64,000 nucleotides of DNA. It comes from an uncultured bacterium (GTDB lineage: Bacteria > Patescibacteriota > Minisyncoccia > UBA6257 > 2-01-FULL-56-20). Position 1 is the first letter of the stretch; each line of letters starts with the position of its first letter. The notes under the pieces are model-generated. The model did not search any database. It saw only the letters and a list, made by a program, of their open reading frames with translations, and was not told where the DNA came from. This document shows positions 1 to 64,000 of the stretch, piece by piece. The DNA is taken from contig OY970358.1 of the NCBI GenBank assembly GCA_963718575.1, positions 29,718 through 93,717 on the forward strand, given 5' to 3'. A program made the position numbers and the translations under genes.

Positions 1-31
1 GCAGCTTGCATTCACGGTCAACGATTCGCAG

Positions 32-1018
32 GTGGTAAACGATGCGGATTCCGAACGCCTTCAGGTCGGACAGGAATTGGATAATTGGCAGGCCGAGATC
101 AGCGCCCTTTCCCCGGGTGCTTCCACCTCCACGCTTGCGCAGACACTGCAGAATGCCAATGATCATCTTTCTATTGTTGCAACAATGTTAAACACCGATG
201 CGATAGCGGTGGTTGATACGAGCGGAGGAGCGCCGTCAGCCGCCACGACGGCATATAAGAACGATGTGACAAGCGCGATCACGGAGGTGAATACCGCAGC
301 GAGCGCGATCAGTACGATCCAGCAGAACATTGCTTCGGAGCAGGCGGCGGTGGCACAGGCGCAGGCACAGCTCGCAGAGATTCAGGCCGGTTCGACCTCG
401 CAGGCGATCGCGGCGCAACAGGCAGCCGTCGCTCAGGCGCAAGCGAACGTGCAGAGCATTCAGGTGAACATCGCAAACGCGTCGCTCGTGTCCCCTATCA
501 ACGGCGTTGTCACGGTGCAAAATGCGAAAGTGGGTGAGCTTGCCTCGCCCGGGCAGGTCATCACCTCTGTGATTTCCGCAAATAATTTTGAGGTGGATGC
601 ATACGTTCCGGAGACCGATATCGGTAAAGTCGCGATCGGGAATCCGGTGAGCATGACCTTCGATGCATTTCCCGGCGAGACATTCGCCGGAAAGGTGTTC
701 TACATCGACCCCGCTCAAACGATCGAGAGCGGCGTCGTGGATTATCTTGTAAAGGTTTCATTCAATACTCCCGATTCGCGGATCAAGAGCGGGCTTACGG
801 CAAATCTCAATATCAGCACGCAGACGGATCAGAATGCACTCATCCTTCCGCAATACGCGGTAGTGCAGAATGCGAGCGGCACGTATGTGAATGTCTTGCA
901 GAACGGTGCGGAGGCGCAAGTGCCGGTAACCCTGGGCATCGTCGATCAAAATGGCAACGTGGAGATCGCATCCGGCGTCACGAAGGGAGAACAGGTCATC
1001 AATATCGGCCTGAAATAA
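32..1018 (+). CDS. efflux transporter periplasmic adaptor subunit (HlyD/MacA family); may begin upstream of window
   Basis: Translation has the membrane-fusion-protein architecture: a coiled-coil rich in A/Q repeats, then a beta-barrel C-terminus (VSPINGVV...YVPETDIGKV...FYIDP). It is followed directly by an ABC ATPase and an FtsX-type permease. Confidence 0.75.
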   Translation: MVNDADSERLQVGQELDNWQAEISALSPGASTSTLAQTLQNANDHLSIVATMLNTDAIAVVDTSGGAPSAATTAYKNDVTSAITEVNTAASAISTIQQNIASEQAAVAQAQAQLAEIQAGSTSQAIAAQQAAVAQAQANVQSIQVNIANASLVSPINGVVTVQNAKVGELASPGQVITSVISANNFEVDAYVPETDIGKVAIGNPVSMTFDAFPGETFAGKVFYIDPAQTIESGVVDYLVKVSFNTPDSRIKSGLTANLNISTQTDQNALILPQYAVVQNASGTYVNVLQNGAEAQVPVTLGIVDQNGNVEIASGVTKGEQVINIGLK

Positions 1019-1021
1019 TAG

Positions 1022-1732
1022 ATGATCGACGTCCAAGATCTCAAAAAGGATTATATCGACGAGGGAGAAACCACCTCCGCGCTTCGCGGCGTGACATTCT
1101 CCATCAACAAAGGAGACTTTGTTTCCATCATGGGGCCATCGGGCTCCGGCAAATCCACGCTCGTACAAATATTGAGCTTTCTTGATCGTTCAAGCGGCGG
1201 GAGCTACACGTTTTTCGGTAAAAAGATCGACGATCTTTCCGATGTTGAGCTTGCGCACATCCGGAACAAGAGCATTGGTTTTGTGTTCCAGTCGTTCAAT
1301 CTTTTGACGCGCCTGACGGTTTATGAAAATGTAGAGATCCCCCTGATCTATTCCGATGTCGCCCCGGCGGCGCGCCGGAAAATAATCGAAGATGCGGTAC
1401 GCAACGTCGGATTGGAAGATAAGCTTTATGTGGAGACCGCAAAACTTTCCGGCGGCCAGAAACAGCGCATTGCGATCGCGCGGGCGCTCGTGAACGACCC
1501 CGACATCATCTTTGCCGACGAGCCGACCGGGAACCTTGATTCCGTCTCGGGAGCTCAGGTGATGAGCATCCTCGACGGGCTTCATGATGCGGGCCGTACG
1601 ATCATCCTCGTCACTCACGAGACAAACACCGCTGAATTTGCGGATCGCATCATTCGCTTACGTGATGGGGTGATCGAGAGCGATGTCCCCGTCGCGAAAC
1701 CACGGCACTCCGCAAAGGAATTCCTTAAATAA
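1022..1732 (+). CDS. ABC transporter ATP-binding protein (MacB/LolD/FtsE-like)
   Basis: Walker [10 protein letters not shown] and ABC signature [15 protein letters not shown]. Starts 4 nt after the adaptor gene stop. Confidence 0.85.
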
Positions 1733-1745
1733 TGATAAAATCTCC

Positions 1746-2993
1746 ATGCGCGCAAGTGATCTTATAAAATCATCCCAGGCAACGCTGCGGCACGGCAAGA
1801 TGCGCTCGCTTTTGACGATGCTCGGGATCGTCATCGGCATCTCGTCGGTCATCATTTTGATGTCCATCGGCGCGTCCGCGCAGGACTATATTTTAGCGCA
1901 AGTACAGGGGTTGGGATCGAACCTCATCATCATCATTCCCGGAGGGAGCAATAACGGTAAATTCTCCTCCCCTGCCGCGGCGCAAGGCATCATCGTGACG
2001 AGCCTGGTCCAGCAGGATGTCGATGCGCTTTCGCGCGATCCGTCGATCTCCGCGGTGACGGAAGAGGCGCGCGGTCAGGCGACCGCTTCGTTCAGCGACA
2101 ACAGCGAGAGCGTCACATTCGACAGCGTGCCGGCAAATTTCTTTACGGTTCGCAACTTCGTGGTGCAGACCGGCTATCCATTTACTGACAACGACGTGCA
2201 GTCGCTCAACCACGTTGCGGTCATCGGTTCCGCACTGGCCGCGACGCTCTTCGGCCCGGGATCGAATCCGGTCGGGCAATACATAGAAGTGAAAAATATC
2301 CAGTTCCGTGTGGTCGGTGTCCTTGCGCCAAAAGGCACCGGCGCGTTCGGCATCGATCAGGATAATCTTGTGCTCGTTCCGATCACCGTCGGGCAAAATC
2401 AGATGCTCGGCATCAATTACTTCAGCGATATCGAAGTGCAGGCCAACAACGCGTATACCGTAAGCTTCGTGCAATCGCGGGTGGAATCCATCCTGGAGCA
2501 GGATCATGGCATCACCGATCCGAACAAGGACGATTTTACCATTGAGACGCAGCAGGACGTGCTGTCGCTTCTCGGCAATATCACTTCCATCCTGACGCTT
2601 TTTCTTGCGTCGATCGCGTCGATTTCGTTGGTCGTCGGCGGCATCGGCATTATGAACATCATGCTCGTCTCCGTGATCGAACGCACGAAGGAGATCGGGT
2701 TGAGAAAATCCGTCGGCGCAACGAATAACGATATCCTCCAGCAATTTCTCGTGGAATCGGTCATGCTCACCTTTATCGGCGGCATCATCGGCATCGCGCT
2801 CGGAGGTTTTGTGGTTGGCACCGCTTGGCTTGTGATCACAAAAGTGTTTGCCACGGCATGGACGTTCGAATTTCCGATCTCCGCCGTGATCATTGCCGTC
2901 GTTGTTTCAAGCGTTACCGGTATTGCCTTCGGTATCTATCCCGCCAGTCAGGCGGCGCGAAAGAGCCCGATCGAGGCGCTCAGATATGAGTAG
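1746..2993 (+). CDS. ABC transporter permease (FtsX/MacB-type, large periplasmic domain)
   Basis: N-terminal TM helix, long periplasmic domain, then C-terminal 3-TM FtsX-like region (ERTKEIGLRKSVGA). Likely start is MRASDLIK at 1746, not the overlapping upstream ATG of the 6-frame ORF. Confidence 0.8.
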   Translation: MRASDLIKSSQATLRHGKMRSLLTMLGIVIGISSVIILMSIGASAQDYILAQVQGLGSNLIIIIPGGSNNGKFSSPAAAQGIIVTSLVQQDVDALSRDPSISAVTEEARGQATASFSDNSESVTFDSVPANFFTVRNFVVQTGYPFTDNDVQSLNHVAVIGSALAATLFGPGSNPVGQYIEVKNIQFRVVGVLAPKGTGAFGIDQDNLVLVPITVGQNQMLGINYFSDIEVQANNAYTVSFVQSRVESILEQDHGITDPNKDDFTIETQQDVLSLLGNITSILTLFLASIASISLVVGGIGIMNIMLVSVIERTKEIGLRKSVGATNNDILQQFLVESVMLTFIGGIIGIALGGFVVGTAWLVITKVFATAWTFEFPISAVIIAVVVSSVTGIAFGIYPASQAARKSPIEALRYE

Positions 2994-3048
2994 CTCTGGG
3001 GTTTGAAGACATCCAGATTAACGGTTTTCAAACCCCAGAGCTACTCAT
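2986..3048. terminator. 21-bp perfect inverted repeat overlapping the permease stop codon
   Basis: atgagtagctctggggtttgaag ... cttcaaaccccagagctactcat, a perfect palindrome with a ~20-nt loop. Confidence 0.5.
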
Positions 3049-3125
3049 ATCTTCGCTTGAGGTGATGAAGAAGAAAAAAAGAGGAGGCCGTTGCGGCTTC
3101 CTCTTTGTGAATACGAGGGTTGCTA

Positions 3126-3530
3126 CTATTGTTTGATGGTGACCGTAGCGGCACCCGTAGGGAAAACTGCTTCCTGGACGACGCCGGTGGTCGGCGACGT
3201 CATAAATATCGCCCACGGCATATCATATCCATCATAGAGCGTGGAATCGCGAACCCGCAATATGTCTCCGATGTGTACGGAGATGGGGTTTGGGCTATAT
3301 GACATTCCAAGTCCCTGAACGACGGTAATGGAAAAGTGTTCGTTATTGGATCCGTCGACAATGGAGACGATGGTTCGCGATCCTTGTGTGCTGATTTCGG
3401 TGACGGTGCAGTTTCTTTGTCGATCGGTGAATCTGGGTATCTGTTTTTCGGTCTTCGGCCCGCTGCCGATGCAGAGACAAAGCAGGAGTACGACCCCGGG
3501 TTTTAAAAGATCTCTTTTCGCTACAGTCAC
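3126..3530 (-). CDS. hypothetical lipoprotein/secreted protein
   Basis: N-terminal signal with lipobox-like LLLCLCIGSG. A hairpin plus T-run lies downstream on the minus strand at ~3078-3110. Confidence 0.45.
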   Translation of the reverse strand: MTVAKRDLLKPGVVLLLCLCIGSGPKTEKQIPRFTDRQRNCTVTEISTQGSRTIVSIVDGSNNEHFSITVVQGLGMSYSPNPISVHIGDILRVRDSTLYDGYDMPWAIFMTSPTTGVVQEAVFPTGAATVTIKQ

Positions 3531-3601
3531 AAATCCTCCTAAGGCGCCGTTGCGCGTACCACAGGTATCATGGCGCGAGAACCGCGGTTATGTCAATGAT
3601 C

Positions 3602-3628
3602 AAAAATCCCGGCCAAGCCGGGATTTTT
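3602..3628 (-). terminator. rho-independent terminator-like hairpin
   Basis: aaaaatcccggccaagccgggattttt. Symmetric A/T runs flank a GC stem, placed just 3' of the 3658..4074 gene. Confidence 0.5.
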
Positions 3629-3657
3629 GATCATTGATGCTGGATTAAACCGAGAGC

Positions 3658-4074
3658 CTATCCCCTCGCCTTCTTCTTTGCCGTCCTCTTTTTCGCCGCC
3701 GCTTTCTTCGGCGCGTATGACTTCGCCATCTTCTTCGCTTCGGCCTGGATATTCTTCCATTCGCTCTTCAGTTGCTTTCCGGCGGCGATGAGGTCCGCGG
3801 CGGAAAGATGTTCGAGCGAACCGCGATGCTTGAGCGCTTCCTCGACCATGCGGCCGTATTCTTTCTCGCTAAGCTTCTTTGCTGTCTTCGCATGCTTCAC
3901 CACTTCTTTGCGCGTATCCGTCACCCACTTCTTTGCTCTTGCTTTCGTCTTTTTATCCGAAAGCAGATACGCTCCGGCTGCCGCGGCGAGCGTTGCCGCC
4001 GTGATCGCGCCTCCGATCTCCCATGCGCGCGCGGTGTCGTTCGATTTCTTGGCCGTCTTCTTTTTTCTTGCCAT
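3658..4074 (-). CDS. lysine/alanine-rich basic protein (histone H1-like tail), hypothetical
   Basis: MARKKKTAKK... with C-terminal KKAAAKKRTAKKKARG. One hydrophobic segment; low complexity. Confidence 0.45.
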   Translation of the reverse strand: MARKKKTAKKSNDTARAWEIGGAITAATLAAAAGAYLLSDKKTKARAKKWVTDTRKEVVKHAKTAKKLSEKEYGRMVEEALKHRGSLEHLSAADLIAAGKQLKSEWKNIQAEAKKMAKSYAPKKAAAKKRTAKKKARG

Positions 4075-4096
4075 TCGTGTTGATTAGTTTAATTTA

Positions 4097-4441
4097 TTAC
4101 TTCGTCCCTTTTTTCGACCTTGCCGTTGTCTTCTTAAATAAATTACGGACAAACATCACAAAGCGTTCAACGCGGAATCCTTCTTTCTTTATATCACCCC
4201 TTAACCCCTGGATATCTTCACGGAACAATATCGTTTCTTCTTTCACTTGCCTTGTGATCTCTTTCACATCGCTCAATACTTTTGCCAGATAGACGAGTGC
4301 AATCGTGAGTGCGATGCCAACGATGACGACCACAATGGTCGTTATAAAAAAGAAAATATCCGCGTGGATCAGTGTGTCCATATAAGATAGTATAACATAC
4401 GTTGCAGGCCGCCCGCTTTTTTCAAAGACCCAATCGACCAA
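4097..4441 (-). CDS. hypothetical small membrane protein (single TM + coiled coil)
   Basis: TM helix IFFFITTIVVVIVGIALTIALVYLA followed by a charged helical region. An alternative start at MDTLIH is possible. Confidence 0.4.
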   Translation of the reverse strand: MVDWVFEKSGRPATYVILSYMDTLIHADIFFFITTIVVVIVGIALTIALVYLAKVLSDVKEITRQVKEETILFREDIQGLRGDIKKEGFRVERFVMFVRNLFKKTTARSKKGTK

Positions 4442-5588
4442 GCGCCTTCTGTTTGTCCGCCGTCGGTAGTCGCGTTTTCCTCACCGCGCGGCCGAGCATC
4501 ATGATCGTCTCATCGTAGGTTTTGCGGTCCACGGGATAGGGTGTGGCGTCCTTGCCGCCGTGCGCAAAGCTGTAGCGTGCGGGGTCTTCGTATGAGGGTG
4601 TGGCGCCGTAGATGACCTCACCGACGAGCGCGAGCGCACGCACGGTCTTTGCGCCGACGCCCTCCATGGCGAGCAACTTCTCGTAGCTTTCCGGTTTCTC
4701 ATCGGTCACTTTCGACAAGATCTTTTCCAGGTATTTGCTTTTTGAAAAGTCTTCAAATATGACGGGGTGATGGCTGAACTCGACCGACTCGAGGTTGAGC
4801 AGGGTGAGCTGCTGGCCCGCGCGGCCATCGCCACCGATCTGTATCTTTGCCATCTGCGAAAGCCGTGAGGAATATTTTCGCAGGAGCGTGATGTCCTTCA
4901 TGAGGGTTGCGTAGCCCGCTTGCGTAAGCTCGGTGGAGATCTCCCGGGTCTTATCGCTTTTTGCGGCGGAGAGATCGAGCACCGTTTTTAATGTGACCGG
5001 CGATGAAATGCCGGAGTGCGGATCGGACACCAGGTCGTTCACATCTTCCGAATACCAGTGGTAGCGCCGTGCCGACTGTTTTTCTGCGTTCATTCCCTGT
5101 TGTACGACCGCCCACGCCCCGCCGCGCGAGAAGAAGAACGCATGATGATAGAGCTGGAACCCGTCCTGTACGAGTGCAGAGTCCACTTTTGCGCTCATCT
5201 TGGAGTTATAGATAAGCTTGTTCGTTTGTGCGGCCGGCATGGCCAGTCGTTCACCCCACGCCCTGATCTCATCCGGCGTCTTGCGCGACGTCTTTCCTTT
5301 TCCACCCGCGATCACAATACCGAAATCCGCCTCGTGTCCCCGGATCGCTTCCTTGAGCGCCGCGGTGAGAATCGTGGTCAGGCCGGAGGCGTTCCAGTCG
5401 AATGCCAACACCGTGCCAAGCGACTGGAACCATGCCGGATCCGCGATCCGCTTGATGAACTCGTCCGGGCCGGATTCGGCCACGAGCACATACATCATCT
5501 CGCGGCCGAGCTTTACCATGCGCTCAAAAAGCCACGGCGGACATTTGCCATAGTCGAGCCCGAAAGAAGCTATACCCCGCTGGATCAT
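4422..5588 (-). CDS. DUF763-family protein
   Basis: N-terminus MIQRGIASFGLDYGKCPPWLF and overall length are typical of the DUF763 family found in archaea and some bacteria. Function unknown. Confidence 0.55.
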   Translation of the reverse strand: MIQRGIASFGLDYGKCPPWLFERMVKLGREMMYVLVAESGPDEFIKRIADPAWFQSLGTVLAFDWNASGLTTILTAALKEAIRGHEADFGIVIAGGKGKTSRKTPDEIRAWGERLAMPAAQTNKLIYNSKMSAKVDSALVQDGFQLYHHAFFFSRGGAWAVVQQGMNAEKQSARRYHWYSEDVNDLVSDPHSGISSPVTLKTVLDLSAAKSDKTREISTELTQAGYATLMKDITLLRKYSSRLSQMAKIQIGGDGRAGQQLTLLNLESVEFSHHPVIFEDFSKSKYLEKILSKVTDEKPESYEKLLAMEGVGAKTVRALALVGEVIYGATPSYEDPARYSFAHGGKDATPYPVDRKTYDETIMMLGRAVRKTRLPTADKQKALGRLGL

Positions 5589-5617
5589 AGCCTTAGTATA
5601 CCGCTTTTAGAAACCTC

Positions 5618-5845
5618 CTATTCTTTGTCCATCAACTTTAGTTCTGCATTTTCTAAGCGAATTTCCGTACGATCCATTCGCTTTTCCAATACGCTCGTTC
5701 TTTTTTCTACAAATCCAAGATGTTCCATGATAATATCAAATTTTTCCTGGATATTTTCCAGTAGCCCTCCTACATATCGCTCCCCTTCAGGACTCATGAG
5801 ACCTTTTGGGATTTTAGGGAGTTTTTGTATCATGTTTTCCATCAT
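5618..5845 (-). CDS. small hypothetical coiled-coil protein
   Basis: 75-aa ORF immediately downstream of the DUF763 gene, charged and helical. Confidence 0.35.
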   Translation of the reverse strand: MMENMIQKLPKIPKGLMSPEGERYVGGLLENIQEKFDIIMEHLGFVEKRTSVLEKRMDRTEIRLENAELKLMDKE

Positions 5846-5906
5846 AGTCTTTAAATAAGAGTAGTCAAAAACTTTTTAACAAAAATTTAATAACCCAAAA
5901 AAACGC

Positions 5907-6983
5907 CTAAAAAAGCCCGTGGATATCCCGCACTGTCAGCACTGCCATTAGCAATAAAAGCAGGGCAAATCCGATGCCGTTGATCCACGCCTCTACTTTA
6001 TACGGCATTGCCGAGCCTTTTATCTTTTCAAAAAGCACTATAAGGAAGCGTCCCCCGTCGAGCGCCGGGAATGGAATACAATTGACGATCATGAGGTTGA
6101 TGGAGATGATGCCGAGGAATTGCAGCAAGTACGCAAGGCCGATCCTGCCGGTCTCCTCCGCGATACCGAAGATGCCGACGGGGCCGACGACATCGGCGGG
6201 GATCGACGCATGGATGAAGATCTGCTTGAGCAGTTCATAGAATGCCTGGAGGGTGAGCCATGAGATGATCGCCGCGTCCTGGAGCCCGTCCCACAGTGCC
6301 GGGAAGAATCCTTCGCGCGCTGCGCCGCCATCTTCCAGTGCGACGCCAAGCGCGCCCTGATCTGCCGGCGCGTTCACGCGCGGCGTCATCGTGAAGGTCA
6401 TATCTTTGTCGTTGCGGATGACTGTGACGGTGACCGGCGTGCCTTTATTCGCATCAATGTAGTTGATAAAACTTTGCGAATCCGTGTAGCCTTTAATGAC
6501 ATCGCCCGACTGCAATCCGGCCGCCGCGGCCGGCGAACCGGCTTCGGTTCCCGAGATCACGAGCGTCTGCGGGACGCCAACCATGAATACGACGGCAATG
6601 AGCAGCCAGCCGAGGATGAAGTTCATAAAAACACCGGCGAGCACGATCGCGCTTTTTTTCCACGCGGGCTGGTTATAGAAGAGGCGTGCTTTTTCGGCAT
6701 CCGTCATTTCGGGTCGTATCGTCGTGGATCCCGGCGAACCTTCCTCCGGGCTGATCCCTTCGAATTCTCCTCGCTCTCCGCTGATCCGCACAAATCCGCC
6801 GAACGGAAGCCAATTAATGCTGTATTCCGTATCGCCGATTTTTTTTGCCACGATGCGTGGCGGAAATCCGATGCCGAACTCATCAACCTTCAATCCGAAT
6901 GCTTTTGCTACAAAAAAGTGCCCGGCTTCATGGCCGAGGATTAAGAATGATAATCCAATGATGACGATGATGATAATAAGCAT
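5907..6983 (-). CDS. rseP: RIP metalloprotease RseP (site-2 protease)
   Basis: HEAGHFFVAK (HExxH) in TM1, a PDZ-like middle segment, and a C-terminal LDGG motif. Confidence 0.85.
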   Translation of the reverse strand: MLIIIIVIIGLSFLILGHEAGHFFVAKAFGLKVDEFGIGFPPRIVAKKIGDTEYSINWLPFGGFVRISGERGEFEGISPEEGSPGSTTIRPEMTDAEKARLFYNQPAWKKSAIVLAGVFMNFILGWLLIAVVFMVGVPQTLVISGTEAGSPAAAAGLQSGDVIKGYTDSQSFINYIDANKGTPVTVTVIRNDKDMTFTMTPRVNAPADQGALGVALEDGGAAREGFFPALWDGLQDAAIISWLTLQAFYELLKQIFIHASIPADVVGPVGIFGIAEETGRIGLAYLLQFLGIISINLMIVNCIPFPALDGGRFLIVLFEKIKGSAMPYKVEAWINGIGFALLLLLMAVLTVRDIHGLF

Positions 6984-6986
6984 ATT

Positions 6987-7547
6987 TTATTCGCCTAATT
7001 CCTCCAGTTTCCCGCTCACCATCGCCTCCACTTCTCCGTTTGCTTTGTCCGTCGCCTTTTGAATTTTTTCCTTTCCCTTAAATGCGTCGTCCTCGGTGAT
7101 TTCTTTCCGGGTCTCGGAATCCTTCAGTCGCTTCACGGCATCCTCGCGCCGCGCGCGGATCTGGATGCGCGTCGCCTCGGAGATCTTTTTGACGAGCTTT
7201 GTCATCTCGTCGCGGCGCTCGTCGCCGAGCGGCGAAAGTGTCGCGCGGATCGTATTGCCGTCGTTGTTGGTGGAAAGGCCGAGATGCGCATCGTCGATCG
7301 CCTTCATCACTGCGGCGATCGCTCCCGGATCCCAGACGGTGATCGTAATCGTGCGGGGCGGAAGGACGCTGAGCGATCCGAGCTCGCGGATCGTCAATTG
7401 CTGATCATAAAGGTTGATCCGGATATTTTGAATCATGTCCGGTGACGGCCGGTTGCCGCGGATCTGGCCAAAATCCTCTTTCAATTTTGCGGTGACGCCG
7501 ACGAGTGCGGTCTCGAGGTCTTTTGTAATTTGTTCGGAAATGGTCAT
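6987..7547 (-). CDS. frr: ribosome recycling factor
   Basis: 186-aa protein with the characteristic Frr sequence throughout (ITKDLE...RGNRPSP...). Confidence 0.9.
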   Translation of the reverse strand: MTISEQITKDLETALVGVTAKLKEDFGQIRGNRPSPDMIQNIRINLYDQQLTIRELGSLSVLPPRTITITVWDPGAIAAVMKAIDDAHLGLSTNNDGNTIRATLSPLGDERRDEMTKLVKKISEATRIQIRARREDAVKRLKDSETRKEITEDDAFKGKEKIQKATDKANGEVEAMVSGKLEELGE

Positions 7548-7572
7548 GGTTTTTTTTGGGGATTTTTAACGC

Positions 7573-8463
7573 TTATTTCATAAGTGCTTCCAGCTGGAGT
7601 CGCGGGTTAAGGCTAAAATTGCTCACGCCTTCATAGAGCTTTAATGTCTTGTGCCAGAATGCCGATTTTGCCCTTGACGGGGTTTCCCACGCCAGGGTCA
7701 TTATAACAGCATCGAGGAAGATGCGTAAGCTGAAGTCGTCCGGGTCGATGAGCTTTTTGATGAAGTCCCGGCGCGCGGTTGGCGTGGTTTTAAGGAACGC
7801 CTCCGCGAGCTCCAGATTTTTTTGGAACGCCTCATCGTGCAATATGCGCCATGCGATGCCCGGCTTGCCAAGCGAGCGCTTTGCGAGCGTCGTCGCTTTT
7901 GCTTTGGTAAGGTGCTCGCTTTCGACGAGCCACCTTTCGATTTCGACGTGCGCCACCGCGCCGAAATATATTTTTGGCAAGCGTGAGACGATCGTCGGCA
8001 AAATACTTTCGATGTCCGACGTTATAAAAATAAGCAGTGAGCTCGTCGGCGGCTCCTCGGTGATCTTGAGCAATGCGTTCTGCGCTTCGATCGTGAGCAG
8101 TTCCGCGTTGTCGATGATAAGCGTGCGGCGCGCGCTCGTGTTCGGCTTCTGCCACAAGAACGTCTTTACCTCGCGCGCCGCGTCGATGCCGATCGAATCC
8201 CCGCTCGCATCGGCATCGAGCATCTTCATGAACGCGATGTCGATCACCTTGCTATCTTGTAAAATTTTTTTATGACCCTCGTTTTCCGGACCACCAAGTG
8301 GCGGTTCAAAAATGTCCTTTTCTAAATAATAACCCAGCGCCATCGCCGCCGTACGCTTCCCCACCATTGAAGGTCCCACGAAAATGTAGCCATGGCCGAG
8401 AATGCCCCGGTCATTAAGGTTTTTCAGATTCGCGATGATTGCTTCGTGTCCAATGATCGGCAT
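7573..8463 (-). CDS. holB: DNA polymerase III delta' subunit-like AAA protein
   Basis: HGYIFVGPSMVGKRTAA Walker-A-like motif, ~300 aa, no additional domains. Confidence 0.7.
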   Translation of the reverse strand: MPIIGHEAIIANLKNLNDRGILGHGYIFVGPSMVGKRTAAMALGYYLEKDIFEPPLGGPENEGHKKILQDSKVIDIAFMKMLDADASGDSIGIDAAREVKTFLWQKPNTSARRTLIIDNAELLTIEAQNALLKITEEPPTSSLLIFITSDIESILPTIVSRLPKIYFGAVAHVEIERWLVESEHLTKAKATTLAKRSLGKPGIAWRILHDEAFQKNLELAEAFLKTTPTARRDFIKKLIDPDDFSLRIFLDAVIMTLAWETPSRAKSAFWHKTLKLYEGVSNFSLNPRLQLEALMK

Positions 8464-8481
8464 CGAGCAGTGCGATACAAA

Positions 8482-9489
8482 TTATCGCTTATTCAATAAC
8501 GTCCTCTTATACGTGTCCAAATGATTCAAGATGAGGCCGGTACCTTTCGCCACGCAGAACAACGGATCTTCAGCCACGTATGCCTGCACGCCAAGGAAGC
8601 GCTCAAAGAATTCCGGAAGGTGATGGAGTTGCACTGAACCGCCGCTCAAGATAATTCCCTTTTCCATAATGTCCGCCACGAGCTCCGGCGGTGTCACATT
8701 AAAGACATTCTGCACGCTGCTCGCGATCTCGATGAGCAGCGGGTTCAGCGCCTCCGCGATCTCGTTCGAGTTGATGACGACGTCTTTCGGCAAGCCGGTC
8801 ACGAGATCGCGTCCGCGCACCTGGTATTCCATCTTATCCTTCGTCGGCATCGCCGAACCGATCTCGATCTTGACCTGTTCAGCGGTCTGTTCGCCGATCG
8901 CGAGCGCATATTTCTTTTTGATGTAGTCCATGATCGCCTGGTCGAACTTGTTCCCCGCGATGCGGAGCGAGTTCCACGAGACGATGTTGCCGAGCGCGAT
9001 CACCGCTTGCTCGCTCGTGCCGCCGCCGATGTTGATGATCATGTTGCCGCTGCGCGCGTTGATCGGGATGCCGGCACCGAGCGCCGCAAGGATCGGCTCG
9101 CGCACGATGAACGCGTTGCCCGCGCCCGCTTCGCGCGCGGCGTTCATCACGGCGCGGCGTTCGGTCTGCGTGATGCCTGCCGGAACGGAAATGACGACAT
9201 CCGGTTTTAAAATATTAAACCAACCCGATGCCTTCGAGATAAAGTATGTAAGCATCGCTTTTGTAATATAATAATCGGCGATCACACCGTCCTTCAGCGG
9301 CCGGTATGCAATAATTTCGTCCGGCGTGCGTCCTATCATTTCCTTCGCTTCCGAGCCCACTGCAAGGACGGTGTTATCGGGTTGCGTGAGCGCCACAATC
9401 GTGGGCTCGTTGATGATAAACCCCTTTCCCGGCACAAAAACCACGGTGTTAGCCGTGCCCAAATCGATGCCGATCTTCTTGCCGAACAT
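8482..9489 (-). CDS. mreB: rod shape-determining protein MreB
   Basis: IGIDLGTANTVV N-terminus with the actin fold throughout. Confidence 0.9.
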   Translation of the reverse strand: MFGKKIGIDLGTANTVVFVPGKGFIINEPTIVALTQPDNTVLAVGSEAKEMIGRTPDEIIAYRPLKDGVIADYYITKAMLTYFISKASGWFNILKPDVVISVPAGITQTERRAVMNAAREAGAGNAFIVREPILAALGAGIPINARSGNMIINIGGGTSEQAVIALGNIVSWNSLRIAGNKFDQAIMDYIKKKYALAIGEQTAEQVKIEIGSAMPTKDKMEYQVRGRDLVTGLPKDVVINSNEIAEALNPLLIEIASSVQNVFNVTPPELVADIMEKGIILSGGSVQLHHLPEFFERFLGVQAYVAEDPLFCVAKGTGLILNHLDTYKRTLLNKR

Positions 9490-9587
9490 GCTTGCTATTA
9501 TAGGCGAAAAACAACGTTAATGCAATATTTTTATAGAAAAAGAAACCGACCATTGGGGTGGTCGGTAAATGATTCAATTTTGGCTGG

Positions 9588-10103
9588 TCAAGCCGCTGCG
9601 GTATTCTGTATGAGTTGCTGGAAGCAATACTCCCAGTCCTTGATGACCTTGCCATCGGGGGTTAAACCCTTAACCCCTTCTTTGGATTTGGCATTCACAA
9701 AGCGGAAGTGAAGACGTTTATTCCAGCGTTGCAAAGAAATTTCTGCAGCGCAGACCAATCTATCGTCCCCGTGTGCATCACCGTCGGTGATGATGCATGC
9801 AGGAACGTTATTTTGGAGTGCTGCAAGTGCTACATAGAAGCCCCCGGGAAGACTGGTGCCCGATACGTGGTCGGGCAGATACAGGTCGGTGAGGACGCAG
9901 TCCCAGGTTGGACGTGCAGGAAGAGGAGTGAGTACCCCTTCCTCGTAAAATTCACCCGGAGAATATCCACCACCACTTACCCCTTGTCCTGCTCGTGAGG
10001 CATTATTAATGATCACGACTTCGTGCTCACCCTTCACTTTCTCGGCAAATTCCCGAGCGGATTGAAGGTTGTGCTCAGAATCTTCACAAATAAGAATGCG
10101 CAT
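9588..10103 (-). CDS. hypothetical protein with CheY-like receiver-type N-terminus (atypical)
   Basis: MRILICEDSE ... VLTDLYLPD resembles a receiver domain with its phospho-acceptor Asp. The remainder is unassignable. Confidence 0.35.
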   Translation of the reverse strand: MRILICEDSEHNLQSAREFAEKVKGEHEVVIINNASRAGQGVSGGGYSPGEFYEEGVLTPLPARPTWDCVLTDLYLPDHVSGTSLPGGFYVALAALQNNVPACIITDGDAHGDDRLVCAAEISLQRWNKRLHFRFVNAKSKEGVKGLTPDGKVIKDWEYCFQQLIQNTAAA

Positions 10104-10265
10104 CGGGAACTCCTTTTCACGCCTGCCTTTCGGTCAGGACTTACTGAAAATTAACCTTTTAATCAGATAGTCTGGCTATATTATAGCATATATAAGTGTA
10201 GTGTCAAGCCACGCGAATATGGCGATTTTAGAATGATTTAATGGGCTTTTTGTTATGGTGGCGGA

Positions 10266-10658
10266 ATGGAAATTTTTTATGGAAGTTACGCCGAGACGAA
10301 ACGATTTCTAAGGCAATTTTATAAAAATATTGGGCAAATTTGGTGTCCGGTTTTAAATGATTATATCGTTTTTACGAGGCGCGGATTTGATCACCTTATT
10401 GGAAAAGGAGACATTGTCCGTCCGAAAAGCGAACAAAAGCGCCGGTTCTCGTTGCTTCCTTATGTCCAGGATATATTAATATATCCGCACGCAGAATTTT
10501 CATATGAAACTAAGCTTATCAATGAAAAGAATATTCATTATTGGAAGTTTACAGGAGCCGGCGGTGGTATGCATATAACAATAATTATTAAGCAGACGCC
10601 AAAAGGTAAAAAGCAGTTTTTGACCGTATATGGTAAAAAGCAAAAATCCACGCTGTAA
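10266..10658 (+). CDS. hypothetical protein in AT-rich islet
   Basis: 130-aa Lys/Tyr-rich ORF in a ~650-bp segment clearly more AT-rich than its flanks. Confidence 0.4.
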   Translation: MEIFYGSYAETKRFLRQFYKNIGQIWCPVLNDYIVFTRRGFDHLIGKGDIVRPKSEQKRRFSLLPYVQDILIYPHAEFSYETKLINEKNIHYWKFTGAGGGMHITIIIKQTPKGKKQFLTVYGKKQKSTL

Positions 10659-10795
10659 GCGTGGATCCTGCCCACCTGTCATCAGCACTTTTCGCCGATC
10701 GAGAACTCTAGATCCTCACAGGTATGCTCTTATGATAGTTTGTAGTATGAAAATGTCAAAATAATTTTAATAATCTTTTAATGAACCACCAAGAA

Positions 10796-12115
10796 CTAAA
10801 TCCGTGTGATATCCGCGCCGAGCTGCCGTAGTCGTTCGTCGATCCGCTCATATCCCCTGTCGATCTCTTCCACGCCCTCCACTTCGGAGACGCCGCTCGC
10901 GACGAGCGCGGCAAGGATGTCGACCATGCCGGAGCGGAGGTCGCGCACAGTGAGGTTCTTGCTGGTGAGCGGCGTGGGACCTTCGATCGTTGCAAAGTGG
11001 TAATGATTTTTACCCTGCAGGCGGCAGGGGTCGTTCGGCGGGCAATCGGTCGTCACTTTTATCTTTGCACCCATCTCGTTGAGGTCGAGCGCAAAGGCGA
11101 AGCGGTCCTCGTAGATCGTTTCGTGGATGGTTGAAGCGCCTTCCGCCTGGGTGAGGAGCACCGCGAGCGGCTGTTGCCAGTCGGTCATGAATCCGGGATG
11201 GGTGTCGGTGCGAACGTCGATCGCTCTGAGCGGCGCGGAGATGCCGCTGACCGGGGAGGGCGCGCGGAAGAACGCGATACCGTTATCCACCACTTCATAC
11301 TCGCCTCCCATGCGGCGAACGGCATTGAGGAATGTGATGAGGTGTTCCTGATTCGCGTCGTTCAACATGATGCGCCCGTTCGTCGCGATGGCAAGGCAGG
11401 CCATGGAAACGGCTTCGTTGCGGTCGGGTGGCGTGCGGTGTGTTACACCGTGCAATTTTTCGACACCATCGATCGTGATCGTGCGCGGCGGCGAAAGTTC
11501 TATGATCGCGCCCATCTTTTGGAGCATCTTCATGAGCTCGATGATCTCCGGTTCGAGCGCGGCATTCTTGATGACCGTGCGCCCTGTTGCGAGGACGGCG
11601 GCGAGCATGATATTCTCCGTCGCGCCGACGCTCGGAAAACGCAGCTCGATCTCGGCACCGTGCAGGCCGTTTGGCGCCCACGCGTGATAGCTGTCCTTTG
11701 TGATCTCTATCTGCGCGCCGAGCTTTGACAGCCCCTCCAGGTGAATATCCACCGGCCTCGGCCCGATCTTATCGCCGCCCAACACCGGCACCTCGGCCTC
11801 GCCCGTCCGCGCGAGCAACGGTCCGAGCGCGAGGATAGGAATGCGGTTGCGACGCGAAAGCGTCGTCACGCGATTATTCTTTATTGTTGGCGTGGCGATC
11901 TTTACCACCGGCCCGGCTTTGTCGATCGATGAACCGATATTCCGGAGAAATTCAAAGATGATGTCCAGCTCGCCGATCGTCGGTACGTTTTTGAGAAAGC
12001 ATGGCTCGTCGGTAAGGAGCGATGCCACCATCATCTTCGAGACCGCGTTCTTCGCTCCCGCGATGGTGATCTCGCCGAACAACGGCTTGCCGCCCTTAAT
12101 GATAAATTTTGCCAT
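10796..12115 (-). CDS. murA: UDP-N-acetylglucosamine 1-carboxyvinyltransferase
   Basis: MAKFIIKGG...ITIAGAKNA N-terminus, 439 aa, EPSP-synthase fold. Confidence 0.9.
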   Translation of the reverse strand: MAKFIIKGGKPLFGEITIAGAKNAVSKMMVASLLTDEPCFLKNVPTIGELDIIFEFLRNIGSSIDKAGPVVKIATPTIKNNRVTTLSRRNRIPILALGPLLARTGEAEVPVLGGDKIGPRPVDIHLEGLSKLGAQIEITKDSYHAWAPNGLHGAEIELRFPSVGATENIMLAAVLATGRTVIKNAALEPEIIELMKMLQKMGAIIELSPPRTITIDGVEKLHGVTHRTPPDRNEAVSMACLAIATNGRIMLNDANQEHLITFLNAVRRMGGEYEVVDNGIAFFRAPSPVSGISAPLRAIDVRTDTHPGFMTDWQQPLAVLLTQAEGASTIHETIYEDRFAFALDLNEMGAKIKVTTDCPPNDPCRLQGKNHYHFATIEGPTPLTSKNLTVRDLRSGMVDILAALVASGVSEVEGVEEIDRGYERIDERLRQLGADITRI

Positions 12116-13529
12116 GGAGGAATTCGCCTAGTTTGTCGATGGCGATCCGCTCCTGTGTTCCCGTGTCGCGGTCGCGAACGGTCACGGTGTCCTTATTCGC
12201 CGCCTCGCCTTCGCCCAGCGTGTCAAAGTCCACGGTCACGCAATATGGCGTGCCGATCTCATCCTGCGAGTAATAGCGTTTGCCGATGTTGCCGCGATCA
12301 TCCCAGGCGAGCATGAATCCATCGATGTCTTTTGCTCCTTCACGCAATATTTCATATATCGATTTTGCCTTTTCTACCAACTGCGGCTTGTTCGCTAAAA
12401 GCGGAAATATTGCCGCCTTGTACGGAGCGAGGCGTGGAGGAAGAGCAAGAAATTTTCTCTCGCCTTCTTCCCTGTAAAACTCAAATAGTGTTGCGAGGAA
12501 TATGCGGTTGAACCCGGCAGAGCATTCAACGATATACGGCAAAAATCGTTCGCCCGTCTTATCGTCAAAATAGGAAAGATCCGTTCCGGAAAATTTCTGG
12601 TGCTGGGTGAGGTCATAGTTGCCACGGTGATGGACTCCTTCCACCTCTTTGAATCCCATTTCGGCGAAATGAAGTTCGACATCCCACGCATCCTTTGCGT
12701 AGAATGCCCGTTCATCAGGGTCATGCTGGCGCCAATGAATATGATTTTCGGAAAATCCCAATGCGTTCACATAAAAATCGTGACGATTTTTTTTCCAATA
12801 TTCATACCAACTATCCGCTTCGTCGGGGCGGCAAAAGTATTGAATGTCCATCTGTTCAAATTCGCGCGTGCGGAAAATGAAATTCTTTACGGTAATTTCG
12901 TTGCGAAACGCTTTTCCAATTTGCGCAATACCGAACGGTAGCTTTCGACGGGTGGTTTCAAGGACGGATTTCCAATCGACATAGATATTTTGGCAACTTT
13001 CGCCTTTAAGATAAGCGACGGTGCTTTCATCTTCAACTGGCCCAAGATGGGTTTTTACGAGAAGGTTGAATTTTTTTGCCGTAGAAAGTGCATTTCCGTC
13101 GGGACTCTTTATTTTATGTTCTTGAATGACCGCATCCACTTCTTCGGGTGAGAGTGCGCCGGCATTATCCATGATCTTTGCTTCCTCGATCAAATGATCG
13201 GCGCGGTATCGTTTATGTGTCACCACATCTTCTACAAGCAAGTCCGAAAATCCGCCGATATGACCGGACGCCTCCCAAACTTTTGGGTGCATAAAGATAG
13301 CTCCTTCGATTTCCACCATATCCTCGCGCGACTCAATGTTCCAGCGCCGCCACACTCGCTCGATATTTTTCTTTAATAAAAAACCAAGCGGTCCGAAGTC
13401 GTAGGTTGCGGCAAAGCCACCATAAATTTCGCTTGAAGGGAAAATAAACCCTCTTTGCTTGGTGAGACTTATAATCTTCTCCATCATGCTGATATCTTTT
13501 TTTACACCCTTTTCTTTTGCCTTTTCCAT
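12096..13529 (-). CDS. glyQS: glycine--tRNA ligase (dimeric class II type)
   Basis: QRGFIFPSSEIYGG... class II motifs, 477 aa. Overlaps the murA start by 20 nt. Confidence 0.9.
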   Translation of the reverse strand: MEKAKEKGVKKDISMMEKIISLTKQRGFIFPSSEIYGGFAATYDFGPLGFLLKKNIERVWRRWNIESREDMVEIEGAIFMHPKVWEASGHIGGFSDLLVEDVVTHKRYRADHLIEEAKIMDNAGALSPEEVDAVIQEHKIKSPDGNALSTAKKFNLLVKTHLGPVEDESTVAYLKGESCQNIYVDWKSVLETTRRKLPFGIAQIGKAFRNEITVKNFIFRTREFEQMDIQYFCRPDEADSWYEYWKKNRHDFYVNALGFSENHIHWRQHDPDERAFYAKDAWDVELHFAEMGFKEVEGVHHRGNYDLTQHQKFSGTDLSYFDDKTGERFLPYIVECSAGFNRIFLATLFEFYREEGERKFLALPPRLAPYKAAIFPLLANKPQLVEKAKSIYEILREGAKDIDGFMLAWDDRGNIGKRYYSQDEIGTPYCVTVDFDTLGEGEAANKDTVTVRDRDTGTQERIAIDKLGEFLHGKIYH

Positions 13530-13540
13530 ATTATTAATCG

Positions 13541-15499
13541 TTATTGTGTTATCACGTCGCCGGATTGGCTGTTCAGCGAGGGGTCATTTGGCAGATAGGT
13601 GGTCACTGGAGGCGCGGTGAGCGTTACCGTAGATCCGGTGAACTCGTCCGTGGCGGTGAGCGTCGTCGGCCCGAGGAGGGTAACCGTCTGCCCCACCTGG
13701 TTGATCGCCGGCGTGTTCGTCACCTGGAAGACCGCCTGCGCCGGCGGCCCGACCACCCCCGTCGTTGCCGGGATGAACGGGATCGTCCACGTGATGAGAC
13801 CGGTTCCCGCATCATACGTTGGCACGGAAGGCGGTGTCGAGGTCGTTCCGACTCCGGAGATCACTGCCAGGCCTGAGCTCGTCGCTACGCCCGTGAACGT
13901 CGTCCCCGACTGCAGGTACGCTGATACAGTAACACTTGTCGCGTCGGTTGAATAGTTGGCGATGTCCCAGTGGATCGTGTACTCCGTCGGCAGATTGGCC
14001 ACCGGCGGATAGGGGCCGGCGTTCGCGATGCCGGGCGTTGTCTCCTTTACATATCCGTTCGCCCCGAGCGTGATCTCGCCTGCGACTTTATTGGTGAGCG
14101 TCGTCACGGAGGTCGTGTTTGTTCCGGCGGTGCTCTGCAGGACGGTCGGCGACTGCGCCTCTGCGGTGACGCTCAATGAATAATTTTTCTCGCCTTTCTC
14201 GGCAAGTTGTGTCGGGAATGTCGGCAGTGTTTCGATCGTGAAGTCCACCGTTCCCGACTGGCCCGGAGCGAGCGACGCGAGCGCCGGAGTATTCGCCGCA
14301 TACCACGTGATCACATCTGATTGTGAATTGAACGACCCGTCGGTTTTCAGGGTCGGAAAATCATACATCTGTCCGGTGAGCGTGGCGGAAATATTCACAT
14401 CCTGGAATGTCACATTCGAATTGTTTGTATACGTTAAAATGTAGTTAAGACTGTCCCCTATTTTTGAAACATAGGTTGATGAGTTATTCAATGAGATCGT
14501 GAGTGAAAGCGGCGATGGGATCACGGTAAAGCTCGTTTGCTGGGAAGCCGCGGGATAGTTCTGTCCCGAAAAGTTCGCGCCGATCGTGCCGGTCAGTGAG
14601 TATGGCGCCTGCGCAGGGCCGACGATGTTTCCGGTGATGACGAGCGTTCCCGTCGCATTCGCCGCGAGCGAGCCAAGATCCCATGTATCGTTTCCGTTAT
14701 TGATCGGCGCCGTGCCGCTGCTCGACACAAAGTGATATGCCGGCGGATAGTTCATTTGTAGCTGGATGCCCTGCAGTTCGTTCGCCGTATCATTTTGGTA
14801 ATTCACCGCGAGGGCAAAGTTTTGTCCGCTAAAGATACTTGCGGGGGCGTTGTAGGTGATGGTGAGCGCCGATTGCGTCCCGATGGCAAGCGCGGTGCTT
14901 GCGTTAGTGGCGAGTTGTGTCGCTCCGGTCGCGGCGGTCTGGTAGGTGAGCACAACGCCTACGGTCTGCACAGTGCCTGGATCTCCGGTTGCGACAAGCC
15001 AGATGGTCTGCGGCGGATTGATGGTGAGCGAGCTTAGGGTGCCGACGTCCTGCGTCGCGACGGTGCCGCTCGCAAAGGAGATATCAGCAGGAAGGGAAAT
15101 ATTTAACTGCCCATCATTAAGCACGCTCTTTGAATTATTCGAGACGGTGATCGTGAGCGGAAACGGTTCACCGATCACGATCGATCCCGGATTGGAGAAT
15201 GAAATCGTGACGTTCGGCACCGGAGGCGGGAGCACCAAATAATAAACGAAAGCGGCGATCGCGATTACGACGAAGATGCCGATCGTAAAAAAGAGCAATC
15301 CGTGGCGGCGGAAAAAGCCGGGCGGCTTATTGAACCCACTTGATCCACCGCTTGAGCCGACCGGCGTACCGGCGAGCGGCGCTTCCGGCGGCGGCACGGT
15401 GCCGGGCGTTTTCGCCGGCTGAGATTTTTCTCCCTGGGGCGCGTACGTATATTTCTTTTCTTTGCTGTCCCAGATCGAATTTGGATTATAGCCGGGCAT
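13541..15499 (-). CDS. large membrane-anchored surface protein with repeated Thr/Ser-rich beta domains
   Basis: N-terminal signal-anchor (LLFFTIGIFVVIAIAAFVYYLVL) followed by ~600 aa of repetitive T/S/N/G-rich segments. Confidence 0.55.
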   Translation of the reverse strand: MPGYNPNSIWDSKEKKYTYAPQGEKSQPAKTPGTVPPPEAPLAGTPVGSSGGSSGFNKPPGFFRRHGLLFFTIGIFVVIAIAAFVYYLVLPPPVPNVTISFSNPGSIVIGEPFPLTITVSNNSKSVLNDGQLNISLPADISFASGTVATQDVGTLSSLTINPPQTIWLVATGDPGTVQTVGVVLTYQTAATGATQLATNASTALAIGTQSALTITYNAPASIFSGQNFALAVNYQNDTANELQGIQLQMNYPPAYHFVSSSGTAPINNGNDTWDLGSLAANATGTLVITGNIVGPAQAPYSLTGTIGANFSGQNYPAASQQTSFTVIPSPLSLTISLNNSSTYVSKIGDSLNYILTYTNNSNVTFQDVNISATLTGQMYDFPTLKTDGSFNSQSDVITWYAANTPALASLAPGQSGTVDFTIETLPTFPTQLAEKGEKNYSLSVTAEAQSPTVLQSTAGTNTTSVTTLTNKVAGEITLGANGYVKETTPGIANAGPYPPVANLPTEYTIHWDIANYSTDATSVTVSAYLQSGTTFTGVATSSGLAVISGVGTTSTPPSVPTYDAGTGLITWTIPFIPATTGVVGPPAQAVFQVTNTPAINQVGQTVTLLGPTTLTATDEFTGSTVTLTAPPVTTYLPNDPSLNSQSGDVITQ

Positions 15500-15989
15500 C
15501 TATGAATATTACCGCATCCCGGTGCGCTTTTGAAGCGTGTGTGCGGCAATAAAATTCCTGGTGCGTGATATAAAAGTATTCCGGATGTTTTTCGCCGCAC
15601 ATGATGCATTCCGCCCCCTCCGGATCCCATCCCAAGATACTCAAAACGGTTGCCCATTTGAACTGCTCGCCCATCAACAATTCCCACAGCGCCGGTTCCG
15701 GTTCCGCATCGGGAAGGAGCTGGCTGAGCGAGTGCATATCGCCGAGCGGCCGCGTCAGGCGCGTGGATTTGAGCGCATCAATAAGCTGCGTCCCTTTTGC
15801 ATCAAAAAAGCGGATCTTCGCCACGATCCCGGGCTCAAGGTGCGGCGCAAGCTTGGAAGTGATCTTTCGTGAGCTTTTCGCCTTCGCCACGATCTTTCCG
15901 AACCGCTTTGTAAAAAGCGTATAGCGGCTATCGAGGTCGCCGAGCGGTTCTTTTCGGAGCACGATGGCGTCGGTCACGTATTCTTGCAT
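15486..15989 (-). CDS. recO: DNA repair protein RecO (short form)
   Basis: MQEYVTDAIVLRKEPLGDLDSRYTLFTKRFGKI OB-fold N-terminus and a C-terminal CIMCGEK...C zinc-finger-like motif. Confidence 0.7.
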   Translation of the reverse strand: MQEYVTDAIVLRKEPLGDLDSRYTLFTKRFGKIVAKAKSSRKITSKLAPHLEPGIVAKIRFFDAKGTQLIDALKSTRLTRPLGDMHSLSQLLPDAEPEPALWELLMGEQFKWATVLSILGWDPEGAECIMCGEKHPEYFYITHQEFYCRTHASKAHRDAVIFIDARL

Positions 15990-16282
15990 GAATCCATTAT
16001 AGGGAATAAGAAATGCGGTGGCTAATGTGCGCAGGAGTGGACAATGTTCAAGGGATTTTATATGCTATTGGATAAGAAAAGGTCAACGATCAACGATTCC
16101 AGTATTGATGCCATGAGGAAGGGGGTGCGATATGATGTGTCGCTTCCATATCATTTAGTGGAGACACCGGTGTTTCCATGGGGATGATGCGGCAACGGAC
16201 TAATTCTTAACTCTTCCTGCGGATCAGGCTCTGGACGAGGCATCGGATTCGTCCACCCAGATCTAAGAAGGCGAAGCAACCC

Positions 16283-16316
16283 GGAGCCGGTTTCGATCGG
16301 CTCCGTTTTTATTTTT
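16283..16316 (+). terminator. intrinsic terminator-like hairpin + T-run
   Basis: ggagccg-gtttcgat-cggctcc followed by gtttttattttt. It closes a ~300-bp ORF-poor segment downstream of recO. Confidence 0.45.
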
Positions 16317-16350
16317 GCGCGGGGTATCGGATCAGGTTCGAACCTATTTT
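16317..16350. repeat. tRNA-3'-end-like repeat, copy A
   Basis: gcgcggggtatcggatcaggttcgaacctatttt. Shares the ggttcgaacc T-loop-like core and gtgcg..g acceptor-like part with the tRNA-Tyr 3' end at 21294. Confidence 0.7.
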
Positions 16351-16364
16351 ATGAAAAAGGCCCA

Positions 16365-16766
16365 TCATTGCTGATGGACCTCTGATAGTTTCTCGCCAAA
16401 GGGAGTGGAAACGTCCATTTCGATATGGACATCTATCCCCACAAAATCCAAACCGCCACCTATAGGACCACAGAGAATTTTCACCACTCCAGGAGGCGGT
16501 AGTTCGAATAGCTTATAAGAAACCCCTTCTTGTACACGGTCCCCTGCACACCGGAGAAATTGCCCCAAGATTTGCATAAGTCGTTCAATAGATCCTTTTT
16601 CGGCCACGAGGGAGAAATCTTTCTCCCCGCCTTTGAATGCTCGCAAGGCAAGGGCAATCTTTTGCCTAATCTCCCAAGTAGTTTCTTTCGGACCAATTAC
16701 CAGCTCATACATAGATCCTCCTGAAAAATCTGAAAGTAGTATACCAAATCTAAGTAAAAAAAACAA
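16365..16766 (-). CDS. hypothetical protein (cassette gene 1)
   Basis: 133-aa ORF with no recognisable motifs, bounded by repeat copies A and B. Confidence 0.4.
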   Translation of the reverse strand: MFFLLRFGILLSDFSGGSMYELVIGPKETTWEIRQKIALALRAFKGGEKDFSLVAEKGSIERLMQILGQFLRCAGDRVQEGVSYKLFELPPPGVVKILCGPIGGGLDFVGIDVHIEMDVSTPFGEKLSEVHQQ

Positions 16767-16782
16767 CTTTTGAAAAAGCTAT

Positions 16783-16832
16783 GCGTTAAACGAATTTTGT
16801 GCGGGGTATCGGATCAGGTTCGAACCTATTTT
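16783..16832. repeat. tRNA-3'-end-like repeat with conserved flank, copy B
   Basis: gcgttaaacgaattttgtgcggggtatcggatcaggttcgaacctatttt. The flank gttaaacgRattttgtgcg is identical to the 3' flank of tRNA-Tyr. Confidence 0.7.
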
Positions 16833-17263
16833 ATGCAAATTAAAACCGCAGGGTGAATCCAGGTACATCAGATCGTTCGCTCGCCACTACTAGATCTTCC
16901 TGGATTCACTTGTGCGGTAGCCTAAATCGTGTCGTCCCGTTTTCTTTCGAAAACGGAAAAGTGAAAGCGTGGCCATTCCTTCCACTGATTTATTACCCGT
17001 CGTAGCCTTGGTGGGCTCTTACCCCGCCAACTAGCTGTTAGGGCTCCTGACCGAATCATCCAGTTCCCGGAAAAGCAGTTTTCGGTGGCCTGCGCCTCCC
17101 GAAACGGGGTGTTCCTCGCGAGTCTACCCCAACTGGACGTTCGTTATCCGAAACTGTATTGAGTCTAAGTAGAAATAAACCAAAAAGCAAATTTTGCGCA
17201 CTCTCAGGATGCGAACCGTTTTTATTCGATTTTAAGCTCTTAAAATCTGACTTTTCTGCTTTT

Positions 17264-17297
17264 GTGCGGGGTATCGGACCAGGTTCGAACCTATTTT
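17264..17297. repeat. tRNA-3'-end-like repeat, copy C
   Basis: gtgcggggtatcggaccaggttcgaacctatttttt. Confidence 0.7.
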
Positions 17298-17322
17298 TTG
17301 ACAGTTTTCGAAGAGTTCATAT

Positions 17323-17976
17323 CTACTCCTTTTTTAAAACGACCAAAAATTCAATCACATCATTATCGTGAATTCCAAAAGGGGCTTTAACTCTCCAATC
17401 GGAAGCGGTAATGGGTGCTGTCCCAACTGCTTCAAGCACCGTTCCATTATAGCTTGTGGTGAATGCAATGGTTACCGGATGGGTAATGCCGTCGATGGTG
17501 AGCGATCCGGGTGCGGTCGATGAAATGGTTTGGCCGCTGGAAGCAAGGCCAGCGAGCGCGATGGGGGCTGTTAGCGTGAGCGTCGCATTCGGGTACGTAT
17601 TGGTATCGAGAATTTGTAGGAGGCTAGGATACGGTTTGCCGCCCATCGTTAATTGACTGAGATCGGCTTGGAATGTTCCCGATGAAATCTCGTCATTTAC
17701 AATGACAAGCGAGCCGGTTACCGCGCTTGTGCGCCCCACAATCACGCTGCTCTGCGTAAGGAACGATTCATTCACTCGAAAGCCGGCAATTGAACCACTC
17801 GTCGCTAACCAAGTGCCGTCAGCCGAGGTCGTGATTGTTGTCTCCGTGTTCAGTTGTGGCAATTGCAATGGAGGTGCCGTTGGACCCGCCAATGATCCGG
17901 GAAAGATAAGAAGCGCGATAATCACAATCGCGCAAATTGCGACAATGCCGATCATGATCCACATGAATATTTTCAT
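17323..17976 (-). CDS. YceI-like domain protein with N-terminal TM anchor
   Basis: TM helix, then a beta-rich domain with YceI-family-like pattern (GFRVNESF...VIVGRTSAVTGSL...). Confidence 0.5.
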   Translation of the reverse strand: MKIFMWIMIGIVAICAIVIIALLIFPGSLAGPTAPPLQLPQLNTETTITTSADGTWLATSGSIAGFRVNESFLTQSSVIVGRTSAVTGSLVIVNDEISSGTFQADLSQLTMGGKPYPSLLQILDTNTYPNATLTLTAPIALAGLASSGQTISSTAPGSLTIDGITHPVTIAFTTSYNGTVLEAVGTAPITASDWRVKAPFGIHDNDVIEFLVVLKKE

Positions 17977-18410
17977 TTATAAAGATAGTGGGGATTGCCG
18001 GGTTCGGTGACCGTCAGCAGGTCGAAGTATTCTCTGATCTTGGTGAATTTGCCGTCTTTGATATCACAACTTAATACTATTGGAATATTGACCATCGTGC
18101 CCGGGGCTGGTCTATTGGTAGATGCTGGCCATTTGTCCGTGACAACGGCCTTGTGCACATATTCCCAAATAAGCTTCGTCCCTTCGGCGTCAGTGAAGAC
18201 ATTGAAAGGCAGAAGTCCTTCCCCTGTGCCATGTGTCCGTGCAGCCACCGATCGCGTTGCGAGCTCCCGAATCTTGTCGAGTCCTTTAAACGTCTCACCG
18301 GTGGCCATGACCACCCACTCCCCGTCCGGCGACCAAAGCTTCATCATGTCCTCGACCCCTTCGTGGGTCATCGCTTCAGTAAACGCCTTAACAAAATCTT
18401 CGGTATTCAT
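17973..18410 (-). CDS. NTF2/SnoaL-like fold protein
   Basis: 145 aa, alpha+beta cone pattern (FTEAMTHEGVEDMMKLWSPDGEWV...). Overlaps the downstream gene by 4 nt. Confidence 0.45.
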   Translation of the reverse strand: MNTEDFVKAFTEAMTHEGVEDMMKLWSPDGEWVVMATGETFKGLDKIRELATRSVAARTHGTGEGLLPFNVFTDAEGTKLIWEYVHKAVVTDKWPASTNRPAPGTMVNIPIVLSCDIKDGKFTKIREYFDLLTVTEPGNPHYLYK

Positions 18411-18647
18411 ATTTTTTTAGGTTAATAGTTTTTAATCCTCGACCCTATCAACGCCGTTCGAGAGATAAAGATATTACCGCCGTAAAGGCAGCATAGCTTT
18501 AGATAAAGTTTTAATGTATTAAAAGGATTTTGTGCGCGGAGAGGATTCACCCGCGAGTCTTGCGCTCGCGCAAGCTCTGGGCACCGGCTCGGCAAATTTT
18601 TCTGCTGAAAAATTTTCCTCCGCCGTTCGAATCCCCTTCAGAACAGG

Positions 18648-18714
18648 CAAACAAAATAGGCTTTGTTCGAGCGTCCCGAAGGGTGTCTTGCTCGAACAAA
18701 GCCTATTTTGTTTG
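18648..18714. repeat. perfect 25-bp inverted repeat with 17-nt loop
   Basis: caaacaaaataggctttgttcgagc-gtcccgaagggtgtctt-gctcgaacaaagcctattttgtttg, immediately abutting repeat copy D. Confidence 0.8.
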
Positions 18715-18716
18715 CG

Positions 18717-18750
18717 GTGCGGGGTATCGGATCAGGTTCGAACCTATTTC
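18717..18750. repeat. tRNA-3'-end-like repeat, copy D
   Basis: gtgcggggtatcggatcaggttcgaacctatttc. Overlaps the stop of the NUDIX gene. Confidence 0.7.
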
Positions 18751-19181
18751 TCCCTATAAAACTTCCCCTTCTGAATATCCTCTATCGCCTGTTTTGTATA
18801 AGGCATCGTATTGGGAGGCAAATTATCAATCGGAAACCAGCCACATTCATCGCACTTTTCCGGTTCCATATTACTCGGTTCACCACTCCATTTTTCACAG
18901 AGAAAAAAGAAGTCATCGTATTCCATATCCGTTCCGCCATAGTCCAATCGGTGCATGGCGTGCACAAAAGAAATATCTTCAGGAAGCGCATCAATACCCA
19001 CTTCCTCTTTCGCTTCACGGATAGCGGCAATTGAAGGTTGTTCATCTTTTTCAACATGACCAGAGGGCAATCCATACTTGCCATCTTCATAACCAGTGTT
19101 CGCGCGACGTAAAAGGAAAATCTGATTGTCGCGTTTTAAAACAAGATATGCCGCAACGTAAACTTTATGATGATTGCTCAT
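18744..19181 (-). CDS. NUDIX hydrolase
   Basis: Nudix box GLPSGHVEKDEQPSIAAIREAKEEVGI (GX5EX7REUXEEXGU). Confidence 0.8.
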   Translation of the reverse strand: MSNHHKVYVAAYLVLKRDNQIFLLRRANTGYEDGKYGLPSGHVEKDEQPSIAAIREAKEEVGIDALPEDISFVHAMHRLDYGGTDMEYDDFFFLCEKWSGEPSNMEPEKCDECGWFPIDNLPPNTMPYTKQAIEDIQKGKFYREK

Positions 19182-19210
19182 TCCAAAATTATATCACTTG
19201 TTGATATTTT

Positions 19211-19260
19211 GCGTTAAACGGATTTTGTGCGGGGTATCGGACCAGGTTCGAACCTATTTT
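19211..19260. repeat. tRNA-3'-end-like repeat with conserved flank, copy E
   Basis: gcgttaaacggattttgtgcggggtatcggaccaggttcgaacctatttt. Confidence 0.7.
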
Positions 19261-19312
19261 ATACAGTTTTCCAACAATTCCGTCTTTTAATTTTGCGATA
19301 TAAAACACCCCT

Positions 19313-19726
19313 CTATTCTCTACTGCCAAAATCTTCAAGAGTTTCCACCTCATTGGGGGTTTTAGGATTGGCCCAAAAATTAATGGTGTCTCTTATTTTC
19401 TCATCAACCAGTTCCTTTATAGCCTGCTCAGCTCCTTCCCTGGTCTCGGGGCTAGCCAAATCCCCAATGATTTTTTCTGCTATCAATTTTCCTTCAGCTG
19501 CAGCCTCATCATAGAATCTTCCATATGTTTCCCGACCAAAAACATCGCCAGGGTGTTCTGCTTTAAATTCTTCTCCAGCCCGATACGCTTTTAATGCTGC
19601 CCTCAAACCTATGCGCCTCATCTGCTGGTCAAGAGAAAGAGGTTTTAAAGCTTCTCCCTCCGCTTGCGGCTTTATACTTTCCATATCCATATGAGTTAAA
19701 TTTAACAAACAGGAATATAATGTCAA
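19313..19726 (-). CDS. hypothetical acidic protein
   Basis: 137-aa ORF with no motifs. Probable start at MDMESIKPQ. Confidence 0.35.
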   Translation of the reverse strand: MTLYSCLLNLTHMDMESIKPQAEGEALKPLSLDQQMRRIGLRAALKAYRAGEEFKAEHPGDVFGRETYGRFYDEAAAEGKLIAEKIIGDLASPETREGAEQAIKELVDEKIRDTINFWANPKTPNEVETLEDFGSRE

Positions 19727-19796
19727 CCAAGATGCGATGTTGGCTGTTATAGCTCGTTCAGTTTGAACTGATTTCCAGAAAATGAGCTTTGATGAG

Positions 19797-20228
19797 CTAC
19801 CCTACTAACCTAGTTCCCGTGACCTTATAGCCTCCTCCCGGCCATTCCCATGCTGCGGAAAAACTATTTCCGCTGGGGTCGAAAATACTCTTCATATGAT
19901 TATCGGAACCTTTATGACCAAACCAGACCGTGAGAATATTGTCGGTAAGTTCATAAACGTAATCGAGCGTCAGGCCATCAAGGGAACTGTAAAAGCGACT
20001 CCATATTTCTTTACTTGGTCGTTCATTGGGCTGCTTCATATGGCCAATGATTTCGATGCCTTTTATTTTTCTCCCACCGTAGTTTAGATCAACGTGTTGC
20101 ACGAGGAAAAATTCGCCCTCCATCCATTCATATTTGATCTGGCCCTGCGCATCGCCCGATATTTTCCATGTACCGACCAATCGATTAAGGGCTTTGATAT
20201 CTGAGTCTAGCGAATCTATTTTCATCAT
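19797..20228 (-). CDS. hypothetical protein, beta-barrel/lipocalin-like pattern
   Basis: 143 aa, alternating beta pattern with Trp/Gly motifs (GTWKISGDAQG...WEWPGGGYKV). Confidence 0.35.
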   Translation of the reverse strand: MMKIDSLDSDIKALNRLVGTWKISGDAQGQIKYEWMEGEFFLVQHVDLNYGGRKIKGIEIIGHMKQPNERPSKEIWSRFYSSLDGLTLDYVYELTDNILTVWFGHKGSDNHMKSIFDPSGNSFSAAWEWPGGGYKVTGTRLVG

Positions 20229-20280
20229 AAATATATTTTAGCAAAATGGAGCCCAAATTGTATGGGCTATTACTTTTAAT

Positions 20281-20340
20281 GCGTTAAACGGAATTTGTGC
20301 GGGGTATCGGACCAGGTTCGAACCTATTTTTTAAGAAATA
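20281..20340. repeat. tRNA-3'-end-like repeat with conserved flank, copy F
   Basis: gcgttaaacggaatttgtgcggggtatcggaccaggttcgaacctatttttt. Confidence 0.7.
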
Positions 20341-20600
20341 TAGAGGGGAACAGCCGAAGCTATTCCCCTCTCGTATGATGACGCCGCCCTAAACTACAGG
20401 GCGGAGGTGCGTCTGGGTAAGACGGCTAAGGGCTGAGTGGTAATGCCACTCACTTTTGGGCGGTTCCCTCAATCTAAACCACAGAGAGAGGTTTGCGTTC
20501 GCCTTTCGTGAACGCGGCCCAGCGATTGACCCCACTCTGCACCCCTGCAGAACGGAATCTTCATAAGATTATCTACCGATATAGTACTCCTATTTTAGAA
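20341..20600 (+). ncRNA. candidate structured RNA; RNase P RNA-like motifs (very tentative)
   Basis: ORF-free 330 bp. Opens with a 9-bp hairpin agaggggaa..ttcccctct. Then, in RNase P order: ACAGGGCGGAGGUGC, GGGUAAGACGGCUAAGGGCUGAGUGGUAAUGCCACUC, and GCAGAACGG. The second resembles AGGUAAGGGUGAAAGGGUGCGGUAAGAGCGCACC. The region between the P4-like and P10-12-like parts is far too short for a canonical type-A RNA. Confidence 0.25.
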
Positions 20601-20669
20601 TTTCGTCAAGCATATTTCACTTTAAGATCCAAACTTCCACTTTACAAATTATCCTTCAAAGGATAAAAT

Positions 20670-21170
20670 ATGGGCAGAAACTTAATTCCAGACTCGGATG
20701 AGTCAAAGAGCGGATGCTCAGGAGGAACAATGTTCTATTACGCAGGCACGAGAGAAGAACATCGGTGGCGCAAATGGCAGAAAATATTCACCGATTTCCC
20801 GTGGCTCTATGCCGTTAAGAGCAATTGGGATTATAAATCGGACAATGTGCGGATCACCAACAATTTCGGCGACCTGAAAGTGTTGCTACTTTCTCCTGCA
20901 AGGGATGAAAGCGTCGAAATTTGGATATACGGAGAAACGATGTATCCACCCAGAATATTTTGTCAGGCCAGCTGGGTGGTGAAAGCTTCGCACTCTGACG
21001 GGAAGACGCTCTGGGCAGAACAGGTCGCGGGGAACGGCAACCCATACGAAGTGGTTCGCTACGTGGTCGTCAAATTTGCCCATGACTCCCATTACACCAT
21101 CTATCGCGACAAAGAGGATCTCAATCTCGAAGGGTGGATCAATCGTTTGTCTGAAACACATCCCTTTTAA
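20670..21170 (+). CDS. hypothetical protein
   Basis: 166-aa ORF, the only plus-strand gene in the island, followed by a hairpin plus T-run. Confidence 0.45.
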   Translation: MGRNLIPDSDESKSGCSGGTMFYYAGTREEHRWRKWQKIFTDFPWLYAVKSNWDYKSDNVRITNNFGDLKVLLLSPARDESVEIWIYGETMYPPRIFCQASWVVKASHSDGKTLWAEQVAGNGNPYEVVRYVVVKFAHDSHYTIYRDKEDLNLEGWINRLSETHPF

Positions 21171-21226
21171 GGAGCGTCGCCGATGACGTCCAACCTCTTT
21201 TTGCTTCCGCCAGATTTTCTGGCACA

Positions 21227-21260
21227 AACCCCAACCATTACGGCTGGGGTTTTTCTTATT
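21227..21260 (+). terminator. intrinsic terminator-like hairpin + T-run
   Basis: aaccccaaccattacggctggggtttttcttatt. Confidence 0.45.
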
Positions 21261-21293
21261 GAAAAATATTTTTTATCTGTTAAACGGATTTTG

Positions 21294-21377
21294 TGCGCCG
21301 GGCAGGATTCGAACCTGCGTAGCCCATAGGGCGAAAGATTTACAGTCTTTTGCGATTGACCACTCCGCCACCGACGC
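21294..21377 (-). tRNA. tRNA-Tyr (anticodon GUA), long variable arm, CCA not encoded
   Basis: Reverse complement folds as acceptor GCGUCGG/CCGGCGC, D-arm with a long loop, anticodon stem AAAGA/UCUUU with loop CUGUAAA, variable arm GCCCUAUGGGC, and T-arm GCAGG-UUCGAAU-CCUGC. Confidence 0.8.
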
Positions 21378-21396
21378 AATGTTTTCTATCCCAACA

Positions 21397-21723
21397 CTAT
21401 TCTTCCGAACCCTCCTTATTCTGCCCGCTCATCTCTTTAAAATCAATGTTCGGGCGCTTGTCCTCTTCCGGTTTGATCTTTTGAAGATGCTTTGCGAGCG
21501 TGTTGTCCAGTTTTAAGATGAGTACTTTTATGCGCCGCAGAAACTTCAAAAGGAAATTATTGAATGCGGCATCGATCTTTTCCGGCATCTCGGAATGCGC
21601 CCAGCGTTCAAGAAATCCTTTTTCCTCTGTCGGTACCTCTTCGATGCGCGGCAGAACCTGCACCGTCAGGTACAGCACGGTTCCCAGGCAGATCATAAGG
21701 ATGATAGTGAAGATGATTTCCAT
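21397..21723 (-). CDS. hypothetical small membrane protein
   Basis: N-terminal TM helix, then a charged C-terminus. Confidence 0.4.
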   Translation of the reverse strand: MEIIFTIILMICLGTVLYLTVQVLPRIEEVPTEEKGFLERWAHSEMPEKIDAAFNNFLLKFLRRIKVLILKLDNTLAKHLQKIKPEEDKRPNIDFKEMSGQNKEGSEE

Positions 21724-21746
21724 AAAATGGATGCGCGCCGCGTACG

Positions 21747-22208
21747 TTACGCTTCGACGCGATAGAATTCGCCGACGGTGACGTTCTCCCCCACCTTCGC
21801 GATCACTTCACCCACCACATCCTTCACTGTCCGCGACTCATCCTTTACATACGGCTGCGCAAGCAATTCCTCGACGTCCTTCGGAGCCGCCGCCGCGATA
21901 TGCATCGCAAGGTCATGTGCCAACGCCCTGAACGGCTCCGAGCGGACCACGAAGTCCGTCTCCGCGCTCAGACGGAGCAGGACGCCGATGCGCTCGTTGT
22001 GCACATATGACTGCACCAGGCCCGCGCCGGTCTCTCGATCCGCACGCTTTTCCACCTTTGCCAGTCCTTTCTCGTGAATGATCTTGACTGCGGCGTCGAT
22101 GTTGCCGTCAGCCTCGATGAGCGCCTTGCGGCAATCCATCACTCCTGCGCTCGTGATATCGCGCAATTTTTGAACCATCTCCGCCGTCACCGTTGTTTTG
22201 GTTTCCAT
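21747..22208 (-). CDS. tsf: translation elongation factor Ts (short form)
   Basis: N-terminal UBA-like MVQKLRDITSAGVMDCRKAL. 153 aa, about half the E. coli length, consistent with reduced-genome lineages. Confidence 0.8.
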   Translation of the reverse strand: METKTTVTAEMVQKLRDITSAGVMDCRKALIEADGNIDAAVKIIHEKGLAKVEKRADRETGAGLVQSYVHNERIGVLLRLSAETDFVVRSEPFRALAHDLAMHIAAAAPKDVEELLAQPYVKDESRTVKDVVGEVIAKVGENVTVGEFYRVEA

Positions 22209-22263
22209 AGTTTCAAATTATACTACATTACCTTTCCGCCCGCATCCTCGTGCGGCCGCACGA

Positions 22264-23043
22264 CTATTTTTCCTGTGCCGGAGCGGAAGCTTTCGCGGTT
22301 GCTTCCGCTGCTTTTGCCTCTGCCGCCACTGCGCGCATCTTCACTCCCTCTTCATAGGCTTTTCCGACGCGCTCCAAAAACCATTCAATACTCTTCTTTG
22401 CCTTATCGTTACCCGGAACGACATACGTGATCTTGTCCGGATCTGCATCCACGTTTGCGAGCGCAATCACGGGGATCTTCTTCGTAATTGCTTCGCTCAC
22501 TGCCGTGTGGTGCAGGATCGGGTCGATAACGACCACGACATCCGGTTCCTTCGTCATCAATTCGAGGCCACCCATCAATTCTTCCAAGCGCCGCATCTCG
22601 CGCTCCATTTCCAAACGTTCTTTCTTTGTATACTTTCCGACGAGCGCGCCGGATGCGAGATCGGTGCGAAGCTGTTTAAGGCGCTCAACACGCTTTGCGA
22701 TGATCTTGAAGTTCGTGATCGCACCCCCGACCCAGCGGGTCGTGACATACGGGATGTTGAGCTTCTTTGCGAGCGTGAGAACGCTCGTCTCTGCCGCCGG
22801 CTCGGTGCCGACGAGGAGTACCAGGCCGTTGTTGTGCACCCGTTCTTTGATGAACGCCGCTGCGGCATCCATCATCTCTTCCGTTTTCTGGAGGTTAATG
22901 ATCTCGATCCCGCCGCGATTGCCCAACACGAACGGACGCATCTTCGGGTTCGTCTTGCTCTTTTTGCGTCCATAAAAAACACCCGCATCCATCATTTCGC
23001 GGGATCCTTCCGCCGGATATCCCGACGTCTGGTTGTTTTGCAT
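22264..23043 (-). CDS. rpsB: 30S ribosomal protein S2
   Basis: MMDAGVFYGRKKSKTNPKM... Canonical tsf-rpsB order. Start chosen at the internal Met. Confidence 0.9.
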   Translation of the reverse strand: MQNNQTSGYPAEGSREMMDAGVFYGRKKSKTNPKMRPFVLGNRGGIEIINLQKTEEMMDAAAAFIKERVHNNGLVLLVGTEPAAETSVLTLAKKLNIPYVTTRWVGGAITNFKIIAKRVERLKQLRTDLASGALVGKYTKKERLEMEREMRRLEELMGGLELMTKEPDVVVVIDPILHHTAVSEAITKKIPVIALANVDADPDKITYVVPGNDKAKKSIEWFLERVGKAYEEGVKMRAVAAEAKAAEATAKASAPAQEK

Positions 23044-23164
23044 CGATACTACTGTGTCTTCTGGCATAGGAGAAAGTATACCAAATGGTGCAGGATAGTC
23101 AAATCAATAAATAAAAAGGCCCGCTCAAAGAGAGTGGGCCACCAACCGAAGGGTTGGATTTGAA

Positions 23165-23755
23165 TTAGCGAAGGAACAAAGCGGGCTTTCCGGGCAGTTT
23201 CCCGTAGAATAACCGGTATGCCTGTATGAGTGAGATGGGTGAAAATTGCATCCCCTGATAAGCAAGCCGTGGAATATACAGCTCACAGAACTCGATATGG
23301 CACCCCTCTACCAGCTTACGGTATTCCTCCATTGTGCCTGTTAAAAGACTTCCAAGTTGTCCGTGCCTTACTGGGTCGTCGGTGAAGAATGCAGTGAATA
23401 CTGGCGCAGGAATAATTCTCCTGGTGCCAAGATTCCTGTGATACTCAGCTTCATACCTCCACCACTCCCTATAATCGGAATCAAGAACGGCCGCGGTCAC
23501 ACTGTTGTGCGTATAGACCCGGATGATAGGAACCGGAGACACGGATTCAACTGTCGTGTCATGCCATGTTGTTATGTAGTAGGACAGCGACACAATTGCG
23601 GAAATCGCGAAGGTCGCTATCGTAAAAGTGATGAGACCATTCGGGTCGGGTAACGTTTTGGTGTGCCACGCGAGAAAAAAGAAAAGACATGTAGCAAGAA
23701 TAGTCCATGCCAATGCAAGCCTTGCCTTTAGATTCCCTGAAAAATTTTTTGACAT
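23165..23755 (-). CDS. hypothetical membrane protein
   Basis: Two or three TM helices and an aromatic-rich C-terminus. Confidence 0.4.
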   Translation of the reverse strand: MSKNFSGNLKARLALAWTILATCLFFFLAWHTKTLPDPNGLITFTIATFAISAIVSLSYYITTWHDTTVESVSPVPIIRVYTHNSVTAAVLDSDYREWWRYEAEYHRNLGTRRIIPAPVFTAFFTDDPVRHGQLGSLLTGTMEEYRKLVEGCHIEFCELYIPRLAYQGMQFSPISLIQAYRLFYGKLPGKPALFLR

Positions 23756-23921
23756 TGCCCCGCTCCTTATGATGGCCGCCTGTCTCATTTCCCCGTGGGG
23801 TAGCTTCTCTTACGAAAAGATTGTTGAGTTCAGGATTTACGCCGCGCCGAAAGGGCAATTTCAGCTGAAAGTATTATATCATCTATAATACTAATATGTC
23901 AACTTCTATCAGCGGCTTTCT

Positions 23922-24982
23922 CTAATGCGATAGGAAGAATATCACTAACCCGAGTGCACAGAAGACGGCGCTCACGATCCAGAAGCGCATGGTCACCTGC
24001 GACTCGGGCCAGCCGAGCGCCTCGAAGTGATGATGGATCGGCGCGGAGCGGAAGACTTTTTTGCCGTGCCGGAGCTTCTTTGAGATCACCTGGATGATGA
24101 CGGACAGCGATTCAATGACGAGGATGATGGTGAAAAATGGAAGGATGAGCGTGGTGTTCGTGAGCATGGCGATGACGCCGATCGTGATGCCGAGCGACAT
24201 CGAGCCGGTGTCGCCCATGAAGAACTTTGCGGGATAGATGTTGAACCAGAGGAACGCGAGCAGTGCTCCGATGATCACCCCGCAGAACGCCGCGAGGTCG
24301 TAGCTGTGAAGCACGAATGCCACCGTGGCGAGCGATACGAAGGCAAACAGCGATACGCCGCCGAGCAGGCCGTCCAGGCCATCGGTCTCGTTCGCGCTGA
24401 ACGCCGCTGCAAAGATGATGAAAATAAAAATCGGGATATACCACCACCCGATCGTCACGTTGCCGATAAACGGGATCGCAAGCACATTCCAGCCGAGGCG
24501 GAAATAAAACCACCACGCGCCGATAAGCGCGATGAGCAGATAACCGACCGCCTTTTGGCGGATCTTCAATCCCCCGCCGGACGCGCCGCCAAGTTTCAAC
24601 ACGTCAGCCAATCGTCGAGCAATCCAAGAAGCGCCGCGATGAGGAATGCGGCGATCGGCAGATAGGTTTGCGCGCGATCGACGAAGTTAAAATAGGTCCA
24701 GCGCCGCCAAAAAGATGGCGCATGATATCGAAGAAGATCGCCATGCGCGATCACCGTAGTCCAGATGATCAGTCCGCCGCTTGTCGGCGTACCCGCTTTG
24801 TTCTTATGCAATTCGGCGAACACCGGCGCTCCCCCGCCGCTGCGCAATTGTTTCCCAAATTTATATTTAATGATGAATTTATACCAGAGCGGCGTGACAA
24901 GGAGCGCGATGATGAATGAGAGCGTGGTGAGGATCGTGACGCGCACCGCTTCGCTGAGCAACAATGATTGCATAAGTAACAT
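23922..24982 (-). pseudogene. mraY: phospho-N-acetylmuramoyl-pentapeptide transferase MraY, split by one apparent frameshift near 24600
   Basis: N-terminal part (24982..24596) ends ...LGLLDDWLTC. C-terminal part (24611..23922) carries DGLDGLAGG, MGDTGS and HHHFE motifs. The two are in different frames and overlap by 16 nt. Confidence 0.75.
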
Positions 24983-25090
24983 TTTTTCGGGAATTATTTA
25001 TAGTCGGTTCTGAACCATAAGTATAGCGCCGAAGTATCCTCGAATGGAAGTGCCGGCGCGCCGAGCACGGTGATGAACACCGGGTGGCCC

Positions 25091-26026
25091 TCATAATCGA
25101 ATATTGATAAGAAGATTTCCGCCTGCCTGCGGCGTGTTGCCGGTCTTTCCGCCGATGAATGCAGGCTCGCCGGCAAAAACATTGATGCTCTTTACCGCAA
25201 TCTTTTTCCGCGAATTCAATTCGGTGATCGTCGTCGCCGGCGTGTCGGTGAGCGCAAGAATTTCCGGATAATCGGCATAGACGTGCTGGGCGAGGATCAA
25301 AAGATCGTTCGCGGTCGATTCATTTGCGGCGGAGATGCCGGACGGATCGGCAAAATAGGTGTCCGTCATCCCCCATGCTGTCGCGCGCGCGTTCATCTCG
25401 TTCATAAATTGCGCCTGGCCGATATAATCCGCCATCGCTTGCGCGGCCACGTTGCTCGACGGCATGAGCAATAAGTGTAAAAGATCCTCGACGGTGTACG
25501 TGCCGCCGATCACAAGCGTCTGTTCGGTCGGATCTGCCGCGAACATCTGCGGCGTGATCGTGATCGTGTGTCGTCGGTGTCAGTTGATCGAGCACGAGCG
25601 TCGCGGTCATGAGCTTGGTGAGCGACGCGGTCGGCCAGCGGCTTGCGTCGTTCGAACCGGCGAGCACCGCGCCGGTCGTAAGGTCGGCCACCATATATGA
25701 TTCGTTGGTGAAGATCGGCAATGGTGTCGTCTCGGTCTTTGAGAATACCGAATTGATGAGCGTGGTCGACGGGCTGGGGTTTGTAATGGTGCTCGTCACT
25801 GCGTTCTCGGCGCTGACCATCGCCCCGGTTGCGGTGTCTCCTACGGACGTTTGCGGCAGAACGAGCGTCGGCGGTTCGGTCGATGCCTGCGCATCGGCCG
25901 TCTGCGGGCGTGATCATTCCTCGCAACCGCCGGAACGCCTGAAAGGTTGGGATATACCAGGCGTGCAAAAAAGATCGCACCGATCACAACAAATAAAAAA
26001 ATGAATTTCTCGTGGTTTTTTAACAT
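25091..26026 (-). pseudogene. serine-type D-Ala-D-Ala carboxypeptidase (PBP5/6-like) with at least three frameshifts
   Basis: Signal peptide MLKNHEKFIFLFVVIGAIFFA, SLTK (SxxK), SAAN (SxN-like) and KTG motifs are spread across three different frames between 26026 and 25091. Confidence 0.6.
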
Positions 26027-26040
26027 GATAATTGCGAACT

Positions 26041-26643
26041 ACTACTGCGTCGTCGGAGCGGTCGCATCCGTAGTGCTTCCGGAGCTCTCGGCGGACGCGC
26101 TCTCCGTCTTCGGCGCGTCGAACACTTTCAATAGTTCCTGGAACTTCTCGTAATCCGGCAGACCCTCCTTTTCTTTTATCCCAAGATGCTTCATGAGGTC
26201 GAACGTGCCGCGATAGAGAAAGCTCGGCCGGATGCTCCGGGTCGGGAAATCGCTCCACGAGCCCGCGGATCATCAAGACTGCGCAAAATAACGATCGAGT
26301 TCACGCCGCGCAGATATTCCAGTCGCGCGCGCGAGATCGGCCCGAGGTACGCAATGATAGAGAGCGCCTCGAGTGACGCAGGCGAAAGATCCTCGGAGAT
26401 CTCCTCCTTCATAAAGCTTTCAAGGATGCTGTTGAACTCCGGCTTGGTGGCAAGCTGGATCTTCTCGCGGTCGGAAACGAGCTGAAGTCCGCGCGTATCG
26501 GCGTCGAGGTCGGCTTCGAGCTCTTTGATGATCGCTTCGAGCTCCTCTTTTTCTATCCCCAAAACCGACTGTATTTTTTTATACGAGAGTGGTTCTCCGT
26601 GGATGAATAGCAATGCCTCAAGTGATGCCCGTCCGTTTTTCAT
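26041..26643 (-). pseudogene. scpB: segregation and condensation protein B with two frameshifts near the 3' end
   Basis: MKNGRASLEALLFIHGEPLSYKKIQ... winged-helix N-terminus. The C-terminal 60 aa (DLMKHLGIKEKEGLPDYEKF...APTTQ) is recoverable only in another frame. Confidence 0.65.
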
Positions 26644-26653
26644 GAAAAGTTAA

Positions 26654-27427
26654 TTATTTTTTCTTCACCATTATATCAGAAAAATTATCCATTTGCTCCA
26701 GGAGCACGAGCTGTTCGCGCGCGAGGTGAAGGATCGCGAGGAAGACCACGATCATCTCGCCCCGCGATTTATCGCCGGACAGCTGATTGAAGTGCATATC
26801 CCCTTCCTTTTGGATGCGTCCGAGCACCTCCGTGATCTTTTCCTCGAGCGTAATGATTTTCTCGTGGATCGTTTCCGTTTCGAGATCGTACGTCTTGATC
26901 GTATCGAAAATGCCGCCGAGTCGCTGTCGGTAAGCGCCTCCATAGTGAGGTTCTCGCCCGGATAGAACATTGTCTGTCCCGGAACGATTCCCGTGCCGCG
27001 GCCAATGAAGTACGGACGGCTGAACGAGTGGTGGCTCGTCGGCCAAAGCTCTGTTGATCAGCTTGATCGCGGGCTTGAGCTGTTGATAGATGTGCAGGCG
27101 CGATTCGAGGTCTTTGATGTCCGCCTCTTCTTCTTCCGACAGCGCCAAGCCCGGCAATAAATATTTTGATTTGAGGAAGATCAGTTTGCTCGCGACGGAA
27201 ACAAAGTCTGCGAGCACGCGGAGGTCGATGCGGAATTTATTTTCCGCGTCTGCCGCACTTTCCGCGTTTACATCAAGCCCGCCTTTAAACGTCTCCAGAT
27301 AGCGCAAAAAATCGTCCGTGACCTTGGCGAGACTGACCTCGTTGATATCCATCTTCTCCGCCTCAATCAGCTCCAAAAGCTTCTCAAGCGGCCCGCTGAA
27401 CTCCCCTACGCGCGTTTCATATTCCAT
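26654..27427 (-). CDS. scpA: segregation and condensation protein A
   Basis: 257 aa with ScpA-like N- and C-termini. The central 30 aa (around 26920-27000) read better in another frame, so a compensated frameshift pair is possible. Confidence 0.65.
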   Translation of the reverse strand: MEYETRVGEFSGPLEKLLELIEAEKMDINEVSLAKVTDDFLRYLETFKGGLDVNAESAADAENKFRIDLRVLADFVSVASKLIFLKSKYLLPGLALSEEEEADIKDLESRLHIYQQLKPAIKLINRALADEPPLVQPSVLHWPRHGNRSGTDNVLSGREPHYGGAYRQRLGGIFDTIKTYDLETETIHEKIITLEEKITEVLGRIQKEGDMHFNQLSGDKSRGEMIVVFLAILHLAREQLVLLEQMDNFSDIMVKKK

Positions 27428-27475
27428 AGATGGATGACTATTGCGTTTATCATAAGAAAATTTTGAATATAAATA

Positions 27476-27512
27476 AAGAAAAGCCCCGCGAATGGCAAGC
27501 GCGGGGCTTTTC
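27476..27512. terminator. bidirectional terminator-like hairpin
   Basis: aaaagccccgcg-aatggcaa-gcgcggggctttt. Lies downstream of a possible 38-aa minus-strand membrane-peptide ORF (27527..27643). Confidence 0.45.
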
Positions 27513-27669
27513 CGGGGCTAGTGAAAACAGTTGGGGTGAGCGATGAGCAAAAAGCACATAAGTGGAACCCCCACAACGATTGAGAAAAATATAATTTTTC
27601 TCATCTTCGGAGAGTGGGTCCTCATTTCCGGCATTATGATATTCTCCTCTATGGAATTATGACATATAT

Positions 27670-27697
27670 TTGATATTTAAGCAACTACAGCTATAAT
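27670..27697 (+). promoter_or_regulatory. sigma70-like promoter for dnaX
   Basis: TTGATA-N16-TATAAT, ending 9 nt upstream of the dnaX ATG. Confidence 0.5.
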
Positions 27698-27705
27698 GAT
27701 TTCAC

Positions 27706-28847
27706 ATGGCACAAGCTCTCTACCGCAAATATCGCCCGCAGAAGCTCGACGACGTCCTCGGCCAGGAGACGAACGTTGAGATCCTTAAGAACGCGGCGAA
27801 GGCGGGGCGGCTTGGGCAGGCCTACATTTTTTATGGCGCGCGCGGGACGGGCAAGACGACGACGGCGCGGCTGATCGCAAAACTGCTCAATTGCGAAAAG
27901 CGGCGCACGGATCCGGAGTTCGCCAAGCTCGGCGAGCCGTGCAACGAATGCCGGGAGTGTCTGGCGATCGACGCGCAGAATTCGTTCGACGTGGTGGAGA
28001 TCGACGCGGCGTCCAATCGCGGTATCGACGAGATCCGCAACCTTAAGGAAAACATCCGCACTTCCCCCGCGAGCGCCGAGCACAAAGTTTATATTATAGA
28101 CGAGGCGCACATGTTGACCGGCGCGGCGTTCAATGCCCTGCTCAAAACATTGGAAGAGCCGCCCAACGCACGCGGTGATCATTTTGGCAACAACGGAGTT
28201 TGAAAAACTTCCGCCGACGATCACGTCGCGCGCGCAACGATTTGTGTTCAAAAAATTAATAAGGCAACGATCATCGAAAAGCTGACGTCGATCGCCGGAA
28301 AGGAAAAAATAAAAATAGACGAGCCGGCGATCGAGCTCATTGCCGCAGCGGCGGAAGGCAGCTTCCGCGATGCGGAGTCGTTGCTCGATCAGATCTCGTC
28401 AGTGAGCGGCGGGGTCGGCGCAGGCGGTACATCCGCCGGCGCAAAAGGCATCACGCTCGCCGATGCGGAGCGCGTCACCGGCCGCACCGGCCTCAAGAAA
28501 GTGCACGAGATGGCGGAGTTCATCGTTAAAAAAGATGTCAAAGGCGCGCTGGGCTATCTGAACGAGCTGAACGAAGATGGCCACAACCTTGGTGCAGTTT
28601 ACAAAGGACCTCATCCATTACTTGCGCAAAGTGCTGTCGCTCAAGGTCAATCCGTCGCTCAAGCCGTGATGGAGCGCGACCTCACGCGTGACGAAGTTGC
28701 CGGCGCGCATCGCGCTCGGCGCGGCCGCGGACGTTGCCACGCTCGTGAAGTTCGATGAAGGCGCTCATCCGCGCGTATGCCGAGATGCGCTACTCCCCGT
28801 TCGCCATCGTGCCGCTCGAAGTGGCGCTCGTGGAGAATCTGGCGTAG
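27706..28847 (+). pseudogene. dnaX: DNA polymerase III gamma/tau subunit with multiple compensating frameshifts
   Basis: Intact AAA+ N-terminus (GARGTGKTT, DEAH box) up to EEPPNA. Around 28167 an extra A shifts the frame: [29 protein letters not shown] reads in frame +2. At aaaaaattaataagg around 28250 a missing A returns it to frame 1. At least two further shifts follow after 28600. Confidence 0.75.
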
Positions 28848-28872
28848 ACAAATCGCGCTCGGTGCGTATAAT
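28845..28872 (+). promoter_or_regulatory. sigma70-like promoter for tRNA-Gln
   Basis: TAGACA-N16-TATAAT. The -35 overlaps the dnaX stop codon. Confidence 0.4.
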
Positions 28873-28893
28873 AAGAAGCGTTCGCAATACCAT

Positions 28894-28964
28894 TGCCGGA
28901 TCATCTAATGGTAGGATAGTGGACTCTGAATCCATTCATCTTGGTTCGAATCCAAGTCCGGCAG
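28894..28964 (+). tRNA. tRNA-Gln (anticodon CUG), U1:A72
   Basis: Acceptor UGCCGGA/UCCGGCA, U8, 3-bp D-stem with GG in the loop, anticodon stem GUGGA/UCCAU with loop CUCUGAA, T-arm CUUGG-UUCGAAU-CCAAG, discriminator G. Confidence 0.6.
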
Positions 28965-29049
28965 CTAGCTGTAGTGTGGTGATGCTCAATATAGCGGACT
29001 CATTGTCGAGCCAGTCGCCAGCTAATATGGATTTACTCAAATCGAAAGC

Positions 29050-29086
29050 GGCGATCCCCTCAAAAGGGCGCCATCTTTTTCTTTCC
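29050..29086 (+). terminator. intrinsic terminator-like hairpin + T-run
   Basis: ggcgatcccctcaaaagggcgcc followed by atctttttctttcc. Confidence 0.4.
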
Positions 29087-29093
29087 GTCTTTA

Positions 29094-29612
29094 TTATTTG
29101 ATAGTCACTGCACTCGTCAGCCCTTCTTCGATCAACGTAAAGAGAGCTTCGGGCGTACCGCTCCATTCGCCGGAAGGACCGAACACTCCTGCAAAGGGAA
29201 CGGTCGGCATGGTGGGGTTATAGAAGTTGCCATCAATTTTTACTTCACTGCACTGGCTTAAGAAATCTTGTAGCGCCTCGAACGTCTCGTGCGCTATCTC
29301 CCCGCCAGTAATGGAGACGTCGGGATGTCCTTCTTGGATTTTTATCGCAAGTTTTACGTTGTGGGCATTTTTGAACTCCCCTTCTAAATCCATGAGCGCC
29401 AACCGGAGATCCCATGCCTTTCTTTTTGATGCTTCAATATTCTTCTTCCAGAGGTCCGGATACTCCCTTCGTTCCATCCGATCCATCATTGCCTCTTTCA
29501 TCAAAACGCTTTCGTCTTTCTTTGCGGCAAATTCCTCTAAAAACTCCTGATCGCTCACCGCCGGTTCTTCGGCCTCTTCTTTTTCCTCGAACGCCGCAGT
29601 TTCGAAATTCAT
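29094..29612 (-). CDS. hypothetical acidic protein (last gene of the pilus operon)
   Basis: 172-aa ORF with no motifs. 21-nt gap to the upstream pilin gene. Confidence 0.4.
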   Translation of the reverse strand: MNFETAAFEEKEEAEEPAVSDQEFLEEFAAKKDESVLMKEAMMDRMERREYPDLWKKNIEASKRKAWDLRLALMDLEGEFKNAHNVKLAIKIQEGHPDVSITGGEIAHETFEALQDFLSQCSEVKIDGNFYNPTMPTVPFAGVFGPSGEWSGTPEALFTLIEEGLTSAVTIK

Positions 29613-29632
29613 AATAATGATTATACCACGTT

Positions 29633-30118
29633 TTATCGGGTAACGGAAACCGTCTTTCCAAGTTCCGCATATGGTGCGGCGACGGTGATCTGTGTGGTGC
29701 TCGGGTTATATACGACCGTGTAGCCGGTGTTATAGTCGGTGTTCGACGTGTAGTGGGCTCCCGAAGCTACCGGATCGAACGGCATGGTTTGGAGATAGGT
29801 TGGCACAAGGCACGGTGCTATGTTATAGCTTCCGCTTGCGGATGCCATGATCTGCGGGGTGCCCGTCGGAAGCGATCCCGAGGTACACGAGAACACGCCC
29901 GTCGTCTGATCCGCGATATTTTGCCGCACCGCGTTCATGATGCCCTGCAGCTCGAGCGAGCGCTGGGTATTACGCGACGCCGCAAGCTGACCCACGGGAT
30001 TCAGCGCCAAGAGTCCGATCCCCGCAGTGATGACGACGAGCGCGATCGCGATCAAAATCTCGATCAACGACAACCCGCGCCGAGGAGACAACCGTTTCAT
30101 TTTTTTATTGTACCTCAT
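29633..30118 (-). CDS. type IV pilin-like / pseudopilin (prepilin N-terminal motif)
   Basis: RRGLSLIEILIAIALVVITAGI class III signal with the hydrophobic N-terminal helix. Confidence 0.65.
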   Translation of the reverse strand: MRYNKKMKRLSPRRGLSLIEILIAIALVVITAGIGLLALNPVGQLAASRNTQRSLELQGIMNAVRQNIADQTTGVFSCTSGSLPTGTPQIMASASGSYNIAPCLVPTYLQTMPFDPVASGAHYTSNTDYNTGYTVVYNPSTTQITVAAPYAELGKTVSVTR

Positions 30119-31508
30119 CCCATGAAATGATGGAGTACTGATTCGTGGATAATGGGAAGCTTGGCGGCGGCCCGTATAATAAATTCGCGTCATAGTTATA
30201 GCTTCGGCTCTGATAGCCGTCGGTCGCCGAGTAATAAAACCCTGATTGCAGATTGCTTGCGAGCATGCCGTCCGTCGTGAGCGTTGCGCGCGCGGCGTTC
30301 GTGCCGCATCCGCTGTATGAATAGCGCTGGATCGCGCCGTTTATCGCCACGAGCGCCCCGTCGATCGTAAGGTTGTTGTCGCTCACGAGCCCGATGTTGA
30401 TGTTGTTCTGTGAAACGAGCGCGAGCGTGTCGCTCCCGTTGAAGTTGGTATACACCGTGGACGAATTCACCGTGATACTCGAATAGGTCGTCGGGTTGCT
30501 CGGGAATCGCGCCGATGCGATCGTTACGCGTTTATCATTGATCTGTCCCCTCACCCAGAGGTTGTCCTGAAAGAACATATCGCCGTTCGACGGGATCGTG
30601 CCGGTCGCGATGAGCGTCTCGGTCTTTATGCTCCACGTTCCCCATCCGGTTTGTCCGGGGTTATTGCACCCGCCCGGCGCAGACGTGAGTGCCGTCACTT
30701 TATAGACGCTGTAGATCCCGCTCGTCGCAAGCGCGAGGTCGTATCCTTGTGCCGTGGAGCTCGGGAAATAGGTTCCGCTCGCTTGTGCGAGCGCCTCGAT
30801 GCTTGAAAGGTTCTCCGTGAGCGCAGTGAAGTCGATTGCCGGAACGCCAACCTTCCTCCCCGCCTGGAAAATAGTTTGGTTGGTCGGTAGCGCGGTCGGC
30901 GGCTGTGGATCCGCCGGCGGGCCGTCGGTGAAGACCGCCCACTGGGTGAGTCCGGTGCTGGGATCGGTCGTTGTGGTGAGCGAACTTTCAACGAGGTTAT
31001 GGGCGGTGCCATCGAAATGGATGCCCGCATTCGACTGGATCGTGCCGTAAACCTGCGCTCCGGTGCCGAACTCGACGAACGAGTCGAGCGCCCATGCATA
31101 TTGCGCGAACGACGGGATCGCCATCTCAACTTTGATTATTTTCGTGATGCTCGGGTCGGCGACGATATTGCCGGTGCTTTGGATAATCACCACGGTCGAG
31201 CCCGGCGGCGGCGGCGTGATCGCAAGCGTGAACGTGCCGATAAGATTCCCGCTCTCATCGTAATAATTATGGACGTATGGCCCGGCTCGTCCCGTGCCGT
31301 CCTCGAAATCCTCCGGCGCGTGGGCAAGATGCCATTGATAATATTCAATCCCGGCTTCCGCAATGCTGAACGCGCGCAGCTTATTGAGCGATCGTACGGA
31401 GCTCTGCAGGAACGATGAAGAGAGGAAAATGAGCCCGGTGATGAATGTCACCGCGAGCGCGGCGAAAAAAATGACGGTGACCGCGAGCTGGCCTCTGCGC
31501 TTATTCAT
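30105..31508 (-). CDS. large pilin-like protein with N-terminal TM helix
   Basis: MNKRRGQLAVTVIFFAALAVTFITGLIFL, then ~440 aa of beta-rich, Thr/Ser/Asn-rich sequence. Confidence 0.5.
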   Translation of the reverse strand: MNKRRGQLAVTVIFFAALAVTFITGLIFLSSSFLQSSVRSLNKLRAFSIAEAGIEYYQWHLAHAPEDFEDGTGRAGPYVHNYYDESGNLIGTFTLAITPPPPGSTVVIIQSTGNIVADPSITKIIKVEMAIPSFAQYAWALDSFVEFGTGAQVYGTIQSNAGIHFDGTAHNLVESSLTTTTDPSTGLTQWAVFTDGPPADPQPPTALPTNQTIFQAGRKVGVPAIDFTALTENLSSIEALAQASGTYFPSSTAQGYDLALATSGIYSVYKVTALTSAPGGCNNPGQTGWGTWSIKTETLIATGTIPSNGDMFFQDNLWVRGQINDKRVTIASARFPSNPTTYSSITVNSSTVYTNFNGSDTLALVSQNNINIGLVSDNNLTIDGALVAINGAIQRYSYSGCGTNAARATLTTDGMLASNLQSGFYYSATDGYQSRSYNYDANLLYGPPPSFPLSTNQYSIISWDEVQ

Positions 31509-32118
31509 TGGTTCGGAGGTTCCGTATGTCGACCATTTGTGAGAAATATTGCGGGATCGGGGTGCTTGACGGATTGACGGCGGCATAGAATGAAAATTGC
31601 ACGAGGCGGATGTTCGCGACGGTGATCGGATAGCTCATCGGCGCCTGAGTGCCGGTGTAATTCGTGTCATAGTAGGTGAAGAACACCGTCGATGAGCTCA
31701 GTATGAGGTTATTGATCTGGGTGGTCACGATCTCGGTGGAGGTCACATATGCCAATGGATTTCCGGACGGAATGGTGATCCCTTCCTGCAACGTGCTTGT
31801 TCCCAAAAAATAACGGACTCTTTCAAATGTGCCGTTCCGGTAAATATCGCTATAGAAGATGAACGAGCTCGTGCCGGCGGATTCGATCGGATAGCCGCCA
31901 ATGCTCGATGGTCCGGCGGAACGGATGGCGGTCGTCATAAGCTGGATGGTCTGGGTGATATCCTGGCTCGATTGCAATTTTTGGCTTGTAATGGTCTGGA
32001 GTGATGTAAGGTTCCCCTGGAATGAGCTGAGGATGAAAATAAACGCCACGCCGATAAGGCTTGCGATGAGCACTTCGACGAGAGAAAATCCATTCCTTGC
32101 ATCAGTGTGACGCGGCAT
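31501..32118 (-). CDS. type IV minor pilin-like protein
   Basis: ARNGFSLVEVLIASLIGVAFIFIL prepilin-type N-terminus. Confidence 0.6.
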   Translation of the reverse strand: MPRHTDARNGFSLVEVLIASLIGVAFIFILSSFQGNLTSLQTITSQKLQSSQDITQTIQLMTTAIRSAGPSSIGGYPIESAGTSSFIFYSDIYRNGTFERVRYFLGTSTLQEGITIPSGNPLAYVTSTEIVTTQINNLILSSSTVFFTYYDTNYTGTQAPMSYPITVANIRLVQFSFYAAVNPSSTPIPQYFSQMVDIRNLRTNE

Positions 32119-32119
32119 A

Positions 32120-33867
32120 TTATTGGTGGGTAAGATCGACGGTTGTCGCCTGGGCATTGGCGGAAATCGTGACCGACGACGTCGCCTGGATATAATTCGG
32201 TGCGCTCACGGTAAGGAGATACGACCCGGACGAAAGACCGGAAAAGAGCGTCTGATATTGCGGCACGCATTGCGAAGAAAAACCGATCGTCACATCGTTC
32301 ACGGAGGGCGATGTGGTCGGATCTTGCGTGCTTAAAAATACTTTATACCGGAAATAGCGATCGCCGCCCAGGTTGACGATGGTGGAAGATGCCGTGTAAT
32401 AGGTATTGCCCGTGCCGTCGGGACCGACGAAATTCCATGTTACATCATCGTTGTTCGCCGCAAGCTGGAATGCCGCGCTTCCCGCGCCGGTCGAAGTCGG
32501 TTCCACGGCAGGATTCACATTCAGCGAAATATAATTGGCGGTCGACGTCCCAAAGTCGATCGTGTTTGAAATGAGCCAGTTTATCGTGCCGGTGGCGTAC
32601 GTTCCCGATGCGTTCGCAAGCAGTTGGATCGTTCCCGGCACTGATTGAGTGTCAATGCCGCCGCTTTGCGAAGCATACGCGCCGTTCGCCCAGTTGGTAT
32701 CCGTCCATGTGCTTTGTCCCGCGGTGAGGGTCTGCTGAGAACGATCCGCCGGACATTGTTACTGTCGCTCCGGGCACGCCGTCGCCCGTCGCGGCATCCG
32801 CTATGCTCACCAGGAGCGATTTCGGGACTACTTGGCGTGAGGACAAAGTCGAATGAGATCGTCGAACTAGGATTGATCGTCAGCGGGCTGAACGGAGTGG
32901 TTCCTAACAACGCGTAGGATGACGAGGTAAGCGTGAATGCATAGGTGTCCCATTCCATATTTGGGAAGGATGCGGTGCCGGAAGCGTTTGTGGCGGAGCT
33001 CGTGGAAAATTTCAGTACGTTCGGATTTGTGCCGATCAGCTTCGATCCCGCAATACTGAATCCTGTGCCGCCGATATCGGCGCAGACGTTGTTCGTCGTC
33101 AAAACCGTGAGTGCGCTCGTCCGGTCTATCGAAAAACTTGCCGTCGAAAGTTGTTGCTGTGCCACCGTGATATTCGGCTGGACCGGGGTGGAGCTTCCCA
33201 GGGCTCCTATTGAATAGCTCTGCGCCGAAGAATATCCGGGTTTCGAGACAAAGATCTGATACCCCTGCGTACTCGTGGGGACGCCGACAAGCTGAAGCGT
33301 GCCGCTGTCGTTCGTAGCGTCGGTGAGGTTCACCGCTGGCGTGATGTCGGAATTCACCACGGTCACGTTCGCGTTCGGAACCCCGTTGCCATTGGAGTCG
33401 AATATGTTGATAAAAAGGGATCCTTGTCCAAGCGTGCTTTGCAGTCCCACCGGGGCAAAGGTCGTCGTGAGGGAAAGCGGATTGAAGTTCTGGCACGTAG
33501 GACAACTGATCGTGAGTTGAACCTGTTTATAGTCGACCGTTCCGGTCGGTTCGCCGAATCCCTGTCCGGCGGGATCTTCGATATTGAGGATTTGCGTCCC
33601 CATGACGAAGTTATAATCGGCGTACGATATGGTTTGTGTGGCGGGGATAATGCCCGACGGGATGCCGTTCACCGTGCCGATGTCCGCATAGGGCAGGTCG
33701 CGCATCGTCTCGATCTGCTGGTTCATCACTGCGGTCGCGCCGTTCCTGACCTGAATGTTATTGATGGCGCCGTAAAGGGAAAAATAGACAAGATAGATCG
33801 CGCCGAACAGGAACGCCACGATGGCGATACTGACCACCACGTCGATCAAGCTTGACCCTTTCTTCAT
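32120..33867 (-). pseudogene. large pilin-like protein (~580 aa) interrupted by about two frameshifts at 32640-32850
   Basis: N-terminus MKKGSSLIDVVVSIAIVAFLFGAIYLVY is pilin-like. After ~350 aa the frame degenerates into Arg-rich nonsense, while ORFs 32652..32846 and 32120..32641 continue the Thr/Ser-rich beta sequence in other frames. Confidence 0.5.
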
Positions 33868-35006
33868 TGTGAAATGTTCGAGGAGATGGCGTAGATCGGA
33901 GTGATGATGGAGATCGCGACGAAACCGACAAGCAATCCCATGAAGAGCAGCATCACGGGTTCGATGATCGTCGTCATGGAGTCGAGTCCGTAGCTCACTT
34001 CTTCCTCATAATATTCGGCGACATACACCAGATTCTCATTCAGGTTTCCGGTTGCCTCCCCGATCTGGATCATTCCGGTGACGAACGGCGGAAAGAGCTT
34101 CGCTTTTTTTTCGAGGAACGGGGCGAGCGCACCGCCGCGGCCGATCTCCTGGCTTGCTTCGTCAACAAACTTCCGATAGACAAGATTGTCGAACGTCTTG
34201 CCGGTGATGACAAGCGCTTCGGCGATCTTCACGCCGCTCTTGAGCAGTAATGAAAATATGCGCGCGAAGTTCACCATATTGAGGCTTATGGAAAGTTTTG
34301 AAAGCACGGGGGTGAGCAGGATGAGGTTATGCATGGCGTAGCGGAACGGTTCGACGTGCTTGAGCAACAACCGGAAGACGATGATAAGGATAATGAGGGC
34401 CGCGATACAGTAAAGGCCGTAGCTCGTGAAGAACGTGATTCCCGCGAGGAGCAGCTGGGTCGAAGCGGGCAGCGGCGCTCCGGAGCCGGTGAGCGCGGGC
34501 AGCAGTTTTGGAAATACGAAGAACGCGAGGAATGCCGTTACGCCGAGCGTCGCGACGAGGATGATCATCGGGTAGACCATCGCGGACTTTATCTTGCGCT
34601 TAAGATTCCTTCGTTTCTTTGTTTCGTCAGAAAGATAGAGCAGGTTCTGCGCGAGCGTGCCGCTTGCCTCCCCCACGCGCACGACGCTGATGAAAAAATC
34701 CCCGAATACGTCATGAAAATGTTCCAGGCCGTCGGCAAAGAAAAGGCCGTTTGACACGTCCTTCGCCAGCTGGTCGATGATCTTTATGAGCTTCGGCGAT
34801 TGGGACTGCTTTCGCAGGATGACCAGGCCGTCATAGAGCGGGATGCCCGCCTTGATGATAATGGCAAGATGGCGCGCAAAATCTATCTTGTCCTGATCGG
34901 AGATGCTTTCGTTAAAAAGACCGAGGTGAAAAGGTTTTTTCTTTGGCTTCGGAGATTGCGGCGACACTGGCGGCCGAGGCGGCGTCGGGACGGGGACATT
35001 ATTCAT
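33864..35006 (-). CDS. pilC: type IV pilus assembly / type II secretion platform protein (GspF/PilC family)
   Basis: Two GspF-like repeats (FARHLAIIIKAGIPLYDGL...) and three TM segments. Confidence 0.85.
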   Translation of the reverse strand: MNNVPVPTPPRPPVSPQSPKPKKKPFHLGLFNESISDQDKIDFARHLAIIIKAGIPLYDGLVILRKQSQSPKLIKIIDQLAKDVSNGLFFADGLEHFHDVFGDFFISVVRVGEASGTLAQNLLYLSDETKKRRNLKRKIKSAMVYPMIILVATLGVTAFLAFFVFPKLLPALTGSGAPLPASTQLLLAGITFFTSYGLYCIAALIILIIVFRLLLKHVEPFRYAMHNLILLTPVLSKLSISLNMVNFARIFSLLLKSGVKIAEALVITGKTFDNLVYRKFVDEASQEIGRGGALAPFLEKKAKLFPPFVTGMIQIGEATGNLNENLVYVAEYYEEEVSYGLDSMTTIIEPVMLLFMGLLVGFVAISIITPIYAISSNISQ

Positions 35007-36271
35007 GAATGATCCTCAATATCTCTTCTATAGTGGTAAGACCTTCGGATGCCTTTCGTGATCCCGTCACTGAACATCGTCACCATCCCCGCGCGCACCG
35101 CGGCGCTTTTGATGTCCTGCGCGCTCGCGCGGGCAACGATAAGCCCGCGGATTTTTTCGTCCACCTCGAGCACTTCCCGGATGCCGATGCGACCGACAAA
35201 GCCGGCGCCGTCGCATTTTTCGCAACCGACTGCAGTATAAAATGTCTTTTCCTTGAGTGCCTGGATATGTTCCAGCGCGGACGCGAATGGATTCTCCCCT
35301 TCCGAAAAGGATTCGGAGATGCTCGCGAGCTCTATCGCGGTGAGCACGGTCGGCTTCTTGCAATCCGGGCAAAGTTTTCGGACAAGGCGCTGTCCCATCG
35401 CGATGTTCACCGTCGAGGTGACGAGGAACGGCGGCACGCCCATATCGATGAGGCGCGGGAATGTCGTCGCGGCATCGTTCGTGTGGAGCGTCGAAAGCAC
35501 CAAATGTCCGGTGAGCGCCGCATTCACCGCGATGTTCGCCGTTTCTTCGTCGCGGATCTCGCCGACCATAATGATGTTCGGGTCCTGTCGGAGTATCGAA
35601 CGCAGTCCGTTCGCGAACGTGAGCCCGGTCTGCGCATCGGTCTGGATCTGTGTCGTGCCCGTGAGCGAATACTCGATCGGATCTTCGATCGTGATCACCG
35701 AGATGTCCGGCTTGTTAAGTTCCTTGAGGATCGTATAGAGCGTCGTTGTTTTCCCGGAGCCGGTGGGACCGTTGGCAAGGATCATGCCGTAGGGTTTATG
35801 GATAGCCTTCTCCACTTTTTCGAGGTCCTTCGGGTAGAAACCGAGATCGGCGAGGGAATAGGTCGAGGTCGCAACGAGCACACGCATGATGGAGTTCTCG
35901 CCGTGATACGTCGGCACGATGGAGACGCGCACGTCGAGCTCGCCCACTTCGGCGAGGCGCACGCGAAAACGGCCGTCCTGCGGCAAAAAGTGCGCATCAG
36001 TGCGCAATCCGGACATGACCTTGATGCGGCTGATCACTTCCTGGTGTAATCCGATGGATACGCGCGTCGGATCAACGACGTCGCGAAGGATACCGTCGAT
36101 TCGGAAGCGGATGCGCGAACCATCCTCGGCCGGTTCAAGGTGAACATCGGACGCTTTTGCCGCATAGGCATATTCAATAATGATATTGACAAAATCGATC
36201 ACGGAAAGTGATTCGACGGGCTTCGCAAGCAGCTCATCCATTATTGATTTCAAAGATTCCGCGTCACGCAT
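35003..36271 (-). CDS. pilB: type IV pilus assembly ATPase (GspE/PilB family)
   Basis: Walker A LANGPTGSGKTTTLYTIL, Asp/His boxes, and a C-terminal CPDC..C zinc motif. Start set at MRDAESLKS; the longer ORF upstream is antisense noise. Confidence 0.85.
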   Translation of the reverse strand: MRDAESLKSIMDELLAKPVESLSVIDFVNIIIEYAYAAKASDVHLEPAEDGSRIRFRIDGILRDVVDPTRVSIGLHQEVISRIKVMSGLRTDAHFLPQDGRFRVRLAEVGELDVRVSIVPTYHGENSIMRVLVATSTYSLADLGFYPKDLEKVEKAIHKPYGMILANGPTGSGKTTTLYTILKELNKPDISVITIEDPIEYSLTGTTQIQTDAQTGLTFANGLRSILRQDPNIIMVGEIRDEETANIAVNAALTGHLVLSTLHTNDAATTFPRLIDMGVPPFLVTSTVNIAMGQRLVRKLCPDCKKPTVLTAIELASISESFSEGENPFASALEHIQALKEKTFYTAVGCEKCDGAGFVGRIGIREVLEVDEKIRGLIVARASAQDIKSAAVRAGMVTMFSDGITKGIRRSYHYRRDIEDHS

Positions 36272-36346
36272 ATTTTTAATTGTAGCATATACCCAATCAC
36301 ACCAAAGCGGATTTTTTTTGATAGTGTACACTTGATAGATAGGCCG

Positions 36347-37348
36347 ATGAAAAAGGAAAACGAGGGAAAGGAGGATCCCATATTTAATGATATCGAAGAC
36401 GAGCCGACCCCCTATGGCGTGGGCCCGATCTCCTCTTTTTCGGAACAAGGAACCCCGGTCGTGTTCATTGCGACCATCGGGGTCGTCGTGCTTATCTTTG
36501 TGATCGCGGGAGCGTTCGTCGCCTCCTGGAATCCGGCCTTGTCGCACGCCGGCCGGCCGGAACCGGCATCATCCGGCACGGCCGCGCCTGCCGCGACGCC
36601 GGTTGTTCCGGAGATCTCCACCAGCATTCAGCACGGCAAGAACGGCACTAAGCTTTTTGTGCAATGGACAAACCTCCCCGACGGCACCACGGAGATCAAT
36701 ATATTTTATGCCGCCACGACGAATGGAACGTATCATCTGATCGGCAGCATTCCCGTGGGATCAATTGCCGACGGGAGCGGTTCCCTGACTATTTCGGCCG
36801 GAGATGCGAACGGGTCTTTCTATGGCGTTGCGTCAACGGGAAATTCTCCGGCGAACACGAATGGAACCGGCCAGGGGTCCGGGAATAATGGCGACGGGAA
36901 TACATCGTCGGGCGATGGTACCGGAAATAGCGGTAGCGGAAACGGGAATGCTACGGGCAGTGGCAATGGCGTCACACCGCCAGCGGGCAATGATAATGGA
37001 AACGGAAATGGGGATAATAACGGAAGCAGCACCCAAGGCACGGGCAATGCCAATACATCGACCGCGCCCGTCGAGAATTTTCTTGTTCAGCACTTTGATG
37101 AAAAAATACAGATAAGCTGGCAGGTGCTTCCATTAAATACATTTGAGGTGGTGGTCTCACGCTCGGCATCGGACAGTGGGCCGTGGACGCCGGTGCTTAC
37201 CGAAACGAATATTGCTTCGGACGGACCCTATTCCATTGAGGTCGTGGATGACACGCTCGGCGACCCGTATTACTACAAAATGGACACCTACGACCAAGCC
37301 GGGGATACCATCACCACCTACGGGCCGATCCTGCTCGCGCCGTTATAG
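36347..37348 (+). CDS. membrane-anchored surface protein with Gly/Asn/Ser-rich linker and C-terminal beta domain
   Basis: TM helix VVFIATIGVVVLIFVIAGAFVA, a long GNGNG/NTS low-complexity stretch, then a C-terminal ~100-aa beta-sandwich-like domain. Confidence 0.45.
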   Translation: MKKENEGKEDPIFNDIEDEPTPYGVGPISSFSEQGTPVVFIATIGVVVLIFVIAGAFVASWNPALSHAGRPEPASSGTAAPAATPVVPEISTSIQHGKNGTKLFVQWTNLPDGTTEINIFYAATTNGTYHLIGSIPVGSIADGSGSLTISAGDANGSFYGVASTGNSPANTNGTGQGSGNNGDGNTSSGDGTGNSGSGNGNATGSGNGVTPPAGNDNGNGNGDNNGSSTQGTGNANTSTAPVENFLVQHFDEKIQISWQVLPLNTFEVVVSRSASDSGPWTPVLTETNIASDGPYSIEVVDDTLGDPYYYKMDTYDQAGDTITTYGPILLAPL

Positions 37349-37726
37349 ATTAAAATACGATCCTACAATCGCAACAAGACTGTCGAGGTCGTCGGTCTTT
37401 TTGATATAACCGTCCGCGCCGAACTTCTTCGCAAGCGCAATATCCGTTTCGAGGTCGGTCGCATCGCCGAGGCTCGTCGTGAATATGATTTTGATAAAAC
37501 TGGTCTCGGGATCGCGTCGGAGCGCCGAAAGCACGTCTTCACCGCTTATGCCGGGCATCTTTACGTCCAGAAGCACCATGTCGGGCTTGCACTCCTTCAC
37601 TTTTTTTATTCCCTCAGCACCGCTTTCGGCGGTTTCAATGTGATAGCCGGCGGCGGTCAATTTTACGGAGAAGATCTCTCGAAAATCAGCGCCGTCATCG
37701 ATGATGAGAATCGTTTTGGAAAGATC
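37343..37726 (-). CDS. single-domain response regulator (CheY-like receiver)
   Basis: ILIIDDGADFREIF...MVLLDVKMPGISG...FTTSL...ALAKKFGADGYIKK, a complete receiver signature. Confidence 0.7.
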   Translation of the reverse strand, partial: DLSKTILIIDDGADFREIFSVKLTAAGYHIETAESGAEGIKKVKECKPDMVLLDVKMPGISGEDVLSALRRDPETSFIKIIFTTSLGDATDLETDIALAKKFGADGYIKKTDDLDSLVAIVGSYFNL

Positions 37727-37865
37727 CATATTTTTATTACCAAGCGAGTATATCACATTTATTGGAGGTAAAGAAGAAAAAAGATGACTATTCCGCGCGG
37801 GCAGCCTGTCGGGTGGCGATCCGAGGACGGAGTTTTAGCCAGGTTCATATTGTGGTATTCTACCT

Positions 37866-39029
37866 GTGACAATGCGAAACTTTTTTAATCGATGGTCGGT
37901 GTTTTTTATTATCGTGGGAACCGGGGGTCTTTTGATACTTTTCTATACTGCCGCACGCGGTGATATTTTCTCAGGGAAATATACGATTGCGGCGATTGCA
38001 GGAAATACTGATTCGCCCTCTCCGGCGGTAGAAGGCACGAGCACACCGCTTTTTGCCCTCACGCCGATCGATGCCGCCGCGTATGATGCAAAATTATTGG
38101 AGATCGCGAACGTCCCGCCGCGGACGATCACGATAACGGTCACTTCCACCATTCCCGGCACGACCACCATTGCCATCTCGAAGACCACAAAGACCGTTCC
38201 GGGAATGAGCGCATGGCCGGTCAAAACGACATTGCCGGATGCCGGCGCCCTGCTCCCCTTCAACCGCATCGTCGCGTACTACGGCAATTTCTATTCCACC
38301 GCGATGGGCGTGCTCGGCGAGTATCCAACGGATCAGATGATGGCGATGCTCGCCTCGACGACCGCCGAGTGGCGCGCGGCGGACCCGTCCACGCCCGTCA
38401 TTCCCGCGATCGATTACATCGTGGTGACCGCACAGGGCAGTCCCGGCGCCGACGGGAAATATCGCCTGCGGATGCCGGACAGCCAGGTTGATAAAGCGAT
38501 CCAGTTGATGTCACAGGTGAACGGGCTGGTGTTTTTGGACTTCCAGGTGGGGCAAAGCAATGTGGAAGCGGAAGTGCCGCAGTACGCGTCGTACTTTAAG
38601 TTGCCGAACGTGGAGCTCTCGCTCGATCCGGAATTCGACATGGAGCCCGGCGTAAAGCCGGATACGGAGATCGGCACGATGAGCGCGAACGACATCAATT
38701 GGGCGGCGAACTATCTGGCGAATATCGTAAACGCGAACAACATCCCGCCGAAGATTTTAGTCGTGCATCGCTTTACCGAAGACATGGTGACGAATTATCA
38801 GAACATCACTCCTCTGCCGCAGGTGCAGGTTGTGATCGATATGGACGGCTGGGGTTCACAGGCAAAAAAGCTCAACACCTACGAGCGCATCGAGGTCGCC
38901 GAGCCCGTGCAGTTCACCGGATTCAAATTATTCTACAAGAACGATCTTCTGCCGCCGAGCACCGGGATGCTTTCGCCGCAGCAAATTCTCCAGCTCAGCC
39001 CCCAGCCAAGCTATATCCAATATCAGTAA
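37866..39029 (+). CDS. hypothetical secreted/membrane-anchored protein
   Basis: N-terminal TM/signal (VFFIIVGTGGLLILFYTA), then a 360-aa alpha/beta domain with no recognisable motif. Confidence 0.45.
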   Translation: MTMRNFFNRWSVFFIIVGTGGLLILFYTAARGDIFSGKYTIAAIAGNTDSPSPAVEGTSTPLFALTPIDAAAYDAKLLEIANVPPRTITITVTSTIPGTTTIAISKTTKTVPGMSAWPVKTTLPDAGALLPFNRIVAYYGNFYSTAMGVLGEYPTDQMMAMLASTTAEWRAADPSTPVIPAIDYIVVTAQGSPGADGKYRLRMPDSQVDKAIQLMSQVNGLVFLDFQVGQSNVEAEVPQYASYFKLPNVELSLDPEFDMEPGVKPDTEIGTMSANDINWAANYLANIVNANNIPPKILVVHRFTEDMVTNYQNITPLPQVQVVIDMDGWGSQAKKLNTYERIEVAEPVQFTGFKLFYKNDLLPPSTGMLSPQQILQLSPQPSYIQYQ

Positions 39030-39030
39030 A

Positions 39031-39186
39031 CTATTTGAACGCAAATGCCAAGAGCACGATCGTCAATGCGTTGAGAATCACGAGCACTATTGCTTCTTGT
39101 GGGCGCGACGCAAGGGGCTTTACTAAGATATAGACCGTGTAGATGATCGCAACGATCGCCGCGCCGATAAAGTTTCCTCGTACCAT
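39031..39186 (-). CDS. possible 51-aa small membrane protein (below ORF-track cutoff)
   Basis: MVRGNFIGAAIVAIIYTVYILVKPLASRPQEAIVLVILNALTIVLLAFAFK, two hydrophobic helices. Confidence 0.3.
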   Translation of the reverse strand: MVRGNFIGAAIVAIIYTVYILVKPLASRPQEAIVLVILNALTIVLLAFAFK

Positions 39187-39298
39187 GTTTTTATAATTTT
39201 ATTATGAGATCAATTGAGTGATCGGCCTTTGAGGACTATAGATTCATTATATACCTCGAAAACCGTGGCGGGCAGTATGGGACGATGTTCGAACAACC

Positions 39299-40042
39299 CT
39301 ACGCGATCTTCTCTAGCAATGCCTTATAATCCTTCGTCGTGATATGCCAATCGCCGGGTTTGAGCGGATTATCGAGGTCAAGGAGCACGAGAAAGATGGC
39401 GTATGCGAGACTCGCTATGCTTGCGGTAAATAGGAACGCGAGATAGATATCTTTGATGGCGATGAACATCGAGAGGCCGATCAAGAGAAACGCGGCGAAG
39501 CGTAACGTGTTGCGAAGGAGCGGCGGCATATGCTCAGCGCTATGTTGGAGCCGCGCGGAGCGATTGTTCAATATGATCGACAGCAACGCGAACGATGTCG
39601 GCATCAGCTGTGGCGCTTCGTCAAAGATCTTATAGATACTGTTATTAAGATCGGTGATCACGTCCTCGATTTCCTGGCTCCGCTCCCCTTTCTCACTATA
39701 TTGCCAGCCTTCCCTTATGATGAGCGAGAGATAGCGTTTGATGTTTATATGGATCTCGTTTTTTATCTTCTCCGGGAAGTTGCTGGACCAGAGATAGAGT
39801 TTTTCCAGGCCGTCCACCTCGCCGCGCACCGCGTCGGTGAGCGCATTCCACTCATCCCACTCTTTTTGAATGGCAAAAGCGGCGAGCACGCCGAAGATGG
39901 TACCGACGACAGCATAGAGATACGGGGTCTCGTCGCTGTTCGCAAGCAGGAGGCGCGTGTCGTAAAGCGTGCTCGTCCGGATAAAATAGAAGATCGTTCC
40001 GAAGACGATGAGAAATGGGATAAGTTTTTTAATGAGTGACAT
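39299..40042 (-). CDS. hypothetical membrane protein (4 TM, DUF4239-like architecture)
   Basis: Two TM helices, a soluble helical middle, and two C-terminal TM helices. Confidence 0.4.
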   Translation of the reverse strand: MSLIKKLIPFLIVFGTIFYFIRTSTLYDTRLLLANSDETPYLYAVVGTIFGVLAAFAIQKEWDEWNALTDAVRGEVDGLEKLYLWSSNFPEKIKNEIHINIKRYLSLIIREGWQYSEKGERSQEIEDVITDLNNSIYKIFDEAPQLMPTSFALLSIILNNRSARLQHSAEHMPPLLRNTLRFAAFLLIGLSMFIAIKDIYLAFLFTASIASLAYAIFLVLLDLDNPLKPGDWHITTKDYKALLEKIA

Positions 40043-40080
40043 ATTGTAGTACTATATCATTATCAGCCGCCTGAACAAAC

Positions 40081-40608
40081 ATGACCATCCCGATTCCCCG
40101 CAGACAATGGAGCCGTCGCCCGCCGCCGAACAATGAACCGGTCTATCTGACGCCGGAAGGCATTAAGCGGCTCGAAGCACGGCTCGCGCGATTGAAAACC
40201 TCGCTTCCCGCGGTTATCGAAGAAGCTGCGCGCACCGCGGCATACGGTGATCGCTCAGACAACGCGGAGTATAAAGAGGCAAAAGGGATCCTGCGGCGCA
40301 CGCACGGCCAGATTTTCAATATCGAAGATCAGCTGCGCCGTGCGGTGGCGATCGCTCCGAGCACGGTGAGCGGCGATGGTGATGCCGGCGCGAGGACGAT
40401 CCAGCTTGGCTCAACGGTGGTATTGTCTTCGAAGGGCGTGACCAAGACCTATCGCATCCTCGGACCATCGGAGACCGATCCTTCTCGCGGACGCATTTCT
40501 CACACCTCACCGTTGGGAGCGGCGCTGATCGGGCATAGCATAGGCGATGTCATCGTCGTTCAGATGCCGGGCGGCGTGCAGGAATATACGATCGCAGAGA
40601 TAAAATAG
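40081..40608 (+). CDS. greA: transcription elongation factor GreA
   Basis: N-terminal coiled-coil with YLTPEGIKRLEARLARLK, C-terminal FKBP-like domain, and conserved acidic residues (DRSDNAEY). Confidence 0.75.
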   Translation: MTIPIPRRQWSRRPPPNNEPVYLTPEGIKRLEARLARLKTSLPAVIEEAARTAAYGDRSDNAEYKEAKGILRRTHGQIFNIEDQLRRAVAIAPSTVSGDGDAGARTIQLGSTVVLSSKGVTKTYRILGPSETDPSRGRISHTSPLGAALIGHSIGDVIVVQMPGGVQEYTIAEIK

Positions 40609-40646
40609 TTGGAAATATTTCAACTTTACGGTAGAATCAAGCAACT

Positions 40647-41759
40647 ATGGAAAAATCATATACAAAGCTGAAGAAGTTGAGCGAGAAGAACGGCGATATC
40701 GAGTTCCAGGCCGAGGTGCCGGTGGAACTGCTTGAAGAATATTCATTGGCGGCGCTGGCTGCGATAGCGGAGGATTTTGCGTTGCCCGGGTTTCGCAAGG
40801 GTAAAGTGCCGCATGGCAAAGTGCGAGAACACGTTGGCGAAATGTCGCTTTTGGAGGACGCCGCGAACGAAGCGCTCCGCGATGCGATGCCTCAGATCGC
40901 CGAGGATGAGAAGCTCAACGTCGTCGGACGACCGCAGGTCGTGATCACGAAGATCGCGCCGGGGAATCCGCTGGAATTCAAGATCCGTTATGCGCTTTTT
41001 CCCGATATCTCGCTTCCCGATTATAAGAAGATCGGCAAAACTATCTTTGAACGAAAGGATCCGACCGATGTGACGGAAAAAGAGATCGACGAGGCGATCG
41101 ACCGTATCCAGAAGATGATCGCGCCGATGGCGAACGCCGGACTCGCGCCTGACGCTGCTATCATGCCGAGCGAAAAGGACGCACCCATTCCCCCCCTCAC
41201 GGACGAGGCCGTAAAGCAGTTCGGCAACTTCGCGACCGTCGCGGATTTCCGCGCAGAGCTCAGAAAGAATCTCGAGCAGGAGAAAACCTTACACATGAAA
41301 GATGGTCGGCGCGAGGAAACGATCAAAGAGATCGTCAAACACGCCAAGGTTAAGGTTCCGCAGTTGCTTGTCGAGCAGGAACTCTACGAGTTTATTGCCG
41401 ACCGAGATGAACAACTCGAAACAGCAGGACTTTCGCTTGAAGAGTACCTCAAGCAGACCGGCAAGACGGCTGAACAGCTGGAAAAAGATGAACGCAGGCT
41501 TATCGAGGACGATCTGCGTATGAGTTTGGTGGTGCAGGAGGTTCGTAAACAGGAGCATATCACTGCCGATGACCGCGATGTGCATATTTTGATCACCCAG
41601 CTCAAACTTCGCTATCCGGAGCGTACGGAACAGGAACTTCACCGCACTGCGGAGGCGATGATCATTCAGAACAAATTATTCGCGATTTTAGAGGGAGCGC
41701 CGGTGCCGGATTTGAAAGATGCGGTTGAGGATACTGTAGTAGGGAGTGAGGTCGCGTAA
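40647..41759 (+). CDS. tig: trigger factor (lacking PPIase domain)
   Basis: Ribosome-binding signature GFRKGKVP (GFRxGxxP). At 370 aa there is no room for the FKBP domain. Confidence 0.7.
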   Translation: MEKSYTKLKKLSEKNGDIEFQAEVPVELLEEYSLAALAAIAEDFALPGFRKGKVPHGKVREHVGEMSLLEDAANEALRDAMPQIAEDEKLNVVGRPQVVITKIAPGNPLEFKIRYALFPDISLPDYKKIGKTIFERKDPTDVTEKEIDEAIDRIQKMIAPMANAGLAPDAAIMPSEKDAPIPPLTDEAVKQFGNFATVADFRAELRKNLEQEKTLHMKDGRREETIKEIVKHAKVKVPQLLVEQELYEFIADRDEQLETAGLSLEEYLKQTGKTAEQLEKDERRLIEDDLRMSLVVQEVRKQEHITADDRDVHILITQLKLRYPERTEQELHRTAEAMIIQNKLFAILEGAPVPDLKDAVEDTVVGSEVA

Positions 41760-41795
41760 AACGAATTGCTAAAAAAATAATTAAAATTAAAAAAA

Positions 41796-42506
41796 ATGGA
41801 AATTAAGGATAAAGTGATCGTGGTGACTGGCGCGTCGGAAGGGATCGGCGAGGCGATCGCGCGGAAGCTGGCTGCGGCCGGAGGAAAGGTGGTGCTCGCG
41901 GCGCGGAACGACGAGAGGCTCGCCGCGCTCGCGCACGAACTCCCCGGCTCGATTGCGGTGCATACCGACATGACCCAGCAGGCAGATATCCAAAATCTGA
42001 TCGATCGCGCGATCGAGATCGACGGTCACATCGATATTTTGATCAACAACGCCGGCCAAGGCATGATGAGTCCCGTTGAAAACATCGATATCGATAAATA
42101 CAAGCACATCATGAATCTGAACGTGTACGGTCCGCTCTATGCAATGCAACTTACGATCCCAAAGATGCGCGAATATGGCGGCGGCATGATCCTCAATATC
42201 AGCTCGATGGTTTCCAAGAACTACTATCCGAACCTTGCGGCATATGCCTCAACGAAGTATGCCCTGAACGCGATCTCGCTTACCGCGCGTGCGGAGTTGG
42301 AAAAAGATCATATCATCGTGAGCGTCTTCCACCCCAAAATGACGGCCACGGGCTTCGGTAAGAATTCGGTCGGCGCATCACCGGAGGCTGCGGCCGCATA
42401 CGCCGAACGCGCCCGCGCGCGTGGAATGGCGGTAGACACTGCGGAGCAAGTCGCGGATAAGGTATTGGAACAGATTGTGTCCGAAGCCGCGGAGGCGAAT
42501 ATGTAA
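41796..42506 (+). CDS. SDR family oxidoreductase
   Basis: VIVVTGASEGIGEAIARKL Rossmann motif; YxxxK present (YASTK). Confidence 0.8.
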   Translation: MEIKDKVIVVTGASEGIGEAIARKLAAAGGKVVLAARNDERLAALAHELPGSIAVHTDMTQQADIQNLIDRAIEIDGHIDILINNAGQGMMSPVENIDIDKYKHIMNLNVYGPLYAMQLTIPKMREYGGGMILNISSMVSKNYYPNLAAYASTKYALNAISLTARAELEKDHIIVSVFHPKMTATGFGKNSVGASPEAAAAYAERARARGMAVDTAEQVADKVLEQIVSEAAEANM

Positions 42507-42659
42507 AATAGTGCTACGTTCGTTTCTCTAACACTCGAAGCCTTCCGTCATGTTCGTTCACCGACTTTTGTAGATTTACAATGTCATCATTTGCCAGTGA
42601 CATAAAAGCGGACAAATGAGTGTTTTAATAATTTCATTTCCCGTGTATGATGCCTGTAT

Positions 42660-43622
42660 ATGTTAATTGATGGTGTAAATGTACGGATCTCGGCAGGACA
42701 CGGTGGCAAGGGCAATGTGTCTTTTAATAAAACCTTGATGAGCCTTGGGCCCGCCGGCGGAAGCGGCGGCAAGGGCGGCAGTGTCTACGCCGAGGGCGTT
42801 TCCGACCTTTCCGCACTTGGACAATTTCGCTTCAAAAAGGAGTTTGCCGCAGAGGATGGCATGTATGGCCGCGATCAGTTTCGGGATGGACATGATGGCA
42901 AAGATCTTATCCTTAAAGTGCCGGTCGGCACAATTGCCCACAACCTGACGACCGGCGTAGATGTTGAGATTGAGCATACCGGCGAGCGCGTCCTGCTTGC
43001 AAAGGGTGGCAACGGTGGCAAGGGCAACTTCCTCTTTCGTTCATCGCGCAATACAACGCCAAAACAATCCCAGCCTGGCTTGCCCGGTGAATCATTCGCA
43101 TTCCGCTTGGAGTTGAAATTCATCGCCGACGTCGGCTTCGTCGGTTTGCCAAATGTGGGCAAATCCAGCCTACTGAACGAATTAACCAACGCAAACAGCA
43201 AAGTGGCAAACTATGCCTTCACCACGCTTGAGCCAAATCTTGGCACGTATTACGAGTTGATCCTCGCCGACATCCCGGGTTTGATTGAAGGCTCATCCGA
43301 GGGCAAAGGGCTCGGCACGCGATTCCTACGCCACATCGAGCGCACCCGCACACTGTTCCATTTTATTTCCGCCGAATCCCCCACCCCCGTGGCGGATTAC
43401 AAGATCATCCGTGCCGAGCTCGGCGCGTATAGCAAGGCGTTGCTCAAAAAACCAGAGCATTTGTTTTTATCGAAATCCGACGTGGCGGATGAAAAACAAT
43501 TGAAGGTCACTTTGACCAAGCTTAAAAAAATAGACCCGAAGGTCATCGCGATCTCCATCATTGACGAGGAGAGTATGAAAAAAGTGCAGAAGCTTTTGAA
43601 TACGATCAAGGCGAAGAAATAG
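42660..43622 (+). CDS. obg: GTPase Obg
   Basis: Gly-rich Obg fold (AGHGGKGNVSF..GGSGGKGGSV) plus the G domain GLPNVGKSSL. Confidence 0.85.
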   Translation: MLIDGVNVRISAGHGGKGNVSFNKTLMSLGPAGGSGGKGGSVYAEGVSDLSALGQFRFKKEFAAEDGMYGRDQFRDGHDGKDLILKVPVGTIAHNLTTGVDVEIEHTGERVLLAKGGNGGKGNFLFRSSRNTTPKQSQPGLPGESFAFRLELKFIADVGFVGLPNVGKSSLLNELTNANSKVANYAFTTLEPNLGTYYELILADIPGLIEGSSEGKGLGTRFLRHIERTRTLFHFISAESPTPVADYKIIRAELGAYSKALLKKPEHLFLSKSDVADEKQLKVTLTKLKKIDPKVIAISIIDEESMKKVQKLLNTIKAKK

Positions 43623-43713
43623 CTAGTCAAATTCTTAAAAATAGATTATAGTATAAACAAACGCGCGCTATATCTTTTTTGGCGCGTTCTTATTGTCTAT
43701 AATACCCACCACC

Positions 43714-45168
43714 ATGGCCAATAACGAAGTGATCCTCCGATTCAACGACGTGACGTTTGAATACGGCAAAAAACAGATCCTCACTGAGGCGACATTTTCG
43801 GTGCGCCGCGGTGCGAAGATCACCCTCATGGGACAGAACGGTGCGGGCAAAAGCACGATGTTCCGGCTGATCATGGGCGATCTGCACGCCGAAGAAGGCA
43901 ACGTCATCCTGGAAGAAGGACTCACGAAGGCTATCTCCAAGCAGGTGATCCCCCGCGATCAACTCGACTCAACCGTTTTAGAATTTTTTAATAGCGCATT
44001 CCCCGGTAAAAAGATCTATGACATCGAACCGCGCATCAAGAAAGTGCTCGAGGTGGTCAACCTCGTGGCGCCGCTCGACCGCATCGTAAAAAGCTTCTCC
44101 GGCGGCCAGCAGGCACGCTTGCTCCTTGCACACGCGATCATCCAGGACCCGGACATGCTCCTCCTCGACGAACCGACAAATAATCTCGACAAAGCGGGAA
44201 TCCAACACCTCACCCAGTTTCTGATCGATTCAAAGAAGACATGCATCGTCATTTCCCACGACGCAGATTTTTTGAACGCATTCACGCAGGGCGTGCTCTA
44301 TTTGGATATTTTCACAAAAAAAGTTGAGCAATACACCGGCAACTATTTCGATGTGCTGAAAGAAGTCACCGCGCGATTGGAGCGCGAGCGCATGAAGAAC
44401 GTCCGGCTCCAGCGCGACATCATACATCGCAAGGAACAGGTGAACTTCTTTGCGCAGAAAGGCGGACATATGCGCGATGTGGCACGGAAGATGAACGAGA
44501 AAATCGCAGAGCTCGAAGAAGACGTCGTCGAGGTGCGCCAGGAGGATAAGACCATTCGCAACTTTGCGATCCCCGTTCAGGAGGATGTCAGCGGTCGCAT
44601 TCTTGAACTTACCTCAGTGAACGTCATCAAGAACCACAAACCCACGGCAAAGAAAGTTAATATTGCATTAAAAAAGGGTGAACGTCTGCATCTGGTCGGT
44701 CCGAACGGCATCGGCAAGACAACGCTTCTTGAAGCGCTCGCCACCGGCCACGCCAAGGGCGAAGTCCTCGAGCCTGGCATCCGCATCGGCTATTACCGCC
44801 AGGATTTCTCCACGCTCGACTTCGACGCCACCGTCTGGGATACGCTCGCCCGCGCCATGCGTGAAGGCGATCAGGACCGGCTTCGCTCCACCGCGGCAGG
44901 ATTTTTGATCGACGCGGAACTGATCCGCGCAAAAGTGGGCGCGCTTTCGGAAGGCCAAAAAGGCCTCGTGGCGTTCGCCAAGCTTTCGCTCGAAGCACCC
45001 GGCCTCCTCATTCTCGACGAGCCGACGAATCACATCAACTTCCGACACATTCCCGTCATCGCAAAAGCACTCGACCGTTATGAAGGCGCGATGATCCTCG
45101 TCAGCCACGTTCCGGACTTTGTGAAACAAATAAAGATAGACTACACGCTGGACTTGGCAGAGCTTTAG
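43714..45168 (+). CDS. ABC-F family ATPase (two ABC domains, no TMD)
   Basis: Two Walker A motifs (GQNGAGKST, GPNGIGKTT), two signature motifs (FSGGQQARL, LSEGQKGLV), and a linker between them. Confidence 0.85.
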   Translation: MANNEVILRFNDVTFEYGKKQILTEATFSVRRGAKITLMGQNGAGKSTMFRLIMGDLHAEEGNVILEEGLTKAISKQVIPRDQLDSTVLEFFNSAFPGKKIYDIEPRIKKVLEVVNLVAPLDRIVKSFSGGQQARLLLAHAIIQDPDMLLLDEPTNNLDKAGIQHLTQFLIDSKKTCIVISHDADFLNAFTQGVLYLDIFTKKVEQYTGNYFDVLKEVTARLERERMKNVRLQRDIIHRKEQVNFFAQKGGHMRDVARKMNEKIAELEEDVVEVRQEDKTIRNFAIPVQEDVSGRILELTSVNVIKNHKPTAKKVNIALKKGERLHLVGPNGIGKTTLLEALATGHAKGEVLEPGIRIGYYRQDFSTLDFDATVWDTLARAMREGDQDRLRSTAAGFLIDAELIRAKVGALSEGQKGLVAFAKLSLEAPGLLILDEPTNHINFRHIPVIAKALDRYEGAMILVSHVPDFVKQIKIDYTLDLAEL

Positions 45169-45281
45169 ATAGTATTAAAAATGACGAAGGGGCGGGTCTA
45201 GTAAACTAGAACCCGCCCAGTGTTGCTTCGAATGGTATATATTAATGATTCCGTGGTCTAACCCCGCTTAGGTTGCGCACT

Positions 45282-45665
45282 TTATTCTTTCTTTTCAAGC
45301 TCCAGACACACTGAATTGATGCAATACCGCTTGCCGCCCTTGTCCGCCGGGCCGTCGTCAAAGACGTGGCCAAGATGTGCTCCGCAGGTCTTGCAGATCA
45401 CTTCGGTACGGTTCATACCGAAGCTGTTATCGGTTTTTAGCTCCACATTCGCCAAGTTTGCCGGCTCGGTAAAGCTAGGCCAGCCGGTGCCGGAATCGAA
45501 CTTGGTATCGGACGAAAAAAGCTCCGTGCCGCACACGGCGCACTTATACATTCCTTTTGAGTGTTCGTCCACATACTTGCCGGTGAACGCCGGTTCGGTG
45601 CCGCCTTCGCGCGCGATGTGGTAGAGCTCGGGATTTTCTTTTTTGATCTGATCGTCTGTTTTCAT
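45282..45665 (-). CDS. msrB: peptide-methionine (R)-S-oxide reductase
   Basis: Two CxxC pairs and the GWPSF and HLGHVF motifs. Confidence 0.9.
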   Translation of the reverse strand: MKTDDQIKKENPELYHIAREGGTEPAFTGKYVDEHSKGMYKCAVCGTELFSSDTKFDSGTGWPSFTEPANLANVELKTDNSFGMNRTEVICKTCGAHLGHVFDDGPADKGGKRYCINSVCLELEKKE

Positions 45666-45666
45666 A

Positions 45667-46218
45667 TTATTTTGATTTTTCTTTTAATAAATTTGCGAAT
45701 TGCTTCTGTAATTTCTCTACCTTCGGTTCGATGATGATCTGGCAATAGCCCGCGTCGGGATGATTCTTGAAATATTGCCGATGATAATCTTCCGCGTCAT
45801 AGAACTCGCCAAGCGGAACAACCTCGGTGACGATCGGTTTGCCGCCCGGATCGGACCCGGTCAGCTCCGCGATAAATTTTTCCGCCTCCGCCTCCTGCGC
45901 TGGCGTGGTATAGAATATCGCCGAACGATATTGCGTGCCGACGTCATTCCCCTGCCGGTTCAGCGTCGTCGGATCATGCGTGGCAAAAAACACTGTGAGC
46001 AAATCGTGATATGAAACCTGCGCCGGATCGTATTCGATGCGCGTCGCTTCGACATGACCGGTCGCGCCGGTACAGACCGCGTCATACGTCGGATGCGGCA
46101 CGGTGCCGCCGGTATAGCCGGGCATCACCGCAATCACGCCGCGCAATTCACTGAACACGGCTTCGGTGCACCAAAAGCATCCTCCTCCGAACACGGCCAC
46201 GGCGATTTCGTTTTCCAT
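45667..46218 (-). CDS. msrA: peptide-methionine (S)-S-oxide reductase
   Basis: GGGCFWC active-site motif. Confidence 0.9.
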   Translation of the reverse strand: MENEIAVAVFGGGCFWCTEAVFSELRGVIAVMPGYTGGTVPHPTYDAVCTGATGHVEATRIEYDPAQVSYHDLLTVFFATHDPTTLNRQGNDVGTQYRSAIFYTTPAQEAEAEKFIAELTGSDPGGKPIVTEVVPLGEFYDAEDYHRQYFKNHPDAGYCQIIIEPKVEKLQKQFANLLKEKSK

Positions 46219-46219
46219 G

Positions 46220-47413
46220 TTATCCGAAGGTAAATGTATATGCCTGCAATCCTGGCGTCTCGACCTTCAATTGCAACGTGTGTTCTCCCCCGCCATCCGC
46301 GTTATTAACAAGATTGTAGAGTTTGTTCGCTGATATGGTGATTGTGCCGTTCTGCACATCGCTTCCGGCATCGGCGGCGCTGATCGGCTGGCCATCCTGC
46401 ATCACATCAACGACGGTTCCCGTGGGCGCACCGGCGGCTACCATATAGACCTTCCCGGCATCGTATTCGTAGGTGATCGTGGCGCCGGCCGCGAGGTTCG
46501 TCGCATACTGGTCCTCAAAATCCCATGCGCCGCCGAGGTAAAGCTGATTGGGTTGGATGGTGCTCACCGACGGGGCGCTGAGCGTCTGATCGCCGTTTGT
46601 CATGACCGTTCCGTTTGCCAAAAGGCTGTTCCGCTCCGCCCCAAAATACGTCTCGGGGCTTTGGATCTCGTTGAGATTTGCCGTGGCAACATTTACCGTT
46701 CCCGTCGGGATCGTGTCGGGATCAAGCCCGAGGATCGTCGCCCGTTGCTGAAGCACGTGCTGGATCGCGGCCTCCGTATCCGGATAATTTCCTTCTCCGA
46801 CCTGATTATGCACGATATATCCGGCCATATCGATCAGATATTCGTTCGGCCAATAGAGATTGTTGTACGCATTCCACGTTCCCATATTACTGTCGAGGAT
46901 GACGGGATATTTGATGCCGTATTGCGTCACCGCATTCTGCACGTTCGCAATATTTTTTTCAAATTCGAACTCGGGAGTGTGGATGCCGACGATCACCAAC
47001 CCCGAACTCTGATATTTTTGATACCATGCGTTCAGATACGGAATCGTGCGAACGCAATTGATACAGCTGTACGTCCAAAAATCGAGCAGGACGGGTTTTT
47101 TCCCGATAAGACTCCCAAGGGTGAAGGTCGACGAAACATTGATAAAACCGGTTGGATCGACGATCTCAACGGCCGGTTCGTCGCCCGCGGCTTTATCCGC
47201 CGCGGCCAATTGTGCGAGCGCGATCTGGCTGCTGCTGCTCAGTACGACGTTGCCGCTCGACGAAGCAGTGGTACTGCTCGCGTTGCCGATGTTTATCGCC
47301 TGCGCGGGCTGGCCCGATGGTACCGAATGCACTTTTATGCTTTCCAAATACCAGATGGACCCTACTGCCACAATGACAACCGCAGCGAACGCTATCTTTT
47401 TGCTGGTGCTCAT
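46220..47413 (-). CDS. membrane-anchored thioredoxin-fold protein (TlpA/ResA-like CxxC) with extra C-terminal domain
   Basis: N-terminal TM, thioredoxin fold with WTYSCINCVRTIPYL (CxxC), then a ~200-aa C-terminal extension of unknown function. Confidence 0.6.
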   Translation of the reverse strand: MSTSKKIAFAAVVIVAVGSIWYLESIKVHSVPSGQPAQAINIGNASSTTASSSGNVVLSSSSQIALAQLAAADKAAGDEPAVEIVDPTGFINVSSTFTLGSLIGKKPVLLDFWTYSCINCVRTIPYLNAWYQKYQSSGLVIVGIHTPEFEFEKNIANVQNAVTQYGIKYPVILDSNMGTWNAYNNLYWPNEYLIDMAGYIVHNQVGEGNYPDTEAAIQHVLQQRATILGLDPDTIPTGTVNVATANLNEIQSPETYFGAERNSLLANGTVMTNGDQTLSAPSVSTIQPNQLYLGGAWDFEDQYATNLAAGATITYEYDAGKVYMVAAGAPTGTVVDVMQDGQPISAADAGSDVQNGTITISANKLYNLVNNADGGGEHTLQLKVETPGLQAYTFTFG

Positions 47414-47432
47414 AATAGTTATTATTGTATTT

Positions 47433-48182
47433 CTATATTTTAAATTTCAAGAGAAGGTCGTTTACAAAGCCGAAGTTTGCAATGAGCGGCAGGTCCTGCG
47501 TGAAGACCAATACGCCCAGAACCACAAGGATCGCGCCGAAGACCGGGTTGACGTATTCCAGCTTCGCGGCGTATTTATTGATTAAGTTTGCACTTTGTGC
47601 GACGAAGAGCCCCACAATCAGGAATGGCACGCCAAGTCCGATCGCATACGAGAGCAACAACCAGAATGCCTCGCCCGGCGCCGATGCGGCGATGCCGAGG
47701 ATCCCGCCAAGCACGGGTCCCACGCACGGCGTCCAGCCCGCCGCAAATGCAAGGCCGAACAAGAGCGACGTGAGATAGCGCGATTTTGAGTGCGTCTGGT
47801 TGGCGCCGGGGGCGAGGTTTAATTTGTGATCCATCTCAAAGAACCGAATCCGGAAGAATCCCATCAGATAGAGACCGAAGAAGATGACGATCGTGCCGCC
47901 GATCCATGCGAGCCATGATTGCACGGCGTATGCAACATGTGCGAGCGCGCCATTCAACAATACGCCAAGCAATGCGAAGACGATCGAGAAACCCAGCACA
48001 AAGAAAAAGCTGTTAAGGAAGATGCTGAGCCGCGACGGTTTCTGTGCCGCATTCGAGGACGATTCGCCCGCGAGATATGCGAGAAATCCCGGAATGATCG
48101 GCAATATGCACGGCGAAAGGAACGAAACGATGCCCGCGACAAATGCAATGAGAATCGGGATGTTGGCCATGATCGGCGTCAA
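47433..48182 (-). CDS. ccdA: cytochrome c biogenesis protein CcdA (DsbD-family thiol-disulfide transporter)
   Basis: Six TM helices and the conserved Cys pair (LSPCILP and TPCVGP). Confidence 0.8.
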   Translation of the reverse strand: MTPIMANIPILIAFVAGIVSFLSPCILPIIPGFLAYLAGESSSNAAQKPSRLSIFLNSFFFVLGFSIVFALLGVLLNGALAHVAYAVQSWLAWIGGTIVIFFGLYLMGFFRIRFFEMDHKLNLAPGANQTHSKSRYLTSLLFGLAFAAGWTPCVGPVLGGILGIAASAPGEAFWLLLSYAIGLGVPFLIVGLFVAQSANLINKYAAKLEYVNPVFGAILVVLGVLVFTQDLPLIANFGFVNDLLLKFKI

Positions 48183-48539
48183 TTATAATTTTATTTTACT
48201 ATAGATAAGCCCTCCAACCTTTGCGATGACCATGACGGTGAGCGCGATGACGAGCCACGGATCAGGGGCGTGTCCCAGCTCCCCTGCGACGATGCCAATG
48301 AGTAGAAGCGCTGAACCCGCGAGGTACGCGATCCGGTCGGCGAACAATCGATGGAACTGCTCCCGCTCATCGCCTTGATTCTCCCGCCATAAGAATATCG
48401 CAAACGCAATATAAAGGATCACCGCCCCGGTAAGCAGTCCCATCACAAGGTATCCCGGCATGAATAGGTTCCACGGATTGAAAATGATATACAGCAATAC
48501 GAGCAATCCGCATCCCACTGCCAATTCGCTTTTTGCCAT
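48183..48539 (-). CDS. hypothetical membrane protein (paired with XRE regulator)
   Basis: Four TM segments. Starts 6 nt after the HTH gene. Confidence 0.4.
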   Translation of the reverse strand: MAKSELAVGCGLLVLLYIIFNPWNLFMPGYLVMGLLTGAVILYIAFAIFLWRENQGDEREQFHRLFADRIAYLAGSALLLIGIVAGELGHAPDPWLVIALTVMVIAKVGGLIYSKIKL

Positions 48540-48544
48540 GATGG

Positions 48545-48748
48545 TTATGATAGATGAAATAATTCCTCGACCGGGCGCTTAAAGAACCTTGCAAGCCTTA
48601 GCGCAAGTAACACTGATGGCACATAGTTCCCTTTTTCTATGGCGATGATCGTCTGGCGGCTCACGCCAATTTTCTCCGAAAGTTTTTCCTGGGTGATATC
48701 CGACGCCATCCGTATCTTGTATATTTCATTTTCTACCGCCGTCTTCAT
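48545..48748 (-). CDS. XRE-family helix-turn-helix transcriptional regulator
   Basis: QEKLSEKIGVSRQTIIAIEKG, a Cro/C1-type HTH. Confidence 0.7.
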   Translation of the reverse strand: MKTAVENEIYKIRMASDITQEKLSEKIGVSRQTIIAIEKGNYVPSVLLALRLARFFKRPVEELFHLS

Positions 48749-48814
48749 GCTCTTAATTATAGTCGCCGAAGTGGTGATGTCAAGTAAACTTTACATACCG
48801 GAAGCACAACCGGC

Positions 48815-50398
48815 TTACGCCATCACCGGGATGCTCACGGTAAACGTGCTTCCTTTTCCCTCCCCTGGCGATATGGCGGTAAGCGTGCCGCCGTGCGCCT
48901 CGGCGATCTTGCGGGCAATGTACAAACCAAGGCCTGTGCCGCGGATCTCTTTTTTTACGCGCTCGTCGCGGATGAATTCTTCGAACAGGAACGGGAGGAG
49001 CGATGCGGGAATGCCGAGGCCTGAGTCGTTCACGACGACCAGCACCCGCGCGCCATCGGTCTTCAACGAGATCTTGACAAACCCGCTTGGCGTATATTTG
49101 ATGGCGTTATCGATGAGATTTTGAATGACCTGCTTGAACTTCACGCGGTCGATGTTCACAAACACCGATGCGGTGCCGATGTCCGACGCGAGTGCGAGGT
49201 TCTTTGCCTGCGCGAGCGGCATGAGCGCCGCGACGGTTTCATTCACGAGCGGGACAATATCCGTCTTTTCGAAACTATATTCCATTCTCCCTTCCTCCAC
49301 CTTACGCACGTCGAGCAGCACGTTGATGAGATCGATCAGCTCGTCCGCTGAATCTTTTACCTTGCCAAGCGTCTCCTTCACCTTATCGCTCACCTCGCCG
49401 TACGAACCATCCATGATCAGCGTGATAAACCCCTTCATCGCCGCAAGCGGCGAGCGCATCTGATGCGACGCGAGCGACAACAATTCGCTCTTGAAGCGGC
49501 CGAGATCGGCGAGCTGTTCGCGTTGCTCAACCTCGCGCTGGACGCTTTGTATAAGGAACAGGCTAAAAATCAAAACAAGTATAAATTCGCCGACCCTGAA
49601 CAATATCTGTTCCAGGTTTTGTGAAAAAATAATCTCGGAAAATGTGGTTATGGTAAGCAGGAATGCGAAGATCTCCGCCGAAATGACCTTTACGCTCAAA
49701 AGGTGGTATTTCATAATCGCATAAGTGGTGAACGCGATGAATGGGAAGAAGAAGACGGCGGCAAGCGGAATAAGCGTCACGTTTTGGAATACGATCGGCA
49801 ATACGAGGTTGAACGTTATCAAAAGGAGGAATGTGACTGCTGCGCCGACAAGAATAAAAATGAATTGTATACGCTCCAGGTCCCGCGCCCGTAGCAGTTT
49901 TTTGACCAACAAGAATAGGCCAGCGATCACAAGGCCGAATGCGGCGATCGCAAAAACAGCAATGCCGGGTCCGAGTATGGCCTGCGATACCATTCCAACC
50001 TGCCTTTGCGTCTGAAGGCCGGCAAATACCAAGGAGGTAAGCGTCAAGAGTGAAACCGCCCCAACGAGCGGGATGACGGCCCATACGTAAAATTTCGGAT
50101 AGGTCGTCGATTCCTTGGGAAATACATAAGAGAAGTGGAAGAAAGAAAACGCGTGCCAGACGGCAAAAAATATCGTTATCCGTAATGCCCAAAGAATAAA
50201 ATCAGGCGTGCTGAGCTGATAGCTGATATAATTTGCCGTACTATAGAGCACGGTAATGATGGCGAGCAATAAAAACGCCCGGGAGGTGGCACTTTTCTTG
50301 TTGTTTAAAAAAACCACGACGCCAAGGATGCAAATGGCCGCAATGGTCACTCCGACCGCGAGAAGATAGATGTTCAGGATCAATGCGGGGAATTCCAT
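48815..50398 (-). CDS. sensor histidine kinase with multi-TM N-terminal sensor domain
   Basis: Seven or so TM helices, an H-box LSLASHQMRSPL, and N/G boxes (NLIDNAIKYT, DSGLGI, GTGLGL). Confidence 0.8.
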   Translation of the reverse strand: MEFPALILNIYLLAVGVTIAAICILGVVVFLNNKKSATSRAFLLLAIITVLYSTANYISYQLSTPDFILWALRITIFFAVWHAFSFFHFSYVFPKESTTYPKFYVWAVIPLVGAVSLLTLTSLVFAGLQTQRQVGMVSQAILGPGIAVFAIAAFGLVIAGLFLLVKKLLRARDLERIQFIFILVGAAVTFLLLITFNLVLPIVFQNVTLIPLAAVFFFPFIAFTTYAIMKYHLLSVKVISAEIFAFLLTITTFSEIIFSQNLEQILFRVGEFILVLIFSLFLIQSVQREVEQREQLADLGRFKSELLSLASHQMRSPLAAMKGFITLIMDGSYGEVSDKVKETLGKVKDSADELIDLINVLLDVRKVEEGRMEYSFEKTDIVPLVNETVAALMPLAQAKNLALASDIGTASVFVNIDRVKFKQVIQNLIDNAIKYTPSGFVKISLKTDGARVLVVVNDSGLGIPASLLPFLFEEFIRDERVKKEIRGTGLGLYIARKIAEAHGGTLTAISPGEGKGSTFTVSIPVMA

Positions 50399-51466
50399 TT
50401 ATTTAAAGATCACCTCCGGGGATTTTTTTAACGACGTCGCAGTGGGCGCCTCGGCATACCCGATGCGAAACATCATCGTGATCGTCCCCTGTTCAACGGC
50501 AAAGGCAGATCGTATCCCTTCGTACGCTTTCTCTACGGCCTCTTTTTGGGATAGAGAGAATTCCTGGGCCTCATCGACATGCACGCGTTGATGAAAGAAA
50601 AGTACCCCGGTAAGGGGCTGCATGCTCATGCCGTTGCTGGTCGCAAGAAGCCAAAGTTTTTGGAGCGTACGGCCCGCGTCGATAAAATCTTCGAGTGTTT
50701 CATTGGAAACGGTAATTATCCCTATCGCAGAAGCGGATGCATAAATTTTACTGTTCTCCTTTGCTCCCATTTTCCCCGCACCAAGTGCGTTAAAAATGCG
50801 CATGATCGGCCAGTATTGAAAGAGGCGGAAAAGTGCCTTTGCCGGCGGAAGTAATTCGAGCACTTCAATATAGAATCCGGAGCGTTGTTTTAACTCTTCC
50901 TCAAGGGTCCAATGAACATGGGAAAAGAAAAAATCATGGAGCGATCGGTTCTCAAGCAGGAGCGTGTCGTTCACGCTGGCGATCGTTGCAAGTTGTTTAA
51001 TAGCCGAAGATTCCTTGAGGAATCTCACCTGGATCGCATCCATATTTTTTGCGGCACCCACGAGCGCATCAATGACGGGAGTGGGAATGGTGCCGCCGTT
51101 ATACATCTTTCTATTCGTACAGCGTTTTTCAATGTAGGGATACAACGATGCATCCTCTTTTACGCCGGAGGGTGCGAGTGAGATCGTCGCGATAAGGTCG
51201 GGCGCGTGGATTTTTGACCCGATCGCTACGGATGCCGCCAAATCGAAATGCGCGGCGGCAATGACGATATTCTCAATTACCGCACCATGGGATATATATG
51301 ATGCGCGTTGTCGAAAGTTATAAAGCGATCGGTCATTTTCTGGCACATTGAACACCGAGATGCGATCTCTTTCTACTTCAAATCGCCATGGCTGTGCATT
51401 CTCGCCGGAAGGCGCCTGCACGGCAGAGGCCAGGATTGAGCGTATTGTTTCGGAGGGGATCATCAC
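50399..51466 (-). CDS. nitroreductase-fold protein with tandem halves (Acg/SagB-like)
   Basis: N-terminal half has SILASAVQAPSGENAQPWRFEV (nitroreductase APSxxNxQPW signature). The C-terminal half repeats the fold without the motif. Confidence 0.6.
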   Translation of the reverse strand: MMIPSETIRSILASAVQAPSGENAQPWRFEVERDRISVFNVPENDRSLYNFRQRASYISHGAVIENIVIAAAHFDLAASVAIGSKIHAPDLIATISLAPSGVKEDASLYPYIEKRCTNRKMYNGGTIPTPVIDALVGAAKNMDAIQVRFLKESSAIKQLATIASVNDTLLLENRSLHDFFFSHVHWTLEEELKQRSGFYIEVLELLPPAKALFRLFQYWPIMRIFNALGAGKMGAKENSKIYASASAIGIITVSNETLEDFIDAGRTLQKLWLLATSNGMSMQPLTGVLFFHQRVHVDEAQEFSLSQKEAVEKAYEGIRSAFAVEQGTITMMFRIGYAEAPTATSLKKSPEVIFK

Positions 51467-51481
51467 TATTCAGTATATCAT

Positions 51482-52675
51482 TCACAGCCCGAATATCTTG
51501 CGAAACCCCCGCTCGGTCTTTGCCCTGCCCGCCCGGGCGCTACGGGAGTTATAGCCCGGCATCAACTGTTCGTCGAGCGATACGATCGCCCGGTCGGCGA
51601 TCACCGGCTGATCGTTCAATATCTTTCGCACGCAATACGCGACCGCGGCGCCGCTCATCATCGCCGCGCCACCAAGTTGCGGCCACGATACGATCGTCTT
51701 CCCCAATTCAAGCAATGACTGCCGCATACGCTCAGTCACGTTCTCAGGGCCGACATGCTTGGTGATCATCTTCCCAATCTCGAACTTTTTCAGATTCGCA
51801 AGGCTTTCGAATGATACCCTCCCCAATCTTCCATGGAAGAATTTTGTATTTGGATTTTTGTCGTACCGTTCAACGTCAACGACCGCGCTGTCGCCGTTAT
51901 CTGCGGCCATCACGACGGCAATCCGACGCTTCCGCGCATTCTCTCGAATGAGATATTTCATACCAAGATGATCAACCTCGTCGATGACGATATCCAGCTT
52001 TGGGCCGCCATCAAAAAAGCGCTTTATAGTATCTGGCGTAAGTCCTTCCGTAAAGATATCAACCGTGGCATAGGGATTCATCTCATAAATCTGCCGAGCG
52101 GCCATTTCCACTTTGAGCAACCCGAGGTTTTGTACGCCCGCGCGGATGCGATTGGTATTCGAGAGTGCCAGGCGGTCATGGTCCGCGAGCCGAATGTACT
52201 TTCCCCCTCCTTGCAGAACGATCGCAAGTGCCACATTCGATCCCACGCTCAAACCGGCGATGCCGATCACGGCGTTATAAAATTTTTTCTGCTCTTCCTC
52301 ATTGATAAGATAACGGTTGCGCGCAGTGCGAACGGTTTGAAATTCTGTCTCGGTGAGAATGTGCGAGATACTCGAAATCCACGGGAAATATACCCAAACC
52401 CCGTGACGCGCGATGGGCATTTTTGCCGTTATCGTCCCCAGATGCTTTTTGAACGCCGGTTCAAAGTTTGGACTTTGGACCATCGTGGGGTGCTTGATCG
52501 CGAATAATTCGCGCAACTCTTCGATATAATCATCACTCACCGAAGCGATGCGGTGTGAGTTTAAAAGACGCGATAGCGAAGACCGATCCTTTGCGTGGGT
52601 AAGGTCAAAGAAGATGGGGGTTTGGGACTGATTGAATTTCTTTGTACTCCATTTTTTCTCCAATGTTTTTTTCAT
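51482..52675 (-). CDS. ThiF/MoeB-type E1-like adenylyltransferase with ~110-aa N-terminal extension
   Basis: VIGIAGLSVGSNVALAIVLQGGGKYIRLADHDRLALSNTNR, a Rossmann nucleotide-binding loop (GxGxxG-like) with a downstream Asp. No CxxC pair is evident. Confidence 0.65.
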   Translation of the reverse strand: MKKTLEKKWSTKKFNQSQTPIFFDLTHAKDRSSLSRLLNSHRIASVSDDYIEELRELFAIKHPTMVQSPNFEPAFKKHLGTITAKMPIARHGVWVYFPWISSISHILTETEFQTVRTARNRYLINEEEQKKFYNAVIGIAGLSVGSNVALAIVLQGGGKYIRLADHDRLALSNTNRIRAGVQNLGLLKVEMAARQIYEMNPYATVDIFTEGLTPDTIKRFFDGGPKLDIVIDEVDHLGMKYLIRENARKRRIAVVMAADNGDSAVVDVERYDKNPNTKFFHGRLGRVSFESLANLKKFEIGKMITKHVGPENVTERMRQSLLELGKTIVSWPQLGGAAMMSGAAVAYCVRKILNDQPVIADRAIVSLDEQLMPGYNSRSARAGRAKTERGFRKIFGL

Positions 52676-52682
52676 GGAATAA

Positions 52683-54182
52683 TTATTTTTTATTTTCTAT
52701 ATAATGCGGTTTCAACCCTTGTTTGAAATAGTTTGCATCCTGATATGGCCATAACTTGATCACGGGGCGTACATCTTTTTTTATATGGCTGCTCATATCA
52801 AGATACTCCAAATTAATTTTACCAAGTTTCTCAATGATCCGGGTCTGGATATTGCGCGCCATTGGCGCGCTCGACCGTGCCCCCTGAGAGAGCTCTATAT
52901 TAATCTCCCAGCGCTGATCCATGCCACGGTCCAGAAATTTACGGATCACAAATTTTCCCGTCAAGAGACGCATCAATGGCTTTTCCATCAAGGCCATTTC
53001 GATATGTTCGGGATAGATATTTACTCCATGGAATTTTATGGTCTGATCGGTGCGCCCCCATAATGCAACGAATGGAAGCGGATGGGCGCGCTTTATGGGG
53101 CTTACCGGTGTGAAGCGGAATGTCTGCAAGGTCTGTCGCACCTCTTCAAATGAGCGTACCTCACCACGATCATGTAAGTTGAATTTTATAAGCGGTATCC
53201 CGCTTGCGGAGGAAAATATCAATTCGCGATCAATGGATTCAATGTATCGAAAGAAAGGGTTAAATTGAAACAACTGCGGAGGCATGACGTCACCGGTCAA
53301 TGCTGATAAAAAGGTCTGGTTTTTCTCCGCGCGTTTTTTTATTTCAATACTAAACCGGGTCTCATATCCCATGAGCAGCATCTCGGACGATCCGTAGGTA
53401 TTGAATATGCGCATCGCACCGGGCCTTATCCCCGCTCGCTCGGCGATATAGCTGCGCCATTCTTCGGTGAACCCTTCGCTGCAGAACATGAGGCCGAGGT
53501 TTTTCTTTGACCATGCCACGCCTTCGCGCACGCCCGTCTCGATCACATCTTTTATGAAGAACGGATGGCCGATGAGAACCGTCTGTTCATATTCTCCGGA
53601 AAGATTTTCGGCGGCGCGGAGCATCTCCTTTTTATTATTTCCGACACACATAATCGTCATCTTCTTGTTCTTGAACGAGGTAAGCCAGCTCGGCAGGACG
53701 GTCGCCATCCCTGATATATAGATTCCCATCGGGAAACCGATCAAAAACAGCGTAGAATGCGCATCCGCGCCAAAATACTCTTTGTAAAGGAATCTATGCA
53801 CGACTGCGGCCTCGAGATCCTGCTCGATGGAGCGAGGCCAGTACTTCGGCTCCCCGGTGGTGCCGGAACTCGTTGCGATGAGCTGTGCTCCGGAGAGGTT
53901 TCCGTCCCAGCAGCGGTCCTGGATCGGATACCGCGCGATATAATTCTTTGCATCCGTCGTCGGCACCGACGCGAAATCTTTGATCGTTTTTACGCGCGTA
54001 TGGTTGATCTTCGCCGTTTTTAAAAATGCGCGGTATGCCGGCACGCGCTCGGCAGCCGCATGAAAGAGTCCAAGGGCCTTCTTTTCCGAACGCTCCCGCA
54101 AGCGCGCTTCATTTTTTTCAACAAGCGATCGTTCGAGCATCCCGCTCGCCACATTGTTTTTAATGACGGTCGGCCTATCCAT
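52683..54182 (-). CDS. adenylate-forming enzyme of the PaaK / coenzyme F390 synthetase / LuxE-like family
   Basis: ATSSGTTGEPKYWP, a P-loop-like AMP-binding motif typical of phenylacetate-CoA ligase-type enzymes. 499 aa. Confidence 0.6.
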   Translation of the reverse strand: MDRPTVIKNNVASGMLERSLVEKNEARLRERSEKKALGLFHAAAERVPAYRAFLKTAKINHTRVKTIKDFASVPTTDAKNYIARYPIQDRCWDGNLSGAQLIATSSGTTGEPKYWPRSIEQDLEAAVVHRFLYKEYFGADAHSTLFLIGFPMGIYISGMATVLPSWLTSFKNKKMTIMCVGNNKKEMLRAAENLSGEYEQTVLIGHPFFIKDVIETGVREGVAWSKKNLGLMFCSEGFTEEWRSYIAERAGIRPGAMRIFNTYGSSEMLLMGYETRFSIEIKKRAEKNQTFLSALTGDVMPPQLFQFNPFFRYIESIDRELIFSSASGIPLIKFNLHDRGEVRSFEEVRQTLQTFRFTPVSPIKRAHPLPFVALWGRTDQTIKFHGVNIYPEHIEMALMEKPLMRLLTGKFVIRKFLDRGMDQRWEINIELSQGARSSAPMARNIQTRIIEKLGKINLEYLDMSSHIKKDVRPVIKLWPYQDANYFKQGLKPHYIENKK

Positions 54183-55794
54183 GCCATTGCATTTCCAAGA
54201 TATCGGAATGCTTTGCGTAGTGAACGATCCTCTCCAGTTCCTTTGAAGCCACGCGATCGTTCACGATCGGCGGAAATACTTTTTGCACTTCGCGTATCAT
54301 TTTTCGTGACGGCGCGGAAAAACGCGTATGATATCCTAAAAACTTTGCGAGTTGGCCGAGGGTCACAAGCTCGATCGAAAGCACGATATAGGCGTTTTCG
54401 ATCACTTCTGCCGCGACGATCGCCGCATCGGTGCCCATGCTCACAATATCCTGATTATCGGCGTTTGTCGGGATCGAATGCACGTGCTGAGGGAACGCAA
54501 GTGTCTGGCTGCGCGCCGTAGTGGAGGTCGCGACAAACTGCAATCCCTGCAATCCCATCGTGAGGCCGGGGGTTTTCAGATTAAGGAATGGCGGAAATGA
54601 ACGATTGACGGCCGCATTCAGGAAAAAGTTCACGCGGCGCTCTGAAAGCATCGTTAGCTTTACGATCCCCGCCTTAAGTTGATCGATCCCCGCTGCCATA
54701 TAATCACCGTGAAAATTTCCTCCATGAAGAAACACACCCGCCTTTGCGTCAACGACGGGGTTGTCGGTCACTGAATTGATCTCGATGTTCACTTCGCGAG
54801 TCACTTTCCGGAGGATGTCAAAGATCGGACCGATCACCTGAGGGGTGCAACGGAACGAATACACCTCCTGGACGCTTTCCGGAATGGTATGGGTCTCGCC
54901 GGTAACCGAAAACGAATCCTGAAATTTTTTTCGGTCGCGCAATAATTTTGAATTGGTCGTAAGCGAGCGCAACATTTTTGCCACCGCCTGCTGGCCATAG
55001 TGGGGGCGGAGCTCCTGAAGCCGCGCAGAAAACCCATCGGTAAAGGAATGGACCGATTCAAGTGCGCACGCGCTATTTCTGATTTCAATGCTGATCAAAC
55101 GTTCTGACTCTATGCAAAGCAGTGCGGCGATGGCCGCCATCATCGAAGTCCCGTTTATAAGAGAGAGCCCTTCTTTTGGTTTTAATGTATACGGACCGAT
55201 CGCAAGCCTTTTTAAAACAGCGCTCGTCGCCTGCCGTTTTCCTTTATAAAACACTTCGCCCTCTCCGATGACCGCGAGCGCGATATGGGCGAGTTGCACA
55301 AGATCCCCGCTCGTTCCCACGGCGCCGTGATCCGGCACGACCGGAATGATCCGTTCATTGATGAAACGCTCAAGACGCTTGAGCGGGTCGATCGAAATAC
55401 CCGAGTATCCTTTGAGTAATGTATTCAAACGCACCGTCATTGCGGCAATGACATATTCCTGAGGTAAGGGATTTCCCATTCCCATCGCGTGCCCCCGGAT
55501 CAGATTTGTCTGAAGCGCGATGACCTCGTTCCGGCCGATGATATGCGAGGCCATTGGCCCGAATCCGGTGTTGACTCCATAAATGATTTTTTTTCGCGCC
55601 GCCGATGCTAAAAATTTTTCCGTCCGTTGCACGCGTGCGATCGCCTTCGGATCGATCCTTACCTTTACCGCCGGATCATGGGCAATTGCATAGATCTCTT
55701 CTATGGATAAGCCGTTCCCGTTTAAAAGGACTGTTTTCATATTGGCATCGTTAAAGAATTGCCCGCACCCGTTTATCCAGCTCTTCCACGTCAT
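54175..55794 (-). CDS. MIO-dependent aromatic amino acid ammonia-lyase/aminomutase family protein (HutH/PAL/TAL/TAM-like)
   Basis: GAVGTSGDLVQLAHIAL, where the MIO-forming triad appears as Thr-Ser-Gly instead of the usual Ala-Ser-Gly. The full-length lyase-1 fold follows (NGTSMMAA...QDSFS...GNFHG). Confidence 0.8.
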   Translation of the reverse strand: MTWKSWINGCGQFFNDANMKTVLLNGNGLSIEEIYAIAHDPAVKVRIDPKAIARVQRTEKFLASAARKKIIYGVNTGFGPMASHIIGRNEVIALQTNLIRGHAMGMGNPLPQEYVIAAMTVRLNTLLKGYSGISIDPLKRLERFINERIIPVVPDHGAVGTSGDLVQLAHIALAVIGEGEVFYKGKRQATSAVLKRLAIGPYTLKPKEGLSLINGTSMMAAIAALLCIESERLISIEIRNSACALESVHSFTDGFSARLQELRPHYGQQAVAKMLRSLTTNSKLLRDRKKFQDSFSVTGETHTIPESVQEVYSFRCTPQVIGPIFDILRKVTREVNIEINSVTDNPVVDAKAGVFLHGGNFHGDYMAAGIDQLKAGIVKLTMLSERRVNFFLNAAVNRSFPPFLNLKTPGLTMGLQGLQFVATSTTARSQTLAFPQHVHSIPTNADNQDIVSMGTDAAIVAAEVIENAYIVLSIELVTLGQLAKFLGYHTRFSAPSRKMIREVQKVFPPIVNDRVASKELERIVHYAKHSDILEMQWHG

Positions 55795-56143
55795 CCACTT
55801 TGCTGAAAATCGGTATCCCCTTCAGCTCGCTCATTACTTTTGCCCTTTCGCTGCGAGCAAGGTCCACCATCGGATCCCGGAGGCTGGTGAAGAACGCCAG
55901 TTTGATATCCTTCGTGTTCGGATTGCTCCGTACCGCAAGGGCGAATTCCCAACCGCTCGGGCCGGGCGGCATATAGATGTCGCTCAGGATGATATCCGGC
56001 TGAAGCTCCTCGGCGCGAGCGAGCGCATCGGGAACGTTGCGGGCAATCACCACCCCGAACCCCTGCGTTTGGAGCTTTATCGAGGCAATTTCCAAAAAAA
56101 TTTCTTCGTCGTCCAAAAGGAGGACGAGCGGGCGGTCTCTCAT
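55751..56143 (-). CDS. single-domain response regulator (CheY-like receiver)
   Basis: VLLLDDEEIFLEIASIKLQ...IILSDIYMPPGPSGWEF...FFTSL. Its stop overlaps the start of the MIO-enzyme gene by 44 nt. Confidence 0.7.
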   Translation of the reverse strand: MRDRPLVLLLDDEEIFLEIASIKLQTQGFGVVIARNVPDALARAEELQPDIILSDIYMPPGPSGWEFALAVRSNPNTKDIKLAFFTSLRDPMVDLARSERAKVMSELKGIPIFSKVDDVEELDKRVRAIL

Positions 56144-56179
56144 GTAAGTAATTATACACTATTTAGGTATACTGAGACT

Positions 56180-56662
56180 ATGAAGTTGTTGCCCGAAAAG
56201 GATTATCACGAATTGTTCAGGATCGGCATTCTGGTCAAGGCGGTTGACGGGATCATTGAGGCCGTCGCCGGCGGCTTCATTTACTTTGCAAACTATACCG
56301 CTATCAACGCGGTGCTATTCTCGGTGTTTCACGAAGAGATCGCCGAGAGTCCGCATGATCTTGTGTGGGGATATCTCATTGATGAGTGGCATCGATTCCT
56401 GCTTTCAAGCCATGCTTTTTGGGGATTGCTTTTTATCGCCCATGGCGCAATAAAATTCTTCCTCTCTATCATGCTTCTTAAGGACCATCGCTGGGCATAC
56501 CCGACGACAGCAGTCGTGTTCGCGCTGTTTGCCGGATACGAACTGTATTCTGCAACCGGACACTCATCGCTATTTCTATGGCTGATAGGCATCTTTGACG
56601 CCATCGTCGTCATCCTGATCATTCATGAATATCGCCACCTAAAAAAAAGGCTATCGGAGTAG
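56180..56662 (+). CDS. DUF2127-like membrane protein
   Basis: 160 aa with four TM helices. The long upstream extension of the 6-frame ORF has no stop but also no coding signal; start taken at MKLLPEK. Confidence 0.45.
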   Translation: MKLLPEKDYHELFRIGILVKAVDGIIEAVAGGFIYFANYTAINAVLFSVFHEEIAESPHDLVWGYLIDEWHRFLLSSHAFWGLLFIAHGAIKFFLSIMLLKDHRWAYPTTAVVFALFAGYELYSATGHSSLFLWLIGIFDAIVVILIIHEYRHLKKRLSE

Positions 56663-56673
56663 CCGTTTTAATG

Positions 56674-58489
<1,816 letters not shown>

Positions 58490-58656
58490 GGGATTATCAA
58501 AACTGTATTAACAAACAGAAGCCGTGCCCCGCGGCACGGTGTTCGGCCTGAATACGAGAATTATAATAAAAATAGGGAGAAATAGCAATACTGTACTCAA
58601 TAAAAGAAAAGGCCCCCTAATATTACTCGGGGCCTCTGGTTTGAATCATGAAGTTT

Positions 58657-59268
58657 TTATTGTTCGACGATGATTGGCGGCTTTTGCGAAGTGGCGATGA
58701 CCGAAGTGGGGTCTTTTCTGATAATCCTCATATCTATCGTTTTTGATAGTTGTCGGATATTCCGCCGTGCCTCACTGGCCCAAACATCATCACCACCATT
58801 CCGGCAACGGAGATATAGGCGAAAATGTTGCAGTGCTTTTCGCCCTTCACCTATTCCTCGGTATACGAGAGCCAGGTTGTAATGCGCATCTTGAAACTGC
58901 GGATCAATCGCTATCGCCCCATAATAATACTCGACAGCTTCCTTAAGCCGTCCCTGCTCATTCAGGACATTCGCAAGATTGGAACACGCCAGTAGATATT
59001 TTGGATCGATCTCCAGCGCTTTGCGATAACATTCTTCGGCCCTGATAAATTCCCGACAATGGAAATGGATGGTTCCGACGTTGACCCAAGCCATAGCGAG
59101 AGAACCATCGTAGCTTAACGCTCGATGGTAGAGCTCAAGAGCATCGTTTGATTTTTGTTCCTCTTCGGCTTCGCATGCCTGTTGGAAAAATCGTTGAGCG
59201 GTGAGTTTGTCCGTAACGGTGGGAGCAAACTCGTAGAGCTTATTCGTGATACGCTTAATCCGTGACAC
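58657..59268 (-). CDS. tetratricopeptide repeat protein
   Basis: Three or four TPR units (ALELYHRALSYD..., AEECYRKALEIDP..., AVEYYYGAIAIDP...). Confidence 0.6.
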   Translation of the reverse strand: MSRIKRITNKLYEFAPTVTDKLTAQRFFQQACEAEEEQKSNDALELYHRALSYDGSLAMAWVNVGTIHFHCREFIRAEECYRKALEIDPKYLLACSNLANVLNEQGRLKEAVEYYYGAIAIDPQFQDAHYNLALVYRGIGEGRKALQHFRLYLRCRNGGDDVWASEARRNIRQLSKTIDMRIIRKDPTSVIATSQKPPIIVEQ

Positions 59269-59335
59269 AATACCTCCTTTCCCTTGTGGCTGCCTTCATA
59301 GTACTACAACTACCTGATTATGCTACTATAAAGCT

Positions 59336-59809
59336 ATGGAACCGCTCGAGACGAACATGCTCGCGCCGGACTTTACCCTCCCCGACCAGGACGGCGTGGG
59401 ACACGCGCTTTCAGAGTATCGCGGGCAATGGGTTCTGCTCTATTTCTATCCAAAGGACGATACGCCGGGATGCACAAAGGAGGCATGCTCGATCCGCGAC
59501 GCCTCCCCCCATTTTGAATCCTTGAACATAAAAGTGCTTGGCGTGAGCGTGGATTCGCCGGAGAGCCATAAAAAGTTTGCCGAGAAATATAAACTGCCGT
59601 TCACGCTCCTTTCCGATACGCATAAAAAAGTGGTCAATCGTTACGGCGTGTGGGGCGAGAAGAAATTCATGGGACGCGAGTATGAAGGCACGCTTCGGTC
59701 ATCATTCTTGATTGACCCGACGGGCACGATCGAAAAAATCTATATCGACGTGAAGCCTGAAAAACACGCAGAAGAGGTTTTACGGGATCTAAAACGATTG
59801 GAAGAATAG
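59336..59809 (+). CDS. bcp: peroxiredoxin (Bcp-type thiol peroxidase)
   Basis: FYPKDDTPGCTKEAC peroxidatic Cys motif. Confidence 0.85.
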   Translation: MEPLETNMLAPDFTLPDQDGVGHALSEYRGQWVLLYFYPKDDTPGCTKEACSIRDASPHFESLNIKVLGVSVDSPESHKKFAEKYKLPFTLLSDTHKKVVNRYGVWGEKKFMGREYEGTLRSSFLIDPTGTIEKIYIDVKPEKHAEEVLRDLKRLEE

Positions 59810-59863
59810 TACAAAAAAGTTTGCGGCGAAGAGCGACCCTGCGATCAAAGCAGGGTCGTTTTT

Positions 59864-60454
59864 CTATCGGGCAGCGATCTCGTTATTCAAAGTACCATTT
59901 ATCAGCAGATTTATTGCATGCTGCATTTGGTTTATGCGCAAAGAGTATCCGGCCATGTCGATGACGCCGGGCGTTGCTTCGTCAAAGACGCTCCTTGCGG
60001 CTGCAACGCGGAGAAATTCTAGAAGCGACACGCGGGTCATTTTCACCAGAGGTGGAAATCCGGTGAAGGTCGTGCTTGCGCAGAAATTCGGCTTGCAAAG
60101 AGGATCGATCAATCCCTTTAGTTTTTCAAATTCAGCAGAAGTGCCGGAGATATCCGTCGCGCTCGCCTGTATCCGCTCTACCGCGAAACGCAGTTCAATC
60201 AGGTTATGGACAAGTTTCAATCTCTCGTTCCCCATAGCCCACCGTTTTTGAAATGATTCTTCTGGTTCACCCTCCTGCTTGAGCGTGGGCTCCTTGTTGA
60301 TGCAGTAGTGCATCGGGCCATGCAGTATGATTTCGGCGGCCTGCTGGCACGGCTGGTTGTCGGATTGATCTTGCGCATTCAGTACGAAACTGAACGCAAC
60401 GATGGTTGCGGCAAGGATGGTGCGGCGAAGAAGGCTGCTTTTTTTGGCGGTCAT
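59864..60454 (-). CDS. hypothetical secreted protein
   Basis: Signal peptide MTAKKSSLLRRTILAATIVAFSFVLNAQ. No motifs otherwise. Confidence 0.4.
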   Translation of the reverse strand: MTAKKSSLLRRTILAATIVAFSFVLNAQDQSDNQPCQQAAEIILHGPMHYCINKEPTLKQEGEPEESFQKRWAMGNERLKLVHNLIELRFAVERIQASATDISGTSAEFEKLKGLIDPLCKPNFCASTTFTGFPPLVKMTRVSLLEFLRVAAARSVFDEATPGVIDMAGYSLRINQMQHAINLLINGTLNNEIAAR

Positions 60455-60654
60455 GGTTCGTCTCCTATCCAGCTAGATTGTGAAACGGTAAATCTGGTTT
60501 TATAGTACCACACACCTTCCCCTTGCAAAAGCACCCCGAGAAGGGTGTATAATGTACGCAGAAACTTGACAAAACCTTCCGCTCTTTGACAGCCTTATAT
60601 TTTTTCAAGGCCGTCATTATTGCACTTAATTTATTAATTAACCATTAACTACTC

Positions 60655-61629
60655 ATGAAAAGATTACTCTTTTTCGCAGGATTGATAGTCGCAATAGGGA
60701 GCATTGGAGGGAATATGACAGCGCACGCACAAACCGTCGCTGTCTCGCAGACACTCACGCCAGCACAGACTGCGGCGCTGGAGCAGCAGCTCGACGTTGC
60801 AAAAGCGACGCTGGCAAACCTGGAAATGCAGGCTGGAATTGTCCCGCCGGCTGATGCCGGAGCTCCGAGCACCATTCCAGCCTCGATCGCAGGAACCGGC
60901 TCGCAGAGCGCAACGGTTGCCATGAATCCGCCGACCGGACTTTCCGCAGCCCAAGTGAGCGCCTTTAGCGGCACCTTGAGCACGCTCGCGGAAACGCTTT
61001 CGCAGCTTGACGCATCGCTCGCGACGAACACCACGCTTTCCCCTTCGCAAGAAGCGGCAGTACAGGCAACGTTGAATGGCATGCAGGGCACGCTTGTCGC
61101 AATGGCTAATACCGTTGCAGGGAGCGAGAATAGTAATGTCGCCCAGGCCGCGCCGGCAACGCCACCGGTCGCAATGAAGCAACCGAGCGCCGCTCCGGTA
61201 GCAATAAACTCGTCGCCAGCAGCTACCGCGCCAACGACAGCTCCGGCAACCGCGCCTACGGTGGCAGTGACGCCAGCCACGCCGGTAGCAGTGAATCAGC
61301 CCGCGCCCGGCGCGGCAGTTGCTCCGCAGACCGCGCAGGCATCCTCGTTTTGGTCGTTCACAAAAGCGCATTGGCCGACGATCGTCATCGTCCTGCTCGT
61401 GATCGCAATCCTCGCCATCTTATTCTGGCCGGAAAAGGAAACGGTGCGGACGGTATCAACGGGAAACTCGGGTTCGGGAAAGCCTAAATCGGCTCCGTCC
61501 CCGATCAGTACCGCGACCTTACCGCAGAACACCGCTCCGAGCGCCGCAAAGATTCTTACCGAGAATAACAGCGTCCCGACACCGGCAACGCCGATGTCGA
61601 ATGCAGTGGCAGCGCCATCACAGAAGTAG
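60655..61629 (+). CDS. secreted Ala/Thr/Pro-rich low-complexity protein with C-terminal TM anchor
   Basis: Signal peptide, ~250 aa of A/T/P/Q-rich repeats, then a TM helix WPTIVIVLLVIAILAILFW. Confidence 0.45.
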   Translation: MKRLLFFAGLIVAIGSIGGNMTAHAQTVAVSQTLTPAQTAALEQQLDVAKATLANLEMQAGIVPPADAGAPSTIPASIAGTGSQSATVAMNPPTGLSAAQVSAFSGTLSTLAETLSQLDASLATNTTLSPSQEAAVQATLNGMQGTLVAMANTVAGSENSNVAQAAPATPPVAMKQPSAAPVAINSSPAATAPTTAPATAPTVAVTPATPVAVNQPAPGAAVAPQTAQASSFWSFTKAHWPTIVIVLLVIAILAILFWPEKETVRTVSTGNSGSGKPKSAPSPISTATLPQNTAPSAAKILTENNSVPTPATPMSNAVAAPSQK

Positions 61630-61706
61630 CACGCAGCACGCACGATTCATCTGAGCCAAGAAAAAACCGCCCTTAGGGCGGTTTTTTCTTTTCACCAATC
61701 AATACA

Positions 61707-62048
61707 TTAGTTCGCGGTACCGGTATACGGCGCAAAGCCGGTGTTCGGGAATGCCACACCTCCGATAATAGAATTGATACTCGCCAAAACGCTGCTGATA
61801 CCTCCCAAGGTTCCGCTCAAGGCAGTAGATTGGGCGGTACTAAAGTCACCCGCATTGATATCGTTCTGTATCGTGCCTATCAGGTTACCCGTCGCTGAAA
61901 TCGTAGTTACGAGCATTGATGTGGTGGTTGGGTTCAACACAACTTGCGCGTGCGCCTGACTGGTGGTTGCCGACACCACAACGATAAGAGCAAAGAGTGT
62001 CGCGGCAACGATCGCGCTGGCGCGAGAAATATTCATTTTTTTGGTCAT
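61707..62048 (-). CDS. small secreted hypothetical protein
   Basis: Signal peptide followed by Thr/Ser/Gly-rich sequence. 113 aa. Confidence 0.35.
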   Translation of the reverse strand: MTKKMNISRASAIVAATLFALIVVVSATTSQAHAQVVLNPTTTSMLVTTISATGNLIGTIQNDINAGDFSTAQSTALSGTLGGISSVLASINSIIGGVAFPNTGFAPYTGTAN

Positions 62049-62341
62049 TATGTTTTGTAATAGTTAGCTTTTACTGGATATGATCGACCTTCCTGTATCC
62101 TTTCTACATCATTACTGCCGTTCAGGATACGGATTCGTTACATCCGAACACTTCTCTATAATGATCGGCGCATGGTTAAATTGCCGGTCTGCCGCATAGC
62201 CCAACCCAAAACTGACCGATGCCACAAAAAATACGATCGCGGCGAACGCCACCGCGCGCCTATGTCGGGTGATATATAGTTTTATTTTTTCCACAACGCG
62301 ATGCTAACACATCGCGCATTAAAACTATCTAAAAAGCTCTG

Positions 62342-63058
62342 CTAAAACTGCAGGTAGCTTTCCCACTTTGTATAAAGCTCCCTCGTGGCGCGGATATCGC
62401 GCACATTATACCTTGCGATATCCAAAAATTTCTTTTTTTTGAAGAGCGGACCGACGTCGTCGCCGGTCACCCCGCCGGCTTTGGGGCTTGGGATGCCGAA
62501 TGCGCGTGACCACAGATGCAAGCTTCCCTTCCTGCGCGTGGCGCCGTAAAACGAAAGCTGTTCGGCAAGGTCGATATGCAGCGCCTCCGGATTGTTCTGA
62601 TACAGATACCGCCCGCGCATAAGATCTTTTGTCGGGCGGATGCCATGAACGGCGGAACGGATCATAATGAACGGCATGTCGAACGCGCGGCCGTTGAACG
62701 TGATGAACACCTGATACCGCTCGGCGAGCTCCCAAAATTTTGCGAGCATATCTTTTTCCGTCATCTGTTTGAAGCTCACGCCATCTTCCTTTACCTCCGC
62801 ATTCTTTTGCCCGGGCGCCTGGTAGTATACCGCGCCTTCGTTCTTGTGATAGTCGAGGAGGCCGATCGCGACGATCTCGCCGGTGAGCGGCGAGAACCCC
62901 AGGCCGTTCTTAAGGTCCTCAAGCGCGATTTTATATTCTTCCTCGCTCCCGGATTCCCGCTTGATCCACCGGGTGATATTCTCCTGCGTGGCATGGTCGA
63001 GCGCGTCAAAATCCTCGCCGATCGTCTCTATATCGATAACAAGCTTGTTGGTGGTTGA
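62342..63058 (-). CDS. RNase H-like fold 3'-5' exonuclease family protein (YprB-like)
   Basis: VIDIETIGED... N-terminal DxE exonuclease motif, and IVAIGLLDY... typical of PolB-exo-like stand-alone exonucleases. Confidence 0.5.
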   Translation of the reverse strand, partial: STTNKLVIDIETIGEDFDALDHATQENITRWIKRESGSEEEYKIALEDLKNGLGFSPLTGEIVAIGLLDYHKNEGAVYYQAPGQKNAEVKEDGVSFKQMTEKDMLAKFWELAERYQVFITFNGRAFDMPFIMIRSAVHGIRPTKDLMRGRYLYQNNPEALHIDLAEQLSFYGATRRKGSLHLWSRAFGIPSPKAGGVTGDDVGPLFKKKKFLDIARYNVRDIRATRELYTKWESYLQF

Positions 63059-63128
63059 CATTACCTGCATTCTAACATAAAATGGAATGACGTTTACAAG
63101 CAGTCATTAATCATTATTTAATCACTCT

Positions 63129-63407
63129 ATGGCACATACCAAAGCCATCGGCTCCACCAAATTAGGACGCGATTCCGTAGCCAAACGGCTTGGCGTCAAG
63201 CTTCAGGACGGCCAAAAAGTCATGGTCGGCCAGATCATCGTCCGCCAGCGCGGCACCAAGTACACCCCGGGCGTGAACGTCCTTCGCGCAGCCGATGATA
63301 CCCTCTTTGCCGGCAAGAACGGCGTGGTCAAATTCGTCACCAAGATGAAGGGCCATTTCGACGGATCCCGCAGGAAAGCGACGGTGGTGCAGGTAGTCGC
63401 AGCGTAA
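63129..63407 (+). CDS. rpmA: 50S ribosomal protein L27
   Basis: [16 protein letters not shown]...[10 protein letters not shown]. Confidence 0.9.
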
Positions 63408-63438
63408 AAAGAAATAAAAAAACTGATTCTTTAAAAAA

Positions 63439-63466
63439 CCATCGAAAAAATCGATGGTTTTTTTAT
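63439..63466 (+). terminator. rho-independent terminator of rpmA
   Basis: ccatcga-aaaaaa-tcgatgg followed by ttttttt. Confidence 0.6.
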
Positions 63467-63835
63467 TAGTGAGTAGCGTGGGATGAGGTTTGAACAAAGC
63501 CGATCCTGAAGTCGTGCGGGGATTTGGAAGCTTGAAGAAGGATATGATAATCTGTGCATAGAGGGTACAATGGAACTAGATCTCCAGAGCGCAGATATAA
63601 TCGCGGCACGCGAAGCTATGGAGCAACAATATGCTCCGAGCATCGCGGCCTTCGAGAGAGAAGCTCAGCCCGAAGTTGATGAAATTCGGGAATCCCGACA
63701 CATCACCGGAGATGATCTCTCTATCACTATCAACCAATAAGCCAATCTACTTCGCCACATGCCCCGCACCTTGCGGGGCTTCTTCTTTGTATTGCGGAGA
63801 GGGAGAGATTCGAACAATGAGATCAAATCATGCCG

Positions 63836-64000
63836 CCTTTACCACAACTACCCCGAGCTTTGCCACCACGCCTTTCTTCAGATTGATCGGCACAACAAAT
63901 TCACCAAGTTCCTTGATGGGATACTTCAGATCGATATCGATCCGCTCGGTGCCGATTAACTTATGTTCGCGAAGCGCTTTCAAGATGGTCTCTTTATTGA
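63836..64000 (-). CDS. 3' end of a minus-strand gene continuing beyond the window
   Basis: Open frame ending ...KGVVAKLGVVVVKAA with its stop at ~63836. Identity unclear. Confidence 0.3.

Follow-up and report, generated by a model that had tools for sequence, protein, structure and literature searches.

A gene-free unit of a variable cassette island beside a tRNA-Tyr gene in a CPR bacterium carries copies of a 16S rRNA hairpin and a 23S rRNA loop

The locus lies within the 64-kb stretch of DNA that we analysed (hereafter the window), where the minus strand carries, in this order, rpsB, tsf, an ORF of 108 aa, tRNA-Tyr(GTA), a stretch of 5.3 kb, and recO (15486-15989). For the EF-Ts encoded by tsf (21747-22208, minus strand), there are hundreds of relatives, 80-95% identical, that carry the labels Paceibacterota, Parcubacteria or Minisyncoccia. 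Between tRNA-Tyr and recO, the repeat sequence GCGGGGTATCGGAYCAGGTTCGAACCTAT occurs in six copies, all on a single strand, where none would be expected by chance. When read on the minus strand, the copies align to the T-arm and the 3' end of tRNA-Tyr once an insertion of 5 nt is allowed for, and each is a degenerate tRNA-Tyr copy of 31-45 nt that closes one cassette. The sequence flanking the tRNA on its downstream side, CAAAATCCGTTTAAC, is common to three of the six. Together, the repeats split the tRNA-Tyr/recO stretch into six cassettes of 0.46-1.45 kb each, and the distance from a repeat to the stop codon of the last ORF in its cassette is 0-56 nt (Table 1).

The proteins encoded by the cassettes include a NUDIX hydrolase, a SnoaL-like protein, a YceI-like protein, and several that belong to no family, and no ORF of the island exceeds 217 aa. 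The minus strand, on which tRNA-Tyr lies, also carries six of the eight ORFs in the island. We found no gene for a recombinase, an integrase or any other mobility function among the island ORFs, and no recombinase or integrase among 20 further ORFs of the window. The GC content of the island is 46% as compared with 52% for the window, and the core of the fifth cassette reaches 54%. The island also holds further fragments of tRNA-Tyr: a seventh 3'-end-like piece is found near 18525-18560, and a piece near 20525-20545 resembles the D-arm.

The fifth cassette is the subject of this analysis. This gene-free stretch of 436 bp is one unit of the variable gene-cassette island that lies beside the tRNA-Tyr gene of this CPR bacterium, and its borders fit exactly between the repeat copies at 16801-16829 and 17266-17294. 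There is no credible ORF in 16830-17265, where the longest reading frames are 44-50 aa, and gene callers place no genes in the cassette on any of the four public contigs that contain it. The first-pass annotation, which was made from the letters of the window, had described this interval as a non-coding spacer between two repeat copies; the positions of the repeats, the absence of ORFs longer than 50 aa, and the gene calls on the four contigs confirm both its coordinates and its non-coding status. The repeat copies it named are indeed present, but the annotation missed that they are partial tRNA-Tyr copies marking an island of cassettes.

The four contigs with cassette 5 come from different samples and assemblies (JGI 3300041431 and 3300017948; ENA ERZ27249988 and ERZ27250077). 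In three of them the cassette is complete, including the junctions on either side; the fourth contig begins within it. Over the portion that each contig holds, the sequence is 100% identical across all four assemblies. Because four independent assemblies agree in this way, misassembly of cassette 5 is excluded; by the same token, the identity of all copies means that there is no variation to analyse.

Table 1. Features of the cassette island, with emphasis on cassette 5 and its flanking repeats (positions are those of the window)
Feature	Position	Strand	Description
tRNA-Tyr(GTA)	21293..21377	(-)	Anchor of the island and origin of the repeat sequence
Repeat R6	20299..20327	(-)	
Repeat R5	19229..19257	(-)	
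Repeat R4	18719..18747	(-)	
Repeat R3	17266..17294	(-)	Partial tRNA-Tyr-like copy, att-like site; ends cassette 4
Cassette 5, complete non-coding unit	16830..17265	(-)	436 bp; flanked by repeats R3 and R2
AT-rich 5' leader	17155..17265	(-)	9-bp AT hairpin at 17228-17247
112-nt irregular hairpin domain	17043..17154	(-)	Holds CGGGAGGCGCAGG; not rRNA-like; dG -43 kcal/mol, z -1.6
Intact 16S rRNA hairpin copy	16996..17042	(-)	Rfam SSU model 237-283; E. coli about 240-286
Two small hairpins	16935..16986	(-)	z -2.98; the second has a 10-bp stem capped by a GAAA tetraloop (16935-16958)
Long terminal hairpin	16845..16918	(-)	Outer 6-bp stem, 11-bp stem GUGAAUCCAGG/CCUGGAUUCAC, 5-bp stem AGAUC/GAUCU
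Apical loop CUAGUAGUGGCGAGCGAACG of the terminal hairpin	16874..16893	(-)	Same sequence as the conserved domain-I loop of 23S (E. coli 23S about 239-258)
U-rich tract UUUUAAUUU	16836..16844	(-)	Directly 3' of the terminal hairpin; terminator-like
Repeat R2	16801..16829	(-)	Partial tRNA-Tyr-like, long form; shares the tRNA downstream flank CAAAATTCGTTTAAC; ends cassette 5
Repeat R1	16319..16347	(-)	Distal end of the island; adjoins recO

We compared the site with 37 related genome loci collected via EF-Ts and with further metagenome contigs. The frame of tsf and tRNA-Tyr on one side and recO on the other is conserved in the related loci, and the content between them varies. The site is empty in three of these loci (L009, L019 and L050) and has other content in eight (L010, L011, L013, L015, L016, L017, L023 and L055); in all of the latter except L013 and L055, unrelated genes spanning 1.4-5.7 kb fill the site. 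A profile of the repeat matched L010, L011 (where there are three copies), L013 and L015; in each case the repeat lies downstream of tRNA-Tyr, and its orientation never changes. We found no conservation of the tRNA-recO spacer across species. The tRNA-Tyr/recO site is a hot spot, at which a full-length tRNA is accompanied by direct repeats of its 3' part and occupancy varies among relatives, as in a tRNA-anchored island. This island is the real context of cassette 5.

On the minus strand, cassette 5 contains an intact copy of one 16S rRNA hairpin. The Rfam model for bacterial SSU rRNA (SSU_rRNA_bacteria, RF00177) matched 17042-16996 with its positions 237-283 (27.7 bits, E 1.5e-6), a match which appeared only when 251 nt were searched and not with 1.4 kb or the whole window. 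In the alignment to this model, the piece forms one complete hairpin with 13 canonical pairs out of 15, the other two being non-canonical. The match covers 47 of the 1533 model positions and remains below the gathering score of 50. Direct comparison with E. coli 16S (246-282) gave identity at 30 of 37 positions, and the 16S genes of Methylomagnum, Deinococcus, Clostridium and Segatella, which represent four phyla, are 84-92% identical to the piece over 37-44 nt; the hairpin copy as such is about 91% identical to real 16S genes. A BLAST search of 7.3 Gb of plasmids returned E 4e-7, with all 134 records covering the same 44 nt, and a 16S profile found its sole significant match in the entire window at 17046-16988 (E 4.6e-9). 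A 16S-like stretch had been noticed here in the first-pass annotation, which proposed covariance models as the check; the identity to E. coli and the BLAST, profile and Rfam values all bear the stretch out as something other than chance, and the check itself gave a local SSU match that is significant at a sub-gathering score.

The universally conserved 16S sequence that lies 3' of this hairpin in real genes is absent from cassette 5. Because the score is far below 50 and the conserved sequence that should follow is absent, the 16S-like piece is a hairpin-sized fragment and not a gene or pseudogene of any length. We take the hairpin to be h11 in the standard 16S numbering. Together with h7, h11 of 16S is part of the binding domain of uS17 (PMC5591316). 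A candidate long-range helix between GCGGGGUA, which lies in the 16S-like piece, and repeat R2 was set aside as a probable chance 8-11-mer; such a helix is not a general feature of the island, because the other repeats directly follow ORFs.

The other rRNA-like element, CTAGTAGTGGCGAGCGAACG (16893-16874), is carried at the tip of the 74-nt terminal hairpin (dG -31.5 kcal/mol, z -3.5). Its 19-20 nt are identical to the 23S genes of many bacteria; the match is 17/18 against E. coli and 19/19 against the 23S of Methylomagnum. In 114 plasmid records, the 20-nt piece is 100% identical, and in every one of them the identity stops exactly at the loop. Taken alone, this match is not significant (E 0.02-1), and the Rfam LSU covariance model gave no match at E<=10. 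At the same time, a 23S profile run over both strands of the 64 kb matched nothing but this piece, which shares its strand with the 16S piece ~100 nt away; we roughly estimate the chance of such a placement at about 0.003. The stem that closes the loop, AGAUC/GAUCU, stands in the exact register of the native 23S stem UCCCC/GGGGA, and when RNAalifold was used to derive a consensus from the cassette and four real 23S sequences, five of the six closing pairs were retained in the cassette, four of them via changes on both sides. Since the identity ends at the loop in all 114 records, the stem and its 11-bp extension GUGAAUCCAGG/CCUGGAUUCAC are foreign to 23S. Chance is an unlikely explanation for the 23S-like piece because it is the sole profile match and lies near the 16S piece, the register of the stem is native, and the identity is limited to the loop. 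As judged from the sequence, the 23S-like loop is conserved while the stem that carries it appears foreign in sequence and native in register; the stem may also be a raw copy of an unusual native stem.

This element had been claimed in the first-pass annotation as well, as a 23S motif embedded in an inverted repeat. The motif is present as claimed (17/18 with E. coli) and draws its support from its context, and the inverted repeat is real and grows to 17 nt at 88%. A third motif, CGGGAGGCGCAGG, which had been read as resembling 16S, did not hold up, as it shares only an 8-mer with E. coli 16S and gave no profile or covariance-model match. The terminal hairpin followed by UUUUAAUUU is terminator-like in layout; its 18-nt apical loop and 74-nt length are atypical for an intrinsic terminator, and it is absent from the results of a consensus terminator scan.

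We compared the predicted fold of the unit with that of shuffled sequences. The minus-strand fold of the whole unit gave z -2.9, or z -3.65 when R2 was included, and the plus-strand fold of cassette 5 gave z -2.6. Because the plus strand folds nearly as well, folding gives no clear preference for either strand. No promoter-like (sigma-70-like) site inside cassette 5 passed our scan. Elsewhere in the island, cassette 1 contains a second ORF-free and strongly structured stretch (z -5.4) with promoter-like and terminator-like sites. Because cassette 1 also has such a stretch, the island may carry RNA genes. Comparison of the non-coding parts of cassettes 1, 4 and 5 revealed no homology other than the repeat.

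Searches for homologues of cassette 5 returned none in the 37 related genome loci, by either blastn or tblastx, and none in further relatives. We also searched metagenomes with a two-motif pattern consisting of CACCAAGGCNACGA, a gap of 98-128 nt, and GGCGAGCGAA; the only 4 matches were chance ones in unrelated GC-rich coding DNA. Viral contigs had no match to the two-motif, repeat or cassette-specific patterns, and in BLAST searches of phages and plasmids with cassette 5 only the rRNA patches matched. The translated cassette ORF had no relatives among 5.8e9 predicted proteins. Since no homologue was found, there is no evidence from conservation or covariation for the RNA as a whole. Rfam at gathering thresholds detected only two tRNAs in the whole window, and searches of 16100-17500 and 17500-21500 at E<=10 or 5 detected nothing relevant. 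RNase P, tmRNA, 6S, Y RNA, self-cleaving ribozymes and introns were each considered and had no Rfam match; a resemblance of GGUAAGAGC to RNase P CR-II was dropped. The adjacent ORF of 115 aa (16365-16712) is an ORFan with no Pfam match, and its AlphaFold model (pLDDT 49) is too poor for a fold search.

The island resembles several known systems and differs from each of them. The islands and tycheposons of Prochlorococcus are anchored at tRNA genes, grow by successive integrations, and are marked by partial-tRNA (att) repeats (bioRxiv 10.1101/2020.12.28.424599). As in those elements, the island described here follows an intact tRNA gene immediately on the 3' side, and the 3' part of that tRNA recurs within it as several direct repeats; it also sits between conserved housekeeping genes, is variable or empty in close relatives, and has a GC content below that of its surroundings. 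Unlike tycheposons, its units are tiny (0.46-1.45 kb) and lack an integrase or mobility gene among the ORFs examined, one unit is purely non-coding, and the repeat, rather than being a displaced functional tRNA end, has a fixed degenerate form that carries a 5-nt insertion and is conserved between species. The island is also reminiscent of an integron gene-cassette array, which can include non-coding cassettes: its small units, with one or two ORFs and mostly in a common orientation, stand in tandem, a conserved repeat resembling a recombination site directly follows the stop codon, cassette turnover is high, and one cassette has no ORF. However, the array adjoins neither intI nor attI and is flanked by tRNA-Tyr/tsf and recO; the repeat is derived from a tRNA and has only a 12-nt palindrome, AGGTTCGAACCT, in place of the imperfect inverted-repeat architecture of attC; and several cassettes appear to have their own promoter-like sequence.

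Cassette 5 itself shares with ribosomal-protein leaders the reproduction, in a non-ribosomal RNA, of an rRNA hairpin from a primary r-protein binding domain (16S h7/h11, uS17, PMC5591316). In contrast to those leaders, it does not lie upstream of a ribosomal-protein gene but in a mobile island, its copy is near-exact rather than a loose mimic, and it joins elements of 16S and 23S. It also resembles a partial rRNA pseudogene or an rRNA gene fragment outside an operon, in that its similarity to an rRNA model is significant but scores far short of the gene threshold; it differs in that it contains only two hairpin-sized patches, which come from different rRNAs, are not collinear with an rRNA operon, and include one grafted on a foreign stem.

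Several explanations for cassette 5 have to be weighed. We give almost no weight to chance resemblance or an assembly chimera: the weakness of the 23S match on its own (E 0.02-1) and the noise that proved to underlie the third motif would fit with chance, but the 16S hairpin reaches E 4e-7 in 7.3 Gb of plasmids and E 1.5e-6 in Rfam, and four assemblies are identical. A chance cluster of GC-rich motifs, which the first-pass annotation had offered as one possibility, is therefore rejected for the 16S piece on those two values and is unlikely for the pair, given the sole 23S-profile match and the register of the stem. The first-pass annotation had also suggested an ectopic rRNA intron with flanking exon sequence, which we weigh together with an intervening sequence and a degraded rRNA gene as one class; the presence of a real 16S-derived hairpin and the frequent insertions in CPR rRNA genes are in its favor. 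Against it, the group I and group II intron models have no match at E<=10, there is no homing-endonuclease ORF, the SSU match extends over only 47 of 1533 positions at 27.7 bits versus a gathering score of 50, and the conserved 16S sequence downstream is missing. Moreover, the two patches (47 and 20 nt, ~100 nt apart) come from 16S and 23S, an arrangement impossible to derive from an rRNA operon or a single intron; the idea of an intron with flanking exon sequence is thus largely refuted, and we regard this whole class of explanation as extremely improbable. An antisense regulator, i.e., a plus-strand RNA whose 47-nt and 20-nt complementarity to 16S and 23S rRNA could allow it to pair with nascent rRNA, is only a little less remote. 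The plus-strand fold (z -2.6) and the 9-bp hairpin at 17228-17247, which is followed by a T-rich run of the plus strand just before R3, are consistent with such an RNA, but a plus-strand promoter-like site is absent at the R2 end, the tRNA and all but two of the eight island ORFs use the minus strand, and both targets are stable hairpins buried in ribosomes. We know of no bacterial precedent for an antisense regulator of rRNA like cassette 5.

A cis-regulatory leader is improbable too. In such a leader, read-through of R2 would place the rRNA-like and terminator-like hairpins as a protein-binding attenuator in front of the 115-aa ORF (16365-16712). Cassette 5 is on the same strand as this ORF and directly upstream of it, with the hairpin and U-tract 125 nt before the start codon, and rRNA mimicry is the classic logic of r-protein leaders. 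Nevertheless, the cassette boundary R2 separates the two, the ORFs of other cassettes begin 48-90 nt past the repeat and have their own promoter-like sequence, and the 115-aa protein is an ORFan without a Pfam match (pLDDT 49) and not a ribosomal protein. A far more serious contender, though one we still consider doubtful, is that cassette 5 is a non-functional mosaic relic: junk in a fast-turnover island, where illegitimate or template-switch repair would have captured short pieces of abundant stable-RNA genes (16S, 23S and tRNA-Tyr), so that the hairpins were inherited from their source and not selected. The cassette and the adjoining ORF are both orphans, the island is full of tRNA-Tyr fragments (the six repeats, the seventh 3'-end-like piece, and the D-arm-like piece), and the 16S patch matches real 16S genes in stem and loop alike, so that it shows no covariation; the lack of a promoter-like site in cassette 5 and a whole-unit fold of z about -3, similar on both strands, also agree with a relic. 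What neutral decay does not predict is a 23S loop that is 100% conserved on a different stem in native register, with an 11-bp extension absent from real 23S. In addition, both patches are whole hairpins, a terminator-like hairpin and U-tract close the unit just before the repeat, and a streamlined genome of 0.88 Mb is expected to shed 436 bp of junk.

We tentatively favor, at somewhat below an even chance, the prediction that cassette 5 is an orphan structured-RNA cassette which displays mimics of rRNA hairpins. The copies of the 16S and 23S hairpins are real, and their function is unproven. Of the readings offered in the first-pass annotation, an rRNA-mimicking structured RNA is the one that fits the anatomy best, through its complete hairpins and its foreign stem in native register, and the absence of homologues counts against it. 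Mimicry is supported by the completeness of both rRNA-like hairpins, by the perfect preservation of the 23S loop on a stem of foreign sequence but native register, by the terminator-like hairpin with a U-tract that closes the unit just before the cassette boundary, and by the structured, ORF-free stretch in cassette 1; against it are the complete lack of homologues, the four identical copies, and the absence of a promoter-like site. The end of the island around cassette 5 may be decaying DNA, because the ORF of the adjoining cassette is an ORFan with a low-confidence fold.

If cassette 5 is such a structured-RNA cassette, it would be cargo in its own right, specifying a putative structured RNA of ~300 nt from the minus strand. 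Transcription would occur by read-through from cassette 4 or from a promoter that our scan did not recognise, and the RNA would end at the terminal hairpin and display the two rRNA hairpins outside the ribosome. Its most likely mode of action would be molecular mimicry, in which the RNA would bind or titrate a putative factor that recognises the early-transcribed hairpins of the 5' domains. The cassette probably arrived as its neighbors did, by recombination at the partial-tRNA repeats. This could have involved a site-specific recombinase whose gene lies elsewhere; alternatively, DNA could have been taken up and then recombined homologously between repeats.

Taken further, this family of CPR bacteria may run an integron-like, integrase-less exchange of mini-cassettes at a tRNA-Tyr-derived site, in which one cassette is a mobile RNA gene that mimics the 16S hairpin of the uS17 domain and the domain-I loop of 23S and thereby decoys or titrates a ribosomal protein, an assembly factor, or an rRNA-targeting toxin; this full scenario is speculative, and we think it unlikely as a whole. 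To our knowledge, no trans-acting mimic of rRNA hairpins has been described as mobile cargo in bacteria. Cassette 5 is real and unusual but a single orphan, and the array that surrounds it is at least equally interesting. If the cassette is only a mosaic relic, it serves as a caution that short but significant matches to rRNA models can occur in islands that hold no rRNA gene or intron. Should the RNA prove functional, it would represent a mimic of rRNA hairpins that acts in trans and is carried as mobile cargo, and it would bear on how ribosomes are tuned or protected in ultra-small symbiotic bacteria. Regardless of the RNA, the locus is a rapid-turnover array of tiny, integrase-less cassettes with conserved degenerate tRNA-Tyr ends that is found in several species of Paceibacterota, and it is relevant to how accessory genes enter streamlined CPR genomes, in which few mobile elements can be recognised.

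A degenerate 31-nt fragment of the tRNA-Tyr 3' end, carrying a 5-nt insertion, occurs in six direct copies across window positions 16319-21377. These copies bound six small cassettes, none with an integrase, which together reach from tRNA-Tyr to recO.

In cassette 5, the ORF-free unit between repeats R3 and R2, the 16S-like hairpin contains GCGGGGTA (17020-17027), which is exactly complementary to the 3' part of the two flanking repeats (16801-16808 and 17266-17273), with the complementarity reaching 11 of 12 positions when one indel is allowed. When R2 was included in the minimum free energy fold, this pairing served as the closing helix. The match could be the mark of a secondary recombination site; by our own estimate its p value is about 0.05, and it is probably due to chance.

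Cassette 1, nearest to tRNA-Tyr, holds a second stretch without an ORF (20295-20575, minus strand), for which strong structure is predicted on that strand (z -5.4) and which we consider a candidate small RNA. In the predicted fold, its tRNA-Tyr D-arm-like piece is paired with repeat R6. The stretch had no match in Rfam, and a search for a homologue in the related loci found none.

Features of the ORF-free stretch of cassette 1 and of TypA/BipA (window coordinates)
Feature	Position	Strand	Remark
Promoter-like TTGACG-17-TACTAT	20609-20581	minus	belongs to ORF-free stretch of cassette 1
Terminator hairpin, 13-bp	20371-20342	minus	belongs to ORF-free stretch of cassette 1
tRNA-Tyr D-arm-like piece GCAGAGTGGGGTCAATCGC	~20525-20545	minus	sequence resemblance
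TypA/BipA GTPase domain	57842-58489	minus	
TypA/BipA domains III to C-terminus	56674-57717	minus	

At the recO end of the island, the 115-aa ORF of cassette 6 (16365-16712, minus strand) is an ORFan whose sole match among 5.8e9 proteins is itself. It matched nothing in Pfam or PADLOC, its AlphaFold pLDDT is 49, and it may not be a genuine gene. Between repeat R1 and recO lies a plus-strand ORF of 47 aa (16044-16187), present as a gene call on two ENA contigs. Downstream of this ORF, on the same strand, a clean terminator with a stem of 10 bp and a T-run occupies 16282-16305.

Repeat R4 is immediately followed by an inverted repeat whose 26-bp arms match perfectly (18647-18672 and 18690-18715, minus strand). 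A seventh tRNA-Tyr 3'-end fragment, GGGTGAATCCTCTCCGCGCACAAAATCC (~18525-18560, minus strand), resembles the tRNA more closely in sequence than R1-R6 do and does not have the 5-nt insertion. Elsewhere in the window, TypA/BipA apparently lies in two ORFs (56674-58489, minus strand) separated by a gap of ~125 bp; the gene could be a pseudogene, or the split could stem from a frameshift or an intervening sequence.

The island of one related species (locus L010) contains two identical 173-aa ORFs (9258-10389), which we take to resemble the IS200/IS605 Y1 transposase (motif HSTYKLQYHIVWGTKYRRK), as well as a tRNA-Ala on the opposite strand. The 31-nt repeat is also present in four related species, and the tRNA-Tyr/recO site is empty in other relatives. 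In appearance, this CPR cassette array resembles an integron or a tycheposon.

Follow-up and report, generated by a model that had tools for sequence, protein, structure and literature searches.

The window analysed here, a stretch of 64,000 nucleotides belonging to a Patescibacteria (Paceibacteria-like) genome, carries a dense group of single-base indels that interrupts five conserved genes, and these frameshifts are very probably consensus or polishing artefacts at strain-variable sites, not mutations. That they represent consensus errors is almost certain, since several assemblies obtained independently from this organism carry these genes uninterrupted. The mraY, PBP, scpA, scpB and dnaX genes of this organism are almost certainly normal, and the frameshifts have no biological significance.

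Interrupted genes and their intact copies

Alignment of the window to near-identical contigs placed 19 single-base indels between positions 24603 and 28756, breaking mraY, an S11 carboxypeptidase (PBP), scpB, scpA and dnaX. That these five genes can be read only through changes of frame, as the original prediction had it, was confirmed by Pfam searches on the fragments and by frameshift-aware alignment to intact orthologues; profile matches to PF00953, PF00768, PF04079, PF02616 and PF13177, respectively, identified the genes, and with the frames joined all five were full-length and collinear with the L004 orthologues.

The mraY gene (phospho-MurNAc-pentapeptide translocase; 23922–24982, minus strand) contains three indels, at ~24745 (+1), ~24702 (−1) and ~24603 (−1), in place of the single shift first reported; its net shift is −1, and an uninterrupted mraY of 350–353 aa is present in contigs L086 and L088. 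The PBP5/6-like S11 D-Ala-D-Ala carboxypeptidase (24994–26026, minus strand), for which at least three shifts had been counted, carries four single-base insertions (25911, 25905, 25569 and 25111; net shift +4); its intact same-population counterpart, located through the 90% cluster of the window fragment P0270, is P0286, a protein of 342 aa found on four contigs from four samples. Two shifts had likewise been read in scpB (26042–26643, minus strand), and two single-base insertions were mapped to it, at 26274 and 26224 (net shift +2), the uninterrupted gene (199 aa) being found in L086 and L087. The scpA gene (26654–27427, minus strand), which had been listed as possibly affected, is definitely so: its Pfam match is split in two, three single-base insertions (27051, ~26929 and 26920; net shift +3, that is, in frame) leave the ORF open with ~43 codons out of frame, and a difference in the length of an A/T run at 26657–26662 affects the last codons. 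An uninterrupted scpA of 257 aa is encoded on L086.

Six indels were mapped to dnaX, a short gamma/tau clamp-loader ATPase gene of ~379 aa (27706–28847, plus strand) in which at least four shifts had been predicted: 28162–28166 (+1), 28257 (−1), 28591 (+1), 28662 (−1), 28709 (+1) and 28756 (+1), with a net shift of +2. The gene is uninterrupted (379 aa) in L084, and a separate comparison of L090 with the window reproduced all six indels, and the substitutions, found with L084 wherever both contigs overlap. The first two shifts are indeed +1 followed by −1, but the ‘missing A’ described for the second is a change of TTAAAT to TTAAT rather than a loss from the A6 run (28250–28255), the length of which is unchanged in the intact copies. 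The description of the indels as compensating pairs was similarly correct in part: the first four dnaX shifts alternate between +1 and −1, but compensation is not the rule, and only scpA is net in frame. A search of the window for second copies of the five genes gave a further hit for dnaX only, a weak holB-like match at 7963–8457.

The intact copies were taken from one JGI and four Logan assemblies (contigs L084, L086, L087, L088, L089 and L090). Those of mraY, PBP and scpB came from JGI 3300041431 and from Logan ERR11563597, SRR13781587 and SRR7027795 (scpA on L086 only), and those of dnaX from Logan ERR10755938 and ERR11563597. In these independent assemblies of the same population all five genes are unbroken, and the assemblies agree with one another at every difference from the window. 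Comparison with orthologues at the exact indel positions, the check proposed with the original prediction, showed the indels to be absent from independent same-population assemblies.

Indels in a strain-divergent block

The indels fall within a divergent haplotype block (24240–28756, no strand assigned), in which 83 substitutions and the 19 single-base indels separate the window from the consensus of same-population assemblies. Divergence, measured as SNP density, is ~1.8% over the 4.5 kb (4,517 bases) of the block and 0.027% in the compared flanks (44 kb). The sequence on either side is near-identical to that of other assemblies; the window and L086 differ by three SNPs and no indel at 14995–24239, and the window and L084 show no difference at 28757–29549. 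Across the 48,986 window bases compared with other assemblies, which cover the first 10.4 kb and 15.0–53.6 kb, a total of 22 indels was counted, 19 of which are clustered in the block (binomial P = 2.5 × 10−17). Indel density follows SNP density along the contig, and indels make up an equal share of the variable sites within the block (19 of 102; 0.19) and beyond it (3 of 15; 0.20). Low coverage, one of the causes first suggested, would fit poorly if uniform, with only three indels in the ~44 kb of compared flanks.

The range 23922–28847 originally given is not the limit of the phenomenon, as three further insertions lie at 32734, 32828 and 35054. The first two (G and C, respectively; minus strand; L090 and L095 agree) split a CarboxypepD_reg-containing gene that is unbroken, at 581 aa, in other assemblies. 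The third, a T (TT>TTT; minus strand; L090, L091 and L095 agree), lies ~50 nt ahead of the stop codon of a T2SSE-type ATPase gene and alters its C-terminal codons. When suspicious junctions between ORFs in the rest of the window were examined with Pfam, no split families were found; the real split at 32.7 kb, where adjacent ORFs gave two CarboxypepD_reg hits, was missed and was revealed by DNA comparison.

We propose that two haplotypes from a single Paceibacteria-like population were present in the reads, or in the draft and the reads used to polish it. Haplotype A would be the widespread form represented by other public assemblies, and haplotype B would be near-identical to it except for the 4.5-kb stretch from mraY to dnaX, ~2% diverged and probably imported by recombination. 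The consensus would have adopted the B allele at roughly four in five variable positions, producing ordinary and mostly synonymous substitutions; about one-fifth would have been mis-resolved, with both alleles written side by side as an insertion or neither written, as a deletion. Indels arising only where the strains differ would pile up in the divergent block and break the five essential genes there. We are not aware of any polisher documented to write the two alleles of a SNP one after the other. The window probably derives from a long-read single-contig MAG; a fragment ORF of the window is recorded on an NCBI/ENA contig of 881,652 bp, a length that corresponds to a whole genome in this group and is typical of long-read MAGs, and this suggests a long-read assembly.

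The placement of the indels relative to allelic variation argues for such a mis-resolution. Of the 18 coding indel sites, 13 lie in codons at which haplotype A and outgroups differ, with 4.4 expected (P = 3 × 10−5). Twelve of the 16 insertion sites have gained exactly the nucleotide that outgroups show at an adjacent position where haplotype A differs (4.5 expected; P = 1 × 10−5), the four sites without such a match being 25911, 25569, 28162 and the 26657 run, and each of the four true deletions removes a nucleotide position at which outgroups differ from haplotype A. These outgroup-allele tests replaced an earlier one that had found a synonymous alternative at 5 of 13 non-homopolymer insertion sites and was judged uninformative. 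Among the sources of error named in the original prediction, collapsed strain heterogeneity is the one favoured by these results, since the indels coincide with polymorphic nucleotides and what is inserted is the alternative allele. An insertion-dominated set of mostly single-base, non-homopolymer indels in a sharp local cluster might also be left by random residual errors in an unpolished or low-coverage long-read patch, such as a gap filled by a few noisy reads, unrelated to strain variation. Errors of that kind, however, would neither gather at codons and nucleotides variable among strains and species nor reproduce the alternative allele in the inserted base; the block substitutions are real alleles and not noise, and indels account for an equal fraction of variable sites inside and outside the block. 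We regard this origin as improbable.

Selection, sequence context and alternative origins

The substitutions in the block comprise 58 synonymous and 25 nonsynonymous changes and are distributed over the three codon positions as 17/9/57, with 57 of 83 at third positions (chi-square P = 4 × 10−11). No stop codon interrupts the genes once their frames are repaired, and at 16 of the 25 nonsynonymous sites the window residue is that of an outgroup species (L004 or L085). Judged from these codon-level patterns, the block substitutions are real alleles under purifying selection in an intact frame; relaxed selection, sought in the frame-repaired genes as an even spread over codon positions and as nonsense codons, was not observed. 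The indels are biased in direction, with 18 insertions and 4 deletions (P = 0.004 against 1:1). The usual mutation bias in bacteria is toward deletion, and the insertion excess is the opposite of this.

Genuine frameshifts, by which haplotype B would be degenerating or dying with five pseudogenes or would tolerate them through recoding, are very unlikely on this evidence, even though the indels are present in the deposited sequence and the exact haplotype was not found without them. Five essential single-copy genes would be affected at their native locus, while selection is not relaxed and the repaired frames are free of stop codons; in dnaX, the frame used from the first shift to the second spans a conserved segment of 25 residues. 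The insertion bias of 18 to 4 also speaks against it, and real mutation would not place indels at polymorphic sites and copy the alternative allele there. Furthermore, near-identical strains separated by 95 substitutions would also have to differ by 22 indels, a ratio well beyond that normally seen in coding regions; most true mutations in prokaryotes are substitutions (PMC12424758).

Among other assemblies haplotype B was not encountered, and no copy of this exact haplotype free of the indels was found. JGI metagenome contigs were scanned with a 28-mer specific to haplotype B and with a 26-mer common to the window and the intact dnaX contigs L084 and L090, neither of which gave a match, and exact look-ups of window fragments (the dnaX N-terminal fragment, scpB and PBP P0270) returned no contig. 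Exact look-ups of the proteins at 48818–50398 and 54178–55794 were also without a match, which may reflect the choice of start codon alone. A real lineage that truly carries ~20 frameshifts, as a recently dead or dying clone or by recoding or frameshift-tolerant translation, is scarcely credible; it would call for an unknown mutational process acting at mismatches to duplicate or delete bases, such as error-prone mismatch or heteroduplex repair after import of the block.

Programmed frameshifting or slippage in dnaX was rejected, as orthologues and the copies from the same population encode it as one unbroken ORF; a slippery motif was sought at the six dnaX shift sites, and none was common to them.

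The original prediction placed the indels at changes in homopolymer length and listed long-read homopolymer errors as a cause, neither of which agrees with the data. Within the block, 27 of the 28 runs of ≥5 nt have the same length as in other assemblies, leaving a single run affected, and the indels lie for the most part in runs of one or two bases; a homopolymer-error origin was rejected on this basis. The GATC motif occurs at 9.5 per kb in this genome and lies within 8 nt of 6 of the 19 indels, but its proximity is not enriched (simulation P = 0.21), and an origin at this or another methylation motif was rejected as well. Systematic basecalling errors of either kind, arising in homopolymers or around a methylation motif such as Dam GATC, as in Nanopore data, could draw on the high frequency of GATC and its closeness to some indels, yet GATC and homopolymers occur throughout the window while most of it is free of indels, and this explanation is extremely unlikely. 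Consensus artefacts at strain-variable sites accommodate the observations that the genes are intact elsewhere, that the indels are confined to the strain-divergent block and that they fall on polymorphic positions; the preference for artefact over gene decay expressed at the outset is supported.

Implications and comparison with known systems

A public single-contig CPR genome would contain, over the 49 kb compared, eight or more genes disrupted by consensus errors. Such errors risk being misread as pseudogenes, lowering completeness estimates and giving an appearance of genome decay. The pattern could serve as a flag for artefacts that requires no reads: indels confined to strain-divergent blocks, with insertions equal to the alternative allele and deletions at variable positions.

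Pseudogene accumulation in degenerating genomes is exemplified by Mycobacterium leprae and recent endosymbionts. The window resembles these in that many conserved genes are frameshifted, but differs in showing no relaxed selection, no nonsense codon and a bias toward insertion rather than deletion, and in that the genes affected are essential and single-copy and the indels lie at polymorphic positions of a strain-variable block. Programmed −1 frameshifting or slippage in dnaX is known at the A AAA AAG site of E. coli and at an A-run in Thermus. As in those systems, dnaX is involved and one shift adjoins an A6 run (28250–28255); in contrast, the intact copies with the same A6 length need no shift, and the dnaX of the window is short (~379 aa) and devoid of the tau-specific C-terminal domains.

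Homopolymer-length errors of Nanopore R9, 454 and Ion Torrent sequencing (PMC9262707) share with the present case the one-base indels, apparent frameshifts and truncated proteins, whereas only 1 of the 19 block indels here lies in a run of ≥5 nt. ORFs truncated by indels are a recognized artefact of long-read data (PMC9262707), and polishing errors under strain heterogeneity have been described for long-read metagenome assemblers such as metaFlye (PMC12424758). It is the long-read errors from collapsed strains that the window resembles, with ORF-truncating single-base indels in a microdiverse region of an otherwise highly contiguous MAG, indels that short-read assemblies of this organism lack. 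Unlike in reports of such errors, where we did not find it described, the signature here is legible from the sequence alone.

Split reading frames and intact copies in the same population

The genes mraY, S11 D-Ala-D-Ala carboxypeptidase (PBP), scpB and scpA on the minus strand, and dnaX on the plus strand followed by tRNA-Gln, lie within 23.9-28.85 kb of the window, on a Patescibacteria contig whose nearest relatives carry the labels Candidatus Paceibacterota or Minisyncoccia. All five genes are split into fragments in differing frames, as originally predicted, although the predicted number of shifts was too low. On L004, a contig of a related species with ~80% DNA identity to the window, five of five genes are intact; frameshift-aware protein-to-DNA alignment of these orthologues with the window required 16 frame changes for full-length reading, and once the frames were changed it revealed no stop codons in the five full-length genes, contrary to what real pseudogenes would show. 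Across its N-terminal 153 aa (some 155 in the frameshift-aware alignment), the window's DnaX (27706-28164) shows 100% identity to that of L004 (4382-4840) at a DNA identity of only about 83%; the ATPase core appears to be under extreme purifying selection.

The rpsB protein adjoining the region was found unchanged in several public short-contig assemblies, which showed that other data sets had also yielded assemblies of this population. Using the repaired DnaX as a query, a 97% identical 379-aa protein was recovered on Logan contig L084 (ERR10755938), and a second dnaX copy was found on L090 (ERR11563597, 7.6 kb). The window's PBP fragment (P0270, 151 aa), recorded on an 881,652-bp NCBI/ENA contig, falls into the same 90% cluster as P0286, an intact PBP of 342 aa carried by four contigs from four samples: L086 (JGI 3300041431, 15 kb), L087 (Logan ERR11563597), L088 (Logan SRR13781587) and L089 (Logan SRR7027795). 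Throughout these same-population contigs (L084, L086-L090) the five genes are unbroken, which contradicts pseudogene formation, and wherever the window differs the contigs match each other at every position. Their widespread form, haplotype A, is 99.9-100% identical among assemblies (window 1-53622 versus L001-L003 and L086-L100) and occurs in at least seven accessions (JGI 3300041431, 3300018047 and 3300017948; ENA ERZ27249988 and ERZ27250077; several Logan runs). Judged by these sequences, the CPR population carrying it is remarkably clonal and widespread. Exact look-up gave no match for the proteins at window 48818-50398 and 54178-55794.

A divergent block in a near-clonal background

The differences were mapped over window 1-10358 and 14995-53622; more consensus indels may lie in 10359-14994 and 53623-64000. 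Window 1-10358 showed one substitution and no indels relative to L092, 14995-24239 three substitutions and no indels relative to L086, 28757-29549 no difference from L084, and 28757-53622 eight substitutions and three indels relative to L090, L091 and L095. The block at 24240-28756 carried 83 substitutions and 19 indels (15 insertions and 4 deletions) relative to L086, L084 and L090; this stretch, 9% of the sequence compared, thus holds 19 of the 22 indels (P = 2.5e-17). Indels make up the same share of the variable sites within the block (19/102) as beyond it (3/15). The overall insertion bias of 18:4 also argues against pseudogenes.

The three outside indels are single-base insertions, each absent from two or three independent assemblies: those at 32734 and 32828 interrupt a CarboxypepD_reg-containing gene of 581 aa, which other assemblies have in one piece, and that at 35054 changes the last codons of a T2SSE-type ATPase. 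A type IV pilus/type II secretion-like cluster occupies window 29633-36547 on the minus strand, comprising a T2SSF platform protein, the T2SSE ATPase, large unannotated proteins and, judging its translation by eye, a possible prepilin-like protein.

In the intact reading frames, 58 of the block substitutions are synonymous and 25 nonsynonymous, distributed 17/9/57 over codon positions 1/2/3 (chi-square P = 4e-11), and in 16 of the 25 cases where the amino acid changes, the window's residue is that of an outgroup species (L004 or L085). The block therefore contains a genuine second haplotype (B), which has evolved under purifying selection in an unbroken frame, even across the segments now out of frame; such unrelaxed selection is at odds with gene decay. 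Divergence is about 1.8% in the block, peaking at about 5.5% in the dnaX 3' half (28164-28703), and about 0.03% elsewhere. Together with the often outgroup-like alleles, this suggests homologous recombination, the block probably being an import into an otherwise almost clonal population. Short-read contigs of several samples stop within the block or at its edges (L086 ends at 28155, L084 starts at 27227, and L087-L089 end at 26350-26760 and 23721-24142), which would fit strain heterogeneity at the same locus in those samples too.

Indels at positions that vary between haplotypes

Homopolymer-length changes, the predicted indel sites, do not account for the pattern: only 1 of the block's 28 runs of at least 5 nt has a different length, most indels affect single bases or pairs of identical bases, and the description as compensating pairs was only partly right. 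At the extreme end of scpA (26657-26662), an A/T run differs in length, giving KKK* in the window and L004 and KKNN* in L086; this difference may reflect real polymorphism, not error. No enrichment near GATC was found among the indels; the window holds 609 GATC sites (9.5 per kb), more than twice the roughly 4 per kb that we estimate from base composition. Programmed frameshifting in dnaX was excluded: no motif is common to the shift sites, the orthologues are read without any shift, and the A6 run near 28250 keeps its length.

Thirteen of 18 coding indel sites lie in codons where haplotype A departs from the outgroups (4.4 expected, P = 3e-5). At 12 of 16 insertion sites, one of which really belongs to a substitution cluster, the extra base is exactly the one found in the outgroups at the adjacent position, haplotype A having a different base there (4.5 expected, P = 1e-5), and each of the four true deletions takes out a nucleotide that is not the same in haplotype A and the outgroups. 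In scpB, for example, haplotype A has GGC (Gly), the outgroups AGC (Ser) and the window G-A-GC; in dnaX, CTC (Leu) and ATC (Ile) become C-ATC. Random errors in a low-coverage patch do not explain this, leaving both the coincidence with variable positions and the identity of the inserted bases unaccounted for. The allele duplication, in genes that are essential, likewise contradicts pseudogenes.

A single mechanism, a mis-resolved two-haplotype consensus, fits all these observations. Such a consensus was probably made from both haplotypes, or by polishing one haplotype's draft with the other's reads, with most SNPs settled to one allele and both alleles or neither written at ~1 in 5 sites; on this reading, the indels cluster because the SNPs do. 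The 881,652-bp length of the single contig points to a MAG built from long reads, and we infer that both haplotypes were present in the source reads.

Origin and value of the frameshift cluster

The original preference for an artefact over gene decay is supported, specifically as collapsed strain heterogeneity, by the intact copies elsewhere and by indels that insert the alternative allele at variable positions. The frameshift cluster is not a biological feature; its value lies in a data-quality warning and in a signature by which such consensus errors can be recognized from sequence alone.

Follow-up and report, generated by a model that had tools for sequence, protein, structure and literature searches.

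The six-gene operon at positions 48,815 to 56,143 of the window, that is, of the whole 64,000-nucleotide stretch of DNA analysed here, appears to encode a variant oxazolone (azlactone) pathway with a two-component sensor of its own, a reading to which we assign a probability of roughly 0.55. An oxazolone synthetase made of a ThiF-like protein and a nitroreductase-fold (NR) protein is already known, but its combination with an MIO lyase and a PaaK-fold ligase in the place of an acyltransferase, and with a 7TM sensor histidine kinase (HK), is new. The near-constant link of these enzymes to their own membrane sensor kinase suggests a chemical signalling system in Patescibacteria. The operon and the promoter that follows it comprise:

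55751..56143, minus strand: receiver-only (CheY-like) response regulator (RR), the first gene of the operon (Pfam Response_reg, 2.3e-09)
54175..55740, minus strand: MIO aromatic amino-acid ammonia-lyase (Lyase_aromatic, 1.7e-150)
52683..54182, minus strand: divergent PaaK-fold adenylate-forming ligase, termed PaaKL (AF2 model and Foldseek)
51482..52675, minus strand: predicted ThiF-like ATP-dependent cyclase (NCBIfam NF005901, Rv1355c family)
50399..51466, minus strand: predicted Acg-like tandem NR-fold flavin-dependent oxidase (FDO) (NF005901; Acg family)
48815..50398, minus strand: polytopic HisKA_7TM sensor HK (HisKA_7TM, 2.5e-12; HisKA; HATPase_c)
48756..48783, minus strand: sigma-70 consensus promoter TTGACA-16-TATAAT (12/12 matches), inside the 66-nt gap between HK and an XRE regulator gene

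All six open reading frames lie where the preliminary description had placed them, and the families it named are borne out by profile searches, PaaK being weak by sequence and clear by fold. The genes are tightly packed: MIO and PaaKL overlap by 8 nt, PaaKL and ThiF are separated by 7 nt, ThiF and NR by 15 nt, and the HK start codon directly abuts the NR stop codon (0 nt). The longest MIO reading frame, extending to 55,794, overlaps RR by 44 nt; because homologues begin at about residue 19, the start is more likely Met19 at 55,740, which leaves a gap of 10 nt. A TATAAT hexamer (56,156–56,151) lies 7 nt upstream of the RR ATG within a 36-nt divergent spacer. The promoter at 48,783–48,756 precedes a separate unit of XRE, membrane protein, DsbD, thioredoxin-like and MsrA genes, of which XRE and the membrane protein are kept only in the closest relative (L001/L007). 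The preliminary description had let XRE and the membrane protein follow the six packed genes; the six stand, whereas the other two, with their own promoter and such narrow conservation, fall outside the system.

The ThiF-like protein and NR together correspond to a single known family. Specifically, ThiF alone aligns with positions 5–344 of the NF005901 profile (332 bits) and NR alone with positions 373–714 (206 bits; 155 bits for the Acg family), and the two concatenated match this Rv1355c-family equivalog end to end at 543.5 bits (cutoff 476), whereas MoeB and ThiF models score far under cutoff for the ThiF-like protein. Its nucleotide-binding motifs (GxxGxxxG, D-x-D...SNxNR, IDxVD) align with those of TcdA and are kept in 46 homologues. 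In line with this, the solved structures nearest to the two proteins are the cyclodehydratase TcdA for ThiF and Acg 2YMV for NR, the latter also being named as the closest structure for TrzS (PMC12856293). TrzS, which is Rv1355c, has been shown experimentally to be a ThiF-cyclase/FDO-desaturase yielding N-acyl tryptazolone (PMC12856293), TyzB/TyzC is its unfused counterpart (PMC10404671), and OxzB is a ThiF-FDO oxazolone synthetase (de Rond et al., bioRxiv 10.1101/2020.06.11.147165). From sequence, the assignment of ThiF and NR as a putative split homologue of this synthetase (OxzB, TyzB plus TyzC, or TrzS) is well supported. The 110-aa N-terminal extension of ThiF, previously regarded as unusual, is indeed present but is a family trait, since the alignment to the Rv1355c profile already begins at residue 12. 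Likewise, the earlier proviso that ThiF and NR might turn out to be a pair with known partners applies in part: such pairs have been described, but the N-acyltransferase that canonically goes with them is absent here and replaced. The earlier notion of logic borrowed from TOMM and PYP modules is best replaced by that of a variant oxazolone pathway.

The lyase carries the MIO triad T161-S162-G163, and TSG is found in 41 of 45 cluster homologues. Its best NCBIfam match is the FlxA tyrosine ammonia-lyase (TAL) at 578 bits (cutoff 700), above the HutH models at 437 bits (cutoff 539). It has an invariant His102 at the selectivity switch and the motifs GFGPM and DNQDIVSMG, which match SgTAM/TAL, and it lacks the HAL-type NQEDHVSM. 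The earlier view that this is something other than an ordinary HutH thus holds, on the tyrosine-type motifs and the missing HAL-specific QEDH. The sequence points to an aromatic amino-acid ammonia-lyase that is probably of the tyrosine type, although with a FlxA TAL score under cutoff it could also be a PAL or an aminomutase. The slot upstream of PaaKL is taken by one of two non-homologous enzymes that deaminate amino acids, namely the MIO lyase and an ELFV dehydrogenase that best matches the Trp dehydrogenase ScyB. PaaKL clades track this partner, one having MIO in 42 of 44 cases and two others having ELFV dehydrogenase in 7 of 14 and MIO in 0.

PaaKL itself (AF2 model, pLDDT 87.7; 872 representatives at E<=1e-30) retrieves PaaK1/2 and BT_0428 in Foldseek at E ~1e-24, followed by the CoA-independent ligases NatL2, AjiA1 and ClxA, while NCBIfam PaaK models give only 51 and 44 bits (cutoffs 700 and 646). 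As judged from sequence, such an enzyme could yield an amide, a CoA thioester or an adenylate alone. We propose that PaaKL is an ATP-dependent N-acyl-amino-acid (amide) synthetase replacing the OxzA/TyzA/TrzA acyltransferase, the amine acceptor being suggested by gene context.

The module is found in more than 50 Patescibacteria species, where gene order is kept and the flanking genes are unrelated. Of the 32 species-level loci with sufficient flank, 31 contain ThiF, 29 HK, 28 NR and 26 MIO, all within about 5 kb, and at 11 of the 32 an RR adjoins the cluster; NR is missing at some loci (L005, L018, L048) and ThiF is missing nearby at L017. Juxtaposition of these genes is far beyond chance, and the co-occurrence across 32 loci supports the preliminary proposal of a conserved functional unit under two-component control for making or modifying a small molecule. 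Additionally, the enzymes occur as fusion proteins, namely ELFV dehydrogenase-PaaKL-ThiF (1242 aa), PaaKL-ThiF, ThiF-PaaKL, ELFV dehydrogenase-PaaKL and, inside Patescibacteria clusters, ThiF-NR (L025, L035, L040), which indicates that the dehydrogenase, ligase, ThiF and oxidase steps belong to one pathway. In relatives, the space between NR and HK repeatedly holds candidate tailoring genes, which encode methyltransferases of two families and an O-methyltransferase.

The linkage between kinase and enzymes is reciprocal. When the search was seeded with the HK TM domain alone, 21 of the metagenome loci had 5 kb or more of upstream sequence, and 16 of these carried NR with PaaKL; where the enzymes occur, ThiF is also present except in L102 and L105-type cases, and on most short contigs NR lies directly upstream of HK. 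This kinase subfamily is thus almost exclusively found beside these enzymes, even where the flanks differ wholly, a pattern typical of synthase-receptor pairs. In its AF2 model the TM domain comprises 9 helices, with one short beta-hairpin only outside the membrane, and RR is without an output domain. On this genomic linkage we propose that HK is the receptor for the pathway product.

Taken together, these findings suggest the following route. The MIO lyase would convert an aromatic amino acid, with Tyr as the likeliest substrate, into an arylacrylic acid (p-coumarate) by deamination, and in sister clusters an aromatic-type amino-acid dehydrogenase would instead give a 2-oxo acid. PaaKL may then adenylate the acid and couple it to an amino acid at the amino group, forming an N-acyl amino acid with neither acyl-CoA nor an N-acyltransferase needed. 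The ThiF-like enzyme would adenylate the carboxylate of this N-acyl amino acid and cyclise it to a saturated oxazolone, and the Acg-like flavin oxidase would desaturate C-alpha/C-beta to a conjugated 4-arylidene-oxazol-5-one, which in some relatives may be methylated. Finally, the membrane-embedded 7TM HK would sense this hydrophobic product and signal via the receiver-only RR. We infer cyclisation and desaturation from the characterised homologues, and the acceptor of the ligase step, the exact substrates and the sensing step from context. Several points count against this reading: the characterised homologues need O2 for the FDO step, yet many Patescibacteria are thought to be anaerobes; some loci are missing NR or ThiF; and RR, with no output domain, adjoins the cluster at only 11 of 32 loci.

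The same enzymology may serve a product that is protective or antagonistic rather than a signal, such as an antioxidant, a pigment that absorbs UV light or an electrophile that acts as an antimicrobial against host or competitors, with the kinase sensing external stress and controlling or accompanying production. We consider this possible, though doubtful. The tyz genes of M. tuberculosis are tied to oxidative-stress resistance and Proteobacteria oxazolones are antibiotic-induced (PMC12856293; PMC10404671); in line with such a role, DsbD, thioredoxin-like, MsrA and MsrB genes follow the operon in the window and in L001, and redoxin, glutaredoxin and thioredoxin reductase genes flank that of L005. 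However, the redox genes in the window are under their own promoter and are not conserved neighbours at most loci, and the kinase subfamily stays with the enzymes despite differing flanks.

It is unlikely that PaaKL is instead a conventional aryl-acid CoA ligase, so that TAL and ligase would make p-coumaroyl-CoA for an unlinked OxzA/TyzA-type acyltransferase or another acceptor. Its top structural matches are genuine phenylacetate-CoA ligases, JGI labels PaaKL-family members as such, and TAL plus CoA ligase is the established route to the PYP chromophore and the flexirubin starter, with weak FlxA/FlxY matches here. On the other hand, the scores of PaaKL against the PaaK equivalog models stay below 10% of their cutoffs, and no N-acyltransferase recurs within 10 kb among 54 loci, the set used for neighbourhood recurrence. 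The direct PaaKL-ThiF fusion in several proteins, moreover, implies that the product of PaaKL is the substrate of ThiF. Patescibacteria commonly lack CoA and fatty-acid metabolism.

Protein or peptide modification, as floated earlier for pilins, is highly improbable. Here ThiF would adenylate a peptide or carrier C-terminus in a RiPP/TOMM-, microcin-C- or ubiquitin-like manner, NR would oxidise and the ligase would add an aryl group, with the kinase or a pilin as target. The ThiF family classically acts on protein C-termini, McbC/SagB-type nitroreductases work in TOMMs, aaRS-like ligases and an MccF-like S66 peptidase occur in a variant cassette that has the same kinase (L105, L107), and type IV pilus genes lie elsewhere in the window. 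But the operon has no YcaO, precursor peptide or ThiS-like gene, as initially noted, and no intergenic room; no YcaO, beta-grasp, GG-ending or small-ORF family recurs in the 54 loci, conserved Cys residues are missing from the kinase TM domain, and ThiF plus NR belong to the Rv1355c family, which acts on small molecules.

An even more remote, purely speculative idea is a photoreceptor with PYP/rhodopsin-like logic, in which the arylidene-oxazolone, a GFP-chromophore-like azlactone, would be the chromophore of the 7TM kinase and could acylate the invariant Lys237 after helix 7. Absorption lies at ~360 nm for tyrazolones and ~400 nm for tryptazolones, and nucleophiles easily open the ring (PMC12856293); TAL plus ligase is the PYP-chromophore logic, and the TM domain forms a 7-helix bundle, has invariant N56, R73 and K237 and gives weak GPCR-like Foldseek matches. 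These matches, however, are not significant (E>=7e-3, TM<=0.56), K237 lies at the cytoplasmic boundary, a common position for lysines, and MIO-less clusters would yield far less conjugated products. The high but sub-threshold HutH scores, and JGI labels of some ThiF homologues as molybdopterin/thiamine adenylyltransferase, might favour a last reading, in which an ordinary HutH, a cofactor enzyme of the MoeB/ThiF kind, a nitroreductase for detoxification and a two-component system with no tie to them stand together by chance. This is refuted by gene order in more than 50 species, kinase-seeded recovery of the enzymes and the fusion proteins; the lyase motifs and the MoeB/ThiF model scores also speak against it.

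Compared with known systems, the operon with its proposed oxazolone-sensing kinase resembles several cassettes in part. CqsA/CqsS, LqsA/LqsS/LqsR, AgrBDCA and ComQXPA place one or more biosynthesis genes for a hydrophobic signal beside a multi-TM kinase without a large extracytoplasmic domain, plus a response regulator. The layout here is similar, with predicted small-molecule genes, a polytopic kinase and RR, although the chemistry is unlike that of those cassettes and ligand sensing is suggested here by gene linkage. TAL-ligase modules (TAL/pCL for PYP; FlxA/FlxY for flexirubin) likewise join an MIO TAL-like enzyme to an adenylating ligase; however, both enzymes here are under the Flx cutoffs, the ligase is of the PaaK fold rather than 4CL-type, and ThiF/FDO follow downstream instead of a PYP or polyene-PKS partner. 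TOMM synthetases (E1-like C, YcaO D, SagB/McbC B) share an E1-like protein, a nitroreductase-fold flavoprotein and an azole-type outcome, but they use YcaO and act on a precursor peptide, whereas the predicted substrate here is a free N-acyl amino acid and the flavoprotein is Acg/FDO-type, not SagB-type.

The ligases of benzoxazole pathways, NatL2, AjiA1 (BomJ) and ClxA, share the PaaK fold; their substrates are aryl carboxylic acids, and without any use of CoA they pass the acyl-adenylate straight to a nucleophilic O or N (PMC7204872). PaaKL is just ~13–17% identical to them, is without the C-terminal locking extension of NatL2, is ~60–70 residues longer through internal and N-terminal insertions, and stands beside ThiF/FDO rather than the amidohydrolase of the benzoxazole pathways.

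[quoted passage not shown] The acyl-CoA N-acyltransferase OxzA/TyzA/TrzA, however, is replaced by the MIO lyase (or ELFV dehydrogenase) and the PaaK-fold ligase, so that one would predict an aryl acid derived from an amino acid, and not a fatty acid, as the source of the acyl group. These known systems reside in Proteobacteria or Actinomycetota, and M. tuberculosis trzAS adjoins signalling genes for c-di-GMP turnover (PMC12856293); the Patescibacteria module, unlike OxzAB, TyzACB and TrzAS, includes a dedicated 7TM HK.

The six minus-strand open reading frames within 48815-56143 have the coordinates reported in the preliminary description, and Pfam and NCBIfam searches agree with the gene families it assigned to all six proteins. 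In transcription order, the operon encodes a receiver-only response regulator (RR; Response_reg), an MIO lyase (Lyase_aromatic, 1.7e-150), a divergent PaaK-fold adenylate-forming ligase (PaaKL), a ThiF protein, an Acg-like tandem nitroreductase-fold flavin oxidase (NR) and a sensor histidine kinase (HK; HisKA_7TM, HisKA and HATPase_c). All six genes are intact, and the GC content of the operon is not unusual compared with the rest of the window. The junctions comprise an 8-nt overlap between the lyase and PaaKL genes, gaps of 7 nt (PaaKL/ThiF) and 15 nt (ThiF/NR), and a 0-nt junction at which the start codon of HK abuts the stop codon of NR. The longest lyase reading frame overlaps the RR gene by 44 nt. 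The alignment with homologues, which begins near residue 20, makes Met19 (55740) the probable start codon; with this start, the two genes are 10 nt apart. The operon and its surroundings in the window are as follows.

33864-36547, minus strand: type IV pilus/T2SS assembly ATPase (T2SSE) and platform protein (T2SSF)
45667-48783, minus strand: co-directional unit of XRE regulator, 118-aa membrane protein, DsbD/CcdA, 397-aa thioredoxin-like protein and MsrA
48815-56143, minus strand: six-gene operon
56180-56662, plus strand: divergent DUF2127 gene
56674-58489, minus strand: typA/bipA GTPase gene

The DUF2127 gene lies 36 nt from the RR start (spacer 56144-56179). A TATAAT hexamer at 56156-56151 (minus strand) precedes the RR ATG by 7 nt, so that a leaderless or near-leaderless transcript would be implied. 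At the 3' end, the operon closes with the kinase gene. Between HK and the XRE gene lie 66 nt that include a perfect sigma-70 consensus promoter (TTGACA-16-TATAAT, 48783-48756, minus strand); the XRE regulator and membrane protein, previously described as following the operon, are therefore placed together with DsbD, thioredoxin and MsrA in a separate unit. The 397-aa thioredoxin-like protein of this unit is membrane-anchored. L005, an otherwise unrelated homologous locus, is flanked by redox-repair genes too (redoxin, glutaredoxin and thioredoxin reductase). Single-base frameshifts at homopolymers, such as an A5 run near 57970 and a T3 run near 57666, split the typA/bipA gene into no fewer than four reading frames, and the gene of the closest relative, L001, is likewise in pieces, three in number. 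The cause is either a pseudogene common to both or a homopolymer error in long-read assembly. The T2SSE/T2SSF genes are typical of Patescibacteria and by position have no relation to the operon. Patescibacteria represent a large share of bacterial diversity and have genomes below 1 Mb. The ThiF protein is encoded on an 881,652-bp contig and the cluster of the closest relative on an 829-kb chromosome (OY970354.1). Other genes of the window, for aminoacyl-tRNA synthetases, ABC transporters and the type IV pilus ATPase and platform protein, fit such an organism.

By family membership, the ThiF/NR core is predicted to be a split oxazolone synthetase. Specifically, the ThiF protein (Pfam ThiF, 7.4e-19) has its best NCBIfam match in NF005901, "Rv1355c family protein", of which it covers the N-terminal half (profile 5-344, 332 bits); NR matches the C-terminal half of the same profile (373-714, 206 bits) and the Acg family at 155 bits. 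Each protein alone falls under the NF005901 cutoff, as expected because the gene is split; concatenated, they reach 543.5 bits against a curated cutoff of 476, with residues 12-747 aligned to positions 5-714 of 722. The same profile covers the N-terminal extension of the ThiF protein, which had been regarded as unusual and is therefore a family trait. Additionally, ThiF and NR are fused in three Patescibacteria loci (L025, L035 and L040). The MoeB/ThiS and TcdA readings of the ThiF protein score far under the cutoffs, and the standard MoeB that the preliminary description had considered is thereby rejected. The solved structure nearest to the ThiF protein is TcdA, itself an ATP-dependent cyclodehydratase. 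The nucleotide-binding motifs (Gly-rich loop, D-x-D...SNxNR and IDEVD) are retained and can be aligned with those of TcdA, and their conservation across 46 cluster homologues is 90% or higher. NR has Acg (2YMV) as its nearest PDB entry, which is likewise the nearest solved relative reported for TrzS. Rv1355c was recently characterised as TrzS, which converts N-acyl-tryptophan into N-acyl tryptazolone by ATP-dependent cyclisation followed by O2-dependent desaturation (PMC12856293). Unfused TyzB/TyzC (PMC10404671) and fused OxzB of Pseudoalteromonas rubra (bioRxiv 10.1101/2020.06.11.147165) carry out the same reactions on N-acyl-Tyr/Phe. Oxazolones do not survive treatment with acid or methanol (PMC12856293).

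An acyl-CoA:amino acid N-acyltransferase of the OxzA/TyzA/TrzA type was found neither in the operon nor within 8 kb on either side in the Pfam annotation of the syntenic locus L001, and no N-acyltransferase family recurs near the clusters among 54 loci. The PaaK-fold ligase sits in the upstream position where the N-acyltransferase would be. An AlphaFold model of PaaKL built from 26 sequences (pLDDT 87.7) matches PaaK1 (2Y27) in Foldseek with E=3e-24 and TM 0.64/0.74; PaaK1/PaaK2 and BT_0428 are the best structural matches, followed by NatL2, AjiA1 and ClxA. These three also have the PaaK fold; they act in benzoxazole pathways and, independently of CoA, join an aryl-adenylate directly to an O or N nucleophile (PMC7204872). 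The ANL core motifs SSGTTGEP, YGSSE and GR(T/S)D..(I/F)...G.NIYP are invariant. PaaKL thus shares its fold and ANL adenylation motifs with PaaK, yet it fails equivalog-level sequence membership, with 44 bits against TIGR02155 (cutoff 646) and 51 bits against NF041878 (cutoff 700), matches that cover the N-terminal half only and reach less than 10% of the cutoffs. A GH3 amido-synthetase identity was rejected, with weak GH3 matches in 4/26 members and no GH3 among the top 50 folds. We infer that PaaKL would make the N-acyl amino acid directly, because no N-acyltransferase lies nearby, PaaKL occurs fused to ThiF, whose characterised cyclase relatives take N-acyl amino acids, and the fold offers CoA-independent precedents; this is the least secure enzymatic step.

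PaaKL homologues number in the hundreds and derive nearly all from Patescibacteria MAGs; a full HMM scan returned 872 representatives (50% identity clusters) at E<=1e-30. One homologue, P0399 (619 aa), bears a 145-aa N-terminal extension without a Pfam match. In a Bryobacteraceae MAG (Acidobacteriota; L039, 8269-11344), the MIO lyase and PaaKL occur alone, without ThiF, NR or HK. The three latter are likewise missing from loci of Promicromonospora (L057) and Dactylosporangium (L058), in which PaaKL homologues at 32-34% identity neighbour a FAD oxidase, a hydrolase and a SARP regulator. These three loci are possible biochemical entry points through culturable hosts, the latter two being from cultured actinomycetes.

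The MIO lyase (Lyase_aromatic, 502 bits in Pfam) has T161-S162-G163, N214, Y312 and R315 invariant across 45 homologues. Its best NCBIfam family is the flexirubin tyrosine ammonia-lyase FlxA (NF053541; 578 bits, cutoff 700), with HutH and the aminomutases both ranking behind. In alignment to solved structures, it carries "DNQDIVSMG" as in the tyrosine aminomutase SgTAM, in place of "NQEDHVSMG" in the histidine ammonia-lyase (HAL) 7TQR, in which the extra Glu corresponds to Glu414 of P. putida HAL. The ordinary HutH that the preliminary description had named as a competing possibility is rejected, since the HAL motif is absent and the score of 437 bits lies under the HutH cutoff (TIGR01225, 539). 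The lyase also carries "GFGPM", and its selectivity switch is Gly/Ser-His, with His in 45/45 homologues, as in SgTAM and HAL. We read the enzyme as Tyr-type from these signatures, with p-coumarate as its putative product; it may instead be a PAL or a mutase. Genes for O-methyltransferases (O-MT) and other SAM methyltransferases fit a phenolic product that undergoes tailoring.

Neighbourhoods of three homologues and 57 species-representative loci were mapped by tblastn with the window proteins. The order MIO-PaaKL-ThiF-NR-HK recurs with unrelated flanks, and in Magasanikbacteria it is ThiF-MIO-PaaKL-NR-HK. Of the non-redundant loci, 32 have sufficient flanking sequence; 31 of them carry ThiF, 29 HK, 28 NR, 26 MIO and 11 an RR. 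The module occurs in Paceibacteria/Parcubacteria and in Doudna-, Kaiser-, Lloyd-, Magasanik- and related groups, and full-text literature searches returned no description of the cluster in Patescibacteria. Other recurrent neighbours are housekeeping genes (DnaK, DnaJ, TyrRS) and methyltransferases only. A TyrRS gene lies within 10 kb of the cluster, on either side, in 12 of about 54 loci (e.g. L051-L053, L056, L028, L031, L038 and L042), which may be conserved synteny or a weak hint of a tyrosine link.

Clusters without the MIO gene often hold in its position a gene of about 360 aa for a Glu/Leu/Phe/Val-dehydrogenase family protein (ELFV-DH); in NCBIfam, this protein scores highest, though under the cutoff, against the tryptophan dehydrogenase ScyB (285 bits). 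Such loci are L054, L060, L063, L071/72, L075/76, L079/80 and L092, with remnants in L083 and L086. Therefore, two unrelated amino-acid-deaminating enzymes alternate upstream of the ligase; their common property is the conversion of an amino acid into a carboxylic acid by deamination. PaaKL clades follow the partner: one clade has MIO beside 42/44 members, and two others have ELFV-DH beside 7/14 and MIO beside none. Fusion proteins from other metagenomes combine ELFV-DH-PaaKL-ThiF (P0285, 1242 aa), PaaKL-ThiF (P0295), ThiF-PaaKL (P0308) and ELFV-DH-PaaKL (P0369). Together with the ThiF-oxidase fusions, these chain all four predicted catalytic steps in sequence, from deaminase via ligase and cyclase to oxidase. 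At least three SAM methyltransferase families accompany the clusters, including an O-MT in L047 (3818-4855), a class I methyltransferase between or adjoining NR and HK (L010, L015, L016, L038, L040, L094, L100 and L103) and a Methyltransf_33-like protein in the same position (L009, L024, L042, L084, L087, L091, L105, L107 and L112); they are probably tailoring enzymes for the product. Directly after ThiF, L022 (12788-13738) and L019 (9416-10360) have a gene for a radical SAM/SPASM-domain protein whose C-terminal tail is rich in Cys and Pro, and L022 has a second PaaKL-ThiF pair. A class IV aminotransferase beside L065 is probably housekeeping, because it passes the IlvE cutoff and is divergently oriented.

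HK scores above the Pfam cutoffs for the 7TM domain (PF16927, 47.6 bits), HisKA (42.4) and HATPase_c (93). An AlphaFold model of residues 1-295 (9 sequences, pLDDT 78.7) has nine helices and, as its sole extramembrane part, a short beta-hairpin (125-142). The conserved polar residues N56, R73, H82 and K237 lie within or at the ends of helices, and no Cys is conserved. Foldseek against the PDB retrieved no solved bacterial sensor domain resembling the transmembrane (TM) domain; the non-significant matches are all eukaryotic GPCRs (best E=6.7e-3, TM<=0.56), a likeness that we take as generic seven-helix similarity and not as evidence.

With the TM domain as query, a word-indexed search for homologues returned 8 matches, too few to describe its distribution. 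In a reciprocal test, metagenome contigs were searched with patterns of the TM domain only (6 closer sequences), and the enzymes were then mapped. In 21 distinct loci, 5 kb or more of sequence precedes HK. PaaKL and NR are present in 16 of these, nearly all of which have ThiF too, with the enzymes directly upstream of HK; on short contigs, NR is immediately upstream of HK in most. Three of the 21 (L070, L105 and L107) are variants with NR only, or with NR and aminoacyl-tRNA synthetase (aaRS)-like ligases, an S66 peptidase and a methyltransferase, and two (L088 and L095) lack the enzymes. This subfamily of kinases is therefore essentially reserved for the biosynthetic module. Two of the variant loci carry a cassette with the same kinase subfamily, PaaKL and ThiF being absent in view.

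L105, 709-7783: variant cassette
L107, 2-7126: variant cassette

The gene order in both is NR, a 377-aa protein without a Pfam match, an LD-carboxypeptidase/MccF-like S66 peptidase, tRNA-synt_2 (a stand-alone class II aaRS catalytic-domain paralogue), a Methyltransf_33-like protein and the 7TM HK, an arrangement that points to another amino-acid-ligating front end serving the same sensor. The constant core is oxidase plus kinase, and the front end varies.

In the best-supported mechanism as a whole, an amino acid would be converted into a deaminated acid by the lyase or the dehydrogenase; the PaaK-fold ligase would turn this acid into an N-acyl amino acid at the expense of ATP; ThiF, also with ATP, would cyclise the latter to an oxazolone; the flavin-dependent oxidase (FDO), NR, would convert the oxazolone into a 4-arylidene-oxazolone with FMN and O2; and the adjacent kinase would sense the product or a methylated derivative within the membrane. 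For the putative ThiF and FDO steps, the basis is that the proteins belong to a characterised family; for the proposed deamination and ligation, it is context, fusions and structural analogy, and for the proposed sensing, genomic linkage and analogy with the CqsA/CqsS, Lqs and Agr cassettes. Patescibacteria are often considered anaerobic, while the FDO step is O2-dependent in characterised homologues.

We tentatively propose a Patescibacteria-wide chemical communication, cell-cell or symbiont-host, in which a CoA-independent line of lyase, ligase, cyclase and oxidase would turn aromatic amino acids into an aryl-acyl arylidene-oxazolone "autoinducer" and a dedicated GPCR-like 7TM kinase would perceive it; we consider this doubtful as it stands, with a probability of roughly 0.3. 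A more extreme version, in which the electrophilic, coloured azlactone is a covalent ligand or chromophore of the kinase, is a speculative extension. On the other hand, a protective-metabolite role instead of signalling is a serious alternative: redox-repair genes adjoin the operon in two contexts, and tyz of M. tuberculosis has oxidative-stress links.

The proposed mechanism is directly testable, because all its components, soluble enzymes and a single kinase, lend themselves to heterologous expression. One conserved pathway and its own sensor take up about 7 kb of a genome of roughly 0.88 Mb, in a group considered nearly devoid of secondary metabolism and of known signalling chemistry. Oxazolone natural products are so far known to us from Proteobacteria and Actinomycetota only, with fatty-acyl groups. 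If the mechanism is right, oxazolones would reach a new phylum-level group and, with aryl-acyl groups, a new chemical class; a new CoA-independent route to N-acyl amino acids would run via a PaaK-fold ligase; mostly uncultivated episymbionts would gain their first testable candidate small-molecule signal/receptor pair; and a hint at the physiological function of oxazolones in M. tuberculosis might follow.

Compared with known systems, the module corresponds neither to TOMM/azole RiPP pathways nor to a PYP-type chromophore module, a judgement already made in the preliminary description and upheld here by negative feature tests for both. As it had also noted, YcaO and a precursor peptide are lacking: the operon and the recurrent neighbour families contain no YcaO and no conserved small ORF. 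A PYP module combines a 4CL-type p-coumaroyl ligase with a Cys-bearing acceptor, whereas here the ligase is PaaK-fold, a PAS/PYP gene is absent and the kinase TM domain, without a conserved Cys, provides no such acceptor. With the oxazolone synthetase systems, the operon shares the core ThiF/FDO but not the adjacent N-acyltransferase, and its lyase, ligase and kinase are additions, none of which has been reported with oxazolone synthetases so far. In its proposed way of working, it would compare with the cassettes of an autoinducer synthase and a polytopic kinase, in which the kinase binds the product of the neighbouring synthase; what the operon shows of this is a reciprocal genomic linkage of kinase and enzymes.
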